DNA of 64,000 nucleotides, taken from an archaeon. Lineage in GTDB: Archaea; B1Sed10-29; WALL01; JAGHAM01. The notes under the pieces were generated by a model. That model did no database searches. It was given only the letters and a program-made list of their open reading frames with translations, and was not told the origin of the DNA. Numbering within the stretch: position 1 is the first letter of the stretch; every line of letters starts with the position of its first letter. Both the position numbers and the translations under genes were made by a program. Where the stretch lies: contig JAIOSL010000007.1 in NCBI GenBank assembly GCA_021107635.1, positions 36,188 through 100,187 of the forward strand. The letters run 5' to 3'. This document shows, in pieces, positions 1 to 64,000 of the stretch.

Positions 1-1012
1 CTGAAGTTTCTTTGTATGTTCTGCCTTTCCATTCTTCATTAGGTGCATTTACTTCAAATCTAATTGGGTGGTCTCTGAATCGCATGTTTTCTGAGCGCAG
101 GTAGCCGTCTAAGAATTCATTGATTCCGACTCGAACGCTTTTTAGTGAAGAAACTATCCCATAAACTCCATTTTGTCCGTAAAGCACGTGCACGTATTCG
201 CTTAGGTAATCAAGTACTGCCAGGTCGTGTTCGACTAGGATGACTTTCTTTTTTTCTGCGAGTTCACGGATTACTTTTGCTATGTTCATTCTTTGTTTTA
301 CGTCCAAGTAGCTTGAGGGTTCATCAAAAAAGTAAATATCTGCTTTTTTTTGCAGTGTTGCAGCAATAGCCATCCTCTGTAGTTCGCCTCCGCTGACTTC
401 ACTTACTTTGTTTTTTAGTATCCCGTCAAGTTGCAGTGTGGCCAGGTCTACTTCGCGTTCTTTGGTTTGTTCGAGGAATTCTTTGACAGTGCCATCAAAT
501 TTTTTGGGAATCAGGTCTACACTCTGTGGTTTGAAAGCAGCTCTAATTTTGCCTTCTTTTAGGTCTTCTAAGTGTTTTTGAATTTCCTGTCCTCGATAGA
601 GTTCAATGAGTTCGTCCCAAGAAGCGTCTTGTCCTGGGTGTCCTAGGTTAGGTGTGAGTTTGCCTGCGAGTATGTTTAATACTGTGGATTTACCGATGCC
701 GTTAGGTCCGATTATGCCTACCACACCTTTTTTCGGGACTGGAAGGCCGAAAACTCTGAAAGTGTTTTCTCCGTATTTGTGTACTGGTTGTCCAAGTTCT
801 TCTGGTAAATTGACTATTGCTATTGCATTAAACGGACATTTTTTGATGCAAATGCCGCAACCAGAGCATAAGGGCTCTGCTATCAAAAGCTTGCCTTCTT
901 CGTCTTGGGTTATGGTTTCTTCTCCCATTCTCACGCCAGGACAGTATTTGATGCATTCTTGAGAGCATCGTTTTGGTTGGCATTTGTCTCTGTCAATCAC
1001 AGCTATTCTCAT
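1..1012 (-). CDS. abce1: ABCE1 / RNase L inhibitor-type ribosome-recycling ATPase. N-terminal part only; C-terminus lies beyond the window start.
   Basis: The reverse-complement translation begins MRIAVIDRDKCQPKRCSQECIKYCPGV...CSGCGICIKKCPFNAI (two 4Fe-4S cluster motifs). It continues with a Walker A P-loop GIIGPNGIGKST and an ABC signature LSGGELQR. The ATG is at 1012-1010. The plus-strand ORF 606..962 is its antisense shadow. Confidence 0.88.
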   Translation of the reverse strand, partial: MRIAVIDRDKCQPKRCSQECIKYCPGVRMGEETITQDEEGKLLIAEPLCSGCGICIKKCPFNAIAIVNLPEELGQPVHKYGENTFRVFGLPVPKKGVVGIIGPNGIGKSTVLNILAGKLTPNLGHPGQDASWDELIELYRGQEIQKHLEDLKEGKIRAAFKPQSVDLIPKKFDGTVKEFLEQTKEREVDLATLQLDGILKNKVSEVSGGELQRMAIAATLQKKADIYFFDEPSSYLDVKQRMNIAKVIRELAEKKKVILVEHDLAVLDYLSEYVHVLYGQNGVYGIVSSLKSVRVGINEFLDGYLRSENMRFRDHPIRFEVNAPNEEWKGRTYKETS

Positions 1013-1066
1013 TTTTTCCGCCTTAGAATTGCGTTATATTTAAATACTCATCGTTTATTAAGACTC

Positions 1067-2968
1067 ATGGTGGTCTCCATGAAGAAAATTTTATTGTTAT
1101 TGTTCTTGTTTTCAGGTGCGTTTGCATTAGTGCCTTCAACGCCAACATCTAATTATTCTTTTTCAGAACTTTCTTTGGATGTTGATAGTACTGGAAGTTT
1201 TACTCTTAAAGGAAGTTTTAATGTTGTTCCTAGTGTGAATGACACGAAAATTTATGTTGTTGGTCCTAATGAAGCGCTTCATGTGTTTTCGTCTTCTCCA
1301 GAATTGTATTTTGATGAGAATGGTTATTTCTTTTTTTCTGGTGAGAGCGGTTCTATTGAAGTAAATGGCAAGTTGGTTTTTGAGCAGAGTACTGTTTTGT
1401 CTTTTATTGCTCCTATAATGTGGTTGGATATTGATACTTCTACTTATTCAGATAATTTCTTTTCTATAACTAACAAGCAAGTAACCATATACAAATATCA
1501 GCATAAACCAGCAGAACAACATATTATTCCAACTTACAACATTTTTCTTGAAGAGTTTGGACGGGCAACGTTTGCTTATTTAATAGATGTTAAGAATCCT
1601 GGTCAAGAAGTTCGCATGAATTTGAATAATGATGAGACTGTTAATTCGGTTCAAGGAGCACGATATAAGATTGTTGGAAAAGAATTAGTTATCTATCCTG
1701 AAAGCAATAACCGAATAAGAGTCTATGGAAGCCTTCCTAGCGTTAACTTTTCTTTCAAACCTGGTTTAGGTGTTCCTGGGTATGTTGTTGTGCAGTATCC
1801 AAGCGGTTTTGAAGTTTTTACTTCAGGTGCATCACATGTTGATGAATCAAAAGTTAATGGAGTTGAGTATCGTTATAACAATAAGGTTTGTTTCGAAAGT
1901 TATCCTTCATCAGTTATTTCTATTACTGCCATAGAATTAGATTCTTTTCCAAGTCTAGTGTTTGCAGTGGATGATGTTGGAAACACTGTGTCCATATCTG
2001 AAAACGGAGTCATAATTCAAAACACTGAGTTTAGGTTCAGTAACACTGGCGTAGAATATACTTCTTTTGATGTAAATGATCTTGAACCCCTATATGCTTC
2101 AATTAATGGTCAGGCAACGTTCTTAACAAAGAAAGATGACAAAATTTATTTAGCAGTCCCAAAAGGTACTTCTCAAAGAGCAGATTTAATAACTTTAGAT
2201 AAAAAGCAAGAATTGTTCCCAGCAACTATGATAGACCTGGAAGTACCGAGAATAGACCATACAATTTCATCTTTCAGCAGTACTGTATACTATCCAAACA
2301 ATTATGAAGTCATGTATTCTTCTCATGGAACTAGGTTTGGTTGGGAAGGGTTCATTTTTGTTATCCTAATCTTTACTGGATTCTTGTATATTGTAGTTCC
2401 AGGAAACGGAAAAGCAAGATTCTTGACTGCCATTCTACTCTCTCTAGGAATACACCTGTTGACTATGGTTTCAGGACTGTTCTTCCTGTTTGCGCTGGTA
2501 GGCTATGCGTATGCATTATACAAGAAATACAAAAACTCAATCAAATTTGAAAAGAACACCCGTAACATAATCATAGCAGCAGTAATCGGATTAATAGTAA
2601 TAGGAGCAGTTTTCGGAACAATAATCCTACTTGCATCAACCTTCTTCACTCGCTACAGCGCGCCAGCACAAATGAATTCATATGCTGAGGGGGGAATAGC
2701 AAGAGCTCCACTAGAAAAAACTATGAGTGCGGGAGATTGGGCTGTTCCAAGCGATGAAATTGGTTTGGTAACAGAAAAAGAGATATTGCCAGTTAAACTG
2801 TCTCTCCCACGATACTCTAACAGCTTACGCATGACTCACTACATGGTAACCAAAGACAAGCCACTCCAAGTCCAAATGTTGTTAGTTCATACTTGGCTGG
2901 TCAAAATAGCATATGCAATCATTGGACTGATTTTGCTAGGATTTGCTTGGAAAAGAGTGCGTTCCTAG
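1067..2968 (+). CDS. Large secreted/surface protein with an N-terminal signal peptide and C-terminal multi-TM anchor. Function unknown.
   Basis: The first ATG codons are at 1067 and 1079 (MVVSMKKILLLLFLFSGAFALVPS). The N-terminal part of the listed ORF (905..) would overlap abce1, so it is rejected. A long beta-rich ectodomain is followed by several hydrophobic helices near the C-terminus. Confidence 0.6.
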   Translation: MVVSMKKILLLLFLFSGAFALVPSTPTSNYSFSELSLDVDSTGSFTLKGSFNVVPSVNDTKIYVVGPNEALHVFSSSPELYFDENGYFFFSGESGSIEVNGKLVFEQSTVLSFIAPIMWLDIDTSTYSDNFFSITNKQVTIYKYQHKPAEQHIIPTYNIFLEEFGRATFAYLIDVKNPGQEVRMNLNNDETVNSVQGARYKIVGKELVIYPESNNRIRVYGSLPSVNFSFKPGLGVPGYVVVQYPSGFEVFTSGASHVDESKVNGVEYRYNNKVCFESYPSSVISITAIELDSFPSLVFAVDDVGNTVSISENGVIIQNTEFRFSNTGVEYTSFDVNDLEPLYASINGQATFLTKKDDKIYLAVPKGTSQRADLITLDKKQELFPATMIDLEVPRIDHTISSFSSTVYYPNNYEVMYSSHGTRFGWEGFIFVILIFTGFLYIVVPGNGKARFLTAILLSLGIHLLTMVSGLFFLFALVGYAYALYKKYKNSIKFEKNTRNIIIAAVIGLIVIGAVFGTIILLASTFFTRYSAPAQMNSYAEGGIARAPLEKTMSAGDWAVPSDEIGLVTEKEILPVKLSLPRYSNSLRMTHYMVTKDKPLQVQMLLVHTWLVKIAYAIIGLILLGFAWKRVRS

Positions 2969-3009
2969 CACTCCTTTTTTTATTATTAGAGTTTAAAATA
3001 GTGTGAACC

Positions 3010-4044
3010 ATGAAAGTACTTAAAAAAGCACTCAAGGAAGGATTGTTAGTAGTAGTGCCATCAAGTGTTGATGACCTTTGGCACTTAGATAAAATCTTGG
3101 AAAAAGGAGATTTAATTAGTGCTAGCACTACCCGCAAATTTGTAAGCGAAAGCGGAAGATCAGAACGAAAAGACGTGCGCGTGGTAATTTCCTTAGAATC
3201 CACTGAATTTGATCCTCATACAGAACGCCTCCACTTGCTAGGCGTGATAAAAGAAGGCCGTCCTGAAAAATACGTTAGCTTAGGCGCGCATCAGTCTGTG
3301 GATGTTAATCCTGGCATAAAAATTGGAGTGCGTAAACATTGGAAAAAGCATCAATTGCATAGAATTCAGGAAGCAGTGAAATCTTCTGGAAAACCAAAAT
3401 TGTATGTTTTGGCTTTGGATGATGAAGAAGCATGTATTGCTTTGTTGCTTGATTCTGGGATTAAGAAGAAAGCATTAATCAAGTCTGGAAGAAGCGGTAA
3501 ACAATATAAAACTAATTCTAAACAAGGAGATTACTTCACTGAGATTTTAGAAGCACTAGAAAGCATGGAAATACATAAAATTGTTGTTGTAGGGCCTGGT
3601 TTTGTCAAAGATGAGTTCAAAGAATTTTCCGTGGAACACAATAAAGCGTTAGCGAAGAAAATGAGTGTTGAAGGAGCTGGTTCCGGAGGAGAATCAGGAG
3701 TCCGAGATGCTCTCAAGCTTGGAGTAATCGAGCGCATTGCAGCAGATTCAAAGCTTTCCCAGGAAACGCTTCTAGTTGAAGATGTGCTCACGGAGATTGC
3801 TCGGAATGGTCTTGCTGCGTATGGTTTGAAAGAGGTTGAGCAGGCATTGGATTGCAATGCAGTGGACAAACTTTTGCTTTCAGACACTATTTTTCAGAAA
3901 GCCCGGAATAAAGCAGAAGTTTTAATGGATAAAGCAGAAAAAGCGCGTGCAGAAACTCATATTGTTAATTCAGAAGAGGAGCCTGGGAAGAAATTAGATG
4001 CTTTAGGTGGAGTGGCTGCGTTGCTCAGATTTAAGGTTTGTTAA
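3010..4044 (+). CDS. pelA: Pelota / aPelota (Dom34 homolog), a ribosome rescue factor.
   Basis: 344 aa with an eRF1-like three-domain pattern. Very typical N-terminus MKVLKKALKEGLLVVVPSSVDDLWHLDKIL. It lies near the ABCE1 gene. Confidence 0.88.
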   Translation: MKVLKKALKEGLLVVVPSSVDDLWHLDKILEKGDLISASTTRKFVSESGRSERKDVRVVISLESTEFDPHTERLHLLGVIKEGRPEKYVSLGAHQSVDVNPGIKIGVRKHWKKHQLHRIQEAVKSSGKPKLYVLALDDEEACIALLLDSGIKKKALIKSGRSGKQYKTNSKQGDYFTEILEALESMEIHKIVVVGPGFVKDEFKEFSVEHNKALAKKMSVEGAGSGGESGVRDALKLGVIERIAADSKLSQETLLVEDVLTEIARNGLAAYGLKEVEQALDCNAVDKLLLSDTIFQKARNKAEVLMDKAEKARAETHIVNSEEEPGKKLDALGGVAALLRFKVC

Positions 4045-4718
4045 CCAAAGAAGCCTGGTTTTTTTGGTTTTCTTCTTAACGTTTCTTGCTTTTCTTTCAT
4101 CTTAAAGTTCTTAAAATTATGTTTTGGCTGTGTTTTGTTCCTGTTATGTGTCCCTATTTTTTTGATAATGAAAATTACTATCAAAACAAAGGTTGAGAAA
4201 AGTATCAGAAACATCATGATTGGCATAAAAACAAATATGAGCATGAGGATTAGTGCAAAACTATTCATGTCTACTGGTTCTTCTTCTTTAACTTCTATTT
4301 CTGACCAGTCTAGATAACAGTTATCTGTTTCAAGTTTAACGTAACGGTATTTTTTTGAGACATATTCACTATCAGTGCATTTTTCATTGTCTTCGCATTC
4401 TTTTGTTGTTCCTTCTCTCTCCCAATTTTGAGTATCGTTCGAAACGTAGATATCAAGCCGGTCTTCGCAAGTTCTTCCCCGGTTGTTTCCTAGCTTGAAT
4501 TGAATTTTTATTCTTGTTTGATTGTCTGTTATCTCTCCTAAATCATGAATGTGTGCTTTCTGATCACAACAGCAACAGTCTTGTTTTTGGCAGCTTGGTT
4601 GACTTCTTCCTGGTATAGAATAACCGATTCCATTATCACATTCTTCTTTTATCGGCTCGGCTTGAGAAAAACTTAGTAAAAAGAGGGTAAGCATTATCAG
4701 CAGTAATGTCTTCTTCAT
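4041..4718 (-). CDS. Cysteine-rich secreted protein with an N-terminal signal peptide and C-terminal TM anchor. Hypothetical.
   Basis: 225 aa. Signal peptide MKKTLLLIMLTLFLLSFSQA, then many Cys including CCCC, then a hydrophobic helix and a basic tail. Confidence 0.55.
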   Translation of the reverse strand: MKKTLLLIMLTLFLLSFSQAEPIKEECDNGIGYSIPGRSQPSCQKQDCCCCDQKAHIHDLGEITDNQTRIKIQFKLGNNRGRTCEDRLDIYVSNDTQNWEREGTTKECEDNEKCTDSEYVSKKYRYVKLETDNCYLDWSEIEVKEEEPVDMNSFALILMLIFVFMPIMMFLILFSTFVLIVIFIIKKIGTHNRNKTQPKHNFKNFKMKEKQETLRRKPKKPGFFG

Positions 4719-4762
4719 AGGATATACTATTGAATTGTTTTTATTAATTGTTTTCTTTTTTT

Positions 4763-5377
4763 TTACTCATGAATTCTGACTTTGTTACCTTCTAGTTTTA
4801 TTCTGCCATCTTTGAACCAGTTGATTGCCCTGAGTATAATCTCCTGTTCGGCAAGCTGGACTTTAGCTTTGAGCGTGTCTATTGTATCTTTTTCTCCTAT
4901 CTCAACTGCTTTCTGTGCTATAATCGGACCTGAATCTACTTCTTCAGTAACAAAATGCAGGGTGCATCCAGTGATTTTTACTCCAGCGTCCATTACTGTT
5001 TGATGCACATCTTTGTCCATGCCTCCTCCAAAAGCCGGCAAGATGCTGGGATGAATGTTCATTGCTTTACCATACCATTTATTTACGAACCAACCACTCA
5101 TAATTTTCATGTATCCTACTAACAGGAGTAGCTCAACGCCTTGTTTTTCTAGTTCTACGTTGATTTCTTGGTCATACTGTTCTTTTTCTTTGCCTGTAGG
5201 ATCAATGAATAGCGTGTTTAAACCAAATTGTTTTGCGCGTTGCAGGATGTATGCGTTTGGTTTGTCACTTATTACTGCTACTATTTGCGCGTTGATTTTT
5301 CCAGAGTTGATGGCATCTATTATTGCTTGCATGTCTGTGCCATTTGTTGAACCGAGAACACCTATTTTTAAAGTCAT
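4763..5377 (-). CDS. purN: Phosphoribosylglycinamide formyltransferase (PurN, folate-dependent).
   Basis: 204 aa. N-terminus KIGVLGSTNGTDMQAIIDAINSGKINAQIVAVISD. Also has the HPSLLP-like motif (NIHPSILPAFGG). Confidence 0.88.
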   Translation of the reverse strand: MTLKIGVLGSTNGTDMQAIIDAINSGKINAQIVAVISDKPNAYILQRAKQFGLNTLFIDPTGKEKEQYDQEINVELEKQGVELLLLVGYMKIMSGWFVNKWYGKAMNIHPSILPAFGGGMDKDVHQTVMDAGVKITGCTLHFVTEEVDSGPIIAQKAVEIGEKDTIDTLKAKVQLAEQEIILRAINWFKDGRIKLEGNKVRIHE

Positions 5378-5383
5378 TTTTTA

Positions 5384-6211
5384 TCACCTGTTTCGTTTTG
5401 CGCATTTGACTGTGTTTTTCATGAGCATTGCTACGGTCATTGGTCCTACTCCTCCTGGTACCGGAGTGATAGCAGAAGCTTTATCTTTTATTGCTTCAAA
5501 ATCTGCGTCGCCAACAATTTTATCATCAACTTTTGTCGTGCCTACGTCCACTAGCACTACATTATTTTTCACCATGTCTTCTTTTATGAGTCCTGGTTTG
5601 CCTACTGCTACGATGACTATGTCTGCGTGCTTGGTGTGTTTAGTCAAGTCTCGTGTTTCGATATGACAGAGCGTGACTGTCGACCATTCTTTCAGCAAGA
5701 GCAGTGCGAGAGGTTTGCCTACTACAATGCTATGACCTACCACTGTGACATCCTTGCCTTTCAAATTTATTTCATAGTGTTTGAGTAGTTCGATTATACC
5801 TGCGGGAGTGCATGGAGCTATACTGTTTTTTTCTGTGACGAGCCTGCCCATGTTTACTGGATGGAAACCTTCAACATCTTTTGAGGGATATATGAATTCC
5901 ACTAATTCTTCTGCATTTAATTGAGGTGGAAGTGGTAGTTGTAATAGGATTGCATGCACGCTAGGGTTGTTATTCAATTCTTCTATTGCTTGTATTACTT
6001 GAATTTTAGTGGTTTGAGTAGGCAAGTTTTTGGTAATGGATTTAATTCCTACTTGTTCGCATGCTTTGTCTTTATTTTTGACGTAAATTTTTGATGCGGG
6101 GTCATCACCAACTAAAAGGGTGGCAAGGCATGGAGTGAAGTCTAGAGAATTTATTTCTTTTTTTACGTCTTCTTTGATTTTTTTTGATAGTTCTCTGCCA
6201 TCAAGTATCAT
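5384..6211 (-). CDS. folD: Bifunctional 5,10-methylene-THF dehydrogenase/cyclohydrolase (FolD).
   Basis: 275 aa. MILDGRELSKKIKEDVKKEI...ATLLVGDDPASKIYV...VVGHSIVVGKPLA...PVPGGVGPMT. The stop is 4 nt inside the start of glyA (overlap). Confidence 0.88.
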   Translation of the reverse strand: MILDGRELSKKIKEDVKKEINSLDFTPCLATLLVGDDPASKIYVKNKDKACEQVGIKSITKNLPTQTTKIQVIQAIEELNNNPSVHAILLQLPLPPQLNAEELVEFIYPSKDVEGFHPVNMGRLVTEKNSIAPCTPAGIIELLKHYEINLKGKDVTVVGHSIVVGKPLALLLLKEWSTVTLCHIETRDLTKHTKHADIVIVAVGKPGLIKEDMVKNNVVLVDVGTTKVDDKIVGDADFEAIKDKASAITPVPGGVGPMTVAMLMKNTVKCAKRNR

Positions 6212-7479
6212 TCAAAGCCTCCTAGTTCCGCATACAAAGGAAATTCAGCACAAAGATCTTTCACTTCATCATGTATTCTTGCTTTAATCAAAGCATTATC
6301 ATGGTTATCCAATGCGTTCACAATGAATTCTGCAATTTTTTCCATTTCATGTTCTTTCATGCCTCGCGTTGTAAGCGCTGGAGTACCTAATCGGATTCCA
6401 CTAGGATCAAACGGTTTGCGCTTGTCGAAAGGAATGGTATTCTTGTTCACTGTTATTCCAACTTCATCTAAAACACTCTCTGCTTCTCCACCGGTCAGGC
6501 CTTTTGGCGTGACATCAGCTAGTATCAAATGATTGTCTGTTCCATCAGTGCTTAGCGTTAAGCCTTGTTCCATCAAACGGTCTGCTAATACTTTCGCGTT
6601 TTTGACAGTCTGTTTTCCGTAATCTTTAAAGCTTTGGTCAAGAGCTTCTTTGAAACATACTGCTTTTGCAGCGATGGCGTTCATGTGTGGTCCGCCTTGA
6701 AGCATTGGAAATATTGCACGGTCAATTGCTTGAGCGTGTTCTTTCTTGGAAAGAATTAATCCTCCTCGGGGTCCTCGTAGTGTTTTGTGTGTGGTTGAAG
6801 TAATCACATCTGCTTGTTTTGAAGGGCTTTGATGTACTCCTGCGATTATTAATCCAGAAATGTGCGCAATATCTGCTAGAAGATATGCTCCTACGCTTTC
6901 AGCAATTTCTCCGAATGCTTTGAAGTCGTATTCTCTTGGATATGCTGTTGCTCCTGCAACAATAATCTTAGGTTTTTCTTTTTTTGCAATGTTTTCAACT
7001 TCACTGTAGTCTATCAAATGTGTTTTTTCATTAACTCCATAATGCACTGCCGTATATCTTTGAGCAGAAAAGTTAATTCCATGTCCGTGAGTCAAATGCC
7101 CTCCATGAGAAAGAGTCATTCCCATGAGCTTGTCTCCTGGCTTAAGTAAAGCAGCGTATGCTGCCATGTTTGCTGGACTTCCAGAGTACGGTTGGACGTT
7201 AGCATGATCTACATCAAACAGTTTTTTTGCACGTTCAGTGGCTAGTGTTTCGACAAGATCTGTGAATTCTTGGCCTCCATAATAACGTTTGCCAGGATAT
7301 CCTTCTGAATATTTGCTGTTGAAAATGCTTCCCATTGCCTCAAGTACTGCCACACTGCAGTAATTTTCTGAGGGAATCATCTCAAGCCCAAATCGCTGCC
7401 GTTCCAGTTCGCTGGAAATAGCATTGGCTACATATTTGTCTTTTTTCATAAGTGCAGAATAATCCATGAAATTTTCCAC
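6208..7479 (-). CDS. glyA: Serine hydroxymethyltransferase.
   Basis: 423 aa. LIPSENYCSVAVLEAMGSIFNSKYSEGYPGKRYYGG...TTHKTLRGPRGG (PLP-lysine region). Confidence 0.9.
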   Translation of the reverse strand: MENFMDYSALMKKDKYVANAISSELERQRFGLEMIPSENYCSVAVLEAMGSIFNSKYSEGYPGKRYYGGQEFTDLVETLATERAKKLFDVDHANVQPYSGSPANMAAYAALLKPGDKLMGMTLSHGGHLTHGHGINFSAQRYTAVHYGVNEKTHLIDYSEVENIAKKEKPKIIVAGATAYPREYDFKAFGEIAESVGAYLLADIAHISGLIIAGVHQSPSKQADVITSTTHKTLRGPRGGLILSKKEHAQAIDRAIFPMLQGGPHMNAIAAKAVCFKEALDQSFKDYGKQTVKNAKVLADRLMEQGLTLSTDGTDNHLILADVTPKGLTGGEAESVLDEVGITVNKNTIPFDKRKPFDPSGIRLGTPALTTRGMKEHEMEKIAEFIVNALDNHDNALIKARIHDEVKDLCAEFPLYAELGGFE

Positions 7480-7585
7480 AATACTATTTTGGCACAGGGG
7501 TTTAAATCCATTTCTGAAAGATTAAAACAGGAGTGTCCGCCCAAAAAAATTTCTAAGTAACAATACTCTCCTTTGGGGTGTCTTA

Positions 7586-7825
7586 ATGCAAAAAGATGTA
7601 ATAGACAAATTAACTGCTTTGATGACCGCTGCTTTCGGTTTGGTTGCTGCTTTGGCATGGAATGACGCGATAAAATCATTGTTTGCTCCAGCAACTGATA
7701 CACAACCAGCTGGAGTATTATATTTCATGGCTTCTTATGGGCCATGGGCTTATGCAGTATTAGTCACCATACTAGCAGTAGTAATGATAATTTGGATAGG
7801 TCGAATCGCTGGAAAAACAGAATAA
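7586..7825 (+). CDS. Small conserved two-TM membrane protein. Function unknown.
   Basis: 79 aa with two hydrophobic helices. It heads the purF-purD transcription unit, divergent from glyA. Confidence 0.5.
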   Translation: MQKDVIDKLTALMTAAFGLVAALAWNDAIKSLFAPATDTQPAGVLYFMASYGPWAYAVLVTILAVVMIIWIGRIAGKTE

Positions 7826-7883
7826 GCAATAGAAATCTTTTATACTACCCTTGTTAAATATTTTATCGAGGGGGGATTTGATC

Positions 7884-9239
7884 ATGTGTGGTATAGTTGG
7901 AGTGAGTGATGGCGATTCAACTCAAGTTTACGCCGGATTATATGCTTTACAACATAGAGGACAAGATTCAGCAGGAATACTATCCTATAACGGAAATTTT
8001 CATTTAAAGAAAAATAAAGGACACGTTTGGGAATCTTTCACTAAAGATTCTTTGAAAGAACTTTCAGGCAGAAAAAGCATTGGCCAAGTTAGATACCCAA
8101 CGATAGGTACAGACTTTGAGCGGGATGCACAACCTTTTTTCATTGAATCACCCGAAAAAATGGGCATTGTCCACAACGGCAATCTGGCAAACTATTCAGA
8201 ATTACGAAAAGAATATACTCTTTCTTCTTGGTGTGATGTTGAAGTATTACTGCATATGCTTTCTAAACACTTGAAAATTACTAAAGATCCTTTTATTTCA
8301 GTGGAAGAAACTATGAAAGAAGCTAATGGAGCATATTCAGCTTTAACACTGCTTAAAGACGGGAGCATGATAGTCTTTAGAGATCCTAATGCACTAAGAC
8401 CTTTAGTTCATGGGGAAGGTATGTATGCTTCAGAAAGTATTGCCTTAGATATTATAGGGAAAAAACTTGAAGGAGATATTAAAGGAGGAGAATGTGTTCT
8501 CATTAATGACAATCACGTAGAACGAAAACAATTGATCAAAGAGCAGCCTAGATACTGCATGTTTGAATTTGTATACTTTTCCAGACCCGATTCAGTTTTA
8601 CAAGGCAAGAGCATTTATGAGGTAAGACTTGAACTTGGAAAAGAACTCGCAAAAAAATTCGATAAGACTGCGGACGTGGTAATTCCAGTTCCAGATACTT
8701 CTAGAGCAGCAGCATTCGGCTTTTCAATCGAATCAGGAATTCCTTACAGAGAAGGCATAATCAAAAACCGTTACGTTGGAAGAACGTTTATCATGCCAGA
8801 CCAATCAACTCGAGAAAATGCAGTCAAATTTAAACTTAATACCATTAAATCTGAAATAAATGGCAAGCGAGTTGTGCTAGTTGATGATTCTGTTGTCAGA
8901 GGCACTACCTGCAAAAATCTGGTCAACTTAATCAGAAATGCAGGCGCAAAAGAAGTACACTTTGCAATTTCTTGTCCTCCAATTCGTTGGCCTTGTTTTT
9001 ATGGTATTGACATGACTCAAAAATCCGAGTTATTCGCAGCAAACGTAAAAGATGCAGAAAAAACATTAGCAGAGAAGATTGGGGCAGATTCAGTCATATA
9101 TCAATCCATTGATGGCCTAAAAAATGCGATAGGACTAAAAACATTATGTACTGCCTGTTTAAACGGAGACTATCCAACTGATGTTTCTACGCTGCTCGCG
9201 CGGCAAGGAAACGGAAAAAGACCTTATGAAGGCGAATGA
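7884..9239 (+). CDS. purF: Amidophosphoribosyltransferase (PurF).
   Basis: Starts MCGIVGV (Cys is the catalytic N-terminal nucleophile after Met removal) at the ATG at 7884. Has the PRTase motif VVLVDDSVVRGTT and a C-terminal Cys cluster. Confidence 0.9.
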   Translation: MCGIVGVSDGDSTQVYAGLYALQHRGQDSAGILSYNGNFHLKKNKGHVWESFTKDSLKELSGRKSIGQVRYPTIGTDFERDAQPFFIESPEKMGIVHNGNLANYSELRKEYTLSSWCDVEVLLHMLSKHLKITKDPFISVEETMKEANGAYSALTLLKDGSMIVFRDPNALRPLVHGEGMYASESIALDIIGKKLEGDIKGGECVLINDNHVERKQLIKEQPRYCMFEFVYFSRPDSVLQGKSIYEVRLELGKELAKKFDKTADVVIPVPDTSRAAAFGFSIESGIPYREGIIKNRYVGRTFIMPDQSTRENAVKFKLNTIKSEINGKRVVLVDDSVVRGTTCKNLVNLIRNAGAKEVHFAISCPPIRWPCFYGIDMTQKSELFAANVKDAEKTLAEKIGADSVIYQSIDGLKNAIGLKTLCTACLNGDYPTDVSTLLARQGNGKRPYEGE

Positions 9240-9242
9240 AAG

Positions 9243-10556
9243 ATGAAAGTTCTTCTAATTGGAAATGGAGCAAGAGAACATTGCATGGCAGAAGCACTAG
9301 CAAAAGATAGTACTGTTTTTGCTTTCATGAAAGCTAAGAACCCTGGCATAGCAAAAATTTCAGAGAAAGTTCAATTAGGTTCACTAATTGATTTTGAATT
9401 AATCAAAGAATTCGCAGAACAAGTAACTCCTGACTTCATACTTGTAGGTCCTGAAAATCCATTAGCAGAAGGATTCGTTGATGTAATAACTGAGTTTCCT
9501 GTAGTTGGACCAGATAAGACGCTGGCTAACCTAGAATCAGACAAAGGATTCTGCAGAGAACTTTTGAAAAGACACAATGTTCCAGGGAACATTGAATTTC
9601 AATCTTGTACTTCTTTTGAAGAAGTAGAAGAAGCCTTGGATTGCATCCAAAATCCTGTAGTCAAAGCAGCAGGTTTGGCTGGCGGAAAAGGAGTTAAAGT
9701 AATGGGAGAACACTTGCATAGCATAAGTGAAGCTAAAGCTTATGCAAAACAAATTTTAGATTGTGAAGTAGGACTCACTCCAAGAGTAATAATTGAAGAA
9801 AAACTTGAAGGAGAGGAATTTTCACTGCAAGCGTTTGTTGATGGTAACAAAGTTGTGGCTATGCCTTTAGTTCAAGACCACAAATATGCTTACGATGGAG
9901 ACAAAGGCCCGTTGACTGGTGGTATGGGATCATATTCAGCAGCAAATCATTTGCTTCCATTTTTATCAGAACATGACAAAAGACAAGCTCTTGGAATCAT
10001 GCAAGCTACTGTCGACGCACTGAAAAAAGACACTTGGAAAGGATACAAAGGAGTGTTGTATGGGGGCTTCATGCTAACTACAGACGGCGTGAAACTCTTA
10101 GAATACAATGTGCGTTTCGGAGACCCAGAAGCAATGAACGTCTTGCCAATAATGGAAAACTCTTTTTCTGAAGTATGTATGGATATCATCGAAGGCGATC
10201 TAGAGAGCATTGACTTCCAGCATAAAGCCACGGTCTGCAAGTATGTTGTTCCAGAAGGATATCCAGATAATCCCGTGAACAACCAGAAAATAGAAGTAAA
10301 CTCAGAATGCGCAAACACCTACTATGCTTCAGTGGATCAGCGCGATGATGGCTTGTACATGTCTTCTTCTAGGGCAGTAGCGTTCGTAGGAATCGCAGAC
10401 ACAATCGGAGAAGCAGAGCAAGTTGCAGGCAGCGCGCTTAATGGAGTTAGTGGTCCTGTGTTTTATCGTAAGGATATTGGCACTAAACTTCTTGTAACCA
10501 AAAGAATAGAGCATATGCGATCTTTAGGCAAAGAATTGCCTGATGTAGAATTTTAG
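9243..10556 (+). CDS. purD: Phosphoribosylamine-glycine ligase (PurD, ATP-grasp).
   Basis: 437 aa. MKVLLIGNGAREHCMAEALAK...ATP-grasp core...GDPEAMNVLP. It follows purF after a 3-nt gap. Confidence 0.88.
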   Translation: MKVLLIGNGAREHCMAEALAKDSTVFAFMKAKNPGIAKISEKVQLGSLIDFELIKEFAEQVTPDFILVGPENPLAEGFVDVITEFPVVGPDKTLANLESDKGFCRELLKRHNVPGNIEFQSCTSFEEVEEALDCIQNPVVKAAGLAGGKGVKVMGEHLHSISEAKAYAKQILDCEVGLTPRVIIEEKLEGEEFSLQAFVDGNKVVAMPLVQDHKYAYDGDKGPLTGGMGSYSAANHLLPFLSEHDKRQALGIMQATVDALKKDTWKGYKGVLYGGFMLTTDGVKLLEYNVRFGDPEAMNVLPIMENSFSEVCMDIIEGDLESIDFQHKATVCKYVVPEGYPDNPVNNQKIEVNSECANTYYASVDQRDDGLYMSSSRAVAFVGIADTIGEAEQVAGSALNGVSGPVFYRKDIGTKLLVTKRIEHMRSLGKELPDVEF

Positions 10557-11647
10557 TATTTTATTTCAAATTCTTTTGATTCGATTTCGTACCAGTCTTC
10601 TTGTTCAAGGTCTCTTTTATATTTCATTACCATTTTGTATGTTCCTTCTGGTACCGGTTTGAATGGTTCTTCTTCTACATGATGATAAAATGTTTGCCCC
10701 CAAGACAGTTCAATGCTATCTTTTGCTGGAACTTCATAGCAATGGTATGGTTCATTATCCATTGAGCAGAGTTTGCCGGGTTCAAACGTGGTGAATTCCT
10801 GCCAATTGCCTTGGAACAACCAGTTAACCGTGAACGGATGTTTGTTACAGTTGGTCAAGCCATACGCAAAATAGCAGATTTGCTGGTCAAGGTTGTTGGT
10901 TAGTTTTATTGTAACAGTTTCGCCCATTCCGTAAACGTCTTTATTAGTGCTCAAGCCTACTGCAGGACCTGGAACTTCTTTTTCAATGCACGTACATGTG
11001 CCAAGTGGTAGTTCATTGTCACATTCCTGGCCTGCTAAACAATCTTCATCTGTTTTACATTCATCACTAGCAGTACATCCTGCTGGTTCTTCTTCAATGC
11101 ACTTGCAGGTTCCTTGTTCCACGTCATTATCACAATAGCCGGTTTCACAATCTGAATTACTTTCACATTCTGCTCCACATTCTTTAGAGCAATAAGCAGG
11201 TTCTAAAGTTCCAGTACAAGTGTTATCTTTGCATTCTATTCCTGCTTTGAATGGAGTCTCCGCTGATTCGCCTCCAATTTCGCTGGGTTGACAGAACTCA
11301 CAATCTTCAACAGTTTCACAATAATTAGAAAGTTCTGTTTTTTCTTTACAAAAACAAGCGTTGCAGTCCTTTCCTTCTGAGCATTCTGGCATACCATTAC
11401 CACATTCTGCTCCACAGGCTTCCACACAAGTTTGAATAAGACTTGTTTGACACTGGCCGTTTTTACATTCTCCTGGCTGGCCAAAACCAGAGCCAGGTGC
11501 AGTACATAAAGCATATGAGGTGCACTCAGAATCAGATGAACAGGAGTTACTTTTTTGTAATCCTGGTAAACTCACTGCTATTAAAATAATTATTATTGCT
11601 ATGAATGCTAGAACAGCTATTCCTGCGTACAATTTTTTTTCTTTCAT
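10553..11647 (-). CDS. Cysteine-rich secreted protein with repeated EGF-like Cys spacing. Hypothetical.
   Basis: 364 aa. N-terminal TM/signal MKEKKLYAGIAVLAFIAIIIILIAV, then about 40 Cys in repeated CxxxC / CxC modules (CKCIEEEPAGCTASDECKTDEDCLAGQEC...), then a Cys-free C-terminal beta-rich domain. Confidence 0.6.
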   Translation of the reverse strand: MKEKKLYAGIAVLAFIAIIIILIAVSLPGLQKSNSCSSDSECTSYALCTAPGSGFGQPGECKNGQCQTSLIQTCVEACGAECGNGMPECSEGKDCNACFCKEKTELSNYCETVEDCEFCQPSEIGGESAETPFKAGIECKDNTCTGTLEPAYCSKECGAECESNSDCETGYCDNDVEQGTCKCIEEEPAGCTASDECKTDEDCLAGQECDNELPLGTCTCIEKEVPGPAVGLSTNKDVYGMGETVTIKLTNNLDQQICYFAYGLTNCNKHPFTVNWLFQGNWQEFTTFEPGKLCSMDNEPYHCYEVPAKDSIELSWGQTFYHHVEEEPFKPVPEGTYKMVMKYKRDLEQEDWYEIESKEFEIKY

Positions 11648-11679
11648 TTGTTTTCACCCAGCACGTAGACATGCACGGA

Positions 11680-12228
11680 CTATTTATTTAAAACTTTCTT
11701 GATGTCTTCTAAAAGTAATGGAAATGTTTCATATCCTGCGTCTCTGTTAAAGTGGCCTGCATTTTCAACTATTGTAGGCTCTATGCCCAGATTTTTTGCC
11801 AGTTCCTTCCCTGTTTTTAGATTTATGTATGGGTCAGTAGTAGAAGAATATGATTTTATGTGTTTACAGTTTTGTTTTATGTTTTCCCAGTTTACTGGAC
11901 CATAAAAACTGCTATTAAGAAAGTCTAGTGCTAGGTCTCCTATTTTATCGTGGAATCCGGCTACCAGAAAAGCTGCTTTCGCAGGATTTTTTCCCAAATA
12001 TCTTAGTATGAAAGCTGCTCCAAGACTGTGTCCTACTAAAATGCTTTCTTTATCAACTGCATATTCACTGAATTTTTTGTTCCAGTTGTTAAGGGTTTGT
12101 CTTGCTGGAGTAGGAAAAGAGGGTACAAACACTTCACAGCCTACTTTTTCTAACTGCATTTTTAGCCAGGGAAGCCAATTTTCTTCTGGGAATCCATAAA
12201 CGCCATGTATCATGAATACCTTCGTCAT
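11680..12228 (-). CDS. Alpha/beta-fold serine hydrolase (RBBP9/YdeN-like).
   Basis: 182 aa with the nucleophile elbow GHSLGA. Short esterase-like family. Confidence 0.65.
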   Translation of the reverse strand: MTKVFMIHGVYGFPEENWLPWLKMQLEKVGCEVFVPSFPTPARQTLNNWNKKFSEYAVDKESILVGHSLGAAFILRYLGKNPAKAAFLVAGFHDKIGDLALDFLNSSFYGPVNWENIKQNCKHIKSYSSTTDPYINLKTGKELAKNLGIEPTIVENAGHFNRDAGYETFPLLLEDIKKVLNK

Positions 12229-12246
12229 GTTAGTTCCAACTCTCTT

Positions 12247-13743
12247 CTAGTTTATATCCTCTTCTGATTTAATCACATACTCTACAAGTTTTTCTGGTAT
12301 GCCTACGGTGGAAGCAATGCTGAATGCTTCTATCATTTTGGTTATTCCCTCATATGCTCTAATTTCTTCTGAAAAAGCCGGTTTTCCTTTTCCATCACGT
12401 ACTTTATTTTCTTCTGGAAAAACATGTTCCATTTTATTTAAAACGTTTTCAGCGATTCCCAATGAGATTGAATAAGTGAGAATCTGGTCCCAAAGATGAA
12501 CATGCAGAGGCGGATGATCTTCCATGTTACTGAAGTCTCGAACATACCGTCTGAACGCTTTCCATCTTTTGAAGTGCAAGTTACCCTTACTACTTTTTAA
12601 GAGTAGTTCACCTTTGGCATATCTTCTTAGTCCTATTCCAAAAAGTGTTCCAAAGAAAAAGAATGAGAACGGCGTGACAGGCAAAAGCACTGAGATCAAA
12701 TTTCCAATGTATGCATCCCCTCCAAAAGCAAAAAATATTGCTGTCAGGATGGGTATTAGCACTATGCTTATGAGCAGTTTATCAAAGTTTTTGTAGTCCA
12801 CTTTTCCTTTTCGAATGCTTTTAATGAGTACTTGTAAACCGCTTGTAGCCAATTCAATTATTTTTGCTAGAACATAAGTCCAAATTAGGATTGATGAAAG
12901 TATAATAGCTAAAATTGTCAGTGTGCCTACGATTCCACCACCCATTAAAACATAAAGTGATGCCCTTCCATATTCTTCAGGAACTCTAATTAGTACTCCA
13001 CAACTTACAATAGACAATACGGTTATTGCAGCTATGCCTGCATATATGTTTACTAAAAGTTCAAAACGTGCTAGTCCTTCCCTACTAAAGTTTAACAGGT
13101 CCATTCTGTTAACTTCATCTCTTACTAAGTAAGCCCAATGAGGGAAAAAGCTGTTAAACCAATTATGTTCTTTTATTGTTTCATCTCGAATTTGGGAAAA
13201 TGAAAGCTTGCCTTCTGCTTTAATACTTTCTTTAACGAGAAGATCATAGACTATTCTAACACTCGTTATTTTTGGTCCCGTCTCTTTTTTTATTTTTATG
13301 ATATAATCCTTCCCAGCTTTTTCAAGTTCAATGTAACCCAAATTTTTCAAGTAGAATATAGTAGCAAGAAAATCTCTCGGTAATGGTAATTCATGCATTT
13401 CATTCATTAATGCACCTACATACGCAGGAGGATAATCATAGGGGGGCTGTTGTTCGTATTCATTATGATAGCTTGAGTATTCTTCTCTCCCATATTTTTT
13501 GTGAATGTATGCTAGATATACAAAAATTGATGCTGCTCCTAAGACAGCTGCAAAAAGGTGTGCTATAGCAAGAGAATATGGCAATGCATTCTCAAAATAT
13601 TTTGTTGCAAAAAGTCCCAGCGGGTACATTATTGCTAGGCATGCTAATGGAAGAACTATGCCTATCATTGGAAATAGTACTATCATCAATTGGTTTTTCC
13701 AGTTTCCTTTAGGCATACAGTTATTTTTACAATCAGCGCGCAT
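12247..13743 (-). CDS. Polytopic membrane protein (DUF2207-like architecture). Hypothetical.
   Basis: 498 aa. N-terminal helices, a central soluble region, and C-terminal helices with a Gly-rich FFFFGTLFGIG segment. Confidence 0.55.
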   Translation of the reverse strand: MRADCKNNCMPKGNWKNQLMIVLFPMIGIVLPLACLAIMYPLGLFATKYFENALPYSLAIAHLFAAVLGAASIFVYLAYIHKKYGREEYSSYHNEYEQQPPYDYPPAYVGALMNEMHELPLPRDFLATIFYLKNLGYIELEKAGKDYIIKIKKETGPKITSVRIVYDLLVKESIKAEGKLSFSQIRDETIKEHNWFNSFFPHWAYLVRDEVNRMDLLNFSREGLARFELLVNIYAGIAAITVLSIVSCGVLIRVPEEYGRASLYVLMGGGIVGTLTILAIILSSILIWTYVLAKIIELATSGLQVLIKSIRKGKVDYKNFDKLLISIVLIPILTAIFFAFGGDAYIGNLISVLLPVTPFSFFFFGTLFGIGLRRYAKGELLLKSSKGNLHFKRWKAFRRYVRDFSNMEDHPPLHVHLWDQILTYSISLGIAENVLNKMEHVFPEENKVRDGKGKPAFSEEIRAYEGITKMIEAFSIASTVGIPEKLVEYVIKSEEDIN

Positions 13744-13745
13744 TT

Positions 13746-14312
13746 TTAAGCTTTTTTGAATTCTTTTTCAAATTCTTGAGTGAATCTTTCCCATGATTCA
13801 GCGGTTTTTTCCATTCTTTTGTTTGCTTCTTCTATAATCAAGCGAAAATAGCTTTCATCGATGAGTATTTCCTTCTTTTTCACTGGAAGTCCAAGCTTGT
13901 AAGTACCTTCTAGTTCAATCTGAATTCTCTCTGGAGCAATACTGAATACTCCTCCTCTTTTGAGGCCTGCATTTGCTTTAACTCGTAAGAACTTGGTTGC
14001 CGTTTCTATGTTTTTACATGAGATGTGCAGGATGAGAGAATCATTTTTTAGCCATATGAATTCGCCTTTAGCTTTGTTGAGCTGTTCCCACGCTTCTTCA
14101 AATGTTGTGGTGCGATGAATTTTCCACAAGAAATTAGCATTTTTTTTAGAAAAACCAGGTAAATCAATAAACACTATCCTACCATAACAGGAAGAACTAG
14201 TAATAAGCTCTGGCACCGAATTAATCAGATCAAGATAAGGTTTGACTTCTGGGTCGCATCCTTCCTTTTCAAGCTTTGCGAGTAAGTGTTGTTTGAGTTG
14301 GTTCCATGTCAT
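13746..14312 (-). CDS. Possible Taw3/TYW3-family tRNA wyosine-derivative methyltransferase.
   Basis: 188 aa. The SSSCYGRI motif resembles the conserved Ser-Cys-Ser-Gly-Arg region of TYW3. The size fits. Assignment made by eye only. Confidence 0.4.
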   Translation of the reverse strand: MTWNQLKQHLLAKLEKEGCDPEVKPYLDLINSVPELITSSSCYGRIVFIDLPGFSKKNANFLWKIHRTTTFEEAWEQLNKAKGEFIWLKNDSLILHISCKNIETATKFLRVKANAGLKRGGVFSIAPERIQIELEGTYKLGLPVKKKEILIDESYFRLIIEEANKRMEKTAESWERFTQEFEKEFKKA

Positions 14313-14316
14313 ATGC

Positions 14317-15285
14317 TCACTTTGTTAAAAGTGCTAGCTGAGCAAGAAATGCTTCTAGCTGGATGCGTTCGTTAGCGCCTTCGCTTACTCTAAAATCAGT
14401 TTCTCCGATTTTATCTATTAACTTTAATTTCAGTTCATCTGAAATGCTTTCGTTCCTGATAATCTCAGAATTTAATTGAAAAAGCACATCTTCTCCAGAT
14501 AAAGAATATTCATACATTAATTTGTCAAGCTGATCTCGAGCATTAATGAACTCACCTTTTGTGGCAAGATCAATCATTTTTTTGACTTCTTCGGGTCTAG
14601 CTTTTGAGGTGACTTTGTAAACAGTATCTTCGTCAATATGTTCCGAAGTGGAACTTACTACTTGAAGTACGTTAACAGCTTTTCTCATGTCTCCTTGAGA
14701 AACATAAACAATAGCTTCCAACGCTTTTTTATCTAGAGTCAAGCCCTCTTCTTTAGCAATGTATTCAACTCGCGTTTTCATGTTATCTTCTGATAAAGGA
14801 GTAAACCTAAAAATCGCGCAGCGTGATTGAATTGGAGGTATTAACTTAGATGAATAGTTACAGCTAAGTATGAATCTGCATGTGCGAGAGTAACGTTCCA
14901 TTGTGCGTCTTAAAGCATTCTGTGCGTCTCTGGTGAGGGAATCACTTTCGTCAAGAAAAATGATCTTGAATGGCACATTACCTAAAGATAATGTTGCAGC
15001 AAAATCTTTTACTTTTTCGCGTATTACATTAATTCCACGTTCATCACTTGCATTTAACTCAAGAAAACTTCTGCGCAGTTCTTCTCCGTAAAGTTCATGC
15101 GCTAAAGCGAGGGCAGATGCAGTTTTGCCAATCCCTGCTCTCCCAGTGAAAAGCAGATTAGGCATGTTTTTGCTTTTTGCGTAAGCTTTCAGGCGTTTTA
15201 CTACCTCTTCTTGTCCAACCACTTCGCTTAAAACGTGTGGCCTGTATTTTTCTGTCCATGGTAGTTCTGCTTCCATCTTCCTCAC
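14317..15285 (-). CDS. rfcS: Replication factor C small subunit.
   Basis: 322 aa. PWTEKYRPHVLSEVVGQEEVVKRLKAY...LLFTGRAGIGKTASALALAHEL...IIFLDESDSLTRDAQNALRRTMERYS...SRCAIFRF. Confidence 0.9.
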   Translation of the reverse strand: MRKMEAELPWTEKYRPHVLSEVVGQEEVVKRLKAYAKSKNMPNLLFTGRAGIGKTASALALAHELYGEELRRSFLELNASDERGINVIREKVKDFAATLSLGNVPFKIIFLDESDSLTRDAQNALRRTMERYSRTCRFILSCNYSSKLIPPIQSRCAIFRFTPLSEDNMKTRVEYIAKEEGLTLDKKALEAIVYVSQGDMRKAVNVLQVVSSTSEHIDEDTVYKVTSKARPEEVKKMIDLATKGEFINARDQLDKLMYEYSLSGEDVLFQLNSEIIRNESISDELKLKLIDKIGETDFRVSEGANERIQLEAFLAQLALLTK

Positions 15286-15345
15286 TCGTAAGTTAATAAA
15301 CGAAAAGGTATATAAAAGGTGGGCGGCCTATTAATAGGGATAATC

Positions 15346-15714
15346 ATGGCCAAAAAGAAAAATTGGAAGGAGGCTGAAACTGAATTGGAAGGAATTCCAG
15401 TAGCAACTTCTGAAGCAATTCCAGGATATACAATCAAAGCATACAAAGGTTACGTTTGGGGAACTACAGTTAAGGCCCGATTTATCGGTCATGACATCAT
15501 TGCAGCTGTTAAGATGTTGATTGGGGGAGAAATTGATCAATATACTAACATGATTAACGAGGCAAAACTTGAAGCAGTTCACAAAATGGTCAAAAATGCG
15601 AAAGCATTGGATGCTAATGCTGTGATAAGCGTACGCGCAGGCACTGCACAAGTGTTGCCGGGTACAGTTGAAATATTCTGTTATGGTACTGCAGTAGAAG
15701 TTATTCCAGAATGA
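15346..15714 (+). CDS. YbjQ/UPF0145 family protein (putative heavy-metal-binding domain).
   Basis: The ATG at 15346 gives MAKKKNWKEAETELEGIPVATSEAIPGYTIKAYKGYVWGTTVKARFIGHDIIAAV, the UPF0145 signature. Confidence 0.75.
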   Translation: MAKKKNWKEAETELEGIPVATSEAIPGYTIKAYKGYVWGTTVKARFIGHDIIAAVKMLIGGEIDQYTNMINEAKLEAVHKMVKNAKALDANAVISVRAGTAQVLPGTVEIFCYGTAVEVIPE

Positions 15715-15725
15715 GGTGTTAATTA

Positions 15726-16118
15726 ATGGATAAAAAAGTTTCTCTTATAGCGTCAGGAGCAGTTTTTCTTCTGGTTTTAGTGGTAATACTTTCATACTTA
15801 AACATATTATTTATTTCTCTTGCTTCAATAGCACTTGGATTTTATTTTATCGGATTGGCTTTTCCTGAAATTTTCAAAAAAATAAAATATGCTCATACCA
15901 TTTGGGTTCCTATTGGATTCACACTTGCCGGTTTTATTGGATTTTCATTCCTTTTCGGACAAAACACTTTTCCGATAATATTTTCTTCCAACTGGTGCTC
16001 TAAACTGCCTTGTTTTCCTTTGTATATCTTTTTTGTTGCTTTCGCAATGGGTAACATGGCAAACTGGCTTAGTTACTTTTTGGTAGGCGAAGAACTCAAT
16101 TTGATTGAAGGACAATGA
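15726..16118 (+). CDS. Small membrane protein (four TM helices). Hypothetical.
   Basis: 130 aa, entirely hydrophobic helices. Its stop overlaps the start of the next gene. Confidence 0.5.
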   Translation: MDKKVSLIASGAVFLLVLVVILSYLNILFISLASIALGFYFIGLAFPEIFKKIKYAHTIWVPIGFTLAGFIGFSFLFGQNTFPIIFSSNWCSKLPCFPLYIFFVAFAMGNMANWLSYFLVGEELNLIEGQ

Positions 16119-17356
16119 AAGCATACGTGGAAACTTATGGTTGTACGCTTAATCAAGCTGATTCAAAGATAATCGAAGGCATACTCTTGAAAGAAGGCGT
16201 AGAGCTCGTAGACAATCCAAAAAAAGCAGACATAATTTTTTTGAATACCTGTGCAGTTAAAAACGCTACTGAAAACAGAATGCTCAGCAGGATACGCAAA
16301 CTCGATGCTAACAAGCTAGTGGTATGTGGATGTCTGCCAAAAATTAATGAAAAAGAAATACGAAAAGCAAGCAAATGTGTTTTATTAGACACAAACTCTC
16401 TTGATAAAATTCCTTATCTCTTAAAAGAACGCAGAGATTTTTTCTCGCAAAAACACTTGAACAAACTTGAACTGCCTTTTGCCGCGCAAGGCATAATTGC
16501 AGCAATACCTATAGCAGAAGGATGTTTAGGCAATTGTGCGTTCTGTGCAACCAGAAATGCAAGAGGAATGCTCACCAGTTATCCAATCAAAGACATCAAG
16601 CTTGCTGTTGAGCAGGTTATACAACAAGGAGCAAAAGAAATCCGCTTGACTGCTGAAGACACTGGATTTTATGGTTGGGATAAAGGCACTTCATTGACAG
16701 TTTTAATGGAAAAACTTTGTGAAATTCCCGGAAAGTTTAAGATACGCATAGGAATGATGGATCCTTTCGCAGCATACACGCAATTACCCGATCTACTCAA
16801 GGCATTTGATAATGAAAAAATATACCAATTTGTTCATTTGCCAGTGCAAGCAGGCAGCGATTGCGTGCTGAAAACAATGAACCGTAAATATTCTGCAAGC
16901 GAGTTCATTGAAGTCACTGATGCTTTCCGAGATAAATTTCCAGACATGACATTAGCAACAGATATCATCGTAGGTTTTCCAGAGGAAACAAAAAAAGATT
17001 TTCAGAAGACGCTTGAACTTCTTAAACAAGTTAAACCAGAAGTCATAAACATCTCAATGTTCTATCCAAGACCAAACACTCCTGCTTCAAAAATGAAAAA
17101 ACTGCCGACACAAACTCTTAAAGAAAGAAGTCGGGCTTGTACGCTTCTCCGTGAGAAAATTTCTTTACAAGCAAATGAACGTTTTGTCGACAAGATTTTT
17201 GAAGTAACTGTTCTTGAGAAAGGTAGAAAAGGAGGTTTTATAGCACGACTTCCTAACTACAAACAAGCCCTGTTAGAGCAAGCAGAAATAGGAGAAACAA
17301 CTAAAATCAGAATAATTAAAGCATTTCCAACCTATCTCAAAGCACAAAGATTGTAA
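16115..17356 (+). CDS. Radical-SAM tRNA methylthiotransferase, MiaB/MtaB (CDKAL1-like) family.
   Basis: 413 aa. MTTase N-domain MKAYVETYGCTLNQADS. Radical-SAM CxxxCxxC (EGCLGNCAFCATRNARG). C-terminal TRAM-like domain. Confidence 0.85.
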   Translation: MKAYVETYGCTLNQADSKIIEGILLKEGVELVDNPKKADIIFLNTCAVKNATENRMLSRIRKLDANKLVVCGCLPKINEKEIRKASKCVLLDTNSLDKIPYLLKERRDFFSQKHLNKLELPFAAQGIIAAIPIAEGCLGNCAFCATRNARGMLTSYPIKDIKLAVEQVIQQGAKEIRLTAEDTGFYGWDKGTSLTVLMEKLCEIPGKFKIRIGMMDPFAAYTQLPDLLKAFDNEKIYQFVHLPVQAGSDCVLKTMNRKYSASEFIEVTDAFRDKFPDMTLATDIIVGFPEETKKDFQKTLELLKQVKPEVINISMFYPRPNTPASKMKKLPTQTLKERSRACTLLREKISLQANERFVDKIFEVTVLEKGRKGGFIARLPNYKQALLEQAEIGETTKIRIIKAFPTYLKAQRL

Positions 17357-17410
17357 ATACGTTTTTGCAATAAGTCAATGATTAAATAAAGGGTTGACTA
17401 CAAATATTAC

Positions 17411-18175
17411 ATGCTCAAATTCGTCACGGATTCGATTGAAACATATCTTGAAGCCTGGCGGCTCATTTTAGTCTTAGGTTTCATTGTTTTTGCTATACTC
17501 CTCTTTCTTACAAGCTTCTTCACTTATGTTGTAGCAGGGGCTGGGTTCATACGCTATTCCTCACTTCTTGGAGGAGAATTCGATTATGTGCAACTATTCA
17601 TTCTTGCAGTAATCTCCCTACTAAGCCTTTTCTGCCTAGCGTTTTTATCCGTAGGAGTGACAATGATAGTCAAACTAAAACGCTCTCTTGACGACATAGA
17701 GTTCCTAAAATTCATAATAAGATTTCCTCGATACATCTCCAGATTAATGCTCTGGTGGATAATACTTGGAGCAATCACCTTCATAATCACTATTTCATTC
17801 AACGCAATCGGTGCACCAACATGGATATCAGCTCTAGCAATGCTATTACTCTGGGCATTTTTTATCTTCCTCCCTCAATCCCTGGTTCTTCATGACACTG
17901 GCTTCTGGGATGCACTTAAAGAAAGCTCTCAATATTGCATGAAAAGACCTGGAGCAGTCATATTGTATTATTTAATCAGCAGTTTCTTGTTGTTTGTTCT
18001 AGTATGCCTAGAAGTAATATTTGGACAGTTTTTTCTGGGAGACATGTCTCTTACATGGATAGCCGTAATAACAAATTCTCTGCTATTATTCATAGTTTTC
18101 ATCCCGTTCCTTGAGATCATCAAAGCAAACGTTTTCGTAGCAAGGTACAGGCTCCTAACACTCGGACTTAAATAA
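17411..18175 (+). CDS. Polytopic membrane protein. Hypothetical.
   Basis: 254 aa with six or more predicted TM helices. Confidence 0.5.
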   Translation: MLKFVTDSIETYLEAWRLILVLGFIVFAILLFLTSFFTYVVAGAGFIRYSSLLGGEFDYVQLFILAVISLLSLFCLAFLSVGVTMIVKLKRSLDDIEFLKFIIRFPRYISRLMLWWIILGAITFIITISFNAIGAPTWISALAMLLLWAFFIFLPQSLVLHDTGFWDALKESSQYCMKRPGAVILYYLISSFLLFVLVCLEVIFGQFFLGDMSLTWIAVITNSLLLFIVFIPFLEIIKANVFVARYRLLTLGLK

Positions 18176-18187
18176 GGTGATCAAAAA

Positions 18188-19789
18188 ATGAATTTTGTTG
18201 TTGTTACAGGTGGCGTATTAAGTGGATTAGGAAAAGGAATAGTAACATCCTCACTAGGCAAAATCCTTCAATCAAAAGGGCATAAAATCGCGCCAATCAA
18301 ATTTGATGGTTATCTTAACGTTGACGCAGGAACCATGAACCCATACAGGCACGGAGAAGTATTCGTGCTTGAAGATGGCACAGAATGTGACATGGACCTA
18401 GGAAACTACGAACGCTTCCTTGGTGTCACAATGAACTATTATAATAATCCTACTGGTGGCAAAATCTTCAAGCTTGTCCTAGACAAAGAACGCAAAGGCG
18501 AGTATTTAGGTGCTGACGTCCAATTCATTCCGCATGTTACGGGCGAAATCAAAAACTGGGTTAAAAAAGTAGGCAAAGATGCAAAAGCAGACTTTGTGAT
18601 GATTGAAGTAGGCGGAACCGTCGGAGACATAGAAAACGCATACTTCATAGAAGCAATGCGTGAATTAGCCGTGGAAAAACCCGGCAAAGTAATGTTTATT
18701 CACGTCACACTAGTCCCAGTCTTGAAAGTAGTAGGCGAACAAAAAACAAAACCAACTCAACAATCAGTCAGAGAACTCCAACGATTAGGCGTTCAACCAA
18801 ACTTCATAGTCTGCAGATGCGAAAGACCAATAAAAAAAGAACAAAAGAAAAAAATAGCATTATTCTGCAACGTTCCAGAAGACCATGTTATTTCAGACCA
18901 CGACTGCAATTCAATATATGAAGTTCCATTCGTATTAGAAGAAAGCAAATTCGGAGACCAAGTGCTTGAATCTTTTGGAATAGAAACCACAAACAAAGAC
19001 CTGAAAGAATGGAGAGTACTTGTCCACAACATGATAAAACCAGAAAAAGAAATTACCGTAGGAATCACCGGTAAATACACAGCATTACGTGACTCTTACG
19101 TATCTATCGTAGAAGCGCTCACGCACTCAGGCGCACACGAAAAAACCAAGATTAACTTCAAGTGGATAGAAACCACTGAATTAACAGACGAAGAAGTAGC
19201 AGAAAAAATGAAAGACGTAGACGGCATAATAGTTCCTGGTGGGTTCGGAGCCAGAGGCACTGAAGGAAAAATAAAATGTATCACACAAGCCAGAAACAAC
19301 AATATTCCTTTCCTAGGATTATGCTATGGCATGCAACTAGCAGTCATCGATTATGCGCGCAACGTTTGCGGACTGGACAATGCAAATTCCACTGAAATCG
19401 ATCCGAAAACACCTTATCCCGTAATAGATATTCTTCCTGAACAATACAAGGTGGAAGGTCTTGGAGGAACAATGCGTTTAGGAGCATACGATGCGACTAT
19501 CAAGAAAGGCACTCAAGTTTACAATCTGTACGGAAAAGAGAATGTTAGCGAGAGGCACAGACACCGTTACGAAGTCAATCCGAAATACATTAAACAAATC
19601 GAGGAAAAAGGCTTGATCTTTTCCGGAGTTTCACCAAAGAGAACGCTAATGGAGTTTATTGAATTGCCTGGACATCCTTTCTTTATTGCTACTCAAGCAC
19701 ATCCCGAATTTCAATCTTATCTGGAAAAGCCTGCTCCGTTATTCCATGGTTTTGTTAAAGCCTGCATAAAACACCACCAAAAACACTAA
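18188..19789 (+). CDS. pyrG: CTP synthase.
   Basis: 533 aa. MNFVVVTGGVLSGLGKGI...GATase domain GLCYGMQLAVIDYARNV...HRHRYEVN. Confidence 0.92.
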   Translation: MNFVVVTGGVLSGLGKGIVTSSLGKILQSKGHKIAPIKFDGYLNVDAGTMNPYRHGEVFVLEDGTECDMDLGNYERFLGVTMNYYNNPTGGKIFKLVLDKERKGEYLGADVQFIPHVTGEIKNWVKKVGKDAKADFVMIEVGGTVGDIENAYFIEAMRELAVEKPGKVMFIHVTLVPVLKVVGEQKTKPTQQSVRELQRLGVQPNFIVCRCERPIKKEQKKKIALFCNVPEDHVISDHDCNSIYEVPFVLEESKFGDQVLESFGIETTNKDLKEWRVLVHNMIKPEKEITVGITGKYTALRDSYVSIVEALTHSGAHEKTKINFKWIETTELTDEEVAEKMKDVDGIIVPGGFGARGTEGKIKCITQARNNNIPFLGLCYGMQLAVIDYARNVCGLDNANSTEIDPKTPYPVIDILPEQYKVEGLGGTMRLGAYDATIKKGTQVYNLYGKENVSERHRHRYEVNPKYIKQIEEKGLIFSGVSPKRTLMEFIELPGHPFFIATQAHPEFQSYLEKPAPLFHGFVKACIKHHQKH

Positions 19790-19799
19790 GTTTTCAACT

Positions 19800-19828
19800 C
19801 CCTCCTGAGGCTCTAGGGGTTCAACCCC
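19800..19828. repeat. Left copy of a paired motif block: ccctccYgaggctct followed by aggggttcaacccc.
   Basis: ccctcctgaggctct is at 19800-19814 and aggggttcaacccc at 19815-19828. Both 14-15-mers recur at 20583-20615 in swapped order. Each can form a short hairpin (GGGG-TTCAA-CCCC; CCTC-YY-GAGG). Confidence 0.6.
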
Positions 19829-19849
19829 AGGTCATCTCCCTAAAATAAA

Positions 19850-19862
19850 TATAATTATATAC
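19850..19862 (+). promoter_or_regulatory. AT-rich TATA-like element upstream of the antitoxin-like gene (probably a leaderless transcript).
   Basis: The sequence taattatata is centred about 28 nt upstream of the ATG at 19886. There is no obvious SD spacing. Confidence 0.3.
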
Positions 19863-19885
19863 ATGTTAGTTATATAAATATATCC

Positions 19886-20161
19886 ATGCAAACGTCTGTC
19901 ATAATTGAAAAGGTAGGACACTCTCCAACGCTGAACACTGTGATAATGATAGAACGCACAATAGAAAAAGCTGGCGAACCTCTCACACTCGCAGAACTCA
20001 AGCGGAAACTCCCAAGAAAAGTCATGCACTCCACACTATTAGCAGTGCTTGATTATCTCCAAGAAAGCGGGAAGATAATCATCACCACAAAAGGTGTTGT
20101 CTGGATTTTTGCTCCTAGGAAAGAAATCGAAGCGATGAAAAAGAGGGGCATACAACTATGA
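19886..20161 (+). CDS. Small winged-helix DNA-binding protein, putative antitoxin of a two-gene cassette.
   Basis: 91 aa. LTLAELKRKLPRKVMHSTLLAVLDYLQESGKIIITTKGVVWIF (wHTH-like). Its stop overlaps the downstream start by ATGA. Confidence 0.55.
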   Translation: MQTSVIIEKVGHSPTLNTVIMIERTIEKAGEPLTLAELKRKLPRKVMHSTLLAVLDYLQESGKIIITTKGVVWIFAPRKEIEAMKKRGIQL

Positions 20162-20526
20162 GGAGCATCCAAGTCTTCATAATAGATGAAGCCGAAGAAG
20201 AGTTCAAGCAATTAAACAAGCTGGTCGGCGAACAGCGAGAAAAAGACATCAAAAACTCTGAGGAAATCCAGTTGCTTAAATCGATAAAGAAAAAGAGGGA
20301 CATACTCAAACTAAATCCTGTTTATGGTGATAAGATTCCTCGTAAGTACTGGCCGAAAGAACTTGTCGGAAGATACCAGCTCACTAACTTATGGAGAGTA
20401 GAACTCACGAGCTATTGGAGAATGTTATACACCCTGAGAGGAGATAAACTAGAAGTGCTCTGTTTTGTTATCGAGATATTAGACCACAATCAATACAACC
20501 AGCTCTTCGGATACAAAAAGAAGTAG
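20158..20526 (+). CDS. RelE/ParE/YoeB-superfamily toxin-like protein.
   Basis: 122 aa. The C-terminal half PRKYWPKELVGRYQLTNLWRVELTSYWRMLYTLRGDKLEVLCFVIEILDHNQY matches the RelE/YoeB fold signature, with the aromatic W..R, the YRLVY-like strand and a terminal H..Y. It is translationally coupled to the upstream wHTH gene. Confidence 0.55.
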   Translation: MRSIQVFIIDEAEEEFKQLNKLVGEQREKDIKNSEEIQLLKSIKKKRDILKLNPVYGDKIPRKYWPKELVGRYQLTNLWRVELTSYWRMLYTLRGDKLEVLCFVIEILDHNQYNQLFGYKKK

Positions 20527-20582
20527 AACAAGCTTTCCGCGGAAATTTCCTAGGAAATGTATTGTGTGTGTCGTGGGGATCT

Positions 20583-20615
20583 AGGGGTTCAACCCCTGTT
20601 CCCTCCCGAGGCTCT
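20583..20615. repeat. Right copy of the paired motif block: aggggttcaacccc, then tgtt, then ccctcccgaggctct.
   Basis: Exact 14-mer at 20583-20596. The 15-mer with one mismatch is at 20601-20615. It sits just after the toxin stop at 20526. Confidence 0.6.
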
Positions 20616-20696
20616 CAACCTTTGTTTATAGAACTCCAACTGCTTAGATTAAACTCTGTTGACAGATGCTCACAGAAGGTTCCAAAAGGGTGTTGT

Positions 20697-21428
20697 TCAT
20701 TTCAGGCTGATTCTCATGCCTTTGAAGAGACTCTTGAAATTCTTGTACGTTATCTTCTCGTAAACTTCTTTTGGCAGCTCAAGAGTTTCTAGTTCTGTCT
20801 TAGCTACAAGAGGATAGATGTATGGGGAATCTGAGCCAAACAACAGTTTGTCCGGTCCAGCTTCTTTTATTACTCTTTGCAAGCGGTAGTTGCTTAACAA
20901 GGAGGTGTCAATGTACATGTGCTCATATTTATTCACCAATCTCACGGCATGATGATAATAGCATGTTCCTGCATGGCCAATTATTATCGGGGCAGGGTAA
21001 TCCTTTAAAAGCTCGATATTTTTCACGTGAGTGTGTGGCCTGTGATCGGTATGGATTATCAGAGGAAGCGAATGTTTAGCTGTTTCCTTGAATATCTGGA
21101 GTGCTTTTTTCAAGTGATACTCTCTGGTGTGGATCTTTACTCCTTTGAGACCTAATTCGCGAAGTTCTTTTTCTTCTTGTTTCCAAGTTTTACTTAGCGG
21201 AGTCAGCCTTCCGAATCCAATAAACCTCTGAGGGTACTTTTTGCAGCACTCGTGTATGTAGTTATTCGCATTAGAAAAGTTGTAGTTCATCGCGTTGTGG
21301 CAAAAAGGGAAGACAATTGCTTTATTCACACCAGCAGTATCCATCTTCTCGATTAGTTCTTCGGCATTCTGGTTTTCTGCTATGATTCCACTTCTGCCGC
21401 CTATGTGAGTATGGCAATCAATAAGCAT
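20697..21428 (-). CDS. Amidohydrolase-2 family (TIM-barrel metal-dependent hydrolase).
   Basis: MLIDCHTHIGG (metal-binding HxH), then internal His/Asp ligands (IIHTDH, GHAG). The probable ATG is at 21428 and overlaps the upstream gene end by a few nt. Confidence 0.75.
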   Translation of the reverse strand: MLIDCHTHIGGRSGIIAENQNAEELIEKMDTAGVNKAIVFPFCHNAMNYNFSNANNYIHECCKKYPQRFIGFGRLTPLSKTWKQEEKELRELGLKGVKIHTREYHLKKALQIFKETAKHSLPLIIHTDHRPHTHVKNIELLKDYPAPIIIGHAGTCYYHHAVRLVNKYEHMYIDTSLLSNYRLQRVIKEAGPDKLLFGSDSPYIYPLVAKTELETLELPKEVYEKITYKNFKSLFKGMRISLK

Positions 21429-21432
21429 TTTT

Positions 21433-22767
21433 CTACATCTCCGAGTACACAAAAGTAGGAAGTATTGCTCCTCCCCCGTGAAGGTTAATGACGCTTTTTT
21501 CTGATGCTCGTGCTAGACATCCCTTGAAGCTGTTGTTAAAGACATGAGGGTTGATATTCATCTTTTTATCTTCGAAAACAATGCCATTCTTTTTAACTAC
21601 TGGCAGATCTATCTCATTTGGCTTCAAGTACTCTTGGGCTATCCAGTCTTCTCTTCCCACTGCTCTTTTTACTGCTGCATTCCATTTCTTACTAGGAGTA
21701 TCCAAACCAATCATGACGCCAGCTCCCCCGTATCCAGAGGACGGCTTCAAGACAAATTCATCCTTGTTTTCAAGCAAAAGTTTTTCCAGTTCATGCTCCC
21801 CTTCTTTATACTCTACTGTTTTCTCTGTGGTAGGGTAGGTCCACGGCAAGTGTTTACTTAAAAACTTTTTTTCTTTGGAGTTAAGAGAATTGTCAAAGTA
21901 TCCACTCCTAAGCAGCCATATTATCTTCTTGTTGTTGGGTACAATTGATTGAAAATTGTTTACAATGCATGTCTTCTTGCTTTTCACTGCTGCGAGGAAG
22001 TCTTTTACACTTGCCTTGTGATCCATTAGCTCTGAGACTATTGCTCTCTTGTATACAACATCTATTTCCTTGTTTTTGTACACGAGTTTTCCTGATTTGT
22101 GCTTCAGCTTTCGTGGATCTACTGTAAACGCGTCAAAACCTCTTTTTCTCAAGAAGGTTGCTGTTAACCATATATCACTTTCTATGGGCTCCCAGTCCAC
22201 CAATGCAATCGTGGGAAAGTCTTTCTCTTTCCCAAATTGAGTATAGCACTTTTTTATTTCTTCTGACAAGCTCGTAAGGAGTGAACTTTGCTCTAGCTTG
22301 TAGCTCTCGCTGACTTCTTCCAGAGTAGTCGTTTCCATGAACAGTTGTGCCGTTATGTTTGCGATGGCCATGCTACCTGGGCTATCGGTGTTGAATTCTA
22401 TGAACTTTGGCGTTCCATTCTCTATTATCAGGTCAAGGCGGGATATTGCAACTGGGTTATTGTATCCTGGGTCAATGTGTATAAAAGAAGAGAGAAAAGA
22501 ATCATATCCTAATAGCCTATGAAGTTTATCGTTTCTGGAGTTCTCTCTTGTAATTTTATTGAGTATACCAGCCATTTTCTCTGAAAGTTGTTTGATTTTT
22601 CTTTCCTGATACTTGCTCAGGAAACAAGGTTCAAAAAAGAAAGAATAAGGTTCTTTATTAATCAACAAATTGCTTCGTATGAATGCTTTTTTCATTTCTT
22701 CGATTTCTTGGATTACTCTTTCTTCGTTCTTTGCTACAATGCTCCTATAGTCATCTTCAATAGACAT
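21433..22767 (-). CDS. Glutathionylspermidine-synthetase-like pre-ATP-grasp family amide ligase.
   Basis: 444 aa. RLDLIIENGTPKFIEFNTDSPGSMAIAN matches the GspS-like R(F/L)D....G.PK.(L/I)E.N(A/T)D(T/S)P core. Confidence 0.65.
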   Translation of the reverse strand: MSIEDDYRSIVAKNEERVIQEIEEMKKAFIRSNLLINKEPYSFFFEPCFLSKYQERKIKQLSEKMAGILNKITRENSRNDKLHRLLGYDSFLSSFIHIDPGYNNPVAISRLDLIIENGTPKFIEFNTDSPGSMAIANITAQLFMETTTLEEVSESYKLEQSSLLTSLSEEIKKCYTQFGKEKDFPTIALVDWEPIESDIWLTATFLRKRGFDAFTVDPRKLKHKSGKLVYKNKEIDVVYKRAIVSELMDHKASVKDFLAAVKSKKTCIVNNFQSIVPNNKKIIWLLRSGYFDNSLNSKEKKFLSKHLPWTYPTTEKTVEYKEGEHELEKLLLENKDEFVLKPSSGYGGAGVMIGLDTPSKKWNAAVKRAVGREDWIAQEYLKPNEIDLPVVKKNGIVFEDKKMNINPHVFNNSFKGCLARASEKSVINLHGGGAILPTFVYSEM

Positions 22768-22778
22768 GTATCCACCTC

Positions 22779-24110
22779 TTACAGTTCTAATCCTTCAAGG
22801 AGTTCTGTGTAATCTATAGTTTCTTTCTTTGTTTTGTATGCCCAGTTTAAAGCTATCTCTGCTGCTTCTTTTTTCGAGAGTTCACTGTCTAGGTTAAAGC
22901 CTTTTCTTTTTGCTGAGGAGATTATCCTATCTGAAACCGTTTTCTTTTTCTTGATTAGTGATAAGAGAGGTTTCAGTGCTGGCATATACTCCTTGTGCAG
23001 AGATGGTTTTATGAACCTAAGAAACCTAGTTGTGTACTTCCTGATTTTTTTGCTGCTGAAGCCGTTGTAAGCAGATTCTCGTTGTAGGATGTTTCTTACA
23101 GTGGTGTGGGGAGGGATATATACTACGTTTCCCTCTCTTTTGAATGCTTCTTCAACTGTTATGTCGGCTGGAACTACTTTGTGGAAGTCTTGCTGTATTT
23201 CTCTAAAAAGGAATTTCAGCAGAATGCCTGCTCCAATCATGTACTGCGGGTAGTTTACGTCCATTCCTCTAAGTTCCAGTGTTCCAAGTTTGTTGATTCT
23301 TACAACATTCCAACACAAGTCAAGAGTGTGGGTTTTTTCCATAGTCTTTCCTGGATTTACTCCGGCTTTTTCGATTAACTTTTTTACTCTTTTTTCTCGC
23401 TTCCTTATAGAGTATATCAAGTCTTTTTCTGTTTGTTTGTAAGGGGGGAGGCCGCCTAAAAGCTGCTGGTTTCCATACATGCCTTTTGGGTAGTTTAGTT
23501 GCTTCCCTCCCCTATAATACAGGAGGCGCGAATCTTTAGCTAGGTTTCTGCCGTCGACAAAAGGAGAAGATTGGAGGAAAGAAGTAAGGATGGGATCAAC
23601 TGCTATTGCGACATTGTAACTGTGCATCATGCTCTCCTTTATCTTGGAGTGCTTCATCACTCTGAGGAATCCTTTCTTGTGGTCGAAAATTCCTCTTGGG
23701 AGGGTGTAGTGATAGTGAAACCCCGCGCACAAGAGAGCTTTTCTGAAACGATCTTTTCCAAATACTCTTTGTTGAATCAAATACCAGCGTTTTTTTCTCA
23801 TTGCCGGCTCGTATCTCATTGGATGTGTTGCGAAAGGGAAGACATACATATCCTTTTTTCCGGCTATTTCACAAACATGCTCCAGTGTATGCAGCAAGTC
23901 CGCTGAAGTGTTGTTCACATTTATTGAAGGGTATGATGTCAGTTCTATCCAGCTTTTGTTACATTCTGTCTTAACTCTATTTCTACCTAATTCTTTTCTA
24001 CATTCTTTGATTATTGGATCAACATTTTTTATTGGGATGCCATTGTTATCTAAAATGCAAAATTCAGCCTCGAATCCCGAAAGAGATTTCTTCAATCGTC
24101 GAACACTCAT
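22779..24110 (-). CDS. Glutamate-cysteine-ligase family 2 (GCS2/YbdK-type carboxylate-amine ligase).
   Basis: 443 aa. GFEAEFCILDNNG (compare GVEEEYLLVD). ELTSYPSINVNN (compare EVNTPPC). ATHPM (compare GTHPF). CAGFHYHYTLP (compare ICGMHVHVGVP). Confidence 0.75.
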   Translation of the reverse strand: MSVRRLKKSLSGFEAEFCILDNNGIPIKNVDPIIKECRKELGRNRVKTECNKSWIELTSYPSINVNNTSADLLHTLEHVCEIAGKKDMYVFPFATHPMRYEPAMRKKRWYLIQQRVFGKDRFRKALLCAGFHYHYTLPRGIFDHKKGFLRVMKHSKIKESMMHSYNVAIAVDPILTSFLQSSPFVDGRNLAKDSRLLYYRGGKQLNYPKGMYGNQQLLGGLPPYKQTEKDLIYSIRKREKRVKKLIEKAGVNPGKTMEKTHTLDLCWNVVRINKLGTLELRGMDVNYPQYMIGAGILLKFLFREIQQDFHKVVPADITVEEAFKREGNVVYIPPHTTVRNILQRESAYNGFSSKKIRKYTTRFLRFIKPSLHKEYMPALKPLLSLIKKKKTVSDRIISSAKRKGFNLDSELSKKEAAEIALNWAYKTKKETIDYTELLEGLEL

Positions 24111-24373
24111 ATTATTACAACTAGTTACTGTATCCTTGTGAACTCCTGTATTTAAAGCATGGATGTTTTCAAGGAGGGAAAAGATATGAGTTATGATGAA
24201 CTTTAAAAGTTATCTTTCCCTGTCTTCCAGTGACAATGGGTATGGATCTACATGTTTGGAGTCTAGGCCATCCCGAAATTTTAGTCTAAAACTAGTAAAG
24301 TTCCCTGATACGCTCCTGCGAAAAGCTTTAATTACTCCTCCCCCCAAATCAACCAACACGCGCAGGGAAAAAA

Positions 24374-26407
24374 ATGAAACTTATCATAGCAGAAAAACAA
24401 ATTGCCGCGAGAAGAATTGCCGAAATCCTCTCAAAAGGCAAAGCAACAACAATTCAAGAAAAAAGACTATCTATTTTTGACATAGGCAACGATACTCTAG
24501 TCGTACCACTAAGAGGACACATACTAAGCGTAGACTATCCAAAACAATACAATGACTGGAGAAGCACTAATCTACACTCACTAATCAAAGCACCCATCCA
24601 ATACACGCCCAGCGAAAAAGACATTGTTGCAGTACTACGTAAATATGCTCCAAAAACAAAAGAAGTGATAATAAGCACAGACTTTGATACTGAAGGAGAA
24701 TCAATAGGCAAAGAAGCAGTTGACATCCTACAAGAAAAAAACCCTAAAATCAAAGTAGCCAGGACAAGATTCAGTGCAATAACCACAGAAGAAGTAGACC
24801 ACGCATTCAACAACATATGTGAACTAGATTATAACCTTGCTGATTCAGCTGATGCAAGAAGAGAAATAGACCTATTATGGGGTGCAGTGCTCACACGGTT
24901 CGTTTCACTCTCATCAGGAAGACTAGGACACAAATTTTTGTCAGTAGGTAGAGTCCAAACACCTACACTAGCATTAATTGTTGACCTAGAACTTCAAAGA
25001 CAAGCATTCAAAAAAGAAGCCTACTGGATAATCTCAGCAATCTTTAACAAACAATTCAACTTTGAAGGCACTCATAAAGAAGGTAAATTCTGGAAAGAAG
25101 ACCAAGTCAAACAAATCTACGAAAAAATAAAAGACGAAAAACAAGGTACAGTCACCAAAGTCACAAAAAGTAAGAAAAACCTAAAACCGCCAGTTCCTTT
25201 CAACACTACTGGTTTCCTCCGCGCTGCAGCCAATCTTGGATTAAGTCCATCAAGAGCAATGTCAATAGCAGAAACTCTATATATGGCAGGATATGTTTCA
25301 TATCCTAGAACTGACAATACAGTATATCCTCCTTCACTAAATCTTAAAAAAATACTACAAAAATTTGAGAGTCACTCTGAATTCGGAGAACATGCCAAAA
25401 AAATACTCTCACGCGGCAAAATCACACCAACAAAAGGACCTAAAAAAGCAACGGATCACCCTCCAATTACTCCGATGGAACCAACAACAAAAAGCAGGCT
25501 GGATGCACAACAATGGAAAATCTACGAACTAATAGTGCGCAGGTTCTTTGCCACGCTATCACCGAAATGCGAGCTTAATGTTGTTAAAGTAGAAATAGAT
25601 GTCAAACAAGAACTATTCATATGTAACGGTCAAACCTTAATAGAGCCAGGCTGGAAAGAAGTTTATCCTTATTCTACAGTCAAAGAAGTCCGATTACCTG
25701 AACTTGAAAAAGGAGAAAAAATAGAGATAAAACAGCTCACACTTACTGAAAAAGAAACTAAACCTCCAGCACGATACACACCAGCAGCACTAATCAAAAA
25801 AATGGAGGACCTTGGACTAGGCACTAAAAGTACGCGACCGGAAATCATCAAAAAACTACAATATCGTGCATACATACAAGGAACAAAAAACTATGAACCA
25901 ACCAAGATTGCATTCGCATTAATTGAAGCGTTAAAAAAGCATGCTTCAGACATCACCGATCCAAACATGACCGCAGAACTAGAAAAAGACATGGAAAAAG
26001 TACAAGGAGGAAAAAAGAAAAAACAACAACTCGTCCAATCCTCCCAAACAATGCTTTCCACAGTCCTAGATAAACTATCCTCAAAAAATCAAGAAATAGG
26101 TAACTCGCTCAGAGAAGCAGCAGGACAAACTGATACACTAGCAAGATGTGAATGTGGCGGAGACCTTCGCATAATTCGCTCACGCAAAACAGGAAAACGG
26201 TTCGTAGGATGCACAAACTACGCTAAAGGCTGCAGACATTCATTTCCACTACCCCAAAAAGGTACAGTAACGCAAACAGATAAAATCTGTCCACACTGTG
26301 GTTCTCCAGTAATAAAAGTACGCTTACGGAGAGTCTTTGAAATGTGTCTAGATCCACACTGTGAAACTAAAAAAGACTGGGGCAAAAAAAAGAAAAGCAA
26401 GCAGTAA
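24374..26407 (+). CDS. topA: DNA topoisomerase I (type IA) with C-terminal Zn ribbons.
   Basis: 677 aa. MKLIIAEKQIAARRIAEIL (Toprim). Active-site region GYVSYPRTDNT (catalytic Tyr). C-terminal CECGGDLRI...C and CPHCGSP...C zinc fingers. Confidence 0.88.
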   Translation: MKLIIAEKQIAARRIAEILSKGKATTIQEKRLSIFDIGNDTLVVPLRGHILSVDYPKQYNDWRSTNLHSLIKAPIQYTPSEKDIVAVLRKYAPKTKEVIISTDFDTEGESIGKEAVDILQEKNPKIKVARTRFSAITTEEVDHAFNNICELDYNLADSADARREIDLLWGAVLTRFVSLSSGRLGHKFLSVGRVQTPTLALIVDLELQRQAFKKEAYWIISAIFNKQFNFEGTHKEGKFWKEDQVKQIYEKIKDEKQGTVTKVTKSKKNLKPPVPFNTTGFLRAAANLGLSPSRAMSIAETLYMAGYVSYPRTDNTVYPPSLNLKKILQKFESHSEFGEHAKKILSRGKITPTKGPKKATDHPPITPMEPTTKSRLDAQQWKIYELIVRRFFATLSPKCELNVVKVEIDVKQELFICNGQTLIEPGWKEVYPYSTVKEVRLPELEKGEKIEIKQLTLTEKETKPPARYTPAALIKKMEDLGLGTKSTRPEIIKKLQYRAYIQGTKNYEPTKIAFALIEALKKHASDITDPNMTAELEKDMEKVQGGKKKKQQLVQSSQTMLSTVLDKLSSKNQEIGNSLREAAGQTDTLARCECGGDLRIIRSRKTGKRFVGCTNYAKGCRHSFPLPQKGTVTQTDKICPHCGSPVIKVRLRRVFEMCLDPHCETKKDWGKKKKSKQ

Positions 26408-26443
26408 TTTTAAATATCTAAAAGATTCCAATATACGATTACA

Positions 26444-28354
26444 ATGGGGGCAAAAAACACTTTACTCACTCTGCTGATTTTACTTTCATCAGCTTCTGCT
26501 TTATCACTAACTGTGAACACACCATCAAATGGAGAATACTTCAACATTCAAGAAATAAGTTTTTCTGTTAATGCAGAAACAAATATCACTGCAGTAACAA
26601 TCTCAATAAATGACACTAATGAAGCAATGCAAACCACAGACAACACTACTTGGACATACACTACTACCCTATCTGATGGCTACTGGAGCACAACTTTTGA
26701 AGCAACAAACGGTACTGAAAATATTACAGAAACAATAACCTTTTACGTTGATACTATCTCACCAGCAATAACAATCCTATCTCCAGAAAATTCTTCGTAC
26801 ACAGAAACACAACTCAATTTTACCTATCAAGACATAAACCTTGATTCCTGCTTTTACAGTCTCAACGAAAACACAAACCAAACTATCTCATCTAATGGAA
26901 CTGTTTTCTCCGAATCAGGCACACACCACATTGAATTATGGTGTGAAGATCTTGCAAGCAATCAAGGATACGCTCAACAATGGTTTACCATAGAAGAACA
27001 AAACACTAACCAAGCACCATCAATAACAATAGTCAATCCTTCTGGTGGAACACACCAAGATATGGACGAATTCACAGTCAAAGCAACAGATGACACTGAA
27101 ACAAGCATTGATTGTAAATATCAATTAGATTCAGAAGGATGGACCAGCTTTAATCTCAATAACAACACCGAAAAGACTCTAACTTTAGATTATATCGACT
27201 CAGATGGTTCCCATACCATATATGTTAACTGCTCAGATGGCAATCTAACGAGTCAAACTTCTCGATCTTTCACAATAGACACAGAGCCACCAACAGATGT
27301 AACAATAGAAATCAACGATGGAGACGCAGAAACTGATTCAAAAGAAGTAACTCTCACCCTACACGCTTCCGGCGCAAACAAATGCAGACTAAGTGAAGAT
27401 GAAGACGATTGGACTGACTGGAAAACATCAAAGAACGAAGATTACGATTATACTCTTTCAAGTGGAACTGGCAGAAAAACCGTTTACTATCAATGTAAAG
27501 ACAGTGTAGGAAATGACATAACAAGCTATGATTCAATAGAATACACTTTATGTGGTAACGGAAAACTAGATGATGGCGAAGAATGTGATGGAAGTAGGGT
27601 ACGCTTAGGATACATCTGTTCTTCTGATTGTAAAGGTTCATACAAAGATCCAAATTATGAAACAGAAATTTCTCCTCCATCTAACTCTTATGATTCACGA
27701 TCTTATCCAGTTTCACTCAAACCAACAGCAGATAATACAAGCAGTGTCTTCAAAAAAATGTTCAACAACTCAGCTGAAATTTACGAGCTATCCCAGCAAG
27801 CAATCAATGATTTAAAACTTTCTGCTACCATCAAAAAAGAAGAATATCCTTTAATCTCGCTTACTGGAACCTATTCTGGAAATCAAACTCTAGAAAATTT
27901 GATAATCATATTTAAACTTCCAGAAAGCTTTGCTTCTTCATCAGATGACGTAGAAGTAATTACTGCAGCTGAAGTTGAAACACTTAAAGAACTGCTTTAC
28001 TCAGTAAATTTCAAAAACATTAAAAAAGGCGGTTCCTTCTCAGCAACATTCACTGCCAGTCAAAACGGAGACCTAATTGAAATAAAGAATGACATAGAAC
28101 ATCCCACGATACTAGCAAAAATAACTCAAACAGAAACACCTGAACTACTACAAATCCCAACTCAACCAGAAACAACTTCTATTCAGGCAACAGAAAACCA
28201 GACAGAAGAACTTGAACAAGATATGTCTCTTGTAACCGGTGCAATAGTTCTAGGAAGTGCAACTCTATTAGTGCTTGGTTTAGTAATAGTGGTCTTGCTT
28301 GCAGTTGTAGTATTTTTCCTTTCACGCAGAAAGCGTTCCGGGGCAAGAATGTAA
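26444..28354 (+). CDS. Large surface protein. Signal peptide, Thr/Asn-rich ectodomain with many N-x-S/T sequons, C-terminal TM anchor plus basic tail.
   Basis: 636 aa. MGAKNTLLTLLILLSSASA signal peptide. More than 25 NxT/NxS sites. A CGNGKLDDGEECDG module. C-terminus LVLGLVIVVLLAVVVFFLSRRKRSGARM. Confidence 0.6.
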   Translation: MGAKNTLLTLLILLSSASALSLTVNTPSNGEYFNIQEISFSVNAETNITAVTISINDTNEAMQTTDNTTWTYTTTLSDGYWSTTFEATNGTENITETITFYVDTISPAITILSPENSSYTETQLNFTYQDINLDSCFYSLNENTNQTISSNGTVFSESGTHHIELWCEDLASNQGYAQQWFTIEEQNTNQAPSITIVNPSGGTHQDMDEFTVKATDDTETSIDCKYQLDSEGWTSFNLNNNTEKTLTLDYIDSDGSHTIYVNCSDGNLTSQTSRSFTIDTEPPTDVTIEINDGDAETDSKEVTLTLHASGANKCRLSEDEDDWTDWKTSKNEDYDYTLSSGTGRKTVYYQCKDSVGNDITSYDSIEYTLCGNGKLDDGEECDGSRVRLGYICSSDCKGSYKDPNYETEISPPSNSYDSRSYPVSLKPTADNTSSVFKKMFNNSAEIYELSQQAINDLKLSATIKKEEYPLISLTGTYSGNQTLENLIIIFKLPESFASSSDDVEVITAAEVETLKELLYSVNFKNIKKGGSFSATFTASQNGDLIEIKNDIEHPTILAKITQTETPELLQIPTQPETTSIQATENQTEELEQDMSLVTGAIVLGSATLLVLGLVIVVLLAVVVFFLSRRKRSGARM

Positions 28355-28357
28355 AAA

Positions 28358-30316
28358 CTAATCTTTGTTCTGTATCTTAAGCAATAAAGTAGAAATTACT
28401 GTGCTTACTATACTCCATAGCACCAGGTAACTAGAAGAAAGCAGTACGTTAACCAAATCAAAACCTTTATCACTGTAAATAAGCAAGCTATTCAAGACAT
28501 TCACTGCACTCGTTAACGGACTCAAAAGACTAACCGTTCGCATCATTGGAAGCATTAACTCCCATGGAAAAAACACTCCAGACAAAAACATCAAAGGCAA
28601 GCAAATAACCAAAGAAGCGAGTATGGCAGTGTTCTCCGTTTTCGAAGCTGAAGCAATCATCATTCCAATAGCTGCAGAAGTCATTGCAAGCATACATGCA
28701 ACAATGAATGCTGCTGGAATCATGATCATGTTTAATCTCACTTGGAACAACACTAGTGCTATACCAAACAATATTACTACCTGAAAAGAAGCTATCAACA
28801 AAGTCACTAAAATCTTTCCAAAAACAAACCAAAACGTGTTCACTGGAGCCATCTTCAGCCTGTGCAGGGTACCACGTTGTTTTTCTCTAATCACTGTAAC
28901 TGCAGCAAAAAGAACTGAAACAAACATGACAATTATTGAAAGGACAGCAGGGAAAAAAGCATCAATGTTCCTGAAATTTCCGAAAAGCTTGTGAGTATTC
29001 AGAGCAATAGGACTAACTACACTAGTTTCATCTCTACTAGTAAGCGTTTCAAGCATGGTAGAAGAATTTTTTGCACTGTCTTTAAGAGAATCAATGTTAC
29101 CTAAAGTTGAATCAAGAAGAGTCTCTGCATTAGCAAGAGTTTGCTGAGAATTAGCTTTTGTTAATTCAAGCTCATCCATTGTTTCTTGCATATAAGCAAA
29201 GCTATTTTTCATGTCATCTATATCTGAAGTGTCACTGAGACTATTTTTAAGATATATTAATTCATTTTCAATCTCATCAATTTTTTTCTGAGAGTTACTT
29301 AAATCATCCTGTAAATCATCAATATTGTCCCTATGATTATCCACATCAATAATCAAAGCATCGATGTTGTTTATAGCATCTTCTAAATCATTACATAATG
29401 CGACCCATCTGTTAATGTACTCATCAATAGATGGATCTCCAGTATATGGGGGATTTGAAGCTTCCCAACATTCTCCATCATTATATGATTGTTGTAAATC
29501 ACTTCTTGTTTGAACTAGGTCGTTCCTAGTTTGAATTAAATCAGAATCAGTTTGATCTAAAGTTGAACTAGCATCACTAATGTACACCTGCATCTCGTTT
29601 ACATCTTCTAAATATCTTTCTACATCTGCTCTATACGTATTAATCTCTACTTCTGTGTCCTCCACATTTTCTACTGCGTTGTTCAAACGATATTTCATTG
29701 AGTCAACGTCAATATTATCCATATCTTCAGAAACACGGTTCATTTCATCCTTCAAAGAAGCAAACTCGCTTTTGGTATCATCTAAACTTTCTTCAAGTCC
29801 CGTCAAATTATCTGCCATGTAGTCAAGGTTTATCCAAGTAGCTTTAACAAACTCAATACTAATGTTCTCAGAAGTTTTTCCAATGTATCCATCCATAACA
29901 GAAGTAAGTATCATTGCTAACTGAGGATGACCATCATTAACTGTAATGTTTATCCTTTTTTGTTCTCCCTTTTCTATTCCTTCCTGATATCCTAAAGGAA
30001 TGCTAACCAAAGCCATGAGGCGGCCTTCATTCAACTCTATTCTTAATTGTTGGTCACATTCGCCACTCTCAGGTATGACTGCTTCAAAATTCTTGCTTAT
30101 GAATTCTGTAAACTTTCCTGAAAACTCAGATTGATCTTGATCACAAACACCTACTCTGATTGCAGACATTTGTTCAAGCTCTGGTTGACTAGAAGAAGAA
30201 AAAATCAATCCTATTACTATCATAATAAGCAAAGGACCCATCAAAATCAAAAACACTGTTTTAGGATCTCTCTTTAAAATTCTCAGATCCTTCAAGAAAA
30301 GAAAAAACAATTTCAT
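28358..30316 (-). CDS. ABC-2 family transporter permease with a very large extracellular coiled-coil insertion.
   Basis: 652 aa. An N-terminal TM helix, then about 350 aa of acidic heptad-rich sequence (DD/EE, LxxxL periodicity), then six C-terminal TM helices typical of ABC-2 permeases. 4-nt overlap with the upstream ATPase. Confidence 0.7.
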   Translation of the reverse strand: MKLFFLFLKDLRILKRDPKTVFLILMGPLLIMIVIGLIFSSSSQPELEQMSAIRVGVCDQDQSEFSGKFTEFISKNFEAVIPESGECDQQLRIELNEGRLMALVSIPLGYQEGIEKGEQKRINITVNDGHPQLAMILTSVMDGYIGKTSENISIEFVKATWINLDYMADNLTGLEESLDDTKSEFASLKDEMNRVSEDMDNIDVDSMKYRLNNAVENVEDTEVEINTYRADVERYLEDVNEMQVYISDASSTLDQTDSDLIQTRNDLVQTRSDLQQSYNDGECWEASNPPYTGDPSIDEYINRWVALCNDLEDAINNIDALIIDVDNHRDNIDDLQDDLSNSQKKIDEIENELIYLKNSLSDTSDIDDMKNSFAYMQETMDELELTKANSQQTLANAETLLDSTLGNIDSLKDSAKNSSTMLETLTSRDETSVVSPIALNTHKLFGNFRNIDAFFPAVLSIIVMFVSVLFAAVTVIREKQRGTLHRLKMAPVNTFWFVFGKILVTLLIASFQVVILFGIALVLFQVRLNMIMIPAAFIVACMLAMTSAAIGMMIASASKTENTAILASLVICLPLMFLSGVFFPWELMLPMMRTVSLLSPLTSAVNVLNSLLIYSDKGFDLVNVLLSSSYLVLWSIVSTVISTLLLKIQNKD

Positions 30317-31287
30317 TCTTTCTCCTCCTTAGTTTTTGAAAGCTTGTCTTTACTCTCTTTCAAGACCGGCTTTTCTTTTTCTCCAACAGTCAAAGCCATG
30401 AAAACATCTTCAAGAGTCGATTTTCTGATATTGACTCCTATAACTTCTTCTTTCAACTCTTCAGCATGCCTTATAAGTTTAGGCAAAACTTTTTCTGAAT
30501 GTTTTGTTCTAACTTCAATGTAATGCGGAAGTTTTCTAACTCCAGAGACAGAAGGAATAATCTCAGCAAACTTTGCTATTTTATTAATCTCTTTTCCCGG
30601 AGAAGTCCTAAACTCAATCACATCCTCTCCAACCAAATCACGTAAATTAGATGGCTCGCCGACAGCAATCACTCTACCCTGATTCATTATTGCTATCCTA
30701 TCACACAAGGAGTCCGCTTCATCCATGTAATGAGTTGTTATTAAAATAGTCATTCCTTGCTCATTCATGTCATTAACTATCTTCCACAGTGCCTGCCTAG
30801 CATCCGGATCTAAGCCTACTGTTGGTTCATCAAGGATTAACATTCTAGGATTATGAACTAAAGAACAACCAATACTAAGTCTGCGCTTCATTCCACCAGA
30901 CAAAAATTTAGCCCGAACATTCGTTTTATCTTCTAGATTCAGCGATTTAACGAGCTTTTCCATTCTTTTCGTTATTTTAGAACCTTCTACTCCATACATA
31001 TGAGCAAAAAACACAAGATTTTCCCAGACAGTTAATTCTTCATAAAAACTATTTTCTTGAGGAGTTACTCCTATTACATTCTTGTCTATTTTTTTCCCAA
31101 AAATCTTTAACTCTCCCCCTTCATAAACCATACTGCCTGACATTATCTTTATTAGCGTGCTTTTTCCTGCTCCGTTAGGACCAAGCAAACCAAAAATTTC
31201 TCCTTTATGGATATTAAGAGAAACTTTCTTCAAAGCATGTAACTTTCCAAACATCTTATCTAATTTATTAATCTCTAATGCTTCCAC
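30313..31287 (-). CDS. ABC transporter ATP-binding protein.
   Basis: Walker A GLLGPNGAGKST. Signature LSGGMKRRLS. Walker B LILDEPTVGLD. It has a C-terminal extension. Confidence 0.88.
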   Translation of the reverse strand: MEALEINKLDKMFGKLHALKKVSLNIHKGEIFGLLGPNGAGKSTLIKIMSGSMVYEGGELKIFGKKIDKNVIGVTPQENSFYEELTVWENLVFFAHMYGVEGSKITKRMEKLVKSLNLEDKTNVRAKFLSGGMKRRLSIGCSLVHNPRMLILDEPTVGLDPDARQALWKIVNDMNEQGMTILITTHYMDEADSLCDRIAIMNQGRVIAVGEPSNLRDLVGEDVIEFRTSPGKEINKIAKFAEIIPSVSGVRKLPHYIEVRTKHSEKVLPKLIRHAEELKEEVIGVNIRKSTLEDVFMALTVGEKEKPVLKESKDKLSKTKEEKE

Positions 31288-31366
31288 GCGAGAAATAACG
31301 CAAAAAATGTTTAAAAAACTATCTAAGCGTTAAAGTAAAATACCTCCTTCTTCGTAAAAATATTGT

Positions 31367-31651
31367 ATGCAACTAAGAAGAATTTTAATTGACGTGCTCA
31401 AACCGCATGACCCTTCAATCATAGTCTATGCTGAAAAACTTGCAGCTCTGAAATGTGTTGATGGTGTGAACATACTAGTCGTAGAAATCGATGACAAGAC
31501 AGAGAGCATAGGTGTTACCATTGAAGGCGGTTCTTTAAACTTTAATTCAATAGAAAAAGTAATTGAAAAACTTGGCGGTTCAATTCACTCCGTAGACATG
31601 GTTTCTGCAGGCTCTCATGTAGTAGAAGCAGCAAGCGAAGAGAGCGGTTAA
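31367..31651 (+). CDS. Conserved small archaeal protein (DUF211/COG1888-like).
   Basis: 94 aa. LRRILIDVLKPHDPSIIVYAEKL...VNILVVEIDDKTESIGVTIEG. It is paired with the downstream membrane protein. Confidence 0.55.
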   Translation: MQLRRILIDVLKPHDPSIIVYAEKLAALKCVDGVNILVVEIDDKTESIGVTIEGGSLNFNSIEKVIEKLGGSIHSVDMVSAGSHVVEAASEESG

Positions 31652-31654
31652 AAA

Positions 31655-32173
31655 ATGATGAACAATTTTGTCAGAGGATTCATAGATGGATCTCTTTCAA
31701 CTCTAGGAGTTCTAATAGGCGCATCTGCTGGAGATACCAGTATTATTCTTTCTGCAGGGTTAGGCGGTACACTAGCTAATGGAGTCTCAAACATGCTAGG
31801 AGCATTCTCCGCGGAAAAAGCCAAACAATACGGTGAACTAAGACAAGTAGAAAAAGCAATGGTTGCAACCAACCTAAAAGATTCCATTCTAGATCAAAGA
31901 ATTGGACCAGAAATCAAAAAAGCAGGTGTTATAGATGGAATAGCCACAATCATTGGCGGCATCATTCCAATAATCCCCTTTTTTCTAATGCACCCAGCTC
32001 AAGCAACTCTAGTCGCAATAGGAACCGTGCTTCTACTATTAGTTATTCTAGGAGTATACCTAGGAAAAATTTCAAAAGAAAACATTATTTTATCAGCAAT
32101 AAAAATGGTCGTGTTAGGTATTGTTATCGCTTTACTCTCTTTTGGAGTACAATACATTTTCACTCCCGTATGA
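31655..32173 (+). CDS. VIT1/CCC1-like (DUF125) small membrane protein.
   Basis: 172 aa. FIDGSLSTLGVLIGASAGDTSIILSAGLGGTLANGVSNMLGAFSAEKAK, followed by TM helices. Confidence 0.55.
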   Translation: MMNNFVRGFIDGSLSTLGVLIGASAGDTSIILSAGLGGTLANGVSNMLGAFSAEKAKQYGELRQVEKAMVATNLKDSILDQRIGPEIKKAGVIDGIATIIGGIIPIIPFFLMHPAQATLVAIGTVLLLLVILGVYLGKISKENIILSAIKMVVLGIVIALLSFGVQYIFTPV

Positions 32174-32203
32174 CATTTAAATAAAGTCCATTCTAATATA
32201 CTC

Positions 32204-32989
32204 ATGGAAGTAGAACTAGACTTAACAAAAAGCATTCCAGAAAATGCTGCTCTTTACTACGAACAATCAAAAAAATCCAAGAAAAAACTAGAAGGACTAA
32301 GAGAAGCAATCCAAAAAACCAAGAAAGAACTAACCCTAAAACAAGAAAAAGCAGAAGAAATTGCCAAACAAACACGAAAAAAGAAACGAGAACGCGAATG
32401 GTACGAAAAATACCACTGGTTTTTTACCACTCAAGGACTGCTTGTACTTGCAGGAAGAGATGTTAAATCCAATCAAGAAATCGTAAAAAAACACATGCAA
32501 AGCAACGACTTATACTTTCACGCAGACATTCACGGTGCACCATCAACAGTAATCCAATCTGAAAGTAAACAAATCAATGAAAAAAGCAAAGAACAAGCAG
32601 CAGCATTTGCAGGCACTTACTCCAAAGCATTTTCTGCAGGACTTGAAACAGTTGACGTATATTCTGTTGAACCAAACCAAGTTAAAACCGCAGCCAAAAG
32701 CGGTGAATTCCTGCCTAAAGGCGGATTTGTAATACTAGGACAACGCGAATGGTACAAAAAAACACCAGTGCGCGCAGCTGTATCCTATGATCCAAAAAAA
32801 GCACGTCCTATTGTAGGGCCTCCAGATTCAATCAAAAGCAAATCTCTAGTGATTGCCCCAGGCAGAAACAGTAAAGGAGAAATCGCTAAAAAAGCTAAAG
32901 CCTTCCTAGAAAGAGAATTTAATACAGAAATATCCTTAGATGAAATAATTCAACTATTACCTACTGGTGGCGGAAGAGTGCTAAAATGA
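32204..32989 (+). CDS. NFACT-R (DUF814) domain protein (Tae2/NEMF-related RNA-binding domain).
   Basis: 261 aa. A coiled-coil N-terminus, then YHWFFTTQGLLVLAGRDVKSNQEIVKKHMQSNDLYFHADIHGAPSTVI. Confidence 0.6.
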   Translation: MEVELDLTKSIPENAALYYEQSKKSKKKLEGLREAIQKTKKELTLKQEKAEEIAKQTRKKKREREWYEKYHWFFTTQGLLVLAGRDVKSNQEIVKKHMQSNDLYFHADIHGAPSTVIQSESKQINEKSKEQAAAFAGTYSKAFSAGLETVDVYSVEPNQVKTAAKSGEFLPKGGFVILGQREWYKKTPVRAAVSYDPKKARPIVGPPDSIKSKSLVIAPGRNSKGEIAKKAKAFLEREFNTEISLDEIIQLLPTGGGRVLK

Positions 32990-33162
32990 AAAGTTTTTTT
33001 GAAATGATAAACGACTGGAACTTTGCGCTTGCTTTAATAGCAGCGTTTTTAATTGCAGGATATGACCTTGCTTACGGAACAAAAATAATTGGAACAATAT
33101 TCTTATTTCTCATAATGGGAGCAATAGCTCTAAACATTTGGAAGACCCGCAAAAAAAGCTAG
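32986..33162 (+). CDS. 58-aa two-TM membrane micro-protein, below the ORF-track length cutoff.
   Basis: An ATGA overlap with the upstream stop (ATG 32986, TGA 32987-89). Product MKSFFEMINDWNFALALIAAFLIAGYDLAYGTKIIGTIFLFLIMGAIALNIWKTRKKS. Confidence 0.4.
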   Translation: MKSFFEMINDWNFALALIAAFLIAGYDLAYGTKIIGTIFLFLIMGAIALNIWKTRKKS

Positions 33163-33425
33163 TTTCTACCCATTTGTCTTTCTTGACTCCTAGAAAAACC
33201 TTTAGACTTCAACTCTTCCGGAGCAATTTGCGCGCGCCAATAATTGTCAAATTGATCTGTTACAACAAGATCTATCTTTTGGCCGAGCATTTCTTTACCA
33301 AAAGCTTTCAAGTACTGTTGTGTAGGAGCATGATTCTTATCTAACAAAATAATTGGACTCCCAAATGCGTGTATTATGTAACCTCCTTCTCTACCTACTT
33401 TTAAAACACCACTCATTTCATACAT
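33159..33425 (-). CDS. Small soluble protein, hypothetical (possible beta-barrel nucleic-acid-binding fold).
   Basis: 88 aa ORF. It forms a compact unit with radB upstream. No recognisable motif. Confidence 0.4.
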   Translation of the reverse strand: MYEMSGVLKVGREGGYIIHAFGSPIILLDKNHAPTQQYLKAFGKEMLGQKIDLVVTDQFDNYWRAQIAPEELKSKGFSRSQERQMGRN

Positions 33426-33440
33426 ACAATCACTCTCTTT

Positions 33441-34085
33441 TCAAACTATTCCTTGTTCGGCAATATTAAAATTCTTTTCCTTACCTGACTCTACAAACAA
33501 ATGCTTAATCAATTTTGCTTTCCTTTCCGGTTTCAACTCAAGCACTATCTTAGAACCATACTTAAGCGTGTCTCCACCAACTGGTTCAACCCTGCCAGTA
33601 TCAATACTAGTATACACTTGATTAGTGACAAGTACTGCCAAATCTTTTTTTCTTGACAATTCAAGCAAATCAGCCAGCTGTCTGCCAAGCACTCTACTAG
33701 AACTCCTAGGCTTATCCTGATCCATCTCCAAACGATAATGATAAACAATAGAATCCACAACAACCAAACCAACATCTTTGTACCTAACTAAATCCTTAAT
33801 CATTTGTCCCTGTTCGCGCATGCTTGCAGGTTCCAATAAATACGTGTTGTCAAGCACTTGTTGCTTTTTTTCTCCTGCAATCTGACCTAACCGTTCTTCT
33901 GAAAAACCGCTCTCAGAATCAATAAACACGACTTTCTTTCCCATTTTAACAGCGTTTACAGTAGCTTGTAACGCAATGTTTGTTTTACCAGAACCAGGAG
34001 GTCCATAAACCTGAGTAATCTTTTTAATATGCAAGCCTCCTCCCAGAAGTTCATCTAAAATACACTCAAGTGGAACAAAGTTCAT
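33441..34085 (-). CDS. radB: DNA repair/recombination protein RadB (short RadA paralog).
   Basis: 214 aa. ILDELLGGGLHIKKITQVYGPPGSGKTNIALQ (Walker A), with no N-terminal HhH domain. Confidence 0.85.
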   Translation of the reverse strand: MNFVPLECILDELLGGGLHIKKITQVYGPPGSGKTNIALQATVNAVKMGKKVVFIDSESGFSEERLGQIAGEKKQQVLDNTYLLEPASMREQGQMIKDLVRYKDVGLVVVDSIVYHYRLEMDQDKPRSSSRVLGRQLADLLELSRKKDLAVLVTNQVYTSIDTGRVEPVGGDTLKYGSKIVLELKPERKAKLIKHLFVESGKEKNFNIAEQGIV

Positions 34086-34151
34086 AATAACGTTTTATAT
34101 ATGTATTTTCTCTAATTTATTGCTTGTTTTCCAACTCAAAGGTGTTTTTTA

Positions 34152-36317
34152 ATGGATGATCAAAAACTTAAAGTGCAAGAAGCTCTTCAAAACGATGTAG
34201 GGAGAGGTATAATCCGCTTAGACAGTTCAATTCGAGATCAATTGAAGCTCACGTCCGGCGATATAGTTAAAATAAAAGGCAAAAAAAATACTGCTGGCAT
34301 TGTTTGGCAGAGTTATCCCGAAGATGATGGTCTTGGAATCGCAAGAATGGATGGAATAATGAGGCAGAATGCAGGAGTATCCATTGGAGATCATATTATA
34401 ATAGAAAAAGCTTCCCCAAAACCAGCTAAAAAAGTTGTACTTGCACCAACACAAGCAGTGCGTTTCTCACCAGGCTTCAACAACTATATCCAAAAAAGAC
34501 TTATTGGCAGGCCACTTACAAAAAGAGAAAAGCTGCTCGTAGGAATATTTGGTGCTTCAGTAGTAATGGTTGTAACTAACATTGTGCCAGGAGGTATAGT
34601 CCAAATCACAAGAGATACTCAACTAGAAGTTAGAACAGAACCCGTAAAAGAAATCACTGGCTTACCCCAAGTAACTTACGAAGATATTGGTGGCGTAAGA
34701 GACGAAGTCCAAAAAGTCAGAGAAATGATAGAAATCCCAATGAAACACCCCGAACTGTTCAAGCGTTTGGGAATCGACCCACCAAAAGGAGTTCTTTTAC
34801 ATGGACCACCAGGAACAGGCAAAACATTACTCGCAAAAGCCGTTGCAAACGAGAGTATCGCAAATTTCATTTCCATCCAAGGCCCAGAAATCATGAGCAA
34901 ATTCGTCGGTGAAGCAGAAGAACGTCTACGCAAAGTCTTCCAAGAAGCAGAAAAAAACGCTCCGACAATCATTTTCATAGACGAACTTGATGCAATTGCA
35001 CCAAAAAGAGAAGAAGTTTCCGGAGAAGTCGAACGCAGAGTAGTCGCACAAATGCTTACACTAATGGACGGTCTCCAAGCAAGAGGACAAGTCGTTGTAA
35101 TAGGAGCGACAAACAGAGTTAACGCATTAGATCCTGCCTTACGCAGACCAGGAAGGTTCGACAGAGAAATTGAAATAGGCGTGCCAGATCGCAAAGGCAG
35201 AAAAGAAATTCTTCAGATACACACAAGAAACATGCCAAAAAACAAGGACGTGAGCCTAGACGAATTAGCGGACGTAACTCATGGTTTTGTTGGTGCAGAC
35301 CTAGAAGCACTAGCTAAAGAATCAGCAATGAAAGCACTCAGGAGAGTAATTCCAAAAATGGATTTGGAAGAAGATGAAGGAATTCCTCCAGAAGTATTAG
35401 AAAAACTTGAAGTCACAAGAAGGGACTTCAGAGAAGCCCTAAAAGAAGTTCAACCATCTGCACTGCGAGAAGTCCTAGTTGAAATACCAAACGTTAAATG
35501 GGCTGATGTTGGCGGATTGGACAACGTGAAAAATGATCTGAAGGAAGCTATTGAATGGCCTCTTAAACATCCAGACCGGTTCAGACGTATCGGAATCAGA
35601 CCACCACGTGGCATATTCCTTTTCGGTCCGCCAGGAACAGGCAAAACATTAATGGCACAAGCTGTAGCTAACGAAAGCGATGCAAATTTCATTTCAGTAA
35701 AAGGGCCTGAACTATTATCCAAATGGGTTGGCGAATCAGAAAAAGCAGTAAGAGAAATATTCCGCAAGGCCAGACAAGCCGCACCAGTAATCATCTTTTT
35801 CGACGAAATCGATGCACTCGCACCAGCAAGAGGAGCAAATATTGGCTCACATGTCACTGAAACAGTAGTCAACCAACTGCTCACAGAACTGGATGGAGTC
35901 GAAGACTTGAAAGACGTAGTTGTACTAGCAGCATCCAACCGGCCAGAGCTAGTAGATCCAAGCTTGTTAAGACCCGGTCGATTCGATAGACTCATTCCGA
36001 TTCCAGTACCCGATGAAAAAGGCAGGCTAGAAATACTAGAGGTCCATACTAAAGACGTGCCACTGGATAAAGACGTTAACCTGAAAGATTTAGCCAAACG
36101 TTCAATTAACTTTTCAGGAGCAGACATTTCTGCTTTAGTCAGAGAAGCTGGAATGACTGCACTACGAAAAAATCCAGACACTAAAAAAGTCACTAAAAAA
36201 GATTTTGAAGCAGCACTGCGTGTCATAAAACCGTCAATTATTGAATCAGAAATAGAAAAATATCAGAAATTTCATCAAGAATTCGGAGACAAGGCAGACA
36301 CAAGCTACATTGGTTAA
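34152..36317 (+). CDS. cdc48: Cdc48/VCP-like AAA+ ATPase (double D1/D2).
   Basis: 721 aa. N-domain. Two Walker A motifs ([17 protein letters not shown] and [17 protein letters not shown]). Two second-region-of-homology segments. Confidence 0.92.
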
Positions 36318-36943
36318 ATACCTAATAGCATTGCAAGCACTTCAAGAATGCGACCCAAGAAAAATGTTAGTGAACCCGCTAAAATAATTGCTACAAGCCA
36401 GGCAGTCGGGTTCCATTGCATTACCTTACTTCCATCTAATGGAGGGAACGGAATCAGGTTAAAGAATCCTAGGAAAAAGTTTACCATTGATCCAATCAAA
36501 CCTAAGTCAAACAAAAAATCGCCCTGTCTTAAACCAATAGAAGCACAATAAAGAAGCAATCCAACAAATGAAAGTCCAACTAAAATGTTAACAAGTGGTC
36601 CAGCTAAAGAAATTTTCCCATTCTCTTCAGGAGTTAATTGCTTACCACCAATATACACAGCTCCTGGAGCAGCAAACAAAAACTGCCCTCTTGTTAGTAT
36701 TGCCATTCCTAATGCAAGAACCAAACCCCAACTCCAAGCCCGGAACACTGCCCAACAACCATATCTTCTGGCAACATACCTGTGAGCCATTTCATGGAAA
36801 ATAAAACCAGTTCCCAAACCTATCAACACAAGCGGAAATCTTGTTAAAAAACTTGGCAAGCCAACATAAGCAGCATTCACGGAAAAAGCAATGCTAAGTG
36901 TAATCCAAGATATTAACAAATGAGTTAATTCTGTTTTATCCAT
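36314..36943 (-). CDS. M50-family (site-2 protease-like) intramembrane metalloprotease.
   Basis: 209 aa. HExxH inside a TM helix ([16 protein letters not shown]), followed by LDG (PLDGSKV). Confidence 0.8.
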
Positions 36944-37042
36944 CGGCGCAACTTTTCTTTTTCCAAGTTTTTAACACTTGCGGACAAAGCATTAAATATT
37001 TTTGAATTCATAATGAAACCAGAACTTTAAAGGGGGGAGGAA

Positions 37043-37222
37043 ATGAGTTTGCTCAGAGAGGAGAGCGCTCAAGTATCTGCAGAATTAATCATAGTAATAG
37101 CAGCAGTACTTGCAGTAGCAGTAATTTTAGTCAAACAATTACGCGACACAGCACAAGACGGATCCAAAAAAATGTCAGAAAAAAGCAAGAAAGTGCTCTC
37201 TGAAATTGATAAAATAAAGTGA
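37043..37222 (+). CDS. 59-aa pilin-like protein with a class III (type IV pilin-type) signal peptide, below the ORF-track cutoff.
   Basis: MSLLREESAQVSAELIIVIAAVLAVAVILVKQLRDTAQDGSKKMSEKSKKVLSEIDKIK. It has the Q-V-S-x-E + hydrophobic helix pattern. Confidence 0.5.
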   Translation: MSLLREESAQVSAELIIVIAAVLAVAVILVKQLRDTAQDGSKKMSEKSKKVLSEIDKIK

Positions 37223-37227
37223 CTTTG

Positions 37228-37596
37228 ATGAAAGGGCAAGTGTCTCTAGAAATGTTAATAGTCATGCTCATGTTCTTAGCAGCGCTAGCATTATGGCTAG
37301 AAGGTATGTCCAACCTAACAAACGCAACAAACAAAAATCTTGACGCGCACGCCAACAAAATAGCAGCAGACCGACTAGCAAGCACAGCAAACAGCCTTTG
37401 CTTAATGGGAAAAGGCAATCAACGTGAATTGCACCTATTCTTCCCAAAAAACACTAGCATACTATACAATGACAGTCTCTGGATTGGAAGTTTTCAGCGT
37501 GACACCTACTGTCCTGTAAATGTAAATTTTCAAGCTTCTGGAAGTGTTCAAATAAAAGCAGTAAACAACGGTTCAATCATACTCCAGCTACTATAA
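37228..37596 (+). CDS. Archaeal type IV pilin-like protein with a class III signal peptide.
   Basis: The ATG at 37228 gives MKGQVSLEMLIVMLMFLAALALWL, the canonical KGQ|VS.E prepilin cleavage context. The listed ORF start at 37219 is a GTG. Confidence 0.65.
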   Translation: MKGQVSLEMLIVMLMFLAALALWLEGMSNLTNATNKNLDAHANKIAADRLASTANSLCLMGKGNQRELHLFFPKNTSILYNDSLWIGSFQRDTYCPVNVNFQASGSVQIKAVNNGSIILQLL

Positions 37597-37933
37597 CAAC
37601 GCGCTCATACTCTTCTGTTACTAGCGTGCGTTCGATTCTTGCTATTGGTTTGAATTCCTGTTCCAGAATTGCTTTTTCGTTCACGTACACAGAAGCTTTA
37701 ATTCCCAAACTAGAAAGTAACACTTTCATGTGTTCAGTGTCGCCAGTTTCCAACGAACCATCCTTCAATGCTACCTCAAGAAAATCACTAGCTTGCTTGT
37801 AAACAATCACATCGCTCAATTCATCTTGTGAATGAAAAGAAAGCATGTACACAAAAACTAAGCAAGCTAACAGAGAAACCATCGCTTCTAACGTAAACGC
37901 AAAACCTTTACCAGACTTCCAAAATACGTTCAT
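37577..37933 (-). CDS. Pilin-like small protein (class III-like signal peptide).
   Basis: MNVFWKSGKGFAFTLEAMVSLLACLVFVYML... Confidence 0.5.
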   Translation of the reverse strand: MNVFWKSGKGFAFTLEAMVSLLACLVFVYMLSFHSQDELSDVIVYKQASDFLEVALKDGSLETGDTEHMKVLLSSLGIKASVYVNEKAILEQEFKPIARIERTLVTEEYERVVIVAGV

Positions 37934-38270
37934 TTTTTTTGTTCACCTCTCCAACAAAAACCAGCCTGCGCACAATAATACCCTCTGCTTTTGACTCCTC
38001 TCCAAGCTTCAACAAAGAAACATTGAAATGTGTTTCTTTTGGAAGAACGCCCAAAGTTTGCGGAATCACAGATTTACATTCTTCATCATACAAACCATGC
38101 CTGTTAATCAACTCATCCGAAAAAACAATTCGCTCATGCTGAGCTTTAGCGTATTCAACCATGCTCACACTTGACTGCACTGACAAAAATACGCTTGTGA
38201 TAGACAACTGAACCATAACTAAAACGAGTATCGCAGCCACTCCTACGTCAAGCTCTATCAACGAAACCAC
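37908..38270 (-). CDS. Small protein with an N-terminal hydrophobic helix (pilin-like minor subunit?).
   Basis: MVSLIELDVGVAAILVLVMVQLSITSVFL... It overlaps its neighbours by 13-26 nt. Confidence 0.45.
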   Translation of the reverse strand: MVSLIELDVGVAAILVLVMVQLSITSVFLSVQSSVSMVEYAKAQHERIVFSDELINRHGLYDEECKSVIPQTLGVLPKETHFNVSLLKLGEESKAEGIIVRRLVFVGEVNKKNERILEVW

Positions 38271-38452
38271 CGAGTAAAATTAGATTCTACGTTCCTAGAC
38301 TTACCAAAAGCAAGGGAAGGCTCGCTAAATTCTAACTCAAGTTCAGGCAACTCAAACGATCCAATCTGAGCTTGTACTAACACACCCACAAAAACAAGAA
38401 AGCCTAACAACAACACTAAAAACTCTAACGATACCTGCGCTTTACAATTCAT
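38258..38452 (-). CDS. Tiny pilin-like protein with a class III signal peptide.
   Basis: MNCKAQVSLEFLVLLLGFLVFVGVLV (KAQ|VSLE). Confidence 0.45.
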   Translation of the reverse strand: MNCKAQVSLEFLVLLLGFLVFVGVLVQAQIGSFELPELELEFSEPSLAFGKSRNVESNFTRWFR

Positions 38453-38840
38453 GCGAACACCCCACAGGAATCAAAAACACGCTACTAGCATTTCCAGCAA
38501 CAAAACTCGCGCTTAACGCTTTATAAGGATCTGTGTCATACTTTAATTCAAGCGTCAACCCTCCAGGAGACTTTTCTAGAAAATCCTTTGGATTACCCTC
38601 CACAGAAATGCCCTGCTCTTCCATCAAAGCACTCCAATCACCCAAATCAATTCCTTTAACAGAACTCGCCCAAAAAGTATGCTCAAACTCATGTTCCTGA
38701 TTAGTAAGCGTTTGTTGTTCCAACAATTTCACACGCGCCAAAGCAACACATTCCACTGCTCTTGCATGCAAACTAACAGAGTATAAAACAGTAGGAATGA
38801 ACACAACTACAACTAAGAAACTAAACAATCCTCTCCTCAT
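38442..38840 (-). CDS. Small N-terminally anchored protein, first gene of the minus-strand pilin-like unit.
   Basis: MRRGLFSFLVVVVFIPTVLYSV..., 132 aa. Confidence 0.45.
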   Translation of the reverse strand: MRRGLFSFLVVVVFIPTVLYSVSLHARAVECVALARVKLLEQQTLTNQEHEFEHTFWASSVKGIDLGDWSALMEEQGISVEGNPKDFLEKSPGGLTLELKYDTDPYKALSASFVAGNASSVFLIPVGCSHEL

Positions 38841-38942
38841 TCTCTCCCCCCGTTAGATGCCAGTCATTATGAAAAAACAGGTTTTTATATGTTTAGAAAA
38901 CCTATTCTCTTTTTAAAGGGAACTTTTCATAATTGAGACCCA

Positions 38943-39728
38943 ATGGCTGAGTTGAGGAAACTAAAAGAAGAACGCGACAATCTCAACGAAGAAGCTCGTA
39001 CTCTTATCAAGCAGGGAAAAGAAACTACTGTGCGTGTAAAGAGACTAAGAGCGGAGCTCAGAGAGTTCAAGACAAGTCGGGACGAGGAAAACGCGAAAGT
39101 CAGAGAGTTCAAAGAAAAGCGTGACGCAGTGAACGCGAAAATTCGAACTAGAATCAACAAAATAAACAAAATTCAAGAAGAAATTCGTGGCCTCAAGGGG
39201 GAACTGGACATGCCCTTCCATGAAGCTCGCAAACAACTAGAGCGTCTGGAATGGAAGGTCCAAACAGAGGTAATGAACGTCAGGCAAGAAGAAAAAATAG
39301 TCAGAAAAATCGAAGAACTTGAAGAAGCAACCAAATCAACCAAAGAATTTATGGGCAAAAGAAAAGATTTGGAAAAAATCAAAAAAGAACTTGATGAGCT
39401 CCGTAAAGAAGCCCAAGCATTCCACGAAGTAATGCTAGAACACACACGCAAAAGTGAATATTATCACCAAAAAATGCTTGAACTTTATAAAAACTTGAAA
39501 GCTTTAGAACCAGACTTCAAAGACATCAGTGATAAAATAACAAAAGCCAAGAAAAAAGCAGATAAAGCACACAAACATTACATCGACAACTACAAAGAAA
39601 CCAAAGGAAAAACAGAAAAAGATGTAAAAGAATCAATGAAAAAGAAAGCAGACAAGCTGATGGAAGGATTCAAGAAAGGCAAGAAGCTTACAACAGACGA
39701 ACTTCAAATAATCCAGCATTTCGGTTAA
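38943..39728 (+). CDS. Lys/Glu-rich coiled-coil protein (archaeal COG1340-like).
   Basis: 261 aa, nearly all heptad coiled coil (ELRKLKEERDNLNEEARTLIKQGKE...). Confidence 0.6.
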   Translation: MAELRKLKEERDNLNEEARTLIKQGKETTVRVKRLRAELREFKTSRDEENAKVREFKEKRDAVNAKIRTRINKINKIQEEIRGLKGELDMPFHEARKQLERLEWKVQTEVMNVRQEEKIVRKIEELEEATKSTKEFMGKRKDLEKIKKELDELRKEAQAFHEVMLEHTRKSEYYHQKMLELYKNLKALEPDFKDISDKITKAKKKADKAHKHYIDNYKETKGKTEKDVKESMKKKADKLMEGFKKGKKLTTDELQIIQHFG

Positions 39729-39935
39729 GCTTTTTTCCCTATGTGACTTCTATACATTCCCACATGATATCGGTATAGCTAATTCTAAGGAAATTTCAGT
39801 TGAAGTGTAATCTCTATATCTAAAACAGTCCTGCATCGATCGGCCCGTGATTCACGCGCTATCGTTACCTAACATTCAAAGCAAACCCTCTGACTTAAGC
39901 AAAACCTTTATATTCCAAGGATTCGTTATCCAATC

Positions 39936-40232
39936 ATGGACGAAGAGGAGATAGCCTATAAAATTGTAGAGCTATACGCCAAAGAAGTCGCAGACCCACA
40001 AGAAAAAAGAAGAATGGGACTAGACACACTGCTTAATGCCTATTTCTATTCACTGTTGCGTCTAACGCGCAAGAAAAAAGAAATGGAAGCCTTCGACAAA
40101 GCTATAACAGCAGAAGAACAATACCTAGCACAAGAAGAACCAATGGAAAAAAAAGATGAAGAAACCATCCCAAAAATGGAATCGGCTCCACTCAAACCAG
40201 CACAACCAGGAGAAGAATTCAAGTTTGACTAA
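39936..40232 (+). CDS. Acidic 98-aa hypothetical protein.
   Basis: ORF with a 4-nt convergent overlap with the GTPase gene. No motif recognised. Confidence 0.35.
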   Translation: MDEEEIAYKIVELYAKEVADPQEKRRMGLDTLLNAYFYSLLRLTRKKKEMEAFDKAITAEEQYLAQEEPMEKKDEETIPKMESAPLKPAQPGEEFKFD

Positions 40233-41386
40233 ACCAAAATTTTGATTATGTCACCATCAGTTAGCTCATGCTCTTTACCTACGCGTCGTCCTGTTTTGCA
40301 ATCAATAGCGCCAATAAACTTCTCTCCAATATCTGAGTGTACTTTAAACGCTAGATCAACTGCTGTTGAACCACAATGTAACAAAAAAGCGTCAGGCAAA
40401 ACATTACCTTTTTTATCACACATTTTATGTTCATCTTCAACAGGATACACAACAATCATCCCAAGCAGTTCGCGCACAGTACGTTCCAAACACTCTTGCA
40501 CGCCAGTACTCCCATACTTTTCTAATAACGCTCTAATGAACTCCAAAGCTTTGGCCTGACCTGCAGGCAACTCACCAAGCAGTTTGAATTCACTTGAACC
40601 AGGAACATAGTGTATCAACTCATGTTCATCAGCTTTTCGCAAGGCAAGCTCTGCTTCCGCACAACAAGGAACGATAACGTTACCTTCCAAACGCGCGTAG
40701 TTTTTTCCAGCGTTTGGCAAGTCCATTTTGTTGGCTGCTAGAGCGATTGGTTTATTTCTCCTGCGGATTTCTTTCACAAGCTCTAACAGTTCTTCATTAG
40801 AAGAAGTTGGAACAACTCCACTTTCTTGCACTGCTCTTTTCACTTCTTCCTCAGACACTTTCAAGCCGCTTAGCTGTTCATACACAAATTCATGAAGCTT
40901 GATTGTTCCCATTTCAACTTGGCGTGCAGCCTGGCTCCATTTTTTCTCAAGAATCCCAAGCATCCAATATTCAATTTCTCGTTCTAAAAAATCAACATCT
41001 TTGCAGGGATCATGGTTTTTAGTGGGATTGCCTTGTTCATCCGTGTTTCCTGAAACATCCACTACATGAATCAACGCGTCTGCATCCGCTAAATCAGACA
41101 AGAATTGGTTTCCCATGCCCTTACCCTTGTGTGCATCCGGTACCAGCCCTGCCACATCTACCAAAGATATCGGCACGAATCGTTGACCATCTATACATTT
41201 GCCGTGCCTAGGAGAGCAAGGGTTCCCTAAACTTTTACATGGGCAATCAGCACGAATATATGCAGTGCCAAGATTTGGTTTGATGGTTGTAAACGGGTGA
41301 GCGGCCATTTCCGCGCCTACTAACGTAGCAGCATTCAAGAATGTGCTTTTTCCACTCGATGGCTTTCCAACCACTCCTATTTTCAT
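40229..41386 (-). CDS. Obg-like ATPase (YchF/OLA1/Ygr210 type) with a Cys-cluster insertion and C-terminal TGS domain.
   Basis: 385 aa. MKIGVVGKPSSGKSTFLNAAT (G1). DVAGLV (G3). CPCKSLGNPCSPRHGKC insert. The C-terminus ...ELTDGDIIKILV is TGS-like. Confidence 0.8.
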   Translation of the reverse strand: MKIGVVGKPSSGKSTFLNAATLVGAEMAAHPFTTIKPNLGTAYIRADCPCKSLGNPCSPRHGKCIDGQRFVPISLVDVAGLVPDAHKGKGMGNQFLSDLADADALIHVVDVSGNTDEQGNPTKNHDPCKDVDFLEREIEYWMLGILEKKWSQAARQVEMGTIKLHEFVYEQLSGLKVSEEEVKRAVQESGVVPTSSNEELLELVKEIRRRNKPIALAANKMDLPNAGKNYARLEGNVIVPCCAEAELALRKADEHELIHYVPGSSEFKLLGELPAGQAKALEFIRALLEKYGSTGVQECLERTVRELLGMIVVYPVEDEHKMCDKKGNVLPDAFLLHCGSTAVDLAFKVHSDIGEKFIGAIDCKTGRRVGKEHELTDGDIIKILV

Positions 41387-41463
41387 TGCTTATATTCTAA
41401 CTATGATTTTTTATAAAAACCAGGGATTACACTCATCTTTCTGAAACTTTTTATACTCTTTTC

Positions 41464-42669
41464 GTGTTAATTCTATTAATGCAGTGGTCTCAAAAATATG
41501 ATCCAAAGAATATTGATGGAATAGCTGGCAATCCTTCAGCAGTGAAAGCACTTAAAACATGGGCTTCTGATTGGAACTACAAGAAAAAGCCTTTGTTGCT
41601 TGTTGGAACTCCTGGCACAACCAAAACTACTTCCACGCTCGCTCTAGCACAAACTTTTGAATGGGAATTACTGGAAATGAATTCCAGCGACTTACGTAAC
41701 AAAAAAAATATAGAACGCATAGCTGGACTAGCAAGCGTTTCAGCTACCTTTTCTGGTAACAAAAGACTTATTTTATTCGATGAAGTTGATGGAATGTTCA
41801 GACAAGACTTTGGTGGTTCAAGAGCAGTGCTCGAAATAGTAAAACACTCAAGAAATCCTGTGATTCTAACAGCAAATGATGCTTATGCTAAAAACTTGGC
41901 TTCAATCCGCAAATATTGTGAAGTAATAAAATTCAAAAAAATTCACTATAGCACAATCAAAAACAGACTCGCTCAAATATGTGACTCTGAGGGCATTCAA
42001 TATGACGAGACTGCTTTGCTTGAGCTTGCGAAACGCCAGTCAGGAGACTTGAAAGCAGCTATAAACGATTTACAAGCTATTGCTCAAGGTTCAGAAAAAG
42101 TTTCAATTTCAAGCCTTGAGGTTCTCGGCGCAAGAGATAAAACTGAAAGTATCTTCAACGCGCTACGTACTATTTTCAAGAAAAAAAGTTTCGGCGAAGC
42201 CAGAGAGGCTTTTGATGAATGTGAAGAAAATCCTGATTTGTTTATGCACTGGATTGATGAAAATATTCCAAGAGAATATCAAGGTGAGGCTCTCGCTAAA
42301 GCTTTTGAGCACTTGGCTAAAGCATCATTATATGCTGGTAGGATAACTAGAAGGCAAAATTGGAAGCTAATGAAATATCAGATTGCATTAATGTCGTCTG
42401 GAGTATCCTTGGTTGATTCTTCTGAAGGATATACTCAATATCAATTCCCTTCTTTCATACGAAAGCTTGGTGCTTCTAGAGGTAAGAGAGCAACACAGAA
42501 ATCGCTTGCGGATAAAGTAGGGAAACGTATACATGCAGGCAGGAAAGAAGTAATTCAATTCTACTTGCCTTTTTTGCGCGAATTGTTCAAAAAGGATCCT
42601 CAAGGATTTGCTGAGCTGTTCAAGCTTGATGAAAAAGAGTCTGCTTTGCTTTCTGACCAAAATCCTTAA
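41464..42669 (+). CDS. rfcL: Replication factor C large subunit.
   Basis: 401 aa. WSQKYDPKNIDGIAGNPSAVKALKTW...LLLVGTPGTTKTTSTLALA...ILFDEVDG. Confidence 0.85.
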   Translation: MLILLMQWSQKYDPKNIDGIAGNPSAVKALKTWASDWNYKKKPLLLVGTPGTTKTTSTLALAQTFEWELLEMNSSDLRNKKNIERIAGLASVSATFSGNKRLILFDEVDGMFRQDFGGSRAVLEIVKHSRNPVILTANDAYAKNLASIRKYCEVIKFKKIHYSTIKNRLAQICDSEGIQYDETALLELAKRQSGDLKAAINDLQAIAQGSEKVSISSLEVLGARDKTESIFNALRTIFKKKSFGEAREAFDECEENPDLFMHWIDENIPREYQGEALAKAFEHLAKASLYAGRITRRQNWKLMKYQIALMSSGVSLVDSSEGYTQYQFPSFIRKLGASRGKRATQKSLADKVGKRIHAGRKEVIQFYLPFLRELFKKDPQGFAELFKLDEKESALLSDQNP

Positions 42670-42696
42670 ATACCTTAGAGTTTTATACTAGGTTTA

Positions 42697-43356
42697 ATGA
42701 AAAAACGTTTTGCTTTAATATCGTTACTGTTCTTTACAGTTGCGTGCTATGGAATGTCAATAGAACAAGTGGTTGAAGAAGATGGTTCTTCTTTTATCAC
42801 GGCAGAAGTAAGAAAAGGTTATGACTCAAAGTTTTTTGACGTTGATTTCATATGCGAAAATTTCAGTCAAAGCGAGTTTTTTCAAAGGTTTGATGATCCC
42901 AATTGCCAGGAAACCTCTTCGTCTATCATAATAACTGGTTCAACTGACTTAACTGAAGATGATGGGTTTTTCGTTAGTTTTGAGTTTGTTGAATCTATCT
43001 ATGAGTTGAATTCTACTGGAAGTTATTTCAATGCTCTTGTTGGAGAGAGATCTCTTCTTTGGGGTGCCATTCCTCTGAATAATGCTACTGGAAGCATAGG
43101 AGAGTATAAGGCGTTACTTCCGTATAAACTAGAATTACCTGGAAAGATTACTAAAGTTAGAAATGGAGAAAGTGAAAATTTTGAAACTAAAGCAAAATTT
43201 GATTTAGTGGAACTTTATCAAAAACAGAGAGGTATTTATGTTGAATCAAAACAGACCAACTGGCAGTTCTTTTCTTCTCTCATAATATTTTTGATTATGA
43301 TGGTTGGCATTCTTATTGTTTGGATGTCATACTTTTATTTAAAGGGTAAGACTTAA
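42697..43356 (+). CDS. Secreted protein with a signal peptide and C-terminal TM anchor. Hypothetical.
   Basis: 219 aa. MKKRFALISLLFFTVACYG, then a C-terminal hydrophobic helix. Confidence 0.5.
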   Translation: MKKRFALISLLFFTVACYGMSIEQVVEEDGSSFITAEVRKGYDSKFFDVDFICENFSQSEFFQRFDDPNCQETSSSIIITGSTDLTEDDGFFVSFEFVESIYELNSTGSYFNALVGERSLLWGAIPLNNATGSIGEYKALLPYKLELPGKITKVRNGESENFETKAKFDLVELYQKQRGIYVESKQTNWQFFSSLIIFLIMMVGILIVWMSYFYLKGKT

Positions 43357-43409
43357 AGCGTAAAGCTTTTAAAGTTCCTCTTCTTCTTTTAAATTTAAGG
43401 TGAATACGT

Positions 43410-44150
43410 ATGTTAAATAGTCTTTTCCTCTTGGCAGAAGCTGCGTTTGGATTGGATGCGTTAACTTTCTCTCCAGACCCTCAAGTTAATGCACTTCTTG
43501 TTCCACTAGTAATAATCTTCGTTGCATTTTTCTTGCTAGTATTAGGTTATATCTTGGCAGTTGCTGTTGAGATTGTCCTTAAGAAAATGTTCAGAAGAGC
43601 TAAAATTGAAGATGTTATATCTGAACATGGGCTTTCTGGTGCATTGTTAGGTTTTACTTTAAGTGGAATCATAACTACTATTGTCAAATGGACTATTTTC
43701 CTAGCAATTCTTGCTTTGGCTGTAGGACTAATGGAAGGTGCTATAAATCCAGACAGCACTCCTGTTTTGACTGAGTTTATAGTAGGTTTTGTGAACTTTT
43801 TACCTGCAGTGCTTAAAGGTTTGGTAATTCTTGTTGTTGGCTTCTTGTTAGCTGATTTAATTGCAGCTAGAGCTAAAGAAGGAATTCACTTCCATGCCAA
43901 GAGCATGGGCTTAGTTGCTAAACTTATTGTGATTTATTTTACTGTTGTTATCGTGTTAAGCATACCTGAATATGGATTAGAAACTAGACTGCTTTCAACA
44001 GTATTTGAGTATTTGGCATTGGGTGTGTCTTTAGGTGTTGCTGGTGCAATGACCTTAGGAGTTGGTCTTGGATTTAAGGATTCAATAGGACGCATAGCTA
44101 AAAAGCAGGAAAGAGGAATAGAAACATTTTTCTTCGGTTCAGAAGATTAA
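43410..44150 (+). CDS. Polytopic membrane protein. Hypothetical.
   Basis: 246 aa with about six TM helices. Confidence 0.5.
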   Translation: MLNSLFLLAEAAFGLDALTFSPDPQVNALLVPLVIIFVAFFLLVLGYILAVAVEIVLKKMFRRAKIEDVISEHGLSGALLGFTLSGIITTIVKWTIFLAILALAVGLMEGAINPDSTPVLTEFIVGFVNFLPAVLKGLVILVVGFLLADLIAARAKEGIHFHAKSMGLVAKLIVIYFTVVIVLSIPEYGLETRLLSTVFEYLALGVSLGVAGAMTLGVGLGFKDSIGRIAKKQERGIETFFFGSED

Positions 44151-44165
44151 AGTTCACCTCTTTTT

Positions 44166-45761
44166 TTATATTTTTTCCAGGTCTAATTCTAGCACTGCCA
44201 CTGGATGTTCTATTTCCATTTGATTGAGCAACATTGGATGTATCTCTCCAATTATGCCTATTTCTTCTTTTTTAGAATAGATTTTGCCAGTTCTTCCTGG
44301 AATAAATGCTTTTTCAGTTGATTGTTCTAGTGTGTATTCAAAATCAAGATTCTTTGATATTTCATCAAGAATAGACTTTACTTGAGTGAATGTAGCTTGA
44401 GTATCTACTAGAACTGCAGCAAGTTTGCGTTTTGTTTTTGTTTTTTCTATAATGTCTCCTGCTTCAAAGACTTTATGTGGCAAGGGATAATGTCTGTTTT
44501 CTGAAACTAATGCAAGCAAGTTTGGTATTAACGTGTGTCTCATACAATCATGTTCTTCGCTCACTGGATTAGCTAATTCAGTGTATTCTCCACCATAAGC
44601 TGTGAGCAGTTTACTTGAGGTTAACATGTATGTTAAAACTTCTTGAAATCCTGCTCCTACAAGCAAGTCTTGAGCTTTTTCTGTTAGGTCTTCAATTGGA
44701 TGCGATTCGCCTTTAGTGTAAACTTTAGGCATTAATTGTTCTATCTTGTTATATCCATATGCCATTGCTATTTCTTCAACTAAGTCTATTGGATGCATTA
44801 AATCAAATCGATAACATGGAATTTCAGCGATAATGGAATCTCTTTTTTCTTTAGCCTTAAAACCACTTTTTTCTAGAAGTTTGATTGCTTGTTTGATGTT
44901 TAGTTCAAGTCCAAGTCGAATGTTTATGTAATCTATTTTTACTTCTAGTGTTTCTTGTTTCAGTTCTGGACTTTCCACTCTTTTGTCAGAATAGTGCATT
45001 GTAATTGTTTCTACTTTCCCTCTCTCTGAAAGAGCAACTGCCATTAGTACGCAAACTTTTTTGACCAGTCTTCCATCTTCTCCGCTTACGTCAACAAAAA
45101 GGTTTTTTGTGCGTGATGTGAGTTTAGTGTCTTCACTGTTCAAGACAGGTGGCATTGATAAAACAAGATTCTTTTTATCTAGTATTAATGGGTATTTGTT
45201 TGGAGTGACCAGGTGTGCATATTCTTTGCCCTTTTCTGTTTTTTCAAGGACTTCTTGTGCACTCATTGGTTCCTGTTCACCTAATGGAGTAAAATTAATA
45301 TGACTTTTAACGCAATATGTGAGCGGGAATTCGAATGTATCAAGATCATATACACCAATTGAAGCATTTTTTCTTCCACTAGTATAACTAACATGAATTT
45401 TTTCTTGTAATTGCATCAATTGTTCAATCAGTGCGTCATTTAAGAGTACATTGCGCACGATGAACATTCTTGAGTATGGTCTGATGTTTTGTACGCTTTT
45501 GTCAACAGTGCATTCCAATCCACTCTTAGCAAAAGTAACGTCTTTGTTTTTTATTCCAATGTAACTACGTACTGCTCTGGCAATGCCTTCACTGCTAAGC
45601 AGATCTGGACGGTCATGTGTTGTTTCCAATTCTATTTCACCGTTAATCTCGTTTTCTAACTCACACTTGATGTTTGGAAAAATTTGCTCAAGCTCTTTTA
45701 ATGATACTTTTTTGCCTATCAGTGCATTCAAGTCGCTTTGCCTTATTTTTATTTTGGGCAT
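44166..45761 (-). CDS. pheT: Phenylalanyl-tRNA synthetase beta subunit (archaeal type).
   Basis: 531 aa with a B3/B4 domain region. It lies immediately downstream of pheS with a 0-nt gap. Confidence 0.85.
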   Translation of the reverse strand: MPKIKIRQSDLNALIGKKVSLKELEQIFPNIKCELENEINGEIELETTHDRPDLLSSEGIARAVRSYIGIKNKDVTFAKSGLECTVDKSVQNIRPYSRMFIVRNVLLNDALIEQLMQLQEKIHVSYTSGRKNASIGVYDLDTFEFPLTYCVKSHINFTPLGEQEPMSAQEVLEKTEKGKEYAHLVTPNKYPLILDKKNLVLSMPPVLNSEDTKLTSRTKNLFVDVSGEDGRLVKKVCVLMAVALSERGKVETITMHYSDKRVESPELKQETLEVKIDYINIRLGLELNIKQAIKLLEKSGFKAKEKRDSIIAEIPCYRFDLMHPIDLVEEIAMAYGYNKIEQLMPKVYTKGESHPIEDLTEKAQDLLVGAGFQEVLTYMLTSSKLLTAYGGEYTELANPVSEEHDCMRHTLIPNLLALVSENRHYPLPHKVFEAGDIIEKTKTKRKLAAVLVDTQATFTQVKSILDEISKNLDFEYTLEQSTEKAFIPGRTGKIYSKKEEIGIIGEIHPMLLNQMEIEHPVAVLELDLEKI

Positions 45762-47255
45762 TTAGTCATTCCTCGTTTTGGTTTGTTCAAGCCATGCTAG
45801 ATCATGAGAGAATAGTTCCCTAATGTCTTCCAGACCGAGTTTTATCATTGAAAGCCTGTCAAAGCCGAGTCCCCACGCCATCACTTCTGCGTCTACGCCT
45901 GCTGGCAATCGCACTTCCGGTCTGAACATTCCTGCCCCACCCAATTCTATTTCTCCTAGCGTAGGATGTTCTGCTACTAGTTCAACGCTTGGTTCGGTGT
46001 AAGGAAAAAAGTCTGGATTGAATCTGATTTTTTTTGTTCCTGCGAAAACTTTAGCGAACTCACTTAGCATTCCAAGCAGTTCTCGGAAATTCATGTTTTC
46101 TTGAATTATGATTCCTTCGCATTGAAAGAATTCTGGAAGATGTGTAGCATCAATGACATCTCTTCTGAAATTGCGTGATATTGTAAAGTATTTTGCTGGT
46201 ATCTCATTGTGTTCGTGCATTGCGCGTATGCTTGAGCTTGTTGTGTGGGTGCGGAGTAGCATTTGTTTTGCTTTTTCTGGATTCCATTTGTATTGCCATC
46301 CTTTACTGCCTGTAGTCCAACCGTTTTCGTGTGTTTCTTTTACTTTTTGAGCGTAGTCTTTTGGCAGGGTGCCTTTTTCTGGTTTTTTGATGTAGTAAGT
46401 GTCTTTGGTTGAGCGTGCTGGATGGAATTGTGGTTGGTACAATGCATCAAAGTTGTAAAATTCGGTTTCTATTATTGGGTAACGAAGTTCTTTGAAGCCT
46501 AGCGAAAACAAGTAGCGTCTGGCTTTGTTTAATAGCTCTAGGTATGGTTGTTTTTTGCCGATTTTTAGTGGTGGTGATGGTGCTTGAATGTTGTATTGTC
46601 TGAATTTGGTTTTTTTCCAGGAACCTGTTTTTATCATTTGGCTTGTAAGCATGTTCACAGTCTTTTCTGTTTTGATTCCTTCTTTTAGCAGTTCTTTTCC
46701 TTTAGTAGTAAGCTTTGTTGTGCGTTTGATTTCGTGTGTTTTTTTGATTATTTTGCCGCGTTGTTCTATTATTTTAAGTTCAGGTATTTTTTCAATGTTT
46801 GTCTTTTTTTCTAGGAGTGAAAGAGTTTTTTCTTCTGGCAGTCCTGTTTTGATTGCTTTTTGACCTTCTTGAGTGAGTTCTAGAGTACCCCTGTTAATTT
46901 CTGCGAGTTTTCTTTTCATTAGCCAAGAAAGCGCTATTCCTGTTTTTTTGTCTCCTAATGCTTTTTTGAGGTCTTGCACTGTCTTTGCGCCTTTTGCTAT
47001 GGCGTTCAGTGCTTGTTGTTCTGGAAGTCCTTTTTCTGCGTATTCAAGCCCTTCTTCGTTTAATTGAACATATTCAGTTTTTTGTTCTTTGATTTCGACT
47101 AGTTCTTTAGCTTGTAACCATAAGCATGCACGAGCTACTGAGTCATTTGGTATTCCTGCGGCTTTGCTTAGCTGTTCTTGCTCTAGTTCTCCTTTTTTTA
47201 GTGCTTTTAGTACGAGTTTTTCGTGTTCGTGAAGACTTTCTTTAATTAATTCCAT
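45762..47255 (-). CDS. pheS: Phenylalanyl-tRNA synthetase alpha subunit (archaeal/eukaryal type).
   Basis: 497 aa with class II aaRS motifs (FRPEVRLPAG...GFGLGFDRLSM). Confidence 0.88.
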   Translation of the reverse strand: MELIKESLHEHEKLVLKALKKGELEQEQLSKAAGIPNDSVARACLWLQAKELVEIKEQKTEYVQLNEEGLEYAEKGLPEQQALNAIAKGAKTVQDLKKALGDKKTGIALSWLMKRKLAEINRGTLELTQEGQKAIKTGLPEEKTLSLLEKKTNIEKIPELKIIEQRGKIIKKTHEIKRTTKLTTKGKELLKEGIKTEKTVNMLTSQMIKTGSWKKTKFRQYNIQAPSPPLKIGKKQPYLELLNKARRYLFSLGFKELRYPIIETEFYNFDALYQPQFHPARSTKDTYYIKKPEKGTLPKDYAQKVKETHENGWTTGSKGWQYKWNPEKAKQMLLRTHTTSSSIRAMHEHNEIPAKYFTISRNFRRDVIDATHLPEFFQCEGIIIQENMNFRELLGMLSEFAKVFAGTKKIRFNPDFFPYTEPSVELVAEHPTLGEIELGGAGMFRPEVRLPAGVDAEVMAWGLGFDRLSMIKLGLEDIRELFSHDLAWLEQTKTRND

Positions 47256-47302
47256 TTTGTGCCCTCAAACTGCATATTTAAAGGTTCCTGTATTAATAAA
47301 AT

Positions 47303-47657
47303 TATGCCAGTACTGGATGCTTCAGCAATATTGAATTCGTTTCCTTTTACTTTTGATAAAAAGTTGCGTTATTTTACTGTTCCTAGTGTTATGAACGAAT
47401 TCAAGGATTTTCGTTCAAAAGCTATTGCGGATTCTGGTTTGGAGAGGGGGCTTTTATCGGTTAGCACTCCTTCAGAGAATGCGTTGAGGAAGGTGGGTCC
47501 TCTAGCAAAAGGTTTTGGTTTAAGCCAGGCAGACGTAGACGTTTTAGCATTGGCTTTTGAGAAAAAGGAGGAGCTTTGGACTGATGATCATGGGATTCAA
47601 AAGGCAGCTAAGCGTTTAGGAGTGAGATGCAAAAGAATTATTCATCCTGAGGCGTGA
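47303..47657 (+). CDS. PIN-domain protein.
   Basis: The ATG at 47303 gives MPVLDASAILNSF (the first acidic PIN residue is in context), 118 aa. Confidence 0.55.
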
Positions 47658-48441
47658 TATCTTCGTGTTCTGGTTCTCCTGCAAATGATTCTGTTACCAT
47701 CATTCCTAGTTCTTTTCTGTACCAGATTATCATTATCAAAATTATTATTGCTACGATTAGGTATACTGGGTTTGTGAGATATTTGGTTTGGAATTCTCTG
47801 ATGATGGTTTCAATAGAAAACATACTGCTTATTGTGACTTCCTTTTCGTATCTAACATGAAAAGTGTTTGAACTGAATGGTTTTTTATAATTCCAGTCTA
47901 TCTCTTGATATTTCACTCCTTCAAATTCTTCTGTCCTGCTGTAATATGGTTCTGGTTGTAACGAATTTATTGAGTATTTTGCAGGTATTAGAATTTTTAA
48001 GTCTGTAGGAATCTCATATGGGAAAGTAAATTTCGTTCCATCCCAAAAAGAAAACTTGTTGCCTGGTATCTCCCTAATCTGTTTTTTCCCTTTTTCTTCA
48101 ACAAGTACACTTAACATTTCAGCAGTGTAACTTATTTTCAAATCCGCAAAATCTGATTCTCCTAATGGAGGCTGCCCGTCTTCATTAGATATGTCTTCGA
48201 CAATCGCTCTATTCAATCCATATTGAGAAAGTAAAGAAGTGTCAATTGTTGGTTGTCCAAAAATTTCTTTCAAACCTGTTTTTTCTTCAGGAGTTTCAAA
48301 TTTTAGTCGAAAGATTTCTTCTACGTAAGCAGAATCATTCTCTAATATTCTTATCTGAATGTCATGTCCATAAACTTGTAGTGCTGACGCAGTTGACAAT
48401 AACAAAAGTAATACGATGGGCCAGGATTTCATAATGTACAA
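47638..48441 (-). CDS. Secreted/anchored protein with a signal peptide and C-terminal TM helix. Hypothetical.
   Basis: 267 aa. MKSWPIVLLLLLSTASA, then a C-terminal hydrophobic segment and an acidic tail. Confidence 0.5.
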   Translation of the reverse strand: MYIMKSWPIVLLLLLSTASALQVYGHDIQIRILENDSAYVEEIFRLKFETPEEKTGLKEIFGQPTIDTSLLSQYGLNRAIVEDISNEDGQPPLGESDFADLKISYTAEMLSVLVEEKGKKQIREIPGNKFSFWDGTKFTFPYEIPTDLKILIPAKYSINSLQPEPYYSRTEEFEGVKYQEIDWNYKKPFSSNTFHVRYEKEVTISSMFSIETIIREFQTKYLTNPVYLIVAIIILIMIIWYRKELGMMVTESFAGEPEHEDITPQDE

Positions 48442-48474
48442 CTAATAGTTTTTAGTATAAAAATGCTTTTGTGT

Positions 48475-49374
48475 TCAAAGCTCTATTCTCTCAAAATCTC
48501 TTGCAATCAACACGTTCTCAAACACTTTTTGAGCATCTTGCCTAAGCTTGTCAAGCTGACTATCTTTGTATCTGGCAGAATAATGCGTGAGTACGAGCAG
48601 CTTGACGTTTGCATCTCTTGCTATCTCTGCTGCTTGTTTGGCTGTGGAATGTTGGCTTTCTTTTGCAAGGCCTGCTGCATCGCTAGCAAATGTTGCATCA
48701 TGAATAAGAACATCCGCATTTTTGGCGTGTTCAATTGTTGTATCTAATGGCATTGTGTCAGTAGCATATACTACTTTAATTCCTTTTTCTTCAGTAACAA
48801 ACTCTTCTGGTTTTAATGTTTTACCGTTGTGCTTGACAGACTTTCCTGCTTTCAGGTCTTTGCAAAGCGGTCCAGGTTTAATCCCTAGTCCATTAAGCTT
48901 TTTTTCATCCAAGTGTTTGCGAGTTTTTTCTTCAAACACGTAGCCCACAGTAACAGTAGAATGTTTCAAAGGAAATGCTTCGACAGTATAATTTTCTGTT
49001 TCAAGTACAATGCCCTTAGCCTCTATGTAAGGTGTCTTAAAACGCACGTCACATCCTTCTATCTGGCGAACCAACTTGAGGTATGTCTTTATTGTTTTAG
49101 GACCATAGATGTACATTGGTTCCATCTTTTCTTGAAAATCAGTGCTTTGTAACAGTCCAGGCAGGCCAAGCACGTGATCTCCATGATTATGAGTGAAAAA
49201 AATATGCCCTATTTTCATTGGACTCTTTCCAGCTAACATCATCTGTCTCTGCGCGCCTTCTCCACAATCAAACAAAAACCTGTCTTTGCCATAACGCAGG
49301 AATACTGCGGAGTGGTTCCTATCCTTAGTTGGTACAGCTGAGCTTGTTCCAAGAAACACTATTTCTGCTCTCAT
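48475..49374 (-). CDS. rnz: Ribonuclease Z (tRNA 3' processing endonuclease).
   Basis: 299 aa. MRAEIVFLGTSSAVPT...FFTHNHGDHVLGLPGLL (metallo-beta-lactamase HxHxDH). Confidence 0.9.
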   Translation of the reverse strand: MRAEIVFLGTSSAVPTKDRNHSAVFLRYGKDRFLFDCGEGAQRQMMLAGKSPMKIGHIFFTHNHGDHVLGLPGLLQSTDFQEKMEPMYIYGPKTIKTYLKLVRQIEGCDVRFKTPYIEAKGIVLETENYTVEAFPLKHSTVTVGYVFEEKTRKHLDEKKLNGLGIKPGPLCKDLKAGKSVKHNGKTLKPEEFVTEEKGIKVVYATDTMPLDTTIEHAKNADVLIHDATFASDAAGLAKESQHSTAKQAAEIARDANVKLLVLTHYSARYKDSQLDKLRQDAQKVFENVLIARDFERIEL

Positions 49375-49403
49375 CGGCTATGTTTTTATTCCACGAGCTT
49401 TTA

Positions 49404-50699
49404 ATGGTAGCCGGTGGTATCATGTTAAAAAAAGAGTGGCTTGCTAAAAAAATCGTAAACTACTCTATGCACATCGGCCAAAAGTCTAATCCAACATATG
49501 AAAAACTCAAGAAAAAACATAGGGTTCTCTCAAAAGATTCTGTTAAACGCGTTTCGAAGAAAGATAAGAAACTGTTCGAAAAGTGGCAAGATATTGATTA
49601 TGGTCCTCTAGTCATCAAAAAAGGAAAAAAATACGAGTTCAAGAAAAAAATAGGCCACACAGTGCTAATCTCTTACAATCCTTCCACCAAAAAACTTGCT
49701 CAAGCAGTTGAACGAGAATGCTGGAAGAACGGAGCACATACTTTTTCGCAGGAAACTGAAACAGCAAGAATCAAAGACAGCTACTTGTACAAGCCAACAG
49801 ATTCACTCAGAGAACTAGATGGAACCAAAAGAGCACTATTTTCAAACATGGACTATTACATCAACCTAGAATCTATCGAAAACATAATGTGGAAAAAAGG
49901 AGTTCCTCCAGCAAAACTTTCGGCTTCAGCTCCAGTAAACCAAAGAATAAGCCAGATAAGAGACAAAAGCAAGGAACGCTGGCTTCTAGTAGGATGGCCT
50001 CATGCTGATACAGCAAAAGAACTAGGTATCGGCTTGAGCAAATTCAGGCAGATAGTATTTCATTCAATAGAAGAATCATTCAAAAAACACACTTTTGACT
50101 TAGTTTGGGATTACGTTAGGCTTTTAGAAGGCAAGAAAGAAGTGCGCATAGAAAGCAAAGAAGGTACAGACCTAACTTTTTCCATAAAAGGCAGGAAAAT
50201 ACTAGCAGATGATGGTTTCCTAAGCGAGCGCGACATCGCAAATGGAGACGTAGGAATGAACATCCCCTGTGGAGAAGCATTCTGCGCGCCAGTAGAAACA
50301 AGCGCTGATGGTACATATATTGTTCCAAGAAATATTATTCGAGGCTATGGTATAGCTGAAGGAATCAAACTAAAGTTTTCTAAAGGCAGAGTAGTCGATT
50401 ACTCTGCTAGAAAGCATGAAGACTACTTAAACAAGTTTTTCAAAGAAAATACTGGCGATTATGATAGAATAGCAGAACTTGGAATCGGCTGTAATCGTGG
50501 TGCTGAGTTCACTAATGGTTATATTATTGTTGATGAAAAAATTCTGGGCACTCTCCACGTGGCTATCGGCTGGAACATCGGGTTCGGAGGAAAAAACGAT
50601 GCATCTTCACACCTAGATTTCATAAAGCCAATGCAACACGGACAACTTTTTGTTGACAACAAGCTGATAATGGACAAAGGCAAGATAGTCAAACGATAA
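49404..50699 (+). CDS. M29-family aminopeptidase (AmpS/thermophilic metalloprotease-like).
   Basis: Aminopeptidase-like core (…VGWNIGFGGKND…HLDF…). The start is uncertain (ATG at 49404 or 49422). The listed 49329 start would overlap rnz. Confidence 0.65.
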   Translation: MVAGGIMLKKEWLAKKIVNYSMHIGQKSNPTYEKLKKKHRVLSKDSVKRVSKKDKKLFEKWQDIDYGPLVIKKGKKYEFKKKIGHTVLISYNPSTKKLAQAVERECWKNGAHTFSQETETARIKDSYLYKPTDSLRELDGTKRALFSNMDYYINLESIENIMWKKGVPPAKLSASAPVNQRISQIRDKSKERWLLVGWPHADTAKELGIGLSKFRQIVFHSIEESFKKHTFDLVWDYVRLLEGKKEVRIESKEGTDLTFSIKGRKILADDGFLSERDIANGDVGMNIPCGEAFCAPVETSADGTYIVPRNIIRGYGIAEGIKLKFSKGRVVDYSARKHEDYLNKFFKENTGDYDRIAELGIGCNRGAEFTNGYIIVDEKILGTLHVAIGWNIGFGGKNDASSHLDFIKPMQHGQLFVDNKLIMDKGKIVKR

Positions 50700-50727
50700 T
50701 ATAAACTACAAACGAGAAATAAGAACG

Positions 50728-52077
50728 ATGCTAGAAACACTAGAAAAAGCCATAAATAAGTCAACCGCAGACTTCATAGAAACCAGGCTAGTCGAATCTA
50801 ATTCAACAAGGATCAACATCAGAAACGATGAAATTAACCTAACCACTTCCGGCTACCTAATCGAATTCGGAGTGCGCGTGTTAGTGAAAGGCTCATGGGG
50901 TTTTGCTTCAGCTAATGATCCTACTGAACTATCTAACTGTATTAAAAGCGCAGAAAAACTTGCAAGAACATCCGCTAAACATTCCATAGAAGCTAAACTT
51001 GCGGAAGCACCCGTAAGCATTGAGCACATTAATGTCAAAGTAAAGAAGGATCCTCGTGACATTAGCTTAGAAGATAAAGCCAATCGTTGTTTAGAACTCT
51101 CTAAACGAGGATTTAATCAAGAAAAAGTTCAAGCAGCAGATTTAATTTACATGGACTCACAAAGCAATTGGTACTACTTAAACAGTGAAGGAACTAAACT
51201 AGAATATACACCCACAGCATCCTTTTTCATGTTTAATGCTTTTGTTAAAGACCAGCAACTAATGAGTTTCAGCGACCAGCAAGGAGGCAAATATGGTTTC
51301 GAGCTGTTAGACAATAAAGAATTTTTTGTGGACAACGTCTGTGAAGACGCACTCTTACTGCTCCACTCAAAACTTCCACCTAAAGGCAAAACACAAGTAA
51401 TAATAGATCCAGAAATGGCCGGTACTCTAGCACATGAAGCGGTTGGACACGCGCTGGAAGCAGACACAATAATCAACAAAAATTCGATTGTTAACCGGAT
51501 AGGCCAAAAAATAGGTTCTAGAATAGTAAACATTACTGACGACCCGACAATACCAAAAGAATTTGGTTCATATCCTTTTGATTCAGAAGGCACTCCAGGA
51601 TTGAAAACAGTGCTTGTTGAAAACGGCAGGGTTAAAAACTTCCTACAATCCAGAGAAACTGCGTTCAAAACAGACAAACAAGTCACTGGCAATGCCAGAA
51701 GCCAAGGACCTTCAGAATTTCCGCTTGTCCGAATGAGCAACACTTTTTTTGAACGAGGAGACCAAAGCTTTGAAGAACTCCTAGAAGGCGTCAATGGAGT
51801 ATACGTCAGAGGTTTCAAAGGAGGAGTAGTAGACACTGACACTGGTTTCTTCCAGTTCGCATGCCCTCACGGAAACATCATTAAAGACGGTGAACTCACA
51901 GAGCCATTACGAGATATTACAATACTTGGAAACATAATTGAAACACTAAGGCATGTGAATGCTATAGGCAACGATCTCCAAACAGGTTTTCCTGGAATGT
52001 GCGGAAAAGCCGGCCAGGGTGTGCCCGTGGGAGGAGGCGGACCACACATACGCATAAAAGAGGTGCTCATAGGATGA
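50728..52077 (+). CDS. TldD/PmbA family metallopeptidase component (first of a tandem pair).
   Basis: 449 aa. HEAVGHALE (HExxxH). C-terminal GxC…GG motifs typical of TldD. Confidence 0.8.
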   Translation: MLETLEKAINKSTADFIETRLVESNSTRINIRNDEINLTTSGYLIEFGVRVLVKGSWGFASANDPTELSNCIKSAEKLARTSAKHSIEAKLAEAPVSIEHINVKVKKDPRDISLEDKANRCLELSKRGFNQEKVQAADLIYMDSQSNWYYLNSEGTKLEYTPTASFFMFNAFVKDQQLMSFSDQQGGKYGFELLDNKEFFVDNVCEDALLLLHSKLPPKGKTQVIIDPEMAGTLAHEAVGHALEADTIINKNSIVNRIGQKIGSRIVNITDDPTIPKEFGSYPFDSEGTPGLKTVLVENGRVKNFLQSRETAFKTDKQVTGNARSQGPSEFPLVRMSNTFFERGDQSFEELLEGVNGVYVRGFKGGVVDTDTGFFQFACPHGNIIKDGELTEPLRDITILGNIIETLRHVNAIGNDLQTGFPGMCGKAGQGVPVGGGGPHIRIKEVLIG

Positions 52078-53294
52078 TAGAAACATTTGAAACTTCTGTG
52101 CACGCTATAACTGCAAGAAGCAGCAGAGACCGTATTGAAGTATGCAAATCATCTAGAGCACACGGTTTTGGAGTAAGAGTAATCAAAGATGGCGCGATAG
52201 GTTTTTCATTCTATTCCAAAGAAAGTGAAAAAGAACACGCCATAAAACGGGCAATGCAAAGTGCGTCATTATCTCCAAAAGAACATTATGCCCTTCCCCA
52301 ACCACTCAAGCCAACCAAAGTTAAACAATATGATTCTGAACTAGCACACATGGAAGAAGAAGGAGTAATAGAACTTTTAATCGATACCATTAACGGAGCT
52401 TCTGAAGAAGCAGAACCATCCAAAGGTGAAGTATCAGTAGGCATAGCAACCACTCACGTCTCAAACTCTAATGGAATCGATGTCTCACAAAAAGACACAA
52501 TACTCTCTGCTTACGTTTCTGCAAAAAAGGAAGAAGCTATCGGCTACGAATACTTTGCAAAGAAAAAAATTGAACAGGATTTAACTCCTCTAGGTAAAGA
52601 AGCAGGACACTGGGCATCACATTCAGCTGGAGGAAAACCAATTAACTTTCAAGGCCAAATAATTATTTCAGTAGAAACAATATCTAATTTCTTCGAAACT
52701 TGTGTTCTGCGCAACTTGAACGGAGAAAACCTAAGGAGAAAAAAATCACTTTGGAAACAAGACGATGTAGTAATGCACCCAAATTTTTCCCTGAAAGAAG
52801 ATCCCACAATCCCATGGACTGCAGGAGCGGTTTCAACAGATGATGAAGGACTGCCCACCCAGAAAAAAACACTGATAGAACACGGAATCGTCAAAAAAAT
52901 TTTGTATGACACGCGCACAGCTAACCTTGTTGCAACAAAAAGCACAGGAAATGGCTTTCGTGCTGGTTTTAATACAGTTCCACTGATTACTTCCACAAAT
53001 CTAATTCTATCAACAGATAAACCAACGGACATTTTTGATGTTAAAAAAGGTGTATACGTGAAAGAACTAATGGGATTCCATAACATGAATCCAATAACCG
53101 GAGATTTTTCACTCGATATTGTACAAGGATTCACAGTTAAAAATGGAGAGCTAGACAGGCCAATCAAAGGCTGCATGCTAGTAGGAAACTTTTTAGACGC
53201 ACTGAAAACAGCAAGGCTAGGCAAACAAGAGCAAGGCAAAACTTACTTTTTTTCACCAGAAATGCAGTTTGACGGAAAAGTGATACACAAATGA
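52074..53294 (+). CDS. TldD/PmbA family partner (PmbA/TldE-like).
   Basis: The ATG at 52074 overlaps the upstream stop (ATGA). About 406 aa with the same fold but no HExxxH, as expected for the non-catalytic partner. Confidence 0.75.
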   Translation: MIETFETSVHAITARSSRDRIEVCKSSRAHGFGVRVIKDGAIGFSFYSKESEKEHAIKRAMQSASLSPKEHYALPQPLKPTKVKQYDSELAHMEEEGVIELLIDTINGASEEAEPSKGEVSVGIATTHVSNSNGIDVSQKDTILSAYVSAKKEEAIGYEYFAKKKIEQDLTPLGKEAGHWASHSAGGKPINFQGQIIISVETISNFFETCVLRNLNGENLRRKKSLWKQDDVVMHPNFSLKEDPTIPWTAGAVSTDDEGLPTQKKTLIEHGIVKKILYDTRTANLVATKSTGNGFRAGFNTVPLITSTNLILSTDKPTDIFDVKKGVYVKELMGFHNMNPITGDFSLDIVQGFTVKNGELDRPIKGCMLVGNFLDALKTARLGKQEQGKTYFFSPEMQFDGKVIHK

Positions 53295-54451
53295 GCAAAC
53301 TAAAAATTGCCATACTCTCAGTCTTTTTTGGAATGATGGGTTGGAACATGGCTGAAAAATTCCTTTCAATCTACCTTAACGGAGCTCCAATCTACTTTGA
53401 CGAATGGTCTATTAGCATGCTCATAGCAGTGATATACTCTGCTTTCGCAGTTTCCAGCATATTTTCTGGAATGGTGGTTCAAAAATATGGTTCAAAAAAA
53501 TGCATGAGTGTAGGCCTCCTCGCTTATTCCTCATTAGCATTTTCGTTAGGGTTTGCTCCACAACTTCCAAACCTTTTCCTACTCCTAATTTTATGTTCTA
53601 TACTTGTTGGTATTGGTGGAAGCCTATTTTGGACTGGATTTTGGACGTTTGTTCTGAAAAATTCAAAAGAACGAGGCAAAACCACTGGAATGATGCAAGG
53701 AGTCTCTTTGTTCGGTTCATCCATTGCAGTGCTGATTGGTGGTCTGCTTTACTTTTATGTATGGCACGGAAATTTTGAGAATATTTTTCTGCTAGGAGGG
53801 GGTCTCCTGCTACTGTCAGCTATCTTCTCTCTATTTCTCAAAGAAAACAAATCAAACAAACTAGTATCCTGGAAAGATCAGAAAGAATGTTTCAAAGACA
53901 AACGGCTTCTTTCTCTAGGGCTAGTACAACTGTTTTGCAGCACTTTTACCGGACTTACGCTCTCCATACTTCCAATAGTAATAAAGAATCTTCCCCGGAT
54001 CATACAATCTCCTCAAGGAGAAGTGCTTGAAGTAGCAATCATAACTTTTGTACTTTATTCACTTGGAATATTCACTGCAATATTCACCGGAAAACTAAGT
54101 GACAAAAAAGGAAGAAAACCCATTTTTTACTCTATTCTACTAGCCGGATTTTTTTCTTCGTTATTCATAGCATTAAGTACTCAAGTCTGGATGATACTCA
54201 TAGGAATATTAATTTATGGACCTTTCCTATGGCTAGTAATCAACATGGTAGTAGCATCAGTAGGAGATCTCTACCAAGACAACCAAAGCCTTGCTCTCGT
54301 TGTAACTGGATTCCTAGGCACGCTTGGAGTAGCTTTAGGTGCATTAATCGGAGCTTTTGCTTCCATGCAGAGTCTACAATTACCTTTCTTTATTGTTGGA
54401 TTATTATACCTAATTTGTATTCCAATAGTTCGAAAACTTCCCATCAAGTAA
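53291..54451 (+). CDS. MFS-type transporter.
   Basis: 386 aa with 12 predicted TM helices. 4-nt overlap with the upstream gene. Confidence 0.7.
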   Translation: MSKLKIAILSVFFGMMGWNMAEKFLSIYLNGAPIYFDEWSISMLIAVIYSAFAVSSIFSGMVVQKYGSKKCMSVGLLAYSSLAFSLGFAPQLPNLFLLLILCSILVGIGGSLFWTGFWTFVLKNSKERGKTTGMMQGVSLFGSSIAVLIGGLLYFYVWHGNFENIFLLGGGLLLLSAIFSLFLKENKSNKLVSWKDQKECFKDKRLLSLGLVQLFCSTFTGLTLSILPIVIKNLPRIIQSPQGEVLEVAIITFVLYSLGIFTAIFTGKLSDKKGRKPIFYSILLAGFFSSLFIALSTQVWMILIGILIYGPFLWLVINMVVASVGDLYQDNQSLALVVTGFLGTLGVALGALIGAFASMQSLQLPFFIVGLLYLICIPIVRKLPIK

Positions 54452-54569
54452 TCAGTCAAAAAAAAGACGCAAAATCTTTAAATATACTCACGCATTAAAA
54501 GTACTTATCATTGGTGGCAAACATAATGAGTGAACGAAACGCGAATATCAAAGCCTATAGACAGTTCAC

Positions 54570-54923
54570 ATGGATATTTGCAGATCTGATCCAAACCGCC
54601 TTCATGTGCCATTAACTCAAGAGGTCGTTCTCACTCGTGATGCCATCAAAGCCGTTCGCGTTCTTCTTGACCTCAAACTCACAGGCAACCAACAACTCGT
54701 TCTGTCTCGGTTAAAGGATTATCCAGAAACTACAATGACTTCCCTAGTCTTATCCTTATCCGGAGAACTTGAGTTAAGTGAGCCTACTGTAAGACGAACG
54801 GTTCAGTTATGTCGCTTGCTGGGCTTAATCGCCTGCGGTGACAAAAAGTCTAAAGGCATTCATGTCAAACTGACTCCACTCGGCCAGAAAATCTTAGGAA
54901 ATGGAGGTGATACACTAAGCTAG
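54570..54923 (+). CDS. Winged-helix transcription regulator (MarR/ArsR-like).
   Basis: LVLSRLKDYPETTMTSLVLSLSGELELSEPTVRRTVQLCRLLGLIACGDKKSKGIHVKLTPLGQKIL. Confidence 0.55.
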   Translation: MDICRSDPNRLHVPLTQEVVLTRDAIKAVRVLLDLKLTGNQQLVLSRLKDYPETTMTSLVLSLSGELELSEPTVRRTVQLCRLLGLIACGDKKSKGIHVKLTPLGQKILGNGGDTLS

Positions 54924-54948
54924 TAATCTAGTTTCACTGAAATGAAGA

Positions 54949-54969
54949 CCCGCCCCTTCAAGGGGCGGG
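54949..54969. terminator. Perfect 8-bp GC hairpin (cccgcccc-ttcaa-ggggcggg) between convergent genes.
   Basis: Read directly from the sequence. It lies in the 56-nt gap between the wHTH gene stop (54923) and the minus-strand membrane gene stop (54980). Confidence 0.5.
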
Positions 54970-54979
54970 CACAGAATCG

Positions 54980-55993
54980 TCACTTACTTTTAACAAATTT
55001 AGGAAGCTTAAAGCCATTAAGCCAGCTATACACTTCATGCCCAGTAAAATAACTGCCCAAGAAAATATTCAGCCAGAAAAATAGAGTCCTATAAATGATA
55101 ACAGCAGAAAGCACTTTCGAAGGTTCAAAAACAATAACAGACAATGCAGCAGATATGCTAAGTAACAGTGCACTCATACTAATCTCACTCACTCCAACCC
55201 CACCAGGAACAAGCGTGAACAAAGTCAAAATCCTACTTCCCATGAATGCAATCAAAACAATCAAAAAAATTTCAGGACTAAAAACAAATCCTACCAGTGT
55301 ATCCAAAGTAAAACCTCTAAGCAAAACGTAAATAACACTAGCCTCTACCAACAAAGAAAGTACTATCACACTAATAACCTGAAAAAGCATACTTTTCCTC
55401 TTAGAAGTTAAAGAAATAATGCCATCCATAATGTTATCTAAAACCGTGACATGACCCAAAGAGAGCTTTAAAATATCATTCATTATTGTTCTTCTTAACT
55501 TCCATGCTAAGCCAACAAAAATAAATAAAGCCAACAATGCGCCAATCAAATACATTAAAGTGTCATTGAACAGGCCACCCATCCAGAGAGTAGCTCCAAA
55601 GAAAATTACAACTTGACAGAGAAAAGAAGTAGAAGACTCTAAGAAAACTATCGGAAGATAATCTGTGGCTTTTCCTCCAAACTTACACTTCAAATAATAA
55701 GCAGTCGCAAGTTCTGCACTAGGCGTTAATTGTGGCGTAACAGTATCAGTGAAAGCAGCTATGAACGTTCCTTTAAACAAAGTCTTGTATTCATGCTTAA
55801 GACCTGCTGCCTTGTTCAATACTTTCCAATTCCAAGCCCATAAAACGTGAATGACAAAAAGAGCAACCAAAGCATATAAGATTTCTAACGGTCCTGCATC
55901 AAAAGTCAAATCCAAATGACTAAACGCAAAAGCTACAGCCAAAATCCATACCAAAAACACAAGGCCCAGCGTTTGTTTTTTCATCAAAAGCAA
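54980..55993 (-). CDS. UPF0104/flippase-like (lysyl-PG synthase TM-domain family) membrane protein.
   Basis: 337 aa with eight or more TM helices. The N-terminus resembles COG0392 proteins. Confidence 0.55.
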   Translation of the reverse strand: MLLMKKQTLGLVFLVWILAVAFAFSHLDLTFDAGPLEILYALVALFVIHVLWAWNWKVLNKAAGLKHEYKTLFKGTFIAAFTDTVTPQLTPSAELATAYYLKCKFGGKATDYLPIVFLESSTSFLCQVVIFFGATLWMGGLFNDTLMYLIGALLALFIFVGLAWKLRRTIMNDILKLSLGHVTVLDNIMDGIISLTSKRKSMLFQVISVIVLSLLVEASVIYVLLRGFTLDTLVGFVFSPEIFLIVLIAFMGSRILTLFTLVPGGVGVSEISMSALLLSISAALSVIVFEPSKVLSAVIIYRTLFFWLNIFLGSYFTGHEVYSWLNGFKLPKFVKSK

Positions 55994-56017
55994 TTACAAC
56001 AATCACTCTTTTATACC

Positions 56018-56935
56018 TTAGCGCGAACAGACATGAATCCAACGTCTGAGCGTTTTATGAACATAAAAATCAAAGCACTGCTCAACCTTCCAGTCATGCT
56101 TTTTCAGGAACTTTGTTAAATCCTGAGGTCCCATTATCACAGCGTTATTCGAATGTTTTTTCATTTTGTCAAAAGCTTGTTCATAAAGTATATCCAAACG
56201 TTTCCCGAAAAGCTGTGAAGACCGTCCATAAGGCAAGTCAGTTACAATGGCATCAAAGTTTTTGCCTTTCCACTCAAAAAAATCTGCTTTCTCTACACTA
56301 CACTTCTTATCCAAGCGAAAAAACCAGAGATTTTCTCTAGCTCCCTCTACCATATTTTCATCCTTGTCCACGCCCACAGCACTAAGGCCCATTACTCCAG
56401 CTTCTAGAAGCACGCCTCCAGCACCACAAAACGGATCTAACACCTTGCCTTGCTTAACACCAGACAAATTAAGCAAAAGTCTCGCCCATTTTGGCTGGAG
56501 AGACGTTGGATGGTAAAATGGTCTGGCATTCACTTTCCTGCAAGACAAAACTTTTTCAGAATACTCATAAACTTGCCTAGTAACATAATGTTTCCTCCCG
56601 TCAGAAAACACTCTAATAACCACTTCAGGATTTTTCAGATTGGCTTTTCCACTGATTCTAGCGCCTACCTCGCGCTCAATTTTCCCAGAAGAAACTTCTC
56701 CAAGCTTAGTGCATCTCACCGCAAAAGAGTCGAAAGTCAGGTCAAGCTCATCAAAATTCTCACCTTCCCACAACAACTCACCAGCAAACTTAGTCATAAC
56801 CAGCCGCTGATATGAATCATCAAATTCAGCTATAACAAAACCCTTTCCCTCAAACTCTATTTTTTTTGCTAAACTCTTAGCTTCAGCTGAAGCCAACTCT
56901 GCATGCTCACGTGTAAAATACAAAAATAAGCGCAT
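56018..56935 (-). CDS. tRNA (guanine-N2)-methyltransferase, Trm11/TrmG10 family (THUMP + class I MTase).
   Basis: LDPFCGAGGVLLEAG (SAM motif I). IVTDLPYG (D/NPPY-like motif IV). Confidence 0.8.
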   Translation of the reverse strand: MRLFLYFTREHAELASAEAKSLAKKIEFEGKGFVIAEFDDSYQRLVMTKFAGELLWEGENFDELDLTFDSFAVRCTKLGEVSSGKIEREVGARISGKANLKNPEVVIRVFSDGRKHYVTRQVYEYSEKVLSCRKVNARPFYHPTSLQPKWARLLLNLSGVKQGKVLDPFCGAGGVLLEAGVMGLSAVGVDKDENMVEGARENLWFFRLDKKCSVEKADFFEWKGKNFDAIVTDLPYGRSSQLFGKRLDILYEQAFDKMKKHSNNAVIMGPQDLTKFLKKHDWKVEQCFDFYVHKTLRRWIHVCSR

Positions 56936-56987
56936 GCCTTTGTTTTTGAGCGCAAAGATTTAAACTTCTAACGCTAAAATTCTATTC

Positions 56988-57602
56988 ATGCGGAAAAAAA
57001 TTGTTTTTACTGAAAAAGAAATTCACGGAAAATTACACAAATTCTTTGATCACGTAGGAGGAAACAAAAAAAGCATTGGTGTATGGGTTCAACCACTTTT
57101 CAAAAAACATAAAGAACATCAAAAAGACTATGATGCAGGCATAAAAAAAGTAATTAGAAATTCCAAGTTTCCTACCATTGCATTAGTAGAAAAGAAAAGA
57201 ATGAAAAAAGTAAAAGAATGGATAGAAAGAACCCACGAAGAAAGTCCATTGAAAAAACCTATTCTGTTGCTAAACGCTGAGATGACTGGACCAGAAACAG
57301 ATATGAACGTCAAGCCAAGTATAGGATTTGATGGTCTTGCAAGACTGTTATCCGGAGAAGCCAAAAACATTTACGTGTTCGGAGAAATGGGAGACTTTAC
57401 TCAAATCTATGACATAAAACAAGGCGAGCGTGCCAAAGATCCTACACTTAACCATCAACTAAAAGGAAGCCGTAAAGAACTGCTTACCGGTTTTTGTGTT
57501 CACAACGTATACAAAAACCTTTATGCGCGAGCTGAAGCACACGATTTTAAAGTACACTATCTCCTAAAACACATTCTCAGAAAACAACCAGTCCACAAAT
57601 AA
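56988..57602 (+). CDS. Hypothetical basic protein with no recognisable domain.
   Basis: 204 aa ORF in a compact context upstream of lon. Confidence 0.4.
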   Translation: MRKKIVFTEKEIHGKLHKFFDHVGGNKKSIGVWVQPLFKKHKEHQKDYDAGIKKVIRNSKFPTIALVEKKRMKKVKEWIERTHEESPLKKPILLLNAEMTGPETDMNVKPSIGFDGLARLLSGEAKNIYVFGEMGDFTQIYDIKQGERAKDPTLNHQLKGSRKELLTGFCVHNVYKNLYARAEAHDFKVHYLLKHILRKQPVHK

Positions 57603-57650
57603 AACCTATAAATACAAAAGACGCGAAAAGATAACCCTCAATTGATTACC

Positions 57651-59540
57651 ATGGCACCAAAAAAGAAAAAACAAAACAATTCACTCCTAAACATGAACAT
57701 AAAAACTACAGCAGACATTCCAATACCCAAAAAAATAGTAGACCAAGTAGTCGGACAAGAAAAAGGAGTCGAACTAGTTAAAAAAGCAGCCAGGCAAAGA
57801 AGAAACGTCTTCCTTCTAGGTGAACCAGGCACAGGAAAATCAATGCTAGGCATTGCCATGGCAGAACTTTTACCAATAAGCAAACTACAAGACATTCTAG
57901 TCAACCCAAACCAAGTAGACCCAAACACTCCACTCATAACAATCATGGAAGCAGGAAAAGGCAGACAAACCGTTGAAAAAATACAAGTATCAAACATGTC
58001 CTCCGGTTTCAACAGACAACTACTCTCATTTGCAGTCTTTATGATAATCTTCATGATACCCTGGATACTATACCACCTAGGATGGATAGAACCAATCATG
58101 GCTGCAGCATCAGTCATAGTAGCAGGAATCATGGGTATTGGCGTTCTGCTAGGATTCCAACTGAAATCAAAAGAATCAGGAGCAGTCCCAAAAGTCCTAG
58201 TCGACAACGGCAAACGCAAAATGGCTCCATTCATAGAAGCAACCGGCGCACGCGCAGGCGCGTTACTCGGTGATGTACGACATGATCCCTTACAAAGTGG
58301 AGGCCTAGGTACACCAGCTCATCTTCGCGTAGAAGTAGGAATGATACACAAAGCTCATATGGGTGTTTTATTTATCGATGAAATCGCAACCCTATCTCCA
58401 AAAAGTCAACAAGAACTGCTTACAGCAATGCAAGAAAAAAAATACTCAATAACAGGACAAAGCGAACTCTCAAGTGGAGCAATGGTACATACAGAAACAG
58501 TGCCCTGCGACTTTGTGCTAGTAGCAGCAGGAAACCTAGCAGACATGAAAAAAATGCATCCTGCACTACGATCTAGAATACGCGGATATGGCTACGAAAT
58601 CTACCTGAACGAAACAATGGAAGACACCCAAAACAACCGAAGAAAAATCGCTCAGTTCATTGCACAAGAAGTCAAAAAAGACGGAAAAATACCACACTTC
58701 ACAAAAGCAGCAATAAACTCAATCATACTTGAAGCAAGAAGACGCGCAGGCAGAAAGAACCGACTTACCGTCAAACTCAGAGAACTAGGTGGTCTGATAC
58801 GTGCATCAGGAGATGTAGCTAAAGCGCATAAAGCCAAATATGTCATGCCAGAACACATAGAAAAAGCCAAAAAACTGGCACGCACAATGGAACAGCAAAT
58901 AGCTGACAAATACATTATCCAGAAAAAAGAATATGAAGTTTTTTCAACAAGAGGTCAAAAAATAGGAAAAGTAAATGGTCTTGGCCTAATGGGTGATGGA
59001 GGCATTATAATACCAATCGAAGCAGAAATAACTCCTGCACTCTCAAAAAGCGAAGGCGATATAATCGCAACAGGCAAACTAGGAGAAATTACTAAAGAAG
59101 CAGTGCAGAATGTTGGTGCAATCATCAAAAAATACAAAGGCAATGACATCTCTAGCTATGACGTACATGTACAGTTTCTACAGACATACGAAGGAGTAGA
59201 AGGCGACTCAGCATCAGTAAGCATCGCCACAGCTTTAATCTCTGCACTAGAAGATATCCCAATAAAACAAAGTATTGCTATGACAGGTTCTCTAAGTGTG
59301 AGAGGAGAAGTTTTGCCTGTAGGCGGAATTACTCAAAAAGTAGAAGCAGCCATTGAAGCAGGAGTCAAAAAGGTAATCATTCCCAAAAGCAACGAAAAAG
59401 ATGTTCTACTAACTGAAAAAGATCTTAAAGGGATTCAAATAATAACCGCAACAAACCTTTTAGATGTAATAGAACATGCATTCCTTGAAGGACCAAAGAA
59501 ACTAGCACTACTGAAACAAATCAAAGAAACACATGCTTAA
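57651..59540 (+). CDS. lonB: Archaeal membrane-bound Lon protease (LonB).
   Basis: Walker [11 protein letters not shown] two-TM insertion inside the AAA module (…[30 protein letters not shown]…). C-terminal Ser-Lys protease domain (…[16 protein letters not shown]…). The ATG is at 57651. Confidence 0.88.
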
Positions 59541-60826
59541 ACATTGACAATAACAGCATCTCTTATGATAGCAACTTTTCCAAAATTCAAAGAAAACTTC
59601 TTCTCTCCCTGAGAATAATAAAAACGATGATTCTTGTAATCAATCTGATTAATCTCTCCAAGCTTTTTTCTCTTCAAATCTCTAACTTCTAAGCCCTTCA
59701 TAAGTCTTGGCTGAACATACCTTTTGATATAAAGGTATCTAACCACGTTAAAGCCTACCAACGTAAGTAACACACTGAAGCCAAACCACAAAATTAAATC
59801 AGTTAACGAAGGACCATAATCTATAACATTATTCATTAAAAGAACAAACTCGCTTCCAATCGAAACAATAATCGAAAGAGAAACCATTGAAACAATTGAA
59901 CGACCATACCTCTTAATTCTATGCACTTCTTTGCGATAATACATATCTCCAATCCTTCCGAAGAAAAAGAAAATCATTGACAAAGTAAACGGACCGATAA
60001 AACCAAGAATAAAACCAAAACCGACTACTATGGCCATCTGAGGCATACTTTGAGTAAATTCTTCTGGAAGGTCTACTAAAATCGAACTAGTAACAAAATC
60101 ATAACCAGCAAGAAGACTCAATAGGAAAACAATCAAAAATGCTGCATACAACGGAGAACTAGCACGTTCAATAGACGTAGTCTTTTTGAATGCATTCCAC
60201 GTTTTAGCCATTAAATCTTCTATTCCAAAGCCTCTGATGAAAGCATACGATCCTCCAACTATTAACATAATCTTTAAAGCATCTTTCTCCATTCCAAAAA
60301 GCCAAGTGATACCACCTATCAATAAGAGCACTCCTGGCAGACCAAAAATTATCCTAGCAAAATAAGGGTCTTTCAAAACCTCTTTAATAACATAATAACT
60401 TTTCTCAAGTTCTTTCGTCTGCTTTATGATAACAGTCTTAACTGCATCAACTTTTATCCTACTCTGAATAATAGGCATTACTTGTTCATCATCAGCTCCA
60501 TCAGTCACAAGCACTAACGAAGTATACTTGCCCATCTCAAGTAAACCCTCTAAACTCTTCACCACTTCTCTATCTGCTTTAGAACCACGAGTTCTGTGCC
60601 CAACAATAGTTGCAACCTCAACATCCTCTCCATCCTCTTTAAACTCACGATACGTGCTAACAGCCTTATAAATAGCATTAACATCTGATTCAGAAGGATC
60701 AGCCAAAGCAAGTTTTTGCGCAGCATCTAAATTAGCTTTCTCACCGACCAATGGAGCTACAACATTAGCTTTTTTTCCCAGGTCATCATCCCTATCCACG
60801 CAAAGTACTAAAATTTTCTTTTTCAT
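59537..60826 (-). CDS. DUF373-family membrane protein.
   Basis: [19 protein letters not shown]... N-terminal soluble domain plus C-terminal TM helices, typical of DUF373. Confidence 0.6.
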
Positions 60827-60888
60827 AGCGCTTTTACCTACCAAGTTTTTATATATTTCTTACTACTTTAAATATGTAGGTTAAAAAC

Positions 60889-61923
60889 ATGGCACAAATA
60901 GGAAAAGCAGGAAGAGTAACTCCTCTAAAACATGAAAAAAAGCGACCACGAGGAAAAGAAGCAGGATTATTCATAATCTTACTACTATTTTTAGCGATAA
61001 TAGTTTTTGCTGCATTCTATTACCTAAACCACAATCTAATCCTACTAATAGGAGGACTAATAATCCTTTTTATCTTACTCTCACGATCATCTGGATTTGT
61101 TCTAGAATTAACCCAATACGAACGAGCAGTAATCCTCAGATACGGGAAATTCAAGCGGGTCGCAGGACCTGGTTGGATCGTGCTTATTCCATTCATAGAC
61201 GATCCTCATGTAGTAGATACAAGAACGTTCACTTCTAACATTCTTCCACAAAAAGTAATCACAAAAGACAATGTCGTGCTAACAGTAGATGCAATAACCT
61301 TCCTTAAAATCAATGATCCTGAAGCAGCAGTACTAAACATAGAAGAACCAGAACTTGCAGTACGCACTTACGTAGAAGCACACCTGAGAGACATCATAGG
61401 TAAAATGGAACTTGAATCTGTAATAGGACAAGTAGACCTGGTTAACCGATTGCTCAAAAAAGGACTGGAAGATGTAAGCAGAGACTGGGGAATAACAGTA
61501 GTCAAAGTAGAAATCCAAAGCATCACACTACCCCAAGAAGTAAGAGATGCCATGCACCAACGCAAAGCAGCCGAACAACAAAAATATGCTGCAGAAGAAC
61601 AAGCTCAAGCCCACGCCATTAAAATTACTGCAGTACGCGAAGCTGCAGGCAAGCTAACAGACCCCGCATTACAATACCTATATCTGCAAGCACTTGAAAA
61701 AATAGCAGAAGGCAAATCAAGCAAAATCATATTCCCACTAGAACTAACCAGTCTAGCAGCCAAACTCTCAAACAGAGTTGGAGGATCAATGGAAGCAACC
61801 GAAGACGACCTCCGCAAAAAATACGATCAACTCATGCTCGAGAAAACAAGAGTAGGCGGAAAAGTCAAACAAGACGACATAATAAACGAACTTCGCAAAA
61901 GAAATAAAAAAGGAAAGAAATAA
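60889..61923 (+). CDS. SPFH/band-7 (stomatin/prohibitin-like) protein.
   Basis: N-terminal TM helices, then YERAVILRYGKFKRVAGPGWIVLIPFID…TKDNVVLTVDAITFLKI and a C-terminal coiled coil. Confidence 0.85.
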   Translation: MAQIGKAGRVTPLKHEKKRPRGKEAGLFIILLLFLAIIVFAAFYYLNHNLILLIGGLIILFILLSRSSGFVLELTQYERAVILRYGKFKRVAGPGWIVLIPFIDDPHVVDTRTFTSNILPQKVITKDNVVLTVDAITFLKINDPEAAVLNIEEPELAVRTYVEAHLRDIIGKMELESVIGQVDLVNRLLKKGLEDVSRDWGITVVKVEIQSITLPQEVRDAMHQRKAAEQQKYAAEEQAQAHAIKITAVREAAGKLTDPALQYLYLQALEKIAEGKSSKIIFPLELTSLAAKLSNRVGGSMEATEDDLRKKYDQLMLEKTRVGGKVKQDDIINELRKRNKKGKK

Positions 61924-62382
61924 ATGAACGCCTTTCTAGAAATGCTAGCACTGACACTAGTGCCTTGGATAGAACTTAGAGGCAGCATACCATACGGAAT
62001 TACACAAGGGTTTGATCCACTTCTAGTCTTTGTTTCCTGCGTAGCAACAAACATCCTAATCATGATTCCAACATTTGCCTTTCTAGATCACATATTTCCA
62101 CTAATCAAACACTGGAAAATAGTTGACATACTAGTAAAACGAACACAAAAAAAATCCGAAAAATACGTTGAAAAGTGGGGTTTTCTTGGTCTAGCAATAA
62201 TGGTTGCAATTCCATTACCTTTCACAGGCGCTTACACCGGCGCGCTTGCAGCAAAACTCTTTGGATACAAAAAGAGACAAGCACTAAGCGCAATTTCAGT
62301 TGGAGTAATTGTTGCAGGAATACTAGTACTAACAATCTCATTATTTTTCAAAGAATTAATTCAATACCTGCGCATATTCTAA
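61924..62382 (+). CDS. Small four-TM membrane protein (COG2426-like).
   Basis: 152 aa. MNAFLEMLALTLVPWIELRGSIPYGI… It is immediately adjacent to the SPFH gene (TAA then ATG). Confidence 0.5.
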   Translation: MNAFLEMLALTLVPWIELRGSIPYGITQGFDPLLVFVSCVATNILIMIPTFAFLDHIFPLIKHWKIVDILVKRTQKKSEKYVEKWGFLGLAIMVAIPLPFTGAYTGALAAKLFGYKKRQALSAISVGVIVAGILVLTISLFFKELIQYLRIF

Positions 62383-63263
62383 AGAGCTTCAACTATAGCT
62401 CCAATCAAAATACACGTAATAGCTCCAACCAAGAGCAAAAGCGTGTGAAACACTACTTCTTTATCCGGTAATTTATTGCTAATTGAAACCGTTGAAACTA
62501 TGCCCCCAACAAGCCCTGCCATGAAATAAGCAGTAATTTCAAAAATACCATGAGGAATCAAAGACAGGATAGAACAAGGAAGTGCAATCATATAACTAAC
62601 CAAAATATTAGGCCCTCCAACCGCACTACACGCTCCTCCAATAAGTGATTCACACACTGGAGGCAAAGCAGAAGGTACACTAATACTCACAAGTTGACCT
62701 GCTCCTTCCTTAGCAGCAACACCAATTAACACTCCAATGATACTTGCGTTCCAAGTAATAACATAAATTGCTCCAGCACCAAAAATAAAAGAGAATAAAA
62801 CTGTTAACGCTAAAACTCCCAGATTATTCTGCAAAATCAAAAAAAACCCTGGCCCACCAATAGCATTACCAGTTCCCAAGCTTCTAATAACTCTTAACTC
62901 ATTCAACTGAGCAGAAAAAATCTTTGAAGAACTCTCTTCAGGCAGCAAAGCAAACAACAAAGAAAAAATCACTATTATTCCCAAAAAATAATACGAGTAA
63001 GTCTTAATTATAATCCAATAACCGCCAAAAAAAGGCCCGACTTTCTGTACTTCATCTTTTTGTTCTTCCATTTGAATGATTCTCACAAGAATCGGAGCCA
63101 TAGCAATACAACAAAAAGCAACAGCCAAGTGCGGCAGTTCATCGCCACTGCTAATCAACGAAGCCATTGTAATAGAAATAGCTCCAATAGCCAAAGCCAT
63201 AAAAAACATTTCATAACTTCTCTGTTCAAGAACTTCTGGTTTTATGAGAGACTCAAGCATCAA
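62379..63263 (-). CDS. SpoIIM/DUF95-like polytopic membrane protein.
   Basis: 294 aa with about six TM helices. Confidence 0.5.
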   Translation of the reverse strand: MMLESLIKPEVLEQRSYEMFFMALAIGAISITMASLISSGDELPHLAVAFCCIAMAPILVRIIQMEEQKDEVQKVGPFFGGYWIIIKTYSYYFLGIIVIFSLLFALLPEESSSKIFSAQLNELRVIRSLGTGNAIGGPGFFLILQNNLGVLALTVLFSFIFGAGAIYVITWNASIIGVLIGVAAKEGAGQLVSISVPSALPPVCESLIGGACSAVGGPNILVSYMIALPCSILSLIPHGIFEITAYFMAGLVGGIVSTVSISNKLPDKEVVFHTLLLLVGAITCILIGAIVEAL

Positions 63264-63293
63264 CTATTCATTCTCTATCATTATTTAAATACT

Positions 63294-64000
63294 TTAGCCG
63301 AAGAACTCAACAATGCTTTTCACAGCACGTTCAACGTTCAAAGGAGAATAACCTCCCTCCAAAACGAAAAAACAGTTCCGGCTTTTTATCAGCTCACAGA
63401 CCTGCAGATAGCTGTGTTCCGTCAACTCAAAACCACCTAACGGATCTCCTCTCATAGAATCAAAACCAGCTGATACTCCAACATACTCAGGATCAAACTC
63501 TTTTAAGGCTCTTTCAAGAACCGGCTCTAACACCCTCAAATACTCCTCATCGTTTGTGCCAGCACTCAAAGGCAAGTTTGTACAGTTAGCAACACTCTCC
63601 AATCCAGTGCCAGGATAAAACGGGCTTTGGTGCGTAGAAATATACTGAATTCCAGGTTTTCCAACTACCAACTCTTGCGTGCCATTACCATGATGTACAT
63701 CCCAATCCACAATCAACACTTTCTTTCCCATGTTAGCTAATCGCACAGCAGCAATAGCCATATTATTAAACAAGCAGAAACCACCTCTTGGAGCATGATG
63801 TCCAGGAGGCCTCACCAGTGCGAAGCCGCCTTCCTCAGATGCTTTCACAGTTCCACCAACCGCAAAGCACGCGCTCTCAAAACTTTTTTGACTGGTCATC
63901 GTGTCAATATCCAAAGATACTTCTCTCTCACAAGCCTGTCTAACACGCTCAATATACTCTTGAGAATGCACTAATCCTAAAAATTCTTCGCCACTCTCAG
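63294..64000 (-). CDS. Histone-deacetylase-superfamily enzyme (AcuC/HDAC-like). C-terminal part only; N-terminus lies beyond the window end.
   Basis: …LIVDWDVHHGNGTQ… and …GGYSPLNV… motifs. Confidence 0.8.
   Translation of the reverse strand, partial: ESGEEFLGLVHSQEYIERVRQACEREVSLDIDTMTSQKSFESACFAVGGTVKASEEGGFALVRPPGHHAPRGGFCLFNNMAIAAVRLANMGKKVLIVDWDVHHGNGTQELVVGKPGIQYISTHQSPFYPGTGLESVANCTNLPLSAGTNDEEYLRVLEPVLERALKEFDPEYVGVSAGFDSMRGDPLGGFELTEHSYLQVCELIKSRNCFFVLEGGYSPLNVERAVKSIVEFFG

Follow-up and report, generated by a model that had tools for sequence, protein, structure and literature searches.

How did a single cassette of two small genes come to lie next to pyrG, between housekeeping genes, in this DPANN-type archaeal genome, and what do the two short sequence blocks on either side of it record? 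The initial annotation of the window, i.e., the whole 64-kb stretch of DNA analysed here, described a RelE/YoeB-like toxin with a winged helix-turn-helix (wHTH) antitoxin, bracketed by two hairpin motifs in swapped order that looked like the footprint of a site-specific insertion or a pair of RNA structural elements. The features concerned are listed in Table 1.

Table 1. Positions of the cassette, its genes, and its bracketing repeats in the window
Feature	Position	Strand	Remarks
Lineage-specific insertion at the pyrG|topA junction	19790-24318 (approximate)		TA cassette plus convergent amidohydrolase/ATP-grasp/GCS2 operon
Left copy of E	19800-19840	+	A 19800-19814, B palindrome 19815-19828, spacer AGGTCAT, truncated 3' A
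Cassette with bracketing 38-nt imperfect direct repeat	19803-20607	+	Arms 19803-19840 / 20571-20607
Cassette promoter and probable operator	19841-19885	+	AT-rich, TATA-type; TATA...GTTAG...TATA layout; presumed function
91-aa partner ORF (antitoxin candidate)	19886-20161	+	Probably winged helix-turn-helix
122-aa toxin candidate ORF, RelE/ParE superfamily	20158-20526	+	Predicted fold
3' spacer	20527-20570	+	Two adjacent palindromes, TTTCCGCGGAAA and TTTCCTAGGAAA
Right, complete copy of E	20571-20619	+	Degenerate A' TCGTGGGGATCT, B 20583-20596, TGTT, A 20601-20615, CAAC

The gene pair and its promoter

Reading of the sequence and of the list of open reading frames (ORFs) located both ORFs and their ATGA overlap exactly where they had been annotated. 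Two independent assemblies contain the same sequence (L001 and L002, 99.96-99.99% identity), which is thus not an assembly artefact. The region directly 5' of the antitoxin ATG is palindromic and TATA-rich and is conserved in 30 family loci with unrelated contexts, which bears out the proposal that the pair has its own AT-rich promoter. The 3' spacer is missing in L007, the closest cassette. As already remarked in the initial annotation, neither an integrase nor a transposase accompanies the genes: Pfam detected no such domain in the genes called over 10158-24981, an interval that reaches about 10 kb to the upstream side and about 4.5 kb to the downstream side, and no integrase or integrase fragment lies between the two repeat blocks.

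The 122-aa protein was modelled with AF2 (pLDDT 83.7, pTM 0.74), and the model contains the helical hairpin, the antiparallel sheet of 3-4 strands, and the C-terminal helix of the RelE/ParE fold. When it was used as a query against the PDB in Foldseek, nearly all of the top 40 matches were RelE/ParE-fold toxins, the best being PfiT (9w3a, E=3.7e-4) and YoeB (2a6r_C, TM-target 0.78, rmsd 2.5), with further matches to aRelE (1wmi), ParE2 (5cw7), and HigB2. The RelE/YoeB-like fold claimed for this protein was thereby recovered at the level of the RelE/ParE superfamily, and on the predicted structure the protein is a toxin candidate of that superfamily, presumably with toxin activity. Sequence profiles were less telling: the best Pfam match was PF24732 ParE_like with 20.0 bits, under the 24.4 cut-off, no NCBIfam or PADLOC model reached its threshold, and a PDB sequence search with the toxin family profile returned no match. 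Among 37 homologues, Y91, H110, and Y113 do not vary at all, and R88 is nearly invariant (at least 90%). These residues may correspond to the catalytic-type residues of YoeB and RelE, an Arg in the beta-strand and His/Tyr close to the C terminus. When compared with YoeB by hhalign, which gave only a weak match (probability 12.6%), they fall at the YoeB R65 region, with NLWRVELT-YWRMLY...DH..Y of the toxin aligned to GFWSRRIT-EHRLVY...HY of YoeB.

The partner gene, which encodes about 90 aa, ends a few bases from the toxin start in 55 of 56 loci, mostly with a 4-nt overlap, and the partner alignment (A4) has a mean column identity of 67%. Two small, co-oriented, and translationally coupled genes whose pairing is conserved across loci correspond to the layout of a type II toxin–antitoxin (TA) system. 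No Pfam family was assigned to the 91-aa protein, the matches being all sub-threshold and mostly to winged-helix families, and a PDB sequence profile search was empty, while a single-sequence model of low confidence (pLDDT 51.7) has the wHTH-like topology H-H-H-beta-beta-H. Sub-threshold matches and this model point weakly to the annotated wHTH, and we therefore retain a more cautious form of it, namely that the partner is probably a conserved winged-helix protein; as an antitoxin, it would presumably bind DNA.

A cassette family in DPANN archaea

Of 62 homologues, every taxonomically named one belongs to DPANN; the family extends to at least 552 metagenome loci. It consists of cassettes of about 0.75 kb that carry their own conserved promoter in unrelated genomic contexts, and even cassettes sharing 70-85% amino acid identity adjoin non-homologous genes. 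These comparisons indicate that the pair belongs to a DPANN-wide family that probably moves between genomic sites. The P0013 cassette was set aside, as it has one fixed context and no motif.

The pyrG|topA junction

Two relatives, L019 (pyrG 75%) and L018 (82%), keep the upstream and downstream synteny, with a pyrG-topA gap of 10 nt in the former and a methyltransferase between pyrG and topA in the latter. The TA pair is absent from this junction in both of them, which agrees with the insertion suspected earlier, and given that the closest relatives have pyrG|topA without the cassette, the cassette lies within a lineage-specific insertion. Near 24318 the sequence again becomes homologous to the topA leader of L018, and the insertion relative to the relatives, about 4.5 kb in length, exceeds the cassette and includes the three-gene ligase operon. 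In line with the initial annotation, the blocks behave as an insertion or recombination footprint. No E downstream of pyrG was found in the closest relatives (E being the element shared by the two blocks, see below), no repeats were found to bound the whole 4.5-kb island or the ligase operon, and none of five other lineage-specific insertions nearby is flanked by repeats. An attempt to locate an empty site via the amidohydrolase was abandoned, since this protein has no near relative: a search of 5.8 billion proteins gave two homologues, both distant (36-38%). Besides, the pyrG|topA junction of this lineage is a variable spot, which has also gained this very rare three-gene ligase operon.

The blocks are two copies of one A-B-A element

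The two motifs are present at the annotated sites; read literally, the left block has the order A-B and the right block the order B-TGTT-A. Motif A (CCCTCCYGAGGCTCT) gave 2 matches with up to 2 mismatches, compared with 0.08 expected from shuffles. Motif B (AGGGGTTCAACCCC) occurs as an exact 14-mer twice on the + strand, and a search of both strands with up to 2 mismatches gave 5 matches compared with 0.15 expected, two of the five being reverse-strand reads of the near-palindrome B at the same two sites. Neither motif was found elsewhere in the 64-kb window. A dispersed REP/MITE-like repeat was rejected on the grounds that both copies in the 64 kb sit at the cassette and none exists in 32 kb of the closest relatives, and a genome-wide repeat was rejected because GGMTYTAGGGGTTCARCCYC yielded 7 chance-like matches, in unrelated taxa, in 596 Gb of GTDB genomes; the motifs are therefore specific to the locus, one of the possibilities left by the initial annotation. 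Two viral scans returned chance matches only.

Both blocks turned out to be copies of an element of about 45-50 nt, here termed E, with the anatomy A-B-A. The apparent swap arises because the full E has an A on either side of B, of which the two copies preserve different ones, so that the circular permutation of two hairpins suggested previously does not apply in its literal form. In the left copy, the truncated 3' A (CTCCC, 19836-19840) abuts the cassette promoter, and this copy is closest to a solo copy, L007b (CTGAGGCTTT-AGGGGTTCAGCCCC-TGAGC-TCTCCC). A repeat search and local alignment revealed direct repeat arms with 30 of 38 positions identical and one gap, including a 17-nt identical core, TCTAGGGGTTCAACCCC, at 19812-19828 and 20580-20596; the alignment score of 39 compares with a shuffle maximum of 23 and with 15-16 for within-locus controls. 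As at att-type sites, direct repeats with an identical core flank the insert, and an in-register imperfect direct repeat describes the locus better than swapped motifs do. Long-range pairing of the left with the right block, which reached 21 of 29 positions by hand alignment, was discarded in favour of the direct-repeat reading (26 of 31 plus 14 of 15); it is only the partly palindromic nature of A and B that allows such pairing. Of the two supposed hairpins, B is one, a GGGG/CCCC palindrome with a 5-nt loop, while A reduces to CCTC-NN-GAGG, in which the loop is too small. A tRNA, split-tRNA, or permuted-tRNA origin of B (GGGGTTCAACCCC) was likewise dismissed, as ARAGORN and Rfam found no match in the window, and inspection showed that B, with its 5-nt loop, cannot supply a T arm, no 5-bp T stem with a 7-nt loop being possible.

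E of the right type is kept just 3' of the toxin stop in L007, L015, and L016, where the neighbour genes are not homologous, and about 68% sequence identity is kept after the toxin stop even though the toxins of those cassettes share only 74-84% amino acid identity. This conservation indicates that the right E copy travels with this cassette clade into other contexts. An E-like block is also present upstream of the promoter in L017. E would lie upstream only in L017, downstream only in L007, L015, and L016, and on both sides in the window. L007 has the order TA-E-YjbQ-E, with a third E-like copy beyond the unrelated gene YjbQ, and no terminal overlap was detected that would make L007 a small circular contig.

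Bracketing repeats elsewhere in the family

Bracketing repeats scoring at least 35 were found at 12 of 44 testable loci, compared with 1 of 82 shifted controls (Fisher p = 1e-5), and the sole control match is a 65-nt repeat around a three-gene variant; 73% of the testable loci have no bracketing repeat. At about 12 independent loci the repeats lie 0-150 nt from the cassette with nothing else between, and they range from 24 to 75 nt in length, differ in sequence by locus, and consist of imperfect copies. Inverted-repeat scores across the family remained at the null level, without any excess, no terminal inverted repeats were seen at the insert ends, and no hairpin ends were found in other family members.

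The repeats are host-derived in L003, L048, L064, and L074. That of L064 includes the last 11 nt of tRNA-Gln, and those of L074, L048, and L003 include the last codons of an EF-2-like gene, a 188-aa gene, and Hef, respectively; the target genes are left intact at these loci. In L074 and L003 neither the stop codon nor the terminal peptide is altered in the displaced copy, that in L048 has a different stop after a diverged C-terminal tail, and the two differences between the copies in L003 are both synonymous. These stops and terminal peptides, together with the synonymous changes in L003, point to a donor genome in which the displaced copy evolved while it was coding sequence. E, by comparison, appears to be cassette-borne, and the mechanism at the window locus may differ from that at these four loci. 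Regarding the site-specific insertion put forward initially, the repeats of other members have different, host-derived sequences, and homology-driven recombination fits at least as well.

A possible route of integration

Considering the toxin fold, the family and its variable contexts, the absence from the relatives' pyrG|topA junctions, the retention of E with the cassette, and the excess of bracketing repeats, all of which come directly out of the analysis, we surmise, with about an even chance of being right, that the pair is a type II TA module of a DPANN-wide mobile family and that the E repeat is the scar of a single-crossover integration; the circular intermediate and the recombination mechanism are what we infer beyond these observations. 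The incoming cassette DNA, probably a circle, would carry a sequence similar to a resident one, and a Campbell-type single crossover inside the 17-nt identical core, catalysed by the homologous recombination machinery of the host or by a recombinase supplied in trans, would integrate the cassette, after which toxin addiction would select against loop-out deletion between the repeats. The resident E copy that this model requires is hypothetical, as E is lacking downstream of pyrG in the closest relatives, and with its 79% identity the window repeat could also be explained as an old duplication, perfect at first and later decayed. In addition, the third E-like copy in L007 is left unexplained by a simple crossover. 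Neither a circular junction nor an empty E site came to light.

More tentatively, and with doubts outweighing confidence, the family could be regarded as a minimal selfish mobile element without a recombinase of its own, whose cassettes leave as circles and re-enter by host crossover. Such circles would carry short neighbouring DNA, be it the 3' end of a gene or tRNA or the element E, and their re-entry into related genomes by a single host-mediated crossover would generate long imperfect direct repeats, with addiction by the toxin preventing an otherwise rapid loop-out between them. E upstream, downstream, or on both sides would then represent one circle opened at different points, which would revive the circular permutation at the level of the whole cassette.

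Alternative explanations

An unlikely alternative to single-crossover integration is that the cassette remains from a larger integrated element, i.e., a provirus, a plasmid, or an integrative element, of which the blocks are attL and attR and everything except the addictive TA pair was deleted; what is left would be something like a cis-mobilisable element without recombination genes, which we regard as unlikely to the same degree. The 3' ends of tRNA and protein genes are classical targets of archaeal and bacterial integrases, and the repeats of L064 and of the protein-gene loci, the identical core between diverged arms, and the position within a 4.5-kb lineage-specific island would all suit such a remnant, but about 12 loci with repeats this close to the cassette would need repeated near-exact decay, no integrase fragment persists between the blocks, no repeat flanks the wider island, and the repeat length is variable. 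Duplication of 24-75 bp of target by a transposase or casposase-like enzyme acting in trans with wide staggered cuts, which we likewise deem improbable, would account for repeats that are locus-specific host sequence in the loci examined in detail, and for the lack of an inverted-repeat excess. It is at odds, however, with the highly variable lengths and imperfect copies, the missing terminal inverted repeats, the synonymous nature of the L003 differences, and the finding that E stays with the cassette in unrelated contexts, which pure duplication does not predict.

There is little reason to favour a reading in which E is a functional RNA or DNA signal after pyrG and the toxin, such as a 3'-UTR stabiliser, a terminator, or a processing or protein-binding site, and it is just as improbable that E therefore tells nothing about insertion. 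The right block does form a two-tier hairpin (-23.7 kcal/mol, z = -2.35) moderately better than shuffles, and the identity kept after the toxin stop suggests constraint, yet folding of the left block does not exceed that of shuffles (z = 0.05), the RNAalifold consensus of E reaches only -3.6 kcal/mol, its covariation term being about 0, the homologous element of L015 and L016 has non-pairing sequence in place of hairpin B, Rfam yields no match, and the pyrG of the relatives has no such block. The consensus energy without covariation and the loss of hairpin B lend no support to the pair of RNA structural elements offered in the initial annotation; DNA folding of seven elements from other loci was weak throughout. 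We find it very unlikely that E is an attC-type site after each cassette, as in integrase-less integron arrays (CALINs). The order TA-E-YjbQ-E in L007 resembles such an array, and archaeal integrons exist, including in DPANN, with TA proteins making up 10.5% of annotated cassette proteins (PMC9668308), but no attC core pair RYYYAAC...GTTRRRY occurs in 19600-20900 on either strand, E with its roughly 45 nt forms neither an imperfect long hairpin nor an array, the region from about 10 kb upstream to about 4.5 kb downstream contains no IntI-like gene, and the repeats of other family members are unrelated and host-derived. Least of all do we expect a non-autonomous IS200/IS605-type (PATE-like) element with hairpin B as its subterminal palindrome at both ends, where CAAC cleavage sites 5' of the left and 3' of the right hairpin would explain the swapped order, a detail that we consider equally far-fetched. 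CAAC does precede the left block and end the right one, and a single palindrome recurs close to either end in the same strand orientation; against this, the homologous elements of L015 and L016 lack hairpin B, neither TnpA nor TnpB is found nearby, no transposase occurs among the genes checked, there are no other copies in the 64 kb, and other family members lack hairpin ends.

Relation to known systems

With the type II toxins of the YoeB/RelE/ParE group (E. coli YoeB-YefM 2a6r/2a6q, Pyrococcus aRelE-aRelB 1wmi, ParE2-PaaA2 5cw7, and PfiT-PfiA 9w3a), the 122-aa model shares the predicted fold of an N-terminal helical hairpin, an antiparallel sheet, and a C-terminal helix, and the cassette shares the layout of a small upstream antitoxin gene with a 4-nt overlap. 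In contrast to them, the cassette toxin lies below Pfam, NCBIfam, and PADLOC thresholds without a PDB sequence match, it is longer (122 aa compared with 84 aa in YoeB), and its partner is a putative winged-helix protein of about 90 aa without family assignment, instead of a Phd/YefM, RelB/RHH, or PaaA2 antitoxin. The toxin may act either on mRNA by RelE-like cleavage or on gyrase by ParE-like poisoning.

Integrative elements with att repeats and CIMEs likewise combine direct repeats made of a tRNA or protein-gene 3' end with an intact target gene, whereas the insert of this family is about 0.75 kb with only the TA pair, no integrase has been found with it, and the repeats are imperfect and vary by locus in length and sequence. 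TA cassettes of chromosomal integrons are thought to stabilise their surroundings. Like those of the Vibrio superintegron and of archaeal integrons (PMC9668308), the present cassettes are small, promoter-bearing, mobile TA pairs with imperfect direct repeats, but an attC core or hairpin, an array, and IntI are all missing here, and the repeats of other family members are host-gene 3' ends and not a dedicated site. Campbell-type integration provides a further parallel, as it predicts what is seen, namely an insert between two imperfect copies of the homology segment, one resembling the donor and the other the recipient, which vary in length and arise with no dedicated enzyme; the difference is that the circle is hypothetical here. 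Most known examples come from laboratory constructs and the integration of plasmids, and it is not known to be the natural way in which a TA cassette family spreads.

Taken alone, the window locus is an ordinary accessory TA module, from a family without a curated model and with an unclassified antitoxin. What matters is the pattern to which it led: across many DPANN archaea, about a quarter of the family loci have a long imperfect direct repeat around the cassette, in many cases built from the 3' end of an essential host gene, with no recombinase alongside. Tiny symbiont genomes carry few conventional mobile elements, and if the pattern holds, it would explain in a concrete and testable manner how TA cassettes reach such genomes and are kept there, and TA addiction would gain a clear role in shielding a repeat-flanked insertion from deletion.

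A probable toxin-antitoxin gene pair and its bracketing element

Two ORFs joined by an ATGA overlap lie 3' of pyrG, with motifs A and B on either side as the initial annotation had described them (see table). The 122-aa product found no match in NCBIfam, PADLOC or PDB sequence searches, and its best Pfam match, ParE_like, was sub-threshold (20 bits versus a cut-off of 24.4). Its AlphaFold2 model, built with 37 homologues as input, is confident (pLDDT 83.7), and the top PDB matches are nearly all RelE/ParE-superfamily toxins (PfiT, YoeB, archaeal RelE, ParE2, HigB2), with a TM-target of 0.78 and an rmsd of 2.5 Å against YoeB, so that structure prediction agrees with the RelE-like fold first proposed. 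Y91, H110 and Y113 are invariant in the 37-sequence alignment and R88 is nearly so (>=90%), while a weak hhalign match places the core NLWRVELT-YWRMLY over GFWSRRIT-EHRLVY of YoeB. The candidate toxin may be either an RNase (RelE/YoeB-like) or a gyrase poison (ParE-like).

In 55 of 56 loci, the ~90-aa partner gene ends no more than a few bases from the start of the toxin gene, mostly with a 4-nt overlap. The ~45 nt directly 5' of its ATG, a putative promoter, are TATA-rich, partly palindromic and conserved family-wide. As its Pfam matches are weak (mostly winged-helix families) and its single-sequence model (H-H-H-β-β-H topology) is of low confidence, a wHTH antitoxin is plausible but not established. 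In contrast to the usual pattern of type II TA pairs, in which the toxin is the more conserved, mean column identity in the family alignments is higher for the partner (67% versus 62%). Support for the TA reading of the pair is firm as to the toxin fold and weak as to the antitoxin fold.

Features of the window and of related loci
Feature	Locus	Position	Strand	Content
Motif A	window	19800-19814; 20601-20615		CCCTCCYGAGGCTCT
Motif B	window	19815-19828; 20583-20596		AGGGGTTCAACCCC
Direct repeat, in register	window	19803-19833; 20571-20601		31 nt, 84%
Direct repeat, gapped	window	19803-19840; 20571-20607		30/38 identical
Partner ORF	window	19886-20161		91 aa
Toxin ORF	window	20158-20526		122 aa; ATGA overlap with partner ORF
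Motif in antitoxin gene	window	20113-20122		TCCTAGGAAA
Adjacent palindromes	window	20534-20557		TTTCCGCGGAAA + TTTCCTAGGAAA
Insertion	window	19790-~24318		TA cassette + convergent amidohydrolase/ATP-grasp/GCS2 operon
Three-gene operon	window	20697-24110	minus	amidohydrolase, GSP-synthase-like ATP-grasp, GCS2-type glutamate-cysteine ligase
Solo E-like copy	L007	1153-1190		CTGAGGCTTT-AGGGGTTCAGCCCC-TGAGCTCTCCC
tRNA-like 3' end	L018	12400-12445	minus	...GGTTCAAATCCCTTCCCCTGCACCA
Tandem cassettes	L003	5653-7099		
Third cassette gene	L003	7104-7406		
Third cassette gene	L004	6378-6674		
Hairpin repeat	L014	46; 2806; 5131		AGGGGTTCAACCCCT

Both motif blocks are present in two independent assemblies of one organism (L001 and L002, 99.96-99.99% identical), a DPANN-type archaeal MAG of low GC (38.6%), and neither motif recurs outside them within the 64-kb window, for which dinucleotide shuffling predicts 0.08 matches to A and 0.15 to B. 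Across the whole window (1-64000) no tRNA gene or Rfam family at gathering threshold was found. The swapped motif order is literally true but a poorer description than an in-register direct repeat, which a repeat search detected and gapped alignment lengthened, with an identical core of 17 nt (TCTAGGGGTTCAACCCC). Alignment of all related blocks gives the complete element, here called E, as A-B-N4/5-A, a layout seen in the window's right copy and in both copies of L007, a locus with a related cassette. The left copy has a 3' A that stops after CTCCC, precisely at the start of the conserved promoter, and the right copy has a degenerate 5' A (TCGTGGGGATCT); the motifs appear swapped because each copy shows a different intact A.

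The reading as circularly permuted hairpins found no support: B is a true small palindrome, but the loop of CCTC-NN-GAGG is too small for A to be a credible hairpin. Nor did a pair of RNA structures find support, as shuffled sequence folds as well as the left block (z = 0.05) and only moderately worse than the right block (z = -2.35), and the four downstream elements yield a weak consensus fold (-3.6 kcal/mol) that lacks covariation, so that it is sequence rather than structure that is conserved in E. The 44-nt spacer that separates the toxin stop from the right block contains the adjacent palindromes, and the closest cassette, L007, lacks this spacer. A further occurrence of TCCTAGGAAA lies within the antitoxin gene. 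A hairpin with three copies in 8 kb of L014, the Daviesbacteria MAG of an unrelated CPR bacterium, usually adjoins A/T runs; it probably represents a terminator-like repeat of that genome, without relation to E.

The pyrG|topA junction in relatives

The closest pyrG relatives, L018 (82%) and L019 (75%), retain the entire upstream order (GARS ... RFC, YbjQ, MiaB-like, membrane protein, pyrG) and the downstream order topA, Big_13, ABC transporter, with which the window ORFs from 24374 on agree by size and strand. Neither carries the cassette at this junction, where 10 nt separate pyrG and topA in L019 and a methyltransferase intervenes in L018; the window segment in between is therefore a lineage-specific insertion. 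An E-like block is likewise absent from both, which rules out the left block as a conserved pyrG terminator. The inserted three-gene operon, also missing from these junctions, appears to be a rare peptide-ligase module gained by horizontal transfer. A search of 5.8 billion proteins found only two distant homologues of its amidohydrolase, at 36-38% identity. A stretch in the methyltransferase-topA gap of L018, where ARAGORN called no tRNA, resembles the 3' end of a tRNA, with T-loop, acceptor strand and CCA. It may be either a fragment of a tRNA or a remnant of an att site, and it falls at this same variable junction.

A cassette family with recurrent bracketing repeats

Cassette homologues form 62 clusters and occur at at least 552 JGI metagenome loci, and every named homologue is DPANN (Micrarchaeota, Diapherotrites, Nanoarchaeota, Woesearchaeota). 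The contexts of the pair are many and unrelated: in L003 and L006 it follows the Hef helicase, in L004 it lies among nucleotidyltransferase genes and in L007 it adjoins YjbQ, to name some of them. By blastp of all flanking ORFs, the cassette genes are the only ones common to the window, L007, L015, L016 and L017, and L026, L053 and L034 likewise share these genes alone. In L007 (toxin 84% identical), GGCTCT-AGGGGTTCAACCTC-TGTT-CACTCCCGAGGCTTT-AAC stands immediately 3' of the toxin stop; L015 (74%) and L016 (75%) have a more diverged yet recognisable E there, which retains flanking parts (GGATCTAG..., TTCCCTCCCGAKGCTYT) with hairpin B substituted, and L017 has an E-like block 5' of the promoter and none downstream. 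Homology between loci stops at the outer edge of E, and a second clade (L026/L053) behaves likewise with another ~50-nt element. Judged from these alignments, E travels with the cassette.

At all loci with sufficient sequence, the two flanks were aligned with each other: positions -260 to -30 relative to the antitoxin ATG on the upstream side, and the toxin stop to +230 on the downstream side. Scores of at least 35 were reached by 12 of 44 loci, the window included, compared with 1 of 82 within-locus shifted controls (Fisher p = 1×10⁻⁵); inverted-orientation alignments scored at background. The sole control match was a 65-nt repeat of L004 that surrounds all three genes of a cassette variant. 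The bracketing repeats range from 24 to 75 nt in length and from 79 to 96% in identity; they differ in sequence between loci and show no unusual fold. The upstream copy ends 0-40 nt 5' of the promoter in most loci (~70 nt in L062), and the downstream copy begins 3-150 nt beyond the toxin stop. Several are host-gene 3' ends. In L064 the repeat comprises the final 11 nt of tRNA-Gln(CTG) and 24 nt more, in L074 the final ~15 codons of an EF-2-like gene, in L048 the final ~19 codons of a 188-aa gene whose displaced copy remains a stop-terminated ORF, and in L003 the final 13 codons of Hef together with part of the promoter. The L003 copies differ at two positions only, both synonymous. No flanking repeats were found at five other lineage-specific insertions in the window's genomic neighbourhood.

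Proposed integration by a single crossover

On the most economical reading, the window contains a member of a family of small mobile TA cassettes, whose integration left the two blocks as a repeat scar. The insertion footprint suggested initially is supported in its general outline. Incoming cassette DNA, probably circular, would bear a segment resembling a resident one, and a single crossover between the two would integrate the cassette and leave the repeat. Opening of the circle at differing points could account for E upstream (L017), downstream (L007, L015, L016) or on both sides (window). Addiction to the toxin would counteract loop-out between the repeats, and this would account for the presence of such unstable structures at TA pairs and their absence from neighbouring insertions. 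No circle junction, resident E or recombinase was seen.

The repeats are imperfect, vary in length and often contain host-gene 3' ends, the L003 differences are synonymous, and E is retained on cassettes in new surroundings; a single crossover fits these five features better than a true long target duplication from a staggered cut, which is a less favoured alternative. An integrase may also have acted in trans, larger att-flanked elements may have decayed, or the ends may be IS200/IS605-like in structure, and E may instead be a functional 3'-UTR or DNA signal. It may also be an integron-like site, for which the TA-E-YjbQ-E layout of L007 is suggestive, although no attC core, hairpin, array or IntI was found. 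The solo copy of L007, which most resembles the window's left copy, lies beyond the unrelated YjbQ gene, so that YjbQ too is bracketed by two E copies; this is left unexplained by the preferred single-crossover model.

By itself, the window locus represents a known type of accessory TA module, from a family that lacks curation; what is modestly new is the recurrent bracketing of such cassettes by long direct repeats without a recombinase. In some cassettes a third conserved gene (98-100 aa, without Pfam family) follows the toxin. In L003, two diverged family cassettes (toxins ~40% identical) stand in tandem after Hef, each with a 66-nt copy of the Hef 3' end and promoter in front, the copies being 95% identical.

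Follow-up and report, generated by a model that had tools for sequence, protein, structure and literature searches.

Two ATP-dependent amide ligases and an amidohydrolase form a probable glutamyl-amide operon in a DPANN-type archaeon

Here we present a three-gene operon from a small-genome (DPANN-type) archaeon which probably makes and recycles a small glutamyl-type amide or peptide. Two of its genes encode mutually unrelated, ATP-dependent ligases that, judging from conserved metal and nucleotide motifs and from high-confidence models with GCL and GS/GspS folds, look catalytically competent, while the third encodes an amidohydrolase-superfamily metalloenzyme. Neighbourhoods in related genomes are recurrent and modular, and therefore support a functionally linked "two ligases plus hydrolase" module, as the initial annotation of this DNA had proposed.

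Operon structure and genomic setting

The three genes lie co-directionally on the minus strand of the window, the whole 64-kb stretch of DNA analysed here, and form one operon:

22779-24110, minus strand: gene 1, 443 aa, divergent YbdK/glutamate-cysteine-ligase (GCL)-fold carboxylate-amine ligase
22768-22778, minus strand: 11-nt spacer separating gene 1 from gene 2, with the putative ribosome-binding-like motif GAGGTGGA, as read from the sequence
21433-22767, minus strand: gene 2, 444 aa, ATP-grasp amide ligase
20697-21428, minus strand: gene 3, 243 aa from the ATG at 21428, amidohydrolase-superfamily metalloenzyme
24149-24156, minus strand: possible TATA box of archaeal type, TTTAAATA, ~40 nt ahead of the start codon of gene 1
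24374-26407, plus strand: topA, divergent from gene 1 across a 263-nt spacer
19886-20161 and 20158-20526: two-gene cassette near the operon
19803-19833 and 20571-20601: 31-nt direct repeat around the cassette, copies 84% identical

The open reading frames have exactly the coordinates first assigned to them, and the arrangement is also present in two independent assemblies. The 11-nt gap, in which GAGGTGGA stands 5 nt upstream of the ATG, and the divergence from topA had likewise been described correctly. Genes 2 and 3, which had been thought to overlap, are separated by 4 nt (TAG-aaaa-ATG) when gene 3 starts at the ATG at 21428, the start that independent gene callers also chose in two further assemblies of this organism. 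The genes overlap, by 20 nt, only if the TTG at 21452 opens the longest ORF (20697-21452, minus strand, 251 aa). TTTAAATA falls in the divergent spacer common to gene 1 and topA and is a putative match to the archaeal TATA consensus.

The initial annotation had also placed a repeat-flanked toxin-antitoxin cassette beside the operon and suggested an accessory origin. The direct repeat does flank the cassette, and its 16-nt core occurs twice in the window against 0.03 expected; the toxin-antitoxin identity, however, is weak, with a ParE_like match of 20 bits below the Pfam cutoff of 24.4. A horizontally acquired or accessory origin of the operon is not supported: its GC content (0.40-0.41) is that of the window (0.36-0.42), it is flanked by housekeeping genes, namely topA and those for CTP synthase and an MtaB-like methylthiotransferase, and the GCS2-like family extends across many DPANN lineages.

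The two ligases

Profile-HMM searches left all three ORFs in the families initially assigned to them, each with a Pfam match above the gathering score and with conserved catalytic residues, and for both ligases with a high-confidence structure model. Gene 1 matches Pfam GCS2 at 30.4 bits (gathering cutoff 21), over residues 12-151 only, the N-terminal third. The top Foldseek PDB matches of its AlphaFold2 model (pLDDT 92.4) are YbdK (1tt4/1r8g, TM 0.64/0.79), and others include plant GCL 2gwc, GshF and E. coli GshA, at ~13% identity. A 32-sequence family alignment shows no variation at E16, E56, H132, H134, E279 or R281 and a conservation of at least 90% at G12 and E14; the resulting motifs, GxExE, E, HxH and ExR, align with GIELE, MLEL, HVH and GTVEVR of YbdK. 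Fold and motifs are common to gene 1, the E. coli YbdK/GCS2 ligases and the glutamate-cysteine ligases (1r8g, 1tt4, 2gwc). Compared with these ligases, however, gene 1 is ~70 residues longer, with a helical C-terminal region, its identity is just ~13% and its NCBIfam scores are far below the cutoffs. Because it reaches only 41.7 bits against the NCBIfam YbdK subfamily (cutoff 176.4), gene 1 is, on profile evidence, not a canonical GshA or YbdK. In vitro activity in the YbdK family is itself weak and uncertain.

By homology, gene 1 is a member of a small divergent clade, almost exclusive to DPANN archaea and, in contrast to YbdK, with its own set of partner genes. It has 169 homologs at 38-50% identity, the named ones being Woesearchaeota, Nanoarchaeota, Diapherotrites or Aenigmarchaeota, and the family comprises 507 cluster representatives in 1.84 billion proteins. 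At E<=0.001, Pfam GCS2 detects just 19 of 32 members of the clade.

Gene 2 is an ATP-grasp of the glutathionylspermidine-synthetase/eukaryotic glutathione-synthetase/circularly permuted type-2 group and lacks an amidase domain. It scores 34.1 bits against Pfam GSP_synth (cutoff 29.3), with weaker matches to CP_ATPgrasp_2 (31.7, cutoff 32) and GSH_synth_ATP (26.1, cutoff 25). Its AlphaFold2 model (pLDDT 94.3) is matched best by human, yeast and plant (homo)glutathione synthetases (2hgs, 8fbz, 3kal, 1m0w; TM ~0.7), and next by 3n6x, E. coli GspS 2io8, the ligase Cp1B (9cjn) and YgiC/YjfC. In sequence-profile comparison, 3n6x comes closest among solved proteins (E 7e-20), ahead of GspS (4e-7). 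The residues R110, D112, E124, N126, K280, K341, G348, G354 and Q378 do not vary in sets of 17-28 homologs; R420 never varies among the 17, and its conservation is at least 90% among the 28.

Each of the known systems resembles the operon in part. Gene 2 has a GCL-fold enzyme as its partner, a combination also seen in the glutathione pathway; the identity of gene 2 to the eukaryotic synthetases, however, is 13-17% (profile E-value 1e-4), and it scores below every curated glutathione synthase model. With E. coli GspS (2io7-2iob) it shares the pre-ATP-grasp ligase fold and the spacing of the R-x-D and E-x-N motifs, and the operon resembles GspS in combining a ligase with a hydrolase that would act on the same type of bond. 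Unlike GspS, the operon has no CHAP amidase domain, its hydrolase being a separate, unrelated metalloenzyme of the TIM-barrel family, and the sequence likeness of gene 2 is weak. According to Sui et al. 2012 (cited in PMC12506659), GspS activity is absent from the GspS paralogs YgiC and YjfC. The circularly permuted type-2 systems (COG2308 with alpha-E and transglutaminase-like proteins), represented by 3n6x, follow the same neighbourhood logic of ligases with a hydrolase; in contrast, the partners of the operon type are a GCL-fold ligase with Amidohydro_2, FGase or a RimK-like protein, and the operon-flanking genes scanned yielded no alpha-E, transglutaminase or Anbu partner. Modules of the ligase-plus-hydrolase type, including these permuted systems, have reportedly been predicted in general terms by comparative genomics, and therefore the novelty initially claimed belongs to the variant and not to the logic.

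The amidohydrolase

Gene 3 scores 78.4 bits against Pfam Amidohydro_2 (AH2; cutoff 26.4) and 39.8 against TatD_DNase. Its nearest solved sequence is 3cjp (2e-12), a "predicted amidohydrolase, dihydroorotase family", followed by the LigW and ACMSD decarboxylases. Residues D4, H6, H8, R74, K98, H126, H152 and D200 are invariant in 17 archaeal and bacterial members. The metal-site pattern, HxH/K/H/H/D, is typical of dihydroorotase/hydantoinase-type enzymes, which open cyclic amides. Hydrolase activity is predicted from this residue pattern, in a family that also includes decarboxylases. In related loci the Amidohydro_2 gene is usually accompanied by a conserved helical protein of ~135 aa, which was not found in the 64-kb window; since hydrolase and helical protein form a fusion in one other lineage (L024), the latter looks like a hydrolase subunit and not a target.

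Gene neighbourhoods in related genomes

Among 82 related loci, the commonest partner of the GCS2-like clade is an FGase-family hydrolase (~38), followed by Amidohydro_2 (11), RimK-like ATP-grasps (8) and gene 2-type ATP-grasps (6). The pairing of GCS2 with an amidohydrolase, as first described, is thus found elsewhere, but the usual hydrolase of the clade is FGase; the two never share a locus. One or another of these four partners lies within 300 nt at 42 of the 82 loci. The other half lack such partners nearby, and many of those contigs are short.

The genes of the operon do co-occur in other genomes, although the exact triad is rare as a conserved unit: it recurs in one other lineage, L024 (same contig as L117), at 27-43% identity to the window proteins. 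A GCS2-like gene stands with a gene 2-type ATP-grasp in six independent lineages (window, L024, L017, L014, L047/L051 and L096). Also, two ligases and a hydrolase are found with swapped parts, as GCS2-ATPgrasp-AH2 (window, L024), FGase/ATPgrasp/GCS2 (L014, L047, L051) and GCS2-RimK-AH2 (L068).

Of the pairs, that of ATP-grasp and amidohydrolase is conserved most widely, and it is also present in bacteria without the DPANN ligase. ATP-grasps just 30-48% identical are followed directly by Amidohydro_2, and the gene 3 family adjoins the ATP-grasp downstream in the window, L024/L117, L094, L095, L097, L102 and L105. Because this pair exists without the DPANN GCS2-like gene, gene 1 may not supply gene 2. 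Furthermore, bacterial clusters of the order RimK-like, ATP-grasp, classical GCS2, Peptidase_C26 (L088, P0125 contig) contain distant relatives of gene 2 (23-28% identity) beside a GCS2 ligase and a hydrolase, as in the operon. In these clusters, by contrast, the GCS2 is of the classical 368-aa type (Pfam 196 bits) and the hydrolase is a class-I amidotransferase-fold Peptidase_C26; the clusters are the operon's logic rebuilt with non-homologous parts. In a large Planctomycetes clade of ATP-grasp relatives, the one locus examined had no linkage.

Context points weakly to glutamyl chemistry, polyamines and osmolytes. The partner families with a bearing on glutamyl chemistry are RimK/MptN-like proteins, which are glutamate ligases, FGase, of an N-acyl-glutamate hydrolase family, and Peptidase_C26, which holds gamma-glutamyl hydrolases. 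In one bacterial clade, with ATP-grasps 59-77% identical, ATP-grasp, AH2 in some cases, and DUF2203 adjoin genes for pyruvoyl arginine decarboxylase and for agmatine-deiminase-like and N-carbamoylputrescine-amidase-like proteins; this polyamine context belongs to a single clade and could be plain synteny.

Proposed pathway and alternatives

As to substrates, step order and the role of the hydrolase, we give roughly even chances to a small assembly line that forms amides at the expense of ATP and includes a hydrolase of its own. Gene 1 would phosphorylate a carboxylate and join it to an amine to form the first amide; the example of every characterised relative makes the gamma-carboxylate of glutamate the likeliest candidate. 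Gene 2 would activate the free carboxylate of this product as an acyl phosphate and couple it to a second amine, which may be an amino acid or a polyamine. Gene 3 would cut the amide that gene 2 has formed, serving turnover, regulation or recycling, as a counterpart of the amidase domain in bifunctional glutathionylspermidine synthetase/amidase. The product would be a small glutamyl-type peptide or amide, for example glutathione-like, glutathionylspermidine-like or a peptide osmolyte.

Plain glutathione synthesis, in which gene 1 is a gamma-glutamylcysteine ligase, gene 2 a glutathione synthetase and gene 3 unrelated, would account for the GCL fold of gene 1 and for the eukaryotic glutathione synthetases that match gene 2 best in structure. 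In a review of archaeal thiols, GshA-family matches are listed for DPANN archaea but no archaeal GshB (PMC7278568), and a non-canonical synthetase would therefore fill a gap. We nevertheless consider it very unlikely: scores lie far under every curated gshA/gshB model (41.7 vs 176.4 and 23.6 vs 408), gene 2 is closer in sequence to 3n6x and GspS, most GCS2-like loci have FGase nearby instead of a gene 2-type ATP-grasp, and gene 3 is no chance neighbour, because it stays linked to gene 2 across deep divergence. Low probability also attaches to a salvage or catabolic route, in which the amidohydrolase first opens a cyclic amide or cuts a host-derived peptide or amide and the ligases re-use the acid and amine. 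DPANN archaea do rely on scavenged metabolites, and both the metal-site pattern of gene 3 and the dihydroorotase-family annotation of its nearest solved relative are compatible with ring opening; the hydrolase, however, comes last in the gene order, and its replacement elsewhere by non-homologous hydrolases (FGase, Peptidase_C26) fits a product hydrolase better than a specific ring-opening enzyme. That genome compaction alone brought the genes together is highly improbable and already disfavoured: unrelated genes are tightly packed in small archaeal genomes and the exact triad is confined to two lineages, but the pairwise linkages recur at 27-48% identity in archaea and bacteria, with swapped non-homologous parts.

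A further reading, modelled on RimK or Pup ligase, has one or both ligases attaching an amine or amino acids to a ribosomal peptide or protein, through a carboxylate at its C-terminus or on a side chain, with the hydrolase reversing the step. For the 3n6x-type ATP-grasps, nearest to gene 2, the predicted substrates are reportedly peptides or proteins; paired PmbA/TldD peptidases beside one clade of gene 2 relatives are a hint of peptide substrates; 8 loci have RimK-like partners; and the ~135-aa protein could be a target or adaptor. This is unlikely, since the ligases have no conserved neighbour that could encode a substrate, the operon spacers hold no supported small ORF, the flanking genes scanned include none of the alpha-E, transglutaminase or proteasome partners of the predicted tagging systems, and the ~135-aa protein is missing from the window and fused to the hydrolase in L024. 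Production of a glutamyl amide or dipeptide osmolyte (cf. N-acetylglutaminylglutamine amide), degraded by the hydrolase after osmotic downshift, is quite unlikely as such, and is a special case of the assembly line proposed above, not a true alternative. The 64-kb window has no channel or trehalose-synthase gene, an amidotransferase is absent, and the context could be synteny inherited within two clades. In these two GCS2-like clades, ~41% identical to each other, mechanosensitive-channel genes adjoin Amidohydro_2 or GCS2-like genes, and one clade adds a TreT-type trehalose synthase and a glycosyltransferase-phosphatase fusion (osmolyte-context loci L007, L008, L036, L043, L054 and L077). Additionally, the L017/L093 cluster includes a GNAT acetyltransferase, a RimK-like ligase and a PLP enzyme.

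Organization of the operon

The operon consists of three co-directional genes on the minus strand, referred to here as genes 1, 2 and 3:

22779-24110, minus strand: gene 1, GCS2-like ligase, 443 aa (mechanical ORF list)
21433-22767, minus strand: gene 2, ATP-grasp ligase, 444 aa (mechanical ORF list)
20697-21452, minus strand: gene 3, Amidohydro_2 protein, 251 aa from a TTG start or 243 aa from the ATG at 21428

The existence of the three ORFs, as proposed in the initial annotation, is confirmed by the ORF list and by two independent public assemblies of the same organism, in which gene callers placed the same three genes and the ATG at 21428. The family assignments were likewise borne out, with Pfam matches to GCS2, GSP_synth and Amidohydro_2 all above the curated thresholds. 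The 11-nt gap reported between genes 1 and 2 is present and contains GAGGTGGA; the supposed overlap of genes 2 and 3 is instead a 4-nt gap, with the junction TAG-aaaa-ATG. Upstream of gene 1, a 263-nt spacer is shared with a divergent archaeal topA (NCBIfam PRK07220, 804 bits), and TTTAAATA, a candidate TATA box, lies within it ~40 nt before the gene 1 ATG. An accessory origin, also suggested in the initial annotation, was rejected on composition and context, as was a horizontally acquired one.

The GCS2-like ligase and its family

Gene 1 matches Pfam GCS2 (PF04107) over residues 12-151 only, with 30.4 bits against a gathering score of 21. Its best NCBIfam score, 41.7 against a cutoff of 176.4, is far under any YbdK/GshA model, and the gshA models score it at 17-20 against cutoffs of 332-437, which places it outside the canonical GshA and YbdK equivalogs. 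Solved structures searched with the single gene 1 sequence gave no match, and direct sequence searches of this kind were uninformative for both genes 1 and 2; profiles and structure models were used instead. A profile of 32 homologs reached E. coli YbdK (1r8g, E 4.5e-8), and the family motifs GxExE, E, HxH and GTLExR align to GIELE, MLEL, HVH and GTVEVR of YbdK. Residues E16, E56, H132, H134, E279 and R281 are invariant among the 32 sequences, and G12 and E14 are kept in at least 90% of them; as in GshA and YbdK, the motif residues would serve in metal and phosphate binding. The AlphaFold2 model (pLDDT 92.4) has a glutamine-synthetase/GCL-type fold, and its best solved matches by Foldseek are YbdK, plant glutamate-cysteine ligase, GshF and E. 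coli GshA, with glutamine synthetases and Pup ligase far behind. Compared with YbdK, gene 1 is ~70 residues longer. Because of the weak NCBIfam scores, the profile match to YbdK, the retained motifs and the structural matches, gene 1 is a divergent but apparently active member of the glutamate-cysteine-ligase (GCL)/YbdK fold.

Word-indexed and exhaustive searches show the family to be small, with 169 proteins at 38-50% identity and 507 cluster representatives among 1.84 billion proteins; only 19 of the 32 members sampled reach Pfam GCS2 at E<=0.001. Names, where given, are Woesearchaeota, Nanoarchaeota, Diapherotrites and Aenigmarchaeota, and the taxonomy of these homologs points to a DPANN-type archaeon as the probable host of the window. 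Many of the public bins with a gene 1-type gene (L011, L014, L017-L019 and others) bear the title 'uncultured Methanosarcinales archaeon', and a few have bacterial titles (Aminicenantes, Sulfurovum); the names seem to reflect mislabeled taxonomy or contaminated bins, not the actual hosts.

Several relatives differ in size. One of 690 aa (P0156) has an extra 245-aa N-terminal membrane or sensor-like region, and five of 560-590 aa (P0200, P0205, P0206, P0213 and P0226) have a C-terminal extension of ~180 aa; when checked as fusions that might hold a clue to the substrate, these extra regions matched no recognizable family. On one contig (L079, 4716-6005 and downstream) two GCS2-like paralogs of 448 and 450 aa lie ~1 kb apart.

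The ATP-grasp ligase and the amidohydrolase

Gene 2 matches Pfam GSP_synth (PF03738) at 34.1 against a cutoff of 29.3 and passes GSH_synth_ATP marginally (26.1 against 25), and its CP_ATPgrasp_2 (PF14403) score of 31.7 falls just below the cutoff of 32. The NCBIfam glutathione synthase models give 17-24 bits against cutoffs of 272-408, which leaves it outside GshB. A structure model built with database homologs (pLDDT 94.3) is best matched in Foldseek by eukaryotic glutathione and homoglutathione synthetases (TM ~0.7), followed by 3n6x, E. coli glutathionylspermidine synthetase (GspS), the fungal ligase Cp1B and YgiC/YjfC. The family profile ranks 3n6x highest (7e-20), then GspS (4e-7), Cp1B, YgiC and human glutathione synthetase (1e-4). 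Both homolog sets, of 17 and 28 sequences, keep R110-x-D112, E124-x-N126, K280, K341, the glycine-rich loop (G348) and Q378 without exception; R420 is invariant in the smaller set and kept in at least 90% of the larger. Gene 2 thus has the pre-ATP-grasp fold together with the Mg/ATP and substrate motifs (RxD, ExN, Lys, Gly-rich loop). Unlike the bifunctional glutathionylspermidine synthetase/amidase, it carries no N-terminal CHAP amidase on the same polypeptide: Pfam found no CHAP match, and its 444 aa comprise the ligase domain only.

Gene 3 matches Pfam Amidohydro_2 (PF04909) with 78.4 bits against 26.4. Its nearest solved relatives include an unassigned 'dihydroorotase family' protein and the decarboxylases LigW and ACMSD. 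D4, H6, H8, R74, K98, H126, H152 and D200 are kept in 17/17 family members collected, and these include a predicted metal-ligand set of the HxH/Lys/His/His/Asp type (H6, H8, K98, H126, H152, D200). In the amidohydrolase superfamily this is the binuclear hydrolytic pattern, unlike that of the mononuclear ACMSD-type decarboxylases. To judge by these residues, the chemistry of gene 3 is likely that of a hydrolase.

Partners of the GCS2-like gene

To define the genomic context of the gene 1 family, 80 genome loci and 6 others were annotated by tblastn, ORF clustering and Pfam over +/-8 kb around each match. An FGase-family (PF05013) hydrolase tightly adjoins the GCS2-like gene in ~38 loci, Amidohydro_2 in 11, a RimK/MptN-like ATP-grasp of ~300 aa in 8 and a gene 2-type ATP-grasp in 6; at least one of these four lies within 300 nt of the GCS2-like gene in 42/82 loci. 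FGase and Amidohydro_2 were never found in the same locus (0 loci), which suggests that they are alternative hydrolases. The pattern of a ligase, a second ligase and a hydrolase recurs with its parts exchanged, in the following arrangements:

Gene arrangements around the GCS2-like gene (L, related genome or metagenome locus)
GCS2, ATP-grasp, Amidohydro_2: the window and L024
FGase, ATP-grasp, GCS2: L014, L047 and L051
GCS2, RimK-like, Amidohydro_2: L068
GCS2, ThrC-like PLP enzyme, GNAT, ATP-grasp, with a convergent RimK-like gene: L017

Duplicates of the same contig were merged (L024 = L117, L017 = L093, L047 = L111) and the lineage counts lowered accordingly. After their removal, six lineages have a gene 2-type ATP-grasp adjoining the GCS2-like gene. 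The exact triad, whose occurrence in other genomes had been put forward as a check on the initial annotation, is found in two, the window and L024, with 43%, 27% and 31% identity for the three proteins. A scan of the 64-kb window for FGase, a RimK-like ATP-grasp, the 135-aa partner described below, a mechanosensitive channel and a TreT-type glycosyltransferase found none.

In the L017 cluster (7983-13099, equal to L093 4178-9294) the threonine-synthase-like PLP enzyme, which is under curated cutoffs, and a GNAT acetyltransferase stand with the GCS2-like gene and the ATP-grasp; the RimK/MptN-like ATP-grasp is convergent, and glycogen synthase and deoxyhypusine synthase are nearby.

In DPANN loci, a conserved helical protein of ~135 aa without a Pfam family and with the C-terminal motif LAQNICILRILK nearly always follows Amidohydro_2:

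L007 6051-6458, minus strand: 135-aa partner
L036 7546-7956, plus strand: 135-aa partner
L024 10825-12120, plus strand: 135-aa partner fused with Amidohydro_2 into one 431-aa protein
6 other loci: 135-aa partner

The bacterial DUF2203 found in the same position is not homologous to it (hhalign probability 0.5%).

The ATP-grasp/Amidohydro_2 pair

A reciprocal search of metagenome contigs with a profile of the DPANN ATP-grasp gave 51 loci, annotated by HMM and clustering. The DPANN GCS2-like gene again stands beside the ATP-grasp in three of them (L093, L096, L117). In five others (L094, L095, L097, L102, L105) the ATP-grasp is followed directly by Amidohydro_2 without a DPANN GCS2-like gene, with 30-48% identity among these ATP-grasps and between them and their archaeal counterparts. 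The ATP-grasp/Amidohydro_2 pair is the most widely conserved one and spans archaea and bacteria.

Within a bacterial clade with ATP-grasps 59-77% identical (L102, L105, L110 and L141; for example L102 5801-12336), the gene order is citrate synthase, the succinyl-CoA synthetase genes SucC and SucD, ATP-grasp, an optional Amidohydro_2, DUF2203, pyruvoyl arginine decarboxylase, CN_hydrolase and PAD_porph (agmatine-deiminase type); the last three form a complete arginine-to-putrescine set, and the neighborhood is one of putrescine synthesis. In another clade, two PmbA/TldD peptidases accompany the ATP-grasp. In the single locus examined from a large Planctomycetes clade, the linkage is absent. Distant relatives at 23-28% identity lie in bacterial clusters of a weak RimK-like ATP-grasp, the ATP-grasp, a classical 368-aa GCS2 and Peptidase_C26, which is the same logic realized through non-homologous parts.

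Possible functions of the operon

The evidence on the operon consists of gene families, folds and gene linkage. It best supports an amide assembly in two ATP-dependent steps, which would be carried out by genes 1 and 2, with a dedicated hydrolase. The GCL fold of gene 1 suggests glutamyl chemistry, as do the RimK/MptN-like, FGase and Peptidase_C26 partners, all of which we take to have glutamyl roles (glutamate ligases in the case of RimK/MptN). As for the second amine, the GspS-type fold and, in one clade only, the putrescine context suggest a polyamine; the glutathione-synthetase matches of the gene 2 model suggest that it may be an amino acid. Gene 3 may be the 'eraser' that removes the product of gene 2, as we infer from how deeply the gene 2/gene 3 pair is conserved and from analogy with the bifunctional glutathionylspermidine synthetase/amidase.

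Plain glutathione synthesis is one alternative to this two-step assembly. A review of archaeal thiols, which records GshA-family matches in DPANN and no archaeal GshB (PMC7278568), leaves room for the more novel reading of an operon that makes a glutathione-like compound. The scores against curated glutathione-pathway models and the pattern of partners make such a product a minority possibility. We consider it improbable that the lineage-specific DPANN GCL-fold enzyme, the ATP-grasp of eukaryotic-glutathione-synthetase/GspS fold and a dedicated metal amidase serve in the synthesis and recycling of a gamma-glutamyl (thiol) peptide or a peptide-polyamine conjugate resembling glutathione or glutathionylspermidine. 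If they did, Archaea would have their first complete glutathione-type pathway, and gene 2 would be a prokaryotic relative of eukaryotic glutathione synthetase in its ancestral context. Further alternatives are a salvage route in which the hydrolase acts first, and adjacency by chance.

Protein or peptide tagging would recall the COG2308/alpha-E/transglutaminase systems; in contrast to those, alpha-E and transglutaminase-like genes are not adjacent to gene 2. Neither was found among the window neighbors scanned (GCS2-like, Amidohydro_2, topA, CTP synthase and the two-gene cassette) or among the annotated conserved neighbors of related loci. A module for a compatible solute draws on two Woesearchaeota-type clades, ~41% identical to each other, in which mechanosensitive-channel genes stand beside Amidohydro_2 or GCS2-like genes; one of the two also has a TreT-type trehalose synthase and a glycosyltransferase-phosphatase fusion nearby. 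These neighborhoods hint at an osmoadaptation context, although the 64-kb window itself holds neither a channel nor a TreT-type gene. The loci of this type are:

L036 10041-15243
L054, L043 and L077
L007 7251-7934, minus strand
L008 6378-7043, minus strand

All three families and the neighborhood logic are already known, the combination of ligases with a hydrolase having reportedly been predicted by Iyer et al. in 2009. The initial proposal of a peptide or metabolite module is partly supported: the linked ligase-ligase-hydrolase set holds, an accessory origin does not, and the logic is not wholly new. What is new is the divergent GCL/YbdK-fold clade, almost confined to DPANN and with modular partners, the conserved ATP-grasp/Amidohydro_2 pair and the three-gene combination; literature searches on amidoligases/FGase, DPANN and GCL, YgiC/YjfC and circularly permuted ATP-grasps found no paper characterizing any of the three.

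DPANN archaea, whose genomes are tiny, possess few biosynthetic pathways. Since many of them nevertheless retain the divergent ligase with varying partners, the product of the gene 1-type enzyme is probably important to them. Identifying it would provide hundreds of unannotated proteins, all of one clade, with a function, could reveal a new archaeal low-molecular-weight thiol, polyamine conjugate or peptide osmolyte, and would test the long-standing prediction from comparative genomics that peptide-like metabolites are built by two unrelated amide ligases paired with a hydrolase. The gene 2 ATP-grasp may also be informative on how eukaryotic glutathione synthetase arose.

The adjacent cassette and other features of the window

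Two ORFs near the operon gave no match in Pfam, in NCBIfam above noise or in PADLOC:

26444-28354, plus strand: 636-aa ORF adjoining topA
17411-18175, plus strand: 254-aa ORF adjoining CTP synthase

PADLOC defense-system models also had 0 matches among the three operon proteins and the adjacent cassette, and an anti-phage reading was rejected on this ground.

The cassette itself had been described as a repeat-flanked toxin-antitoxin module:

19886-20161 and 20158-20526: cassette ORFs, with a 4-nt ATGA overlap
19803-19833 and 20571-20601: 31-nt direct repeat, 84% identical, bracketing the two genes

The direct repeat is real, and the toxin-antitoxin identity is weak, with a ParE-like Pfam match of the second protein that stays below threshold. 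The idea of a tRNA-derived attachment site was considered for the repeat, and no tRNA gene was found in the 64-kb window. The 16-nt repeat core, CTAGGGGTTCAACCCC, occurs only twice in the window and resembles a tRNA T-arm.

Follow-up and report, generated by a model that had tools for sequence, protein, structure and literature searches.

The Epd pili of M. maripaludis are assembled from DUF361 pilins, whose leaders of 5-13 amino acids end in Gly and are followed by Gln at +1 and Glu at +5 of the mature protein; the major pilin has 74 amino acids (62 when mature), four minor pilins are essential, and the Epd pilin genes are spread over at least four loci, apart from the genes for the ATPase and the platform protein (PMC3875500). 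Major pilins of clade 1, to which the Epd system belongs, have about 70 amino acids and are stand-alone, and each system comprises at least five minor pilins (PMC4858521). The corresponding system 1, in which the main pilin has no globular domain, is found in DPANN archaea, and an origin from archaeal Epd-like systems is assumed for bacterial Tad pili (bioRxiv 10.64898/2026.04.22.720090). In the micrarchaeon Mia14, a clade-1 type IV pilus locus and one FlaK-like peptidase have been described (PMC5498576).

Here we describe a cluster of six small genes, A to F, in a 64-kb stretch of DNA (from here on, the window) from a DPANN archaeon of the tiny, symbiotic type close to Iainarchaeota. We consider it likely that the six genes encode the subunits of an Epd- or "system 1"-type, type IV pilus-like surface appendage. 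The cluster is an unannotated example of a well-known type of system and not a new type of system.

The cluster resembles the EppA-processed Epd pili in several respects. Short leaders ending in Gly or Ala are combined with Gln at +1 and Glu at +5 in A, B, and E; A, which has 59 amino acids (~50 when mature), is, like the major pilin MMP1685, very small and devoid of a globular domain; the cluster has five class III-like genes besides A, as clade 1 systems have several minor pilins; the pilin genes are located away from ATPase and platform genes (none found in the 64-kb window); and there are reports of system 1 machinery from DPANN archaea, including Micrarchaeota. It differs from the Epd system in that the similarity is confined to the signal and helix region, the window proteins scoring below Pfam thresholds; in that A, unlike MMP1685, has no N-glycosylation sequon; in that the cluster has no EppA gene, whereas eppA sits with epdA-C in M. 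maripaludis; in that the C, D, and F families have no detectable relatives outside a few DPANN lineages; and in that D is leaderless in this lineage. With bacterial Tad/Flp pili, A shares the short subunit of ~50-60 amino acids that is essentially an N-terminal helix only. Unlike Flp, A has Leu instead of the Flp motif Tyr at +6, matches neither Flp_Fap nor TadE in Pfam, scores weakly against Flp1_like (16.1 bits versus a 33.5-bit cut-off), and comes from an archaeon.

Six small genes in two convergent units

The cluster consists of two convergent units, A-B on the plus strand and F-E-D-C on the minus strand (Table 1). All six ORFs listed in a first-pass annotation of this DNA are present where it had placed them and begin with the residues it had quoted, and the same six genes were called by an independent gene caller on a 100%-identical contig in ENA. 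That annotation had also counted two genes below a cutoff of 60 amino acids; this is correct for A alone, as E has 64. B has alternative starts at 37219 (GTG) and 37225 (TTG), and its 3' end overlaps the 3' end of C by 20 bp. Successive genes of the minus-strand unit share 11-26 nt (13 nt between E and D, 26 nt between D and C), an arrangement suggestive of translational coupling.

Both intergenic regions flanking the cluster hold a putative promoter and ribosome-binding site. Upstream of A, an AT-rich, TATA-like box is seen at ~36992-37003, and a Shine-Dalgarno-like run, G6AGG, at 37032-37040 ends 2 nt before the ATG. Upstream of F, an AT-rich, TATA-like stretch is located at ~38883-38892, and the minus strand reads GGGGGGAGAGA directly before the ATG.

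Table 1. Features of the cluster (positions in the window; a slash marks the end of the predicted leader or, in D, the initiator Met)
Feature	Positions	Strand	Length (aa)	N-terminus	Remarks
M50 protease gene/A intergenic region	36944..37042	.			putative promoter and ribosome-binding site, read from the sequence
Gene A	37043..37222	+	59	MSLLREESA/QVSAELIIVIAAVLAVAVILV...	prepilin
Gene B	37228..37596	+	122	MKG/QVSLEMLIV...	prepilin
Gene C	37577..37933	-	118	MNVFWKSGKG/FAFTLEAMVSLL...	last gene of minus-strand operon
Gene D	37908..38270	-	120	M/VSLIELDVGVAAILVLVMV...	GTG start
Gene E	38258..38452	-	64	MNCKA/QVSLEFLVLLLGFLV...
Gene F	38442..38840	-	132	MRRG/LFSFLVVVVFIPTVLY...	first gene of minus-strand operon
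F/divergent DUF7121 gene intergenic region	38841..38942	.			putative promoter and ribosome-binding site for F-E-D-C, read from the sequence

Predicted class III signal peptides are concentrated in the cluster

We scanned the window in six frames (1,870 ORFs from start to stop) for Gly or Ala before a putative cleavage site, followed by three to four residues, Glu, and a hydrophobic stretch of 15 residues. The only matches were A, B, C, and E and one antisense junk ORF inside the Lon gene. A looser, FlaFind-like rule matched B, C, E, and F and one internal start. Because both scans concentrate on the genes of the cluster, the clustering of such signals is far beyond chance.

The signals are canonical in A (SA/QVSAE), B (KG/QVSLE), E (KA/QVSLE), and C (KG/FAFTLE), and in five of the six proteins the leader is very short, ends in Gly or Ala, and leads into a hydrophobic segment of 20 residues or more. 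A leader with Gly or Ala at -1 and, as is usual, Lys or Arg at -2 is seen in full in B (MKG/Q), C (SGKG/F), E (CKA/Q), and F (MRRG/L); A (ESA/Q) has Ser at -2 rather than the Lys or Arg present in most of its relatives. The mean Kyte-Doolittle hydropathy of the 15-20 residues after the site is 2.0-3.6 in A, B, C, E, and F. Glu is found at +5 in A, B, and E, at position 5 after the initiator Met in D, and at +6 in C, and is missing from F; an acidic residue at +5 is typical of Epd and bacterial pilins but is not found in all archaeal ones. The first-pass annotation had assigned class III signals to all six proteins; this can be maintained for A, B, C, and E with respect to the canonical motif, whereas F lacks Glu5 and D lacks a leader in this lineage. 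The FlaFind-like check that it had proposed bears out B, C, E, and F and leaves A and D without a match.

The Q+1/S+3/E+5 motif of PF04021 (Class_IIIsignal; DUF361/UPF0333), which marks the Epd pilins of Methanococcus, is present in A (QVSAE) and in B and E (both QVSLE), and its Gln, Ser, and Glu are invariant in 18 homologs of A and 15 orthologs of B. The PF04021 scores of the window proteins themselves (E, 22.6 bits; A, 15.6 bits; B, 13.7 bits) are all below the gathering threshold of 23.7 bits, and none of the six reached a curated Pfam or NCBIfam threshold, the searches giving sub-threshold signal-peptide matches only. At E ≤ 0.05, PF04021 recognized 16 of the 18 A homologs (best 2.9e-7) and 8 of the 15 B homologs (best 1.1e-5); several homologs of A and B carry precomputed PF04021 matches, and one of the 18 A homologs is named "class III signal peptide-containing protein" by NCBI. 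C, D, and F matched no known family in the curated family searches, and nothing meaningful came from PDB sequence searches, for which A and profiles of B and F served as queries. When the six proteins were compared with each other, the N-termini of A, B, and E were related (hhalign probability over the N-terminus of 95% for E and B and 89% for E and A) and that of C marginally so; D and F showed no similarity to the other cluster proteins. Further, N-glycosylation sequons in D, E, and F are conserved among Iainarchaeota-like relatives, which fits an extracellular location of these proteins.

The six ORFs are conserved genes under purifying selection

The six-gene layout recurs in ~28 distinct loci of two DPANN phyla, Iainarchaeota/Diapherotrites and Micrarchaeota. 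In relatives with 45-65% amino acid identity, the ORF boundaries, overlaps, and lengths are kept, and across the six ORFs, pN is 0.07-0.40 versus a pS of 0.58-0.99. Nonsynonymous change is thus far below synonymous change in every one of the six ORFs, which are real genes, all of them under purifying selection. The first-pass annotation had considered that the overlapping minus-strand ORFs might be one frameshifted larger gene; such a gene could have been broken by errors of sequencing or assembly or by pseudogenisation. The short overlaps between consecutive ORFs are all that speaks for it. Against it, the same four ORFs, in the same order and with the same sizes and overlaps, are found in these relatives and in Micrarchaeota; every ORF carries a hydrophobic segment of its own at the N-terminus; in each frame, pN is far below pS; the E/D junction has no slippery heptamer; and over 8.6 kb, the identity to an independent assembly is 100%. 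A frameshifted or pseudogenised single gene is refuted by the conserved ORF structure together with pN << pS, and we leave it next to no probability. A programmed frameshift joining E and D was also considered and set aside: the C-terminal tail of E (FGKSRxxxxNFTRWFR, which includes an NFT sequon) is conserved with the start of D inside it, and neither the window nor the related locus L002 has a slippery heptamer there. The E/D overlap looks like ordinary translational coupling.

Conservation is unevenly distributed over the cluster. The identity of A to its relatives is 93, 75, 71, 67, 59, and 52%, versus 65-22% for B-F, and in the comparison with L002, A has a pS of 0.97 and a pN of 0.07. 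Mature A would be essentially a polymerisation helix with a Lys/Glu-rich tail. Because A is short, lacks a globular domain, and is far more conserved than B-F, it fits a major pilin with B-F as minor pilins, and we propose that A is the major (Epd/Flp-like) filament subunit.

Features of the five partners of A

B contains two Cys residues (58 and 95) and five N-x-S/T sequons. An AF2 model of B built from an alignment of eight sequences has a helix at residues 7-60 followed by six strands and is of moderate confidence (mean pLDDT 67, pTM 0.43); the single-sequence model was poor (pLDDT 55), and a Foldseek search of the PDB with the B model gave no significant match and no pilin. We count in favor of a pilin that the moderate-confidence model has the predicted "lollipop" layout of a long N-terminal helix and a six-stranded β domain, and we propose that B is a pilin with an α-β globular domain.

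Among the minus-strand genes, F has a leader of three to four residues ending in Gly, after which the sequence is hydrophobic (MRRG/LFSFLVVV). All seven of its orthologs begin with M[RKEG]{0,2}[RK]G and a hydrophobic stretch, and a C-terminal motif, GN(A/S)S..FLIPxGCS, is conserved. D has a pilin-like hydrophobic N-terminus with Glu5 (M/VSLIE; hydrophobic stretch VGVAAILVLVMVQLSITSVFLSV), and a stop codon is located four codons upstream of its GTG start. D starts with MVSLIE, MVQVME, or MVQVIE in relatives, and orthologs with a leader are found in L011 (SRKG/AMLSMD) and L023 (MKG/IFSVD); its NVS sequon is conserved. The C family has 19 representatives among 1.84 billion proteins, including a 2,671-amino acid eukaryotic repeat protein (P0027) that matched the C profile and was discarded as spurious. 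The true members share [KR][GAS]/FxF[TS]xEA, YKQASD, and ERTLVT.

Assembly machinery and the adjacent M50 protease gene

Motif scans of the 64-kb window and Pfam/NCBIfam searches of its membrane and unknown ORFs revealed no secretion ATPase, platform protein, or A24 peptidase. In the window, P-loops of the type GxxGxGK[ST] are confined to CDC48, Lon, ABC, RFC, and RadB; the motif GxGD[hydrophobic]K is absent; and T2SSE, T2SSF, and Peptidase_A24 had no match among the membrane or unknown ORFs scanned. Missing from the window as far as scanned are thus also the parts of a clade 1 system, namely its ATPase, two TadC-like platform genes, and an EppA-type (9-TM) peptidase. Likewise, in relatives with readable flanks, no machinery was found within 10 kb of the cluster. 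This matches the situation in M. maripaludis, where the pilin genes and the machinery are dispersed, and we assume that the peptidase, ATPase, and platform protein are encoded elsewhere in this genome. Hence the view of the first-pass annotation that no assembly machinery is nearby is valid for the window as far as tested, and its suggestion of a pilin-like subunit set with the machinery elsewhere is supported by the signal motifs, PF04021, the conservation of the layout, and the M. maripaludis precedent.

From Iainarchaeota to Micrarchaeota, the cluster is part of a syntenic housekeeping block (TopA-NFACT-RadB-CDC48-M50-[cluster]-DUF7121/GTPase-RFC-L). The M50 gene is the direct neighbor of A in all but one of the loci that have enough upstream DNA, and many loci have it in the same direction as A, with a spacing of 0-6 nt or an overlap (e.g. 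L016, L022, L023, and L030). This proximity would suit a scenario in which the small membrane proteins, and A above all, are not usual pilus subunits but substrates or regulators of the M50 (site-2-protease-like) intramembrane metalloprotease and of CDC48. The model for this is the action of BofA and SpoIVFA on SpoIVFB. We regard such a role as highly improbable: the whole block is syntenic, so the adjacency may reflect an inherited backbone order; the M50 gene is inverted relative to A in the lineage of the window; in L019, the pilin genes are located behind a glycosyltransferase and a methyltransferase gene, with no M50 gene; a literature search found no link between S2P proteases and pilins; and the Q+1/S+3/E+5 motif is specific to substrates of A24 peptidases (PMC3875500). 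Quite improbable, too, is that the six-pilin module belongs to the ancestral core genome of Micrarchaeota and Iainarchaeota and that its biogenesis is coupled to the adjacent small M50 (S2P-type) protease and possibly to CDC48, such that the M50 protease could process, trim, or turn over the subunits and D would gain its mature-like N-terminus (VSLIE...) by removal of the initiator Met, without a prepilin peptidase. If this were true, there would be a route of pilin maturation partly independent of the canonical A24 aspartyl peptidase.

A model of the proposed pilus

In the Epd-type pilus that we favor, the prepilins would insert with the N-terminus in and the C-terminus out, the leader would be removed by a membrane aspartyl prepilin peptidase of the EppA/FlaK/PibD type, and an ATPase of the FlaI/PilB type and a platform protein of the TadC/FlaJ type, encoded elsewhere, would extract and polymerise the subunits. 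A, in build comparable to bacterial Flp and to the major pilin of M. maripaludis, would be the major subunit; F, E, D, and C might form a minor-pilin priming or tip complex, in which F, without Glu5, would be the cap at the distal end, in analogy to GspK/PilX; and B would be an additional pilin with a small glycosylated β domain. The appendage would likely serve in attachment to surfaces or to a host cell. We infer the major, minor, and cap roles from size, conservation, and analogy only. Against the Epd-type reading weigh the family scores, all below curated thresholds, the failure of C, D, and F to match known families, the negative PDB searches, the moderate confidence of the B model, the leaderless D, the Ser at -2 of A, and the negative outcome of the search for machinery in the window and in the readable flanks of relatives.

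The analogy to core minor-pilin sets (GspH-I-J-K, FimU-PilVWX, and ComGD-GG) lies in four small pilin-like genes with overlapping frames that are predicted to be co-transcribed, in a cap-like subunit without Glu5, as in GspK/PilX, and in the separation of F-E-D-C from the transcription unit of the major subunit, as in T2SS, T4P, and Com systems. The cluster shows no detectable sequence or fold homology to those sets, and the parallel is one of organisation only. Mirroring GspH-I-J-K and ComGD-GG, the four co-translated minor-pilin-like genes, with Glu5 missing from one, may also bring to mind a short pseudopilus or a bindosome-like scaffold, built with the same class III signals instead of a long adhesive pilus, in the manner of T2SS pseudopilins or the sugar-binding proteins with class III signals of Sulfolobus. 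Such a structure could act in secretion, in uptake (e.g. of DNA or nutrients from the host), or in anchoring other surface proteins. Archaeal type IV filament machineries have been repurposed for substrate binding (bioRxiv 10.64898/2026.04.22.720090), and DPANN archaea rely on host-derived molecules (PMC5498576). We nevertheless consider a pseudopilus or bindosome unlikely, because the size and architecture of A are exactly those of known major filament pilins (Epd and Flp), the Pfam/NCBIfam searches revealed no substrate-binding or enzymatic domain in the six proteins, and none of the loci has an ABC transporter linked to the cluster.

Implications

Overall, we view the cluster as a conserved, vertically inherited set of subunits, with one highly constrained short protein, the proposed major pilin, and five partners that evolve fast. 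It leaves the present view of type IV filaments as it is and offers material for comparison along the evolutionary line from Epd to Tad. DPANN pilins evolve so fast that annotation pipelines label them "hypothetical," and the subunit set can be used for annotating the genomes of Iainarchaeota and Micrarchaeota. For DPANN archaea, a life spent attached to host cells is assumed, with pili as prime candidates for the contact with the host.

Two convergent units of small genes with prepilin-like N termini

We scanned all 1,870 start-to-stop ORFs in the six frames of the whole window for a Gly or Ala preceding the predicted cleavage site, followed by Glu after three or four residues ([GA]/x3-4E) and a hydrophobic stretch. 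As shown in the table, the cluster consists of six small ORFs (A to F), and the scan matched A, B, C and E, one antisense ORF within the Lon gene, and nothing else; F was picked up additionally by a looser FlaFind-like rule. Because the matches are confined almost wholly to A, B, C, E and F, we conclude that their clustering is not due to chance. The first-pass annotation had described six class III signal peptide genes, two of them below a 60-aa cutoff; all six ORFs are present, but only four of the six carry the canonical motif, and A (59 aa) alone is below the cutoff, E being 64 aa long. Units A-B and F-E-D-C are convergent, and neighboring genes of the latter overlap by 11, 13, and 26 nt. 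The 3' ends of B and C share 20 bp, and a convergent overlap of 17-50 bp is also seen in the related loci L002, L005, L008, and L009, hinting at antisense or transcriptional interference.

Coordinates and N-terminal features of the cluster, its neighbors and related loci (window positions unless a locus is named; a slash marks the predicted leader cleavage site)
Feature	Position	Strand	Description	N terminus	Recurring pattern across loci
A	37043-37222	+	59 aa	MSLLREESA/QVSAELIIVIAAV	A/QVSAELIIVIAAV
B	37228-37596	+	122 aa	MKG/QVSLEMLIV	[RK][GA​S]/Q[AV]S[LI]E
C	37577-37933	-	118 aa	...SGKG/FAFTLEAMVSLL	[KR][GA]/FxF[TS]xEA
D	37908-38270	-	120 aa, GTG start	M/VSLIELDVGVAAIL	
E	38258-38452	-	64 aa	MNCKA/QVSLEFLV	Q.SLE
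F	38442-38840	-	132 aa	MRRG/LFSFLVVVVF	M[RK]xG then hydrophobic stretch
B/C overlap	37577-37596				
E C-terminal tail	38258-38310	-	FGKSR-x4-NFTRWF[RK]		
D, L002	2389-2751				
D, L005	10878-11237				
D, L008	10906-11268				
CDC48	34152-36317	+			
M50/site-2-protease-like (S2P-like) membrane metalloprotease	36314-36943	-	209 aa; HExxH (HEMAH), PxxPLDG		
DUF7121	38943-39728	+	261-aa coiled-coil protein		
Family-less protein	1079-2968	+	~629 aa, signal peptide, C-terminal TM segments		
Family-less protein	4041-4718	-	225 aa, Cys-rich		
Family-less protein	10553-11647	-	364 aa, 34 Cys		
Family-less protein	26444-28354	+	636 aa, Asn/Thr-rich, many sequons, C-terminal anchor		
PSI-domain protein, L011	2924-4234	-	436 aa, Cys-rich		
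DUF116, L035	7746-8309	+			
DUF116, L036	9495-10004	+			

The six ORFs are separate, conserved genes

The alternative raised earlier, that the minus-strand ORFs represent one larger gene broken by a frameshift, is ruled out by the ORF layout of relatives and by the pattern of substitution. In L002, L003, L005, and L008 (45-65% amino acid identity), all six ORFs are kept with order, sizes, and overlaps unchanged, and for each of the six genes compared with relatives, pN (0.07-0.40) is far below pS (0.58-0.99, synonymous sites saturated); for A against L002, the values are 0.07 and 0.97, respectively. An 8.6-kb ENA contig matches window 31600-40177 at 100% identity, and an automatic gene caller placed the same six genes on it; a Candidatus Iainarchaeum MAG (L004) has a partial set. 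Programmed frameshifting from E into D was also rejected, as the junction has no slippery site.

Cluster proteins are entered at NCBI, from a 155-kb contig, as "hypothetical protein K8R43_01120/01125/01130 [archaeon]", and their nearest named relatives are in Candidatus Iainarchaeum and Diapherotrites MAGs (DPANN). Searches anchored on A and B retrieved ~28 distinct loci, several from Candidatus Micrarchaeota MAGs, in which short A, B, and convergent C, D, E, and F recur on every contig of sufficient length. The protein families are rare: a C-profile search of 1.84 billion proteins gave 19 representatives in all. One of these, a 2,671-aa eukaryotic-looking repeat protein (P0027; E=2.5e-15), was spurious, its score summing 11 repeated weak stretches. 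The module is rearranged in L013. In L011, a surface protein with a PSI domain, a possible adhesin partner, is inserted between B and C, and in two Micrarchaeota loci A and B are separated by a DUF116 gene.

Family membership and putative subunit roles

None of the window proteins reaches the cutoff of PF04021 (Class_IIIsignal; 23.7 bits), with E, A, and B scoring 22.6, 15.6, and 13.7 bits, respectively; A scored a subthreshold 16 bits on Flp1_like, and an NCBIfam search with the six proteins gave nothing meaningful. At the family level, PF04021 is matched by 16 of 18 A homologs (best E-value 2.9e-7) and 8 of 15 B orthologs (best 1.1e-5), and Gln+1, Ser+3, and Glu+5 are invariant in both alignments. 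Gln+1 and Glu+5 are the signature of the Methanococcus maripaludis DUF361 pilins, whose leaders, 5-13 residues long, end in Gly and in which Gln+1 is possibly needed by the dedicated peptidase EppA (PMC3875500). Together with the ~28 loci, these residues and PF04021 matches support the original reading of the cluster as a set of type IV pilin-like subunits. Profile-profile comparison revealed an N-terminal module common to A, B, and E (89-95% probability), with C marginal, and no sequence kinship of D or F to the other five. The AF2 model of B (8-sequence alignment; moderate confidence, pLDDT 67, pTM 0.43) places a helix of 54 residues at the N terminus and six strands after it, as in the pilin layout; no significant Foldseek match to this model, and no sequence relative in searches with A and with profiles of B and F, was found in the PDB.

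Mature A (~50 aa) lacks a globular domain and consists of a 22-residue hydrophobic helix and a tail rich in Lys and Glu. No other protein of the cluster is nearly as conserved: A shares 93/75/71/67/59/52% identity with relatives, whereas the values for B-F fall from 65% to 22% and those for CDC48 from 83% to 62%. In size and absence of a globular domain, A resembles the small major pilins of archaeal type IV pilus clade 1, such as MMP1685 (74 aa, 62 mature); the gene for such a pilin usually stands alone, and each system has five or more minor pilins (PMC3875500, PMC4858521). The main Epd pilin, like bacterial Flp, is devoid of a globular domain (bioRxiv 10.64898/2026.04.22.720090). By analogy, we infer that A would be the major filament subunit. 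The F-E-D-C genes are probably translationally coupled, which we take, along with the lack of Glu5 in F, as support for their products forming a putative stoichiometric minor-pilin complex; B may be an extra pilin.

Every F ortholog has a minimal, Gly-terminated leader, and none has Glu5, a lack shared with cap subunits of the GspK/PilX type. In the Iainarchaeota-like lineage, D has no leader: its N terminus reads MVSLIE, MVQVME, or MVQVIE, and Glu is the fifth residue after Met. The L011 and L023 orthologs carry a genuine KG leader. In the window, L002, L005, and L008, the GTG start of D lies inside the last codons of E (M-V-[SQ]-[LV]-[IM]-E). Loss of the initiator Met, with Val next, would give D a pilin-like N terminus without prepilin peptidase. 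We also note that, in the Iainarchaeota-like relatives, the C-terminal tail of E is almost invariant and its middle variable; since no more than the last 4 codons of E lie within D, the overlap accounts for this conservation at most in part. Conserved N-glycosylation sequons in these relatives (NVS in D, NFT in E, N[AS]S in F) and five sequons in B fit extracellular domains.

Genomic neighborhood and assembly machinery

The cluster lies in a housekeeping block (TopA, NFACT, RadB, CDC48, M50 protease, cluster, DUF7121, Obg-like GTPase, RFC large subunit) that shows synteny between Iainarchaeota-like and Micrarchaeota loci. L019 is the single locus with upstream DNA in which the M50 gene does not directly adjoin A, and the trio CDC48-M50-A occurs in almost every related locus. 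M50 often has the same orientation as A and is separated from it by 0-6 nt (L016, L022, L023, and L030); in the window lineage it is inverted. A functional link between M50 and the pilins is nevertheless unlikely because the entire block is syntenic, and we found no precedent in the literature. On the F side, the cluster is bordered by DUF7121 both here and in L002, L005, L008, and L013; with 82% identity to the L002 ortholog, this protein is more conserved than the minor pilins. Four secreted or membrane-anchored proteins without a family, also encoded in the window, are candidate surface or adhesion proteins typical of DPANN genomes.

The claim that no assembly machinery is encoded nearby was borne out as far as scanned. 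The P-loop NTPases of the window are CDC48, Lon, two ABC proteins, RFC, and RadB only; the GxGD[hydrophobic]K motif is absent from it, and its scanned membrane and unknown-function ORFs have no Pfam match to T2SSE, T2SSF, or Peptidase_A24. Likewise, relatives with readable flanks have no ATPase, platform, or peptidase gene within 10 kb of the cluster. This is no anomaly, since the micrarchaeon Mia14 has a clade-1 pilus locus and a single FlaK-like peptidase (PMC5498576), and system 1 is reported in DPANN (bioRxiv 10.64898/2026.04.22.720090). The key assumption of the pilus reading is that the machinery would be present elsewhere in the source genome.

Overall, we conclude that the cluster is a set of pilin genes of the Epd/system-1 type that had escaped annotation and that Iainarchaeota and Micrarchaeota conserve and inherit vertically. 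Worth noting are D without a leader, F without Glu5, the extremely strong conservation of A, and the constant presence of M50 and CDC48 as neighbors; this kind of pilin system is already known, and what is new is this unannotated gene set.
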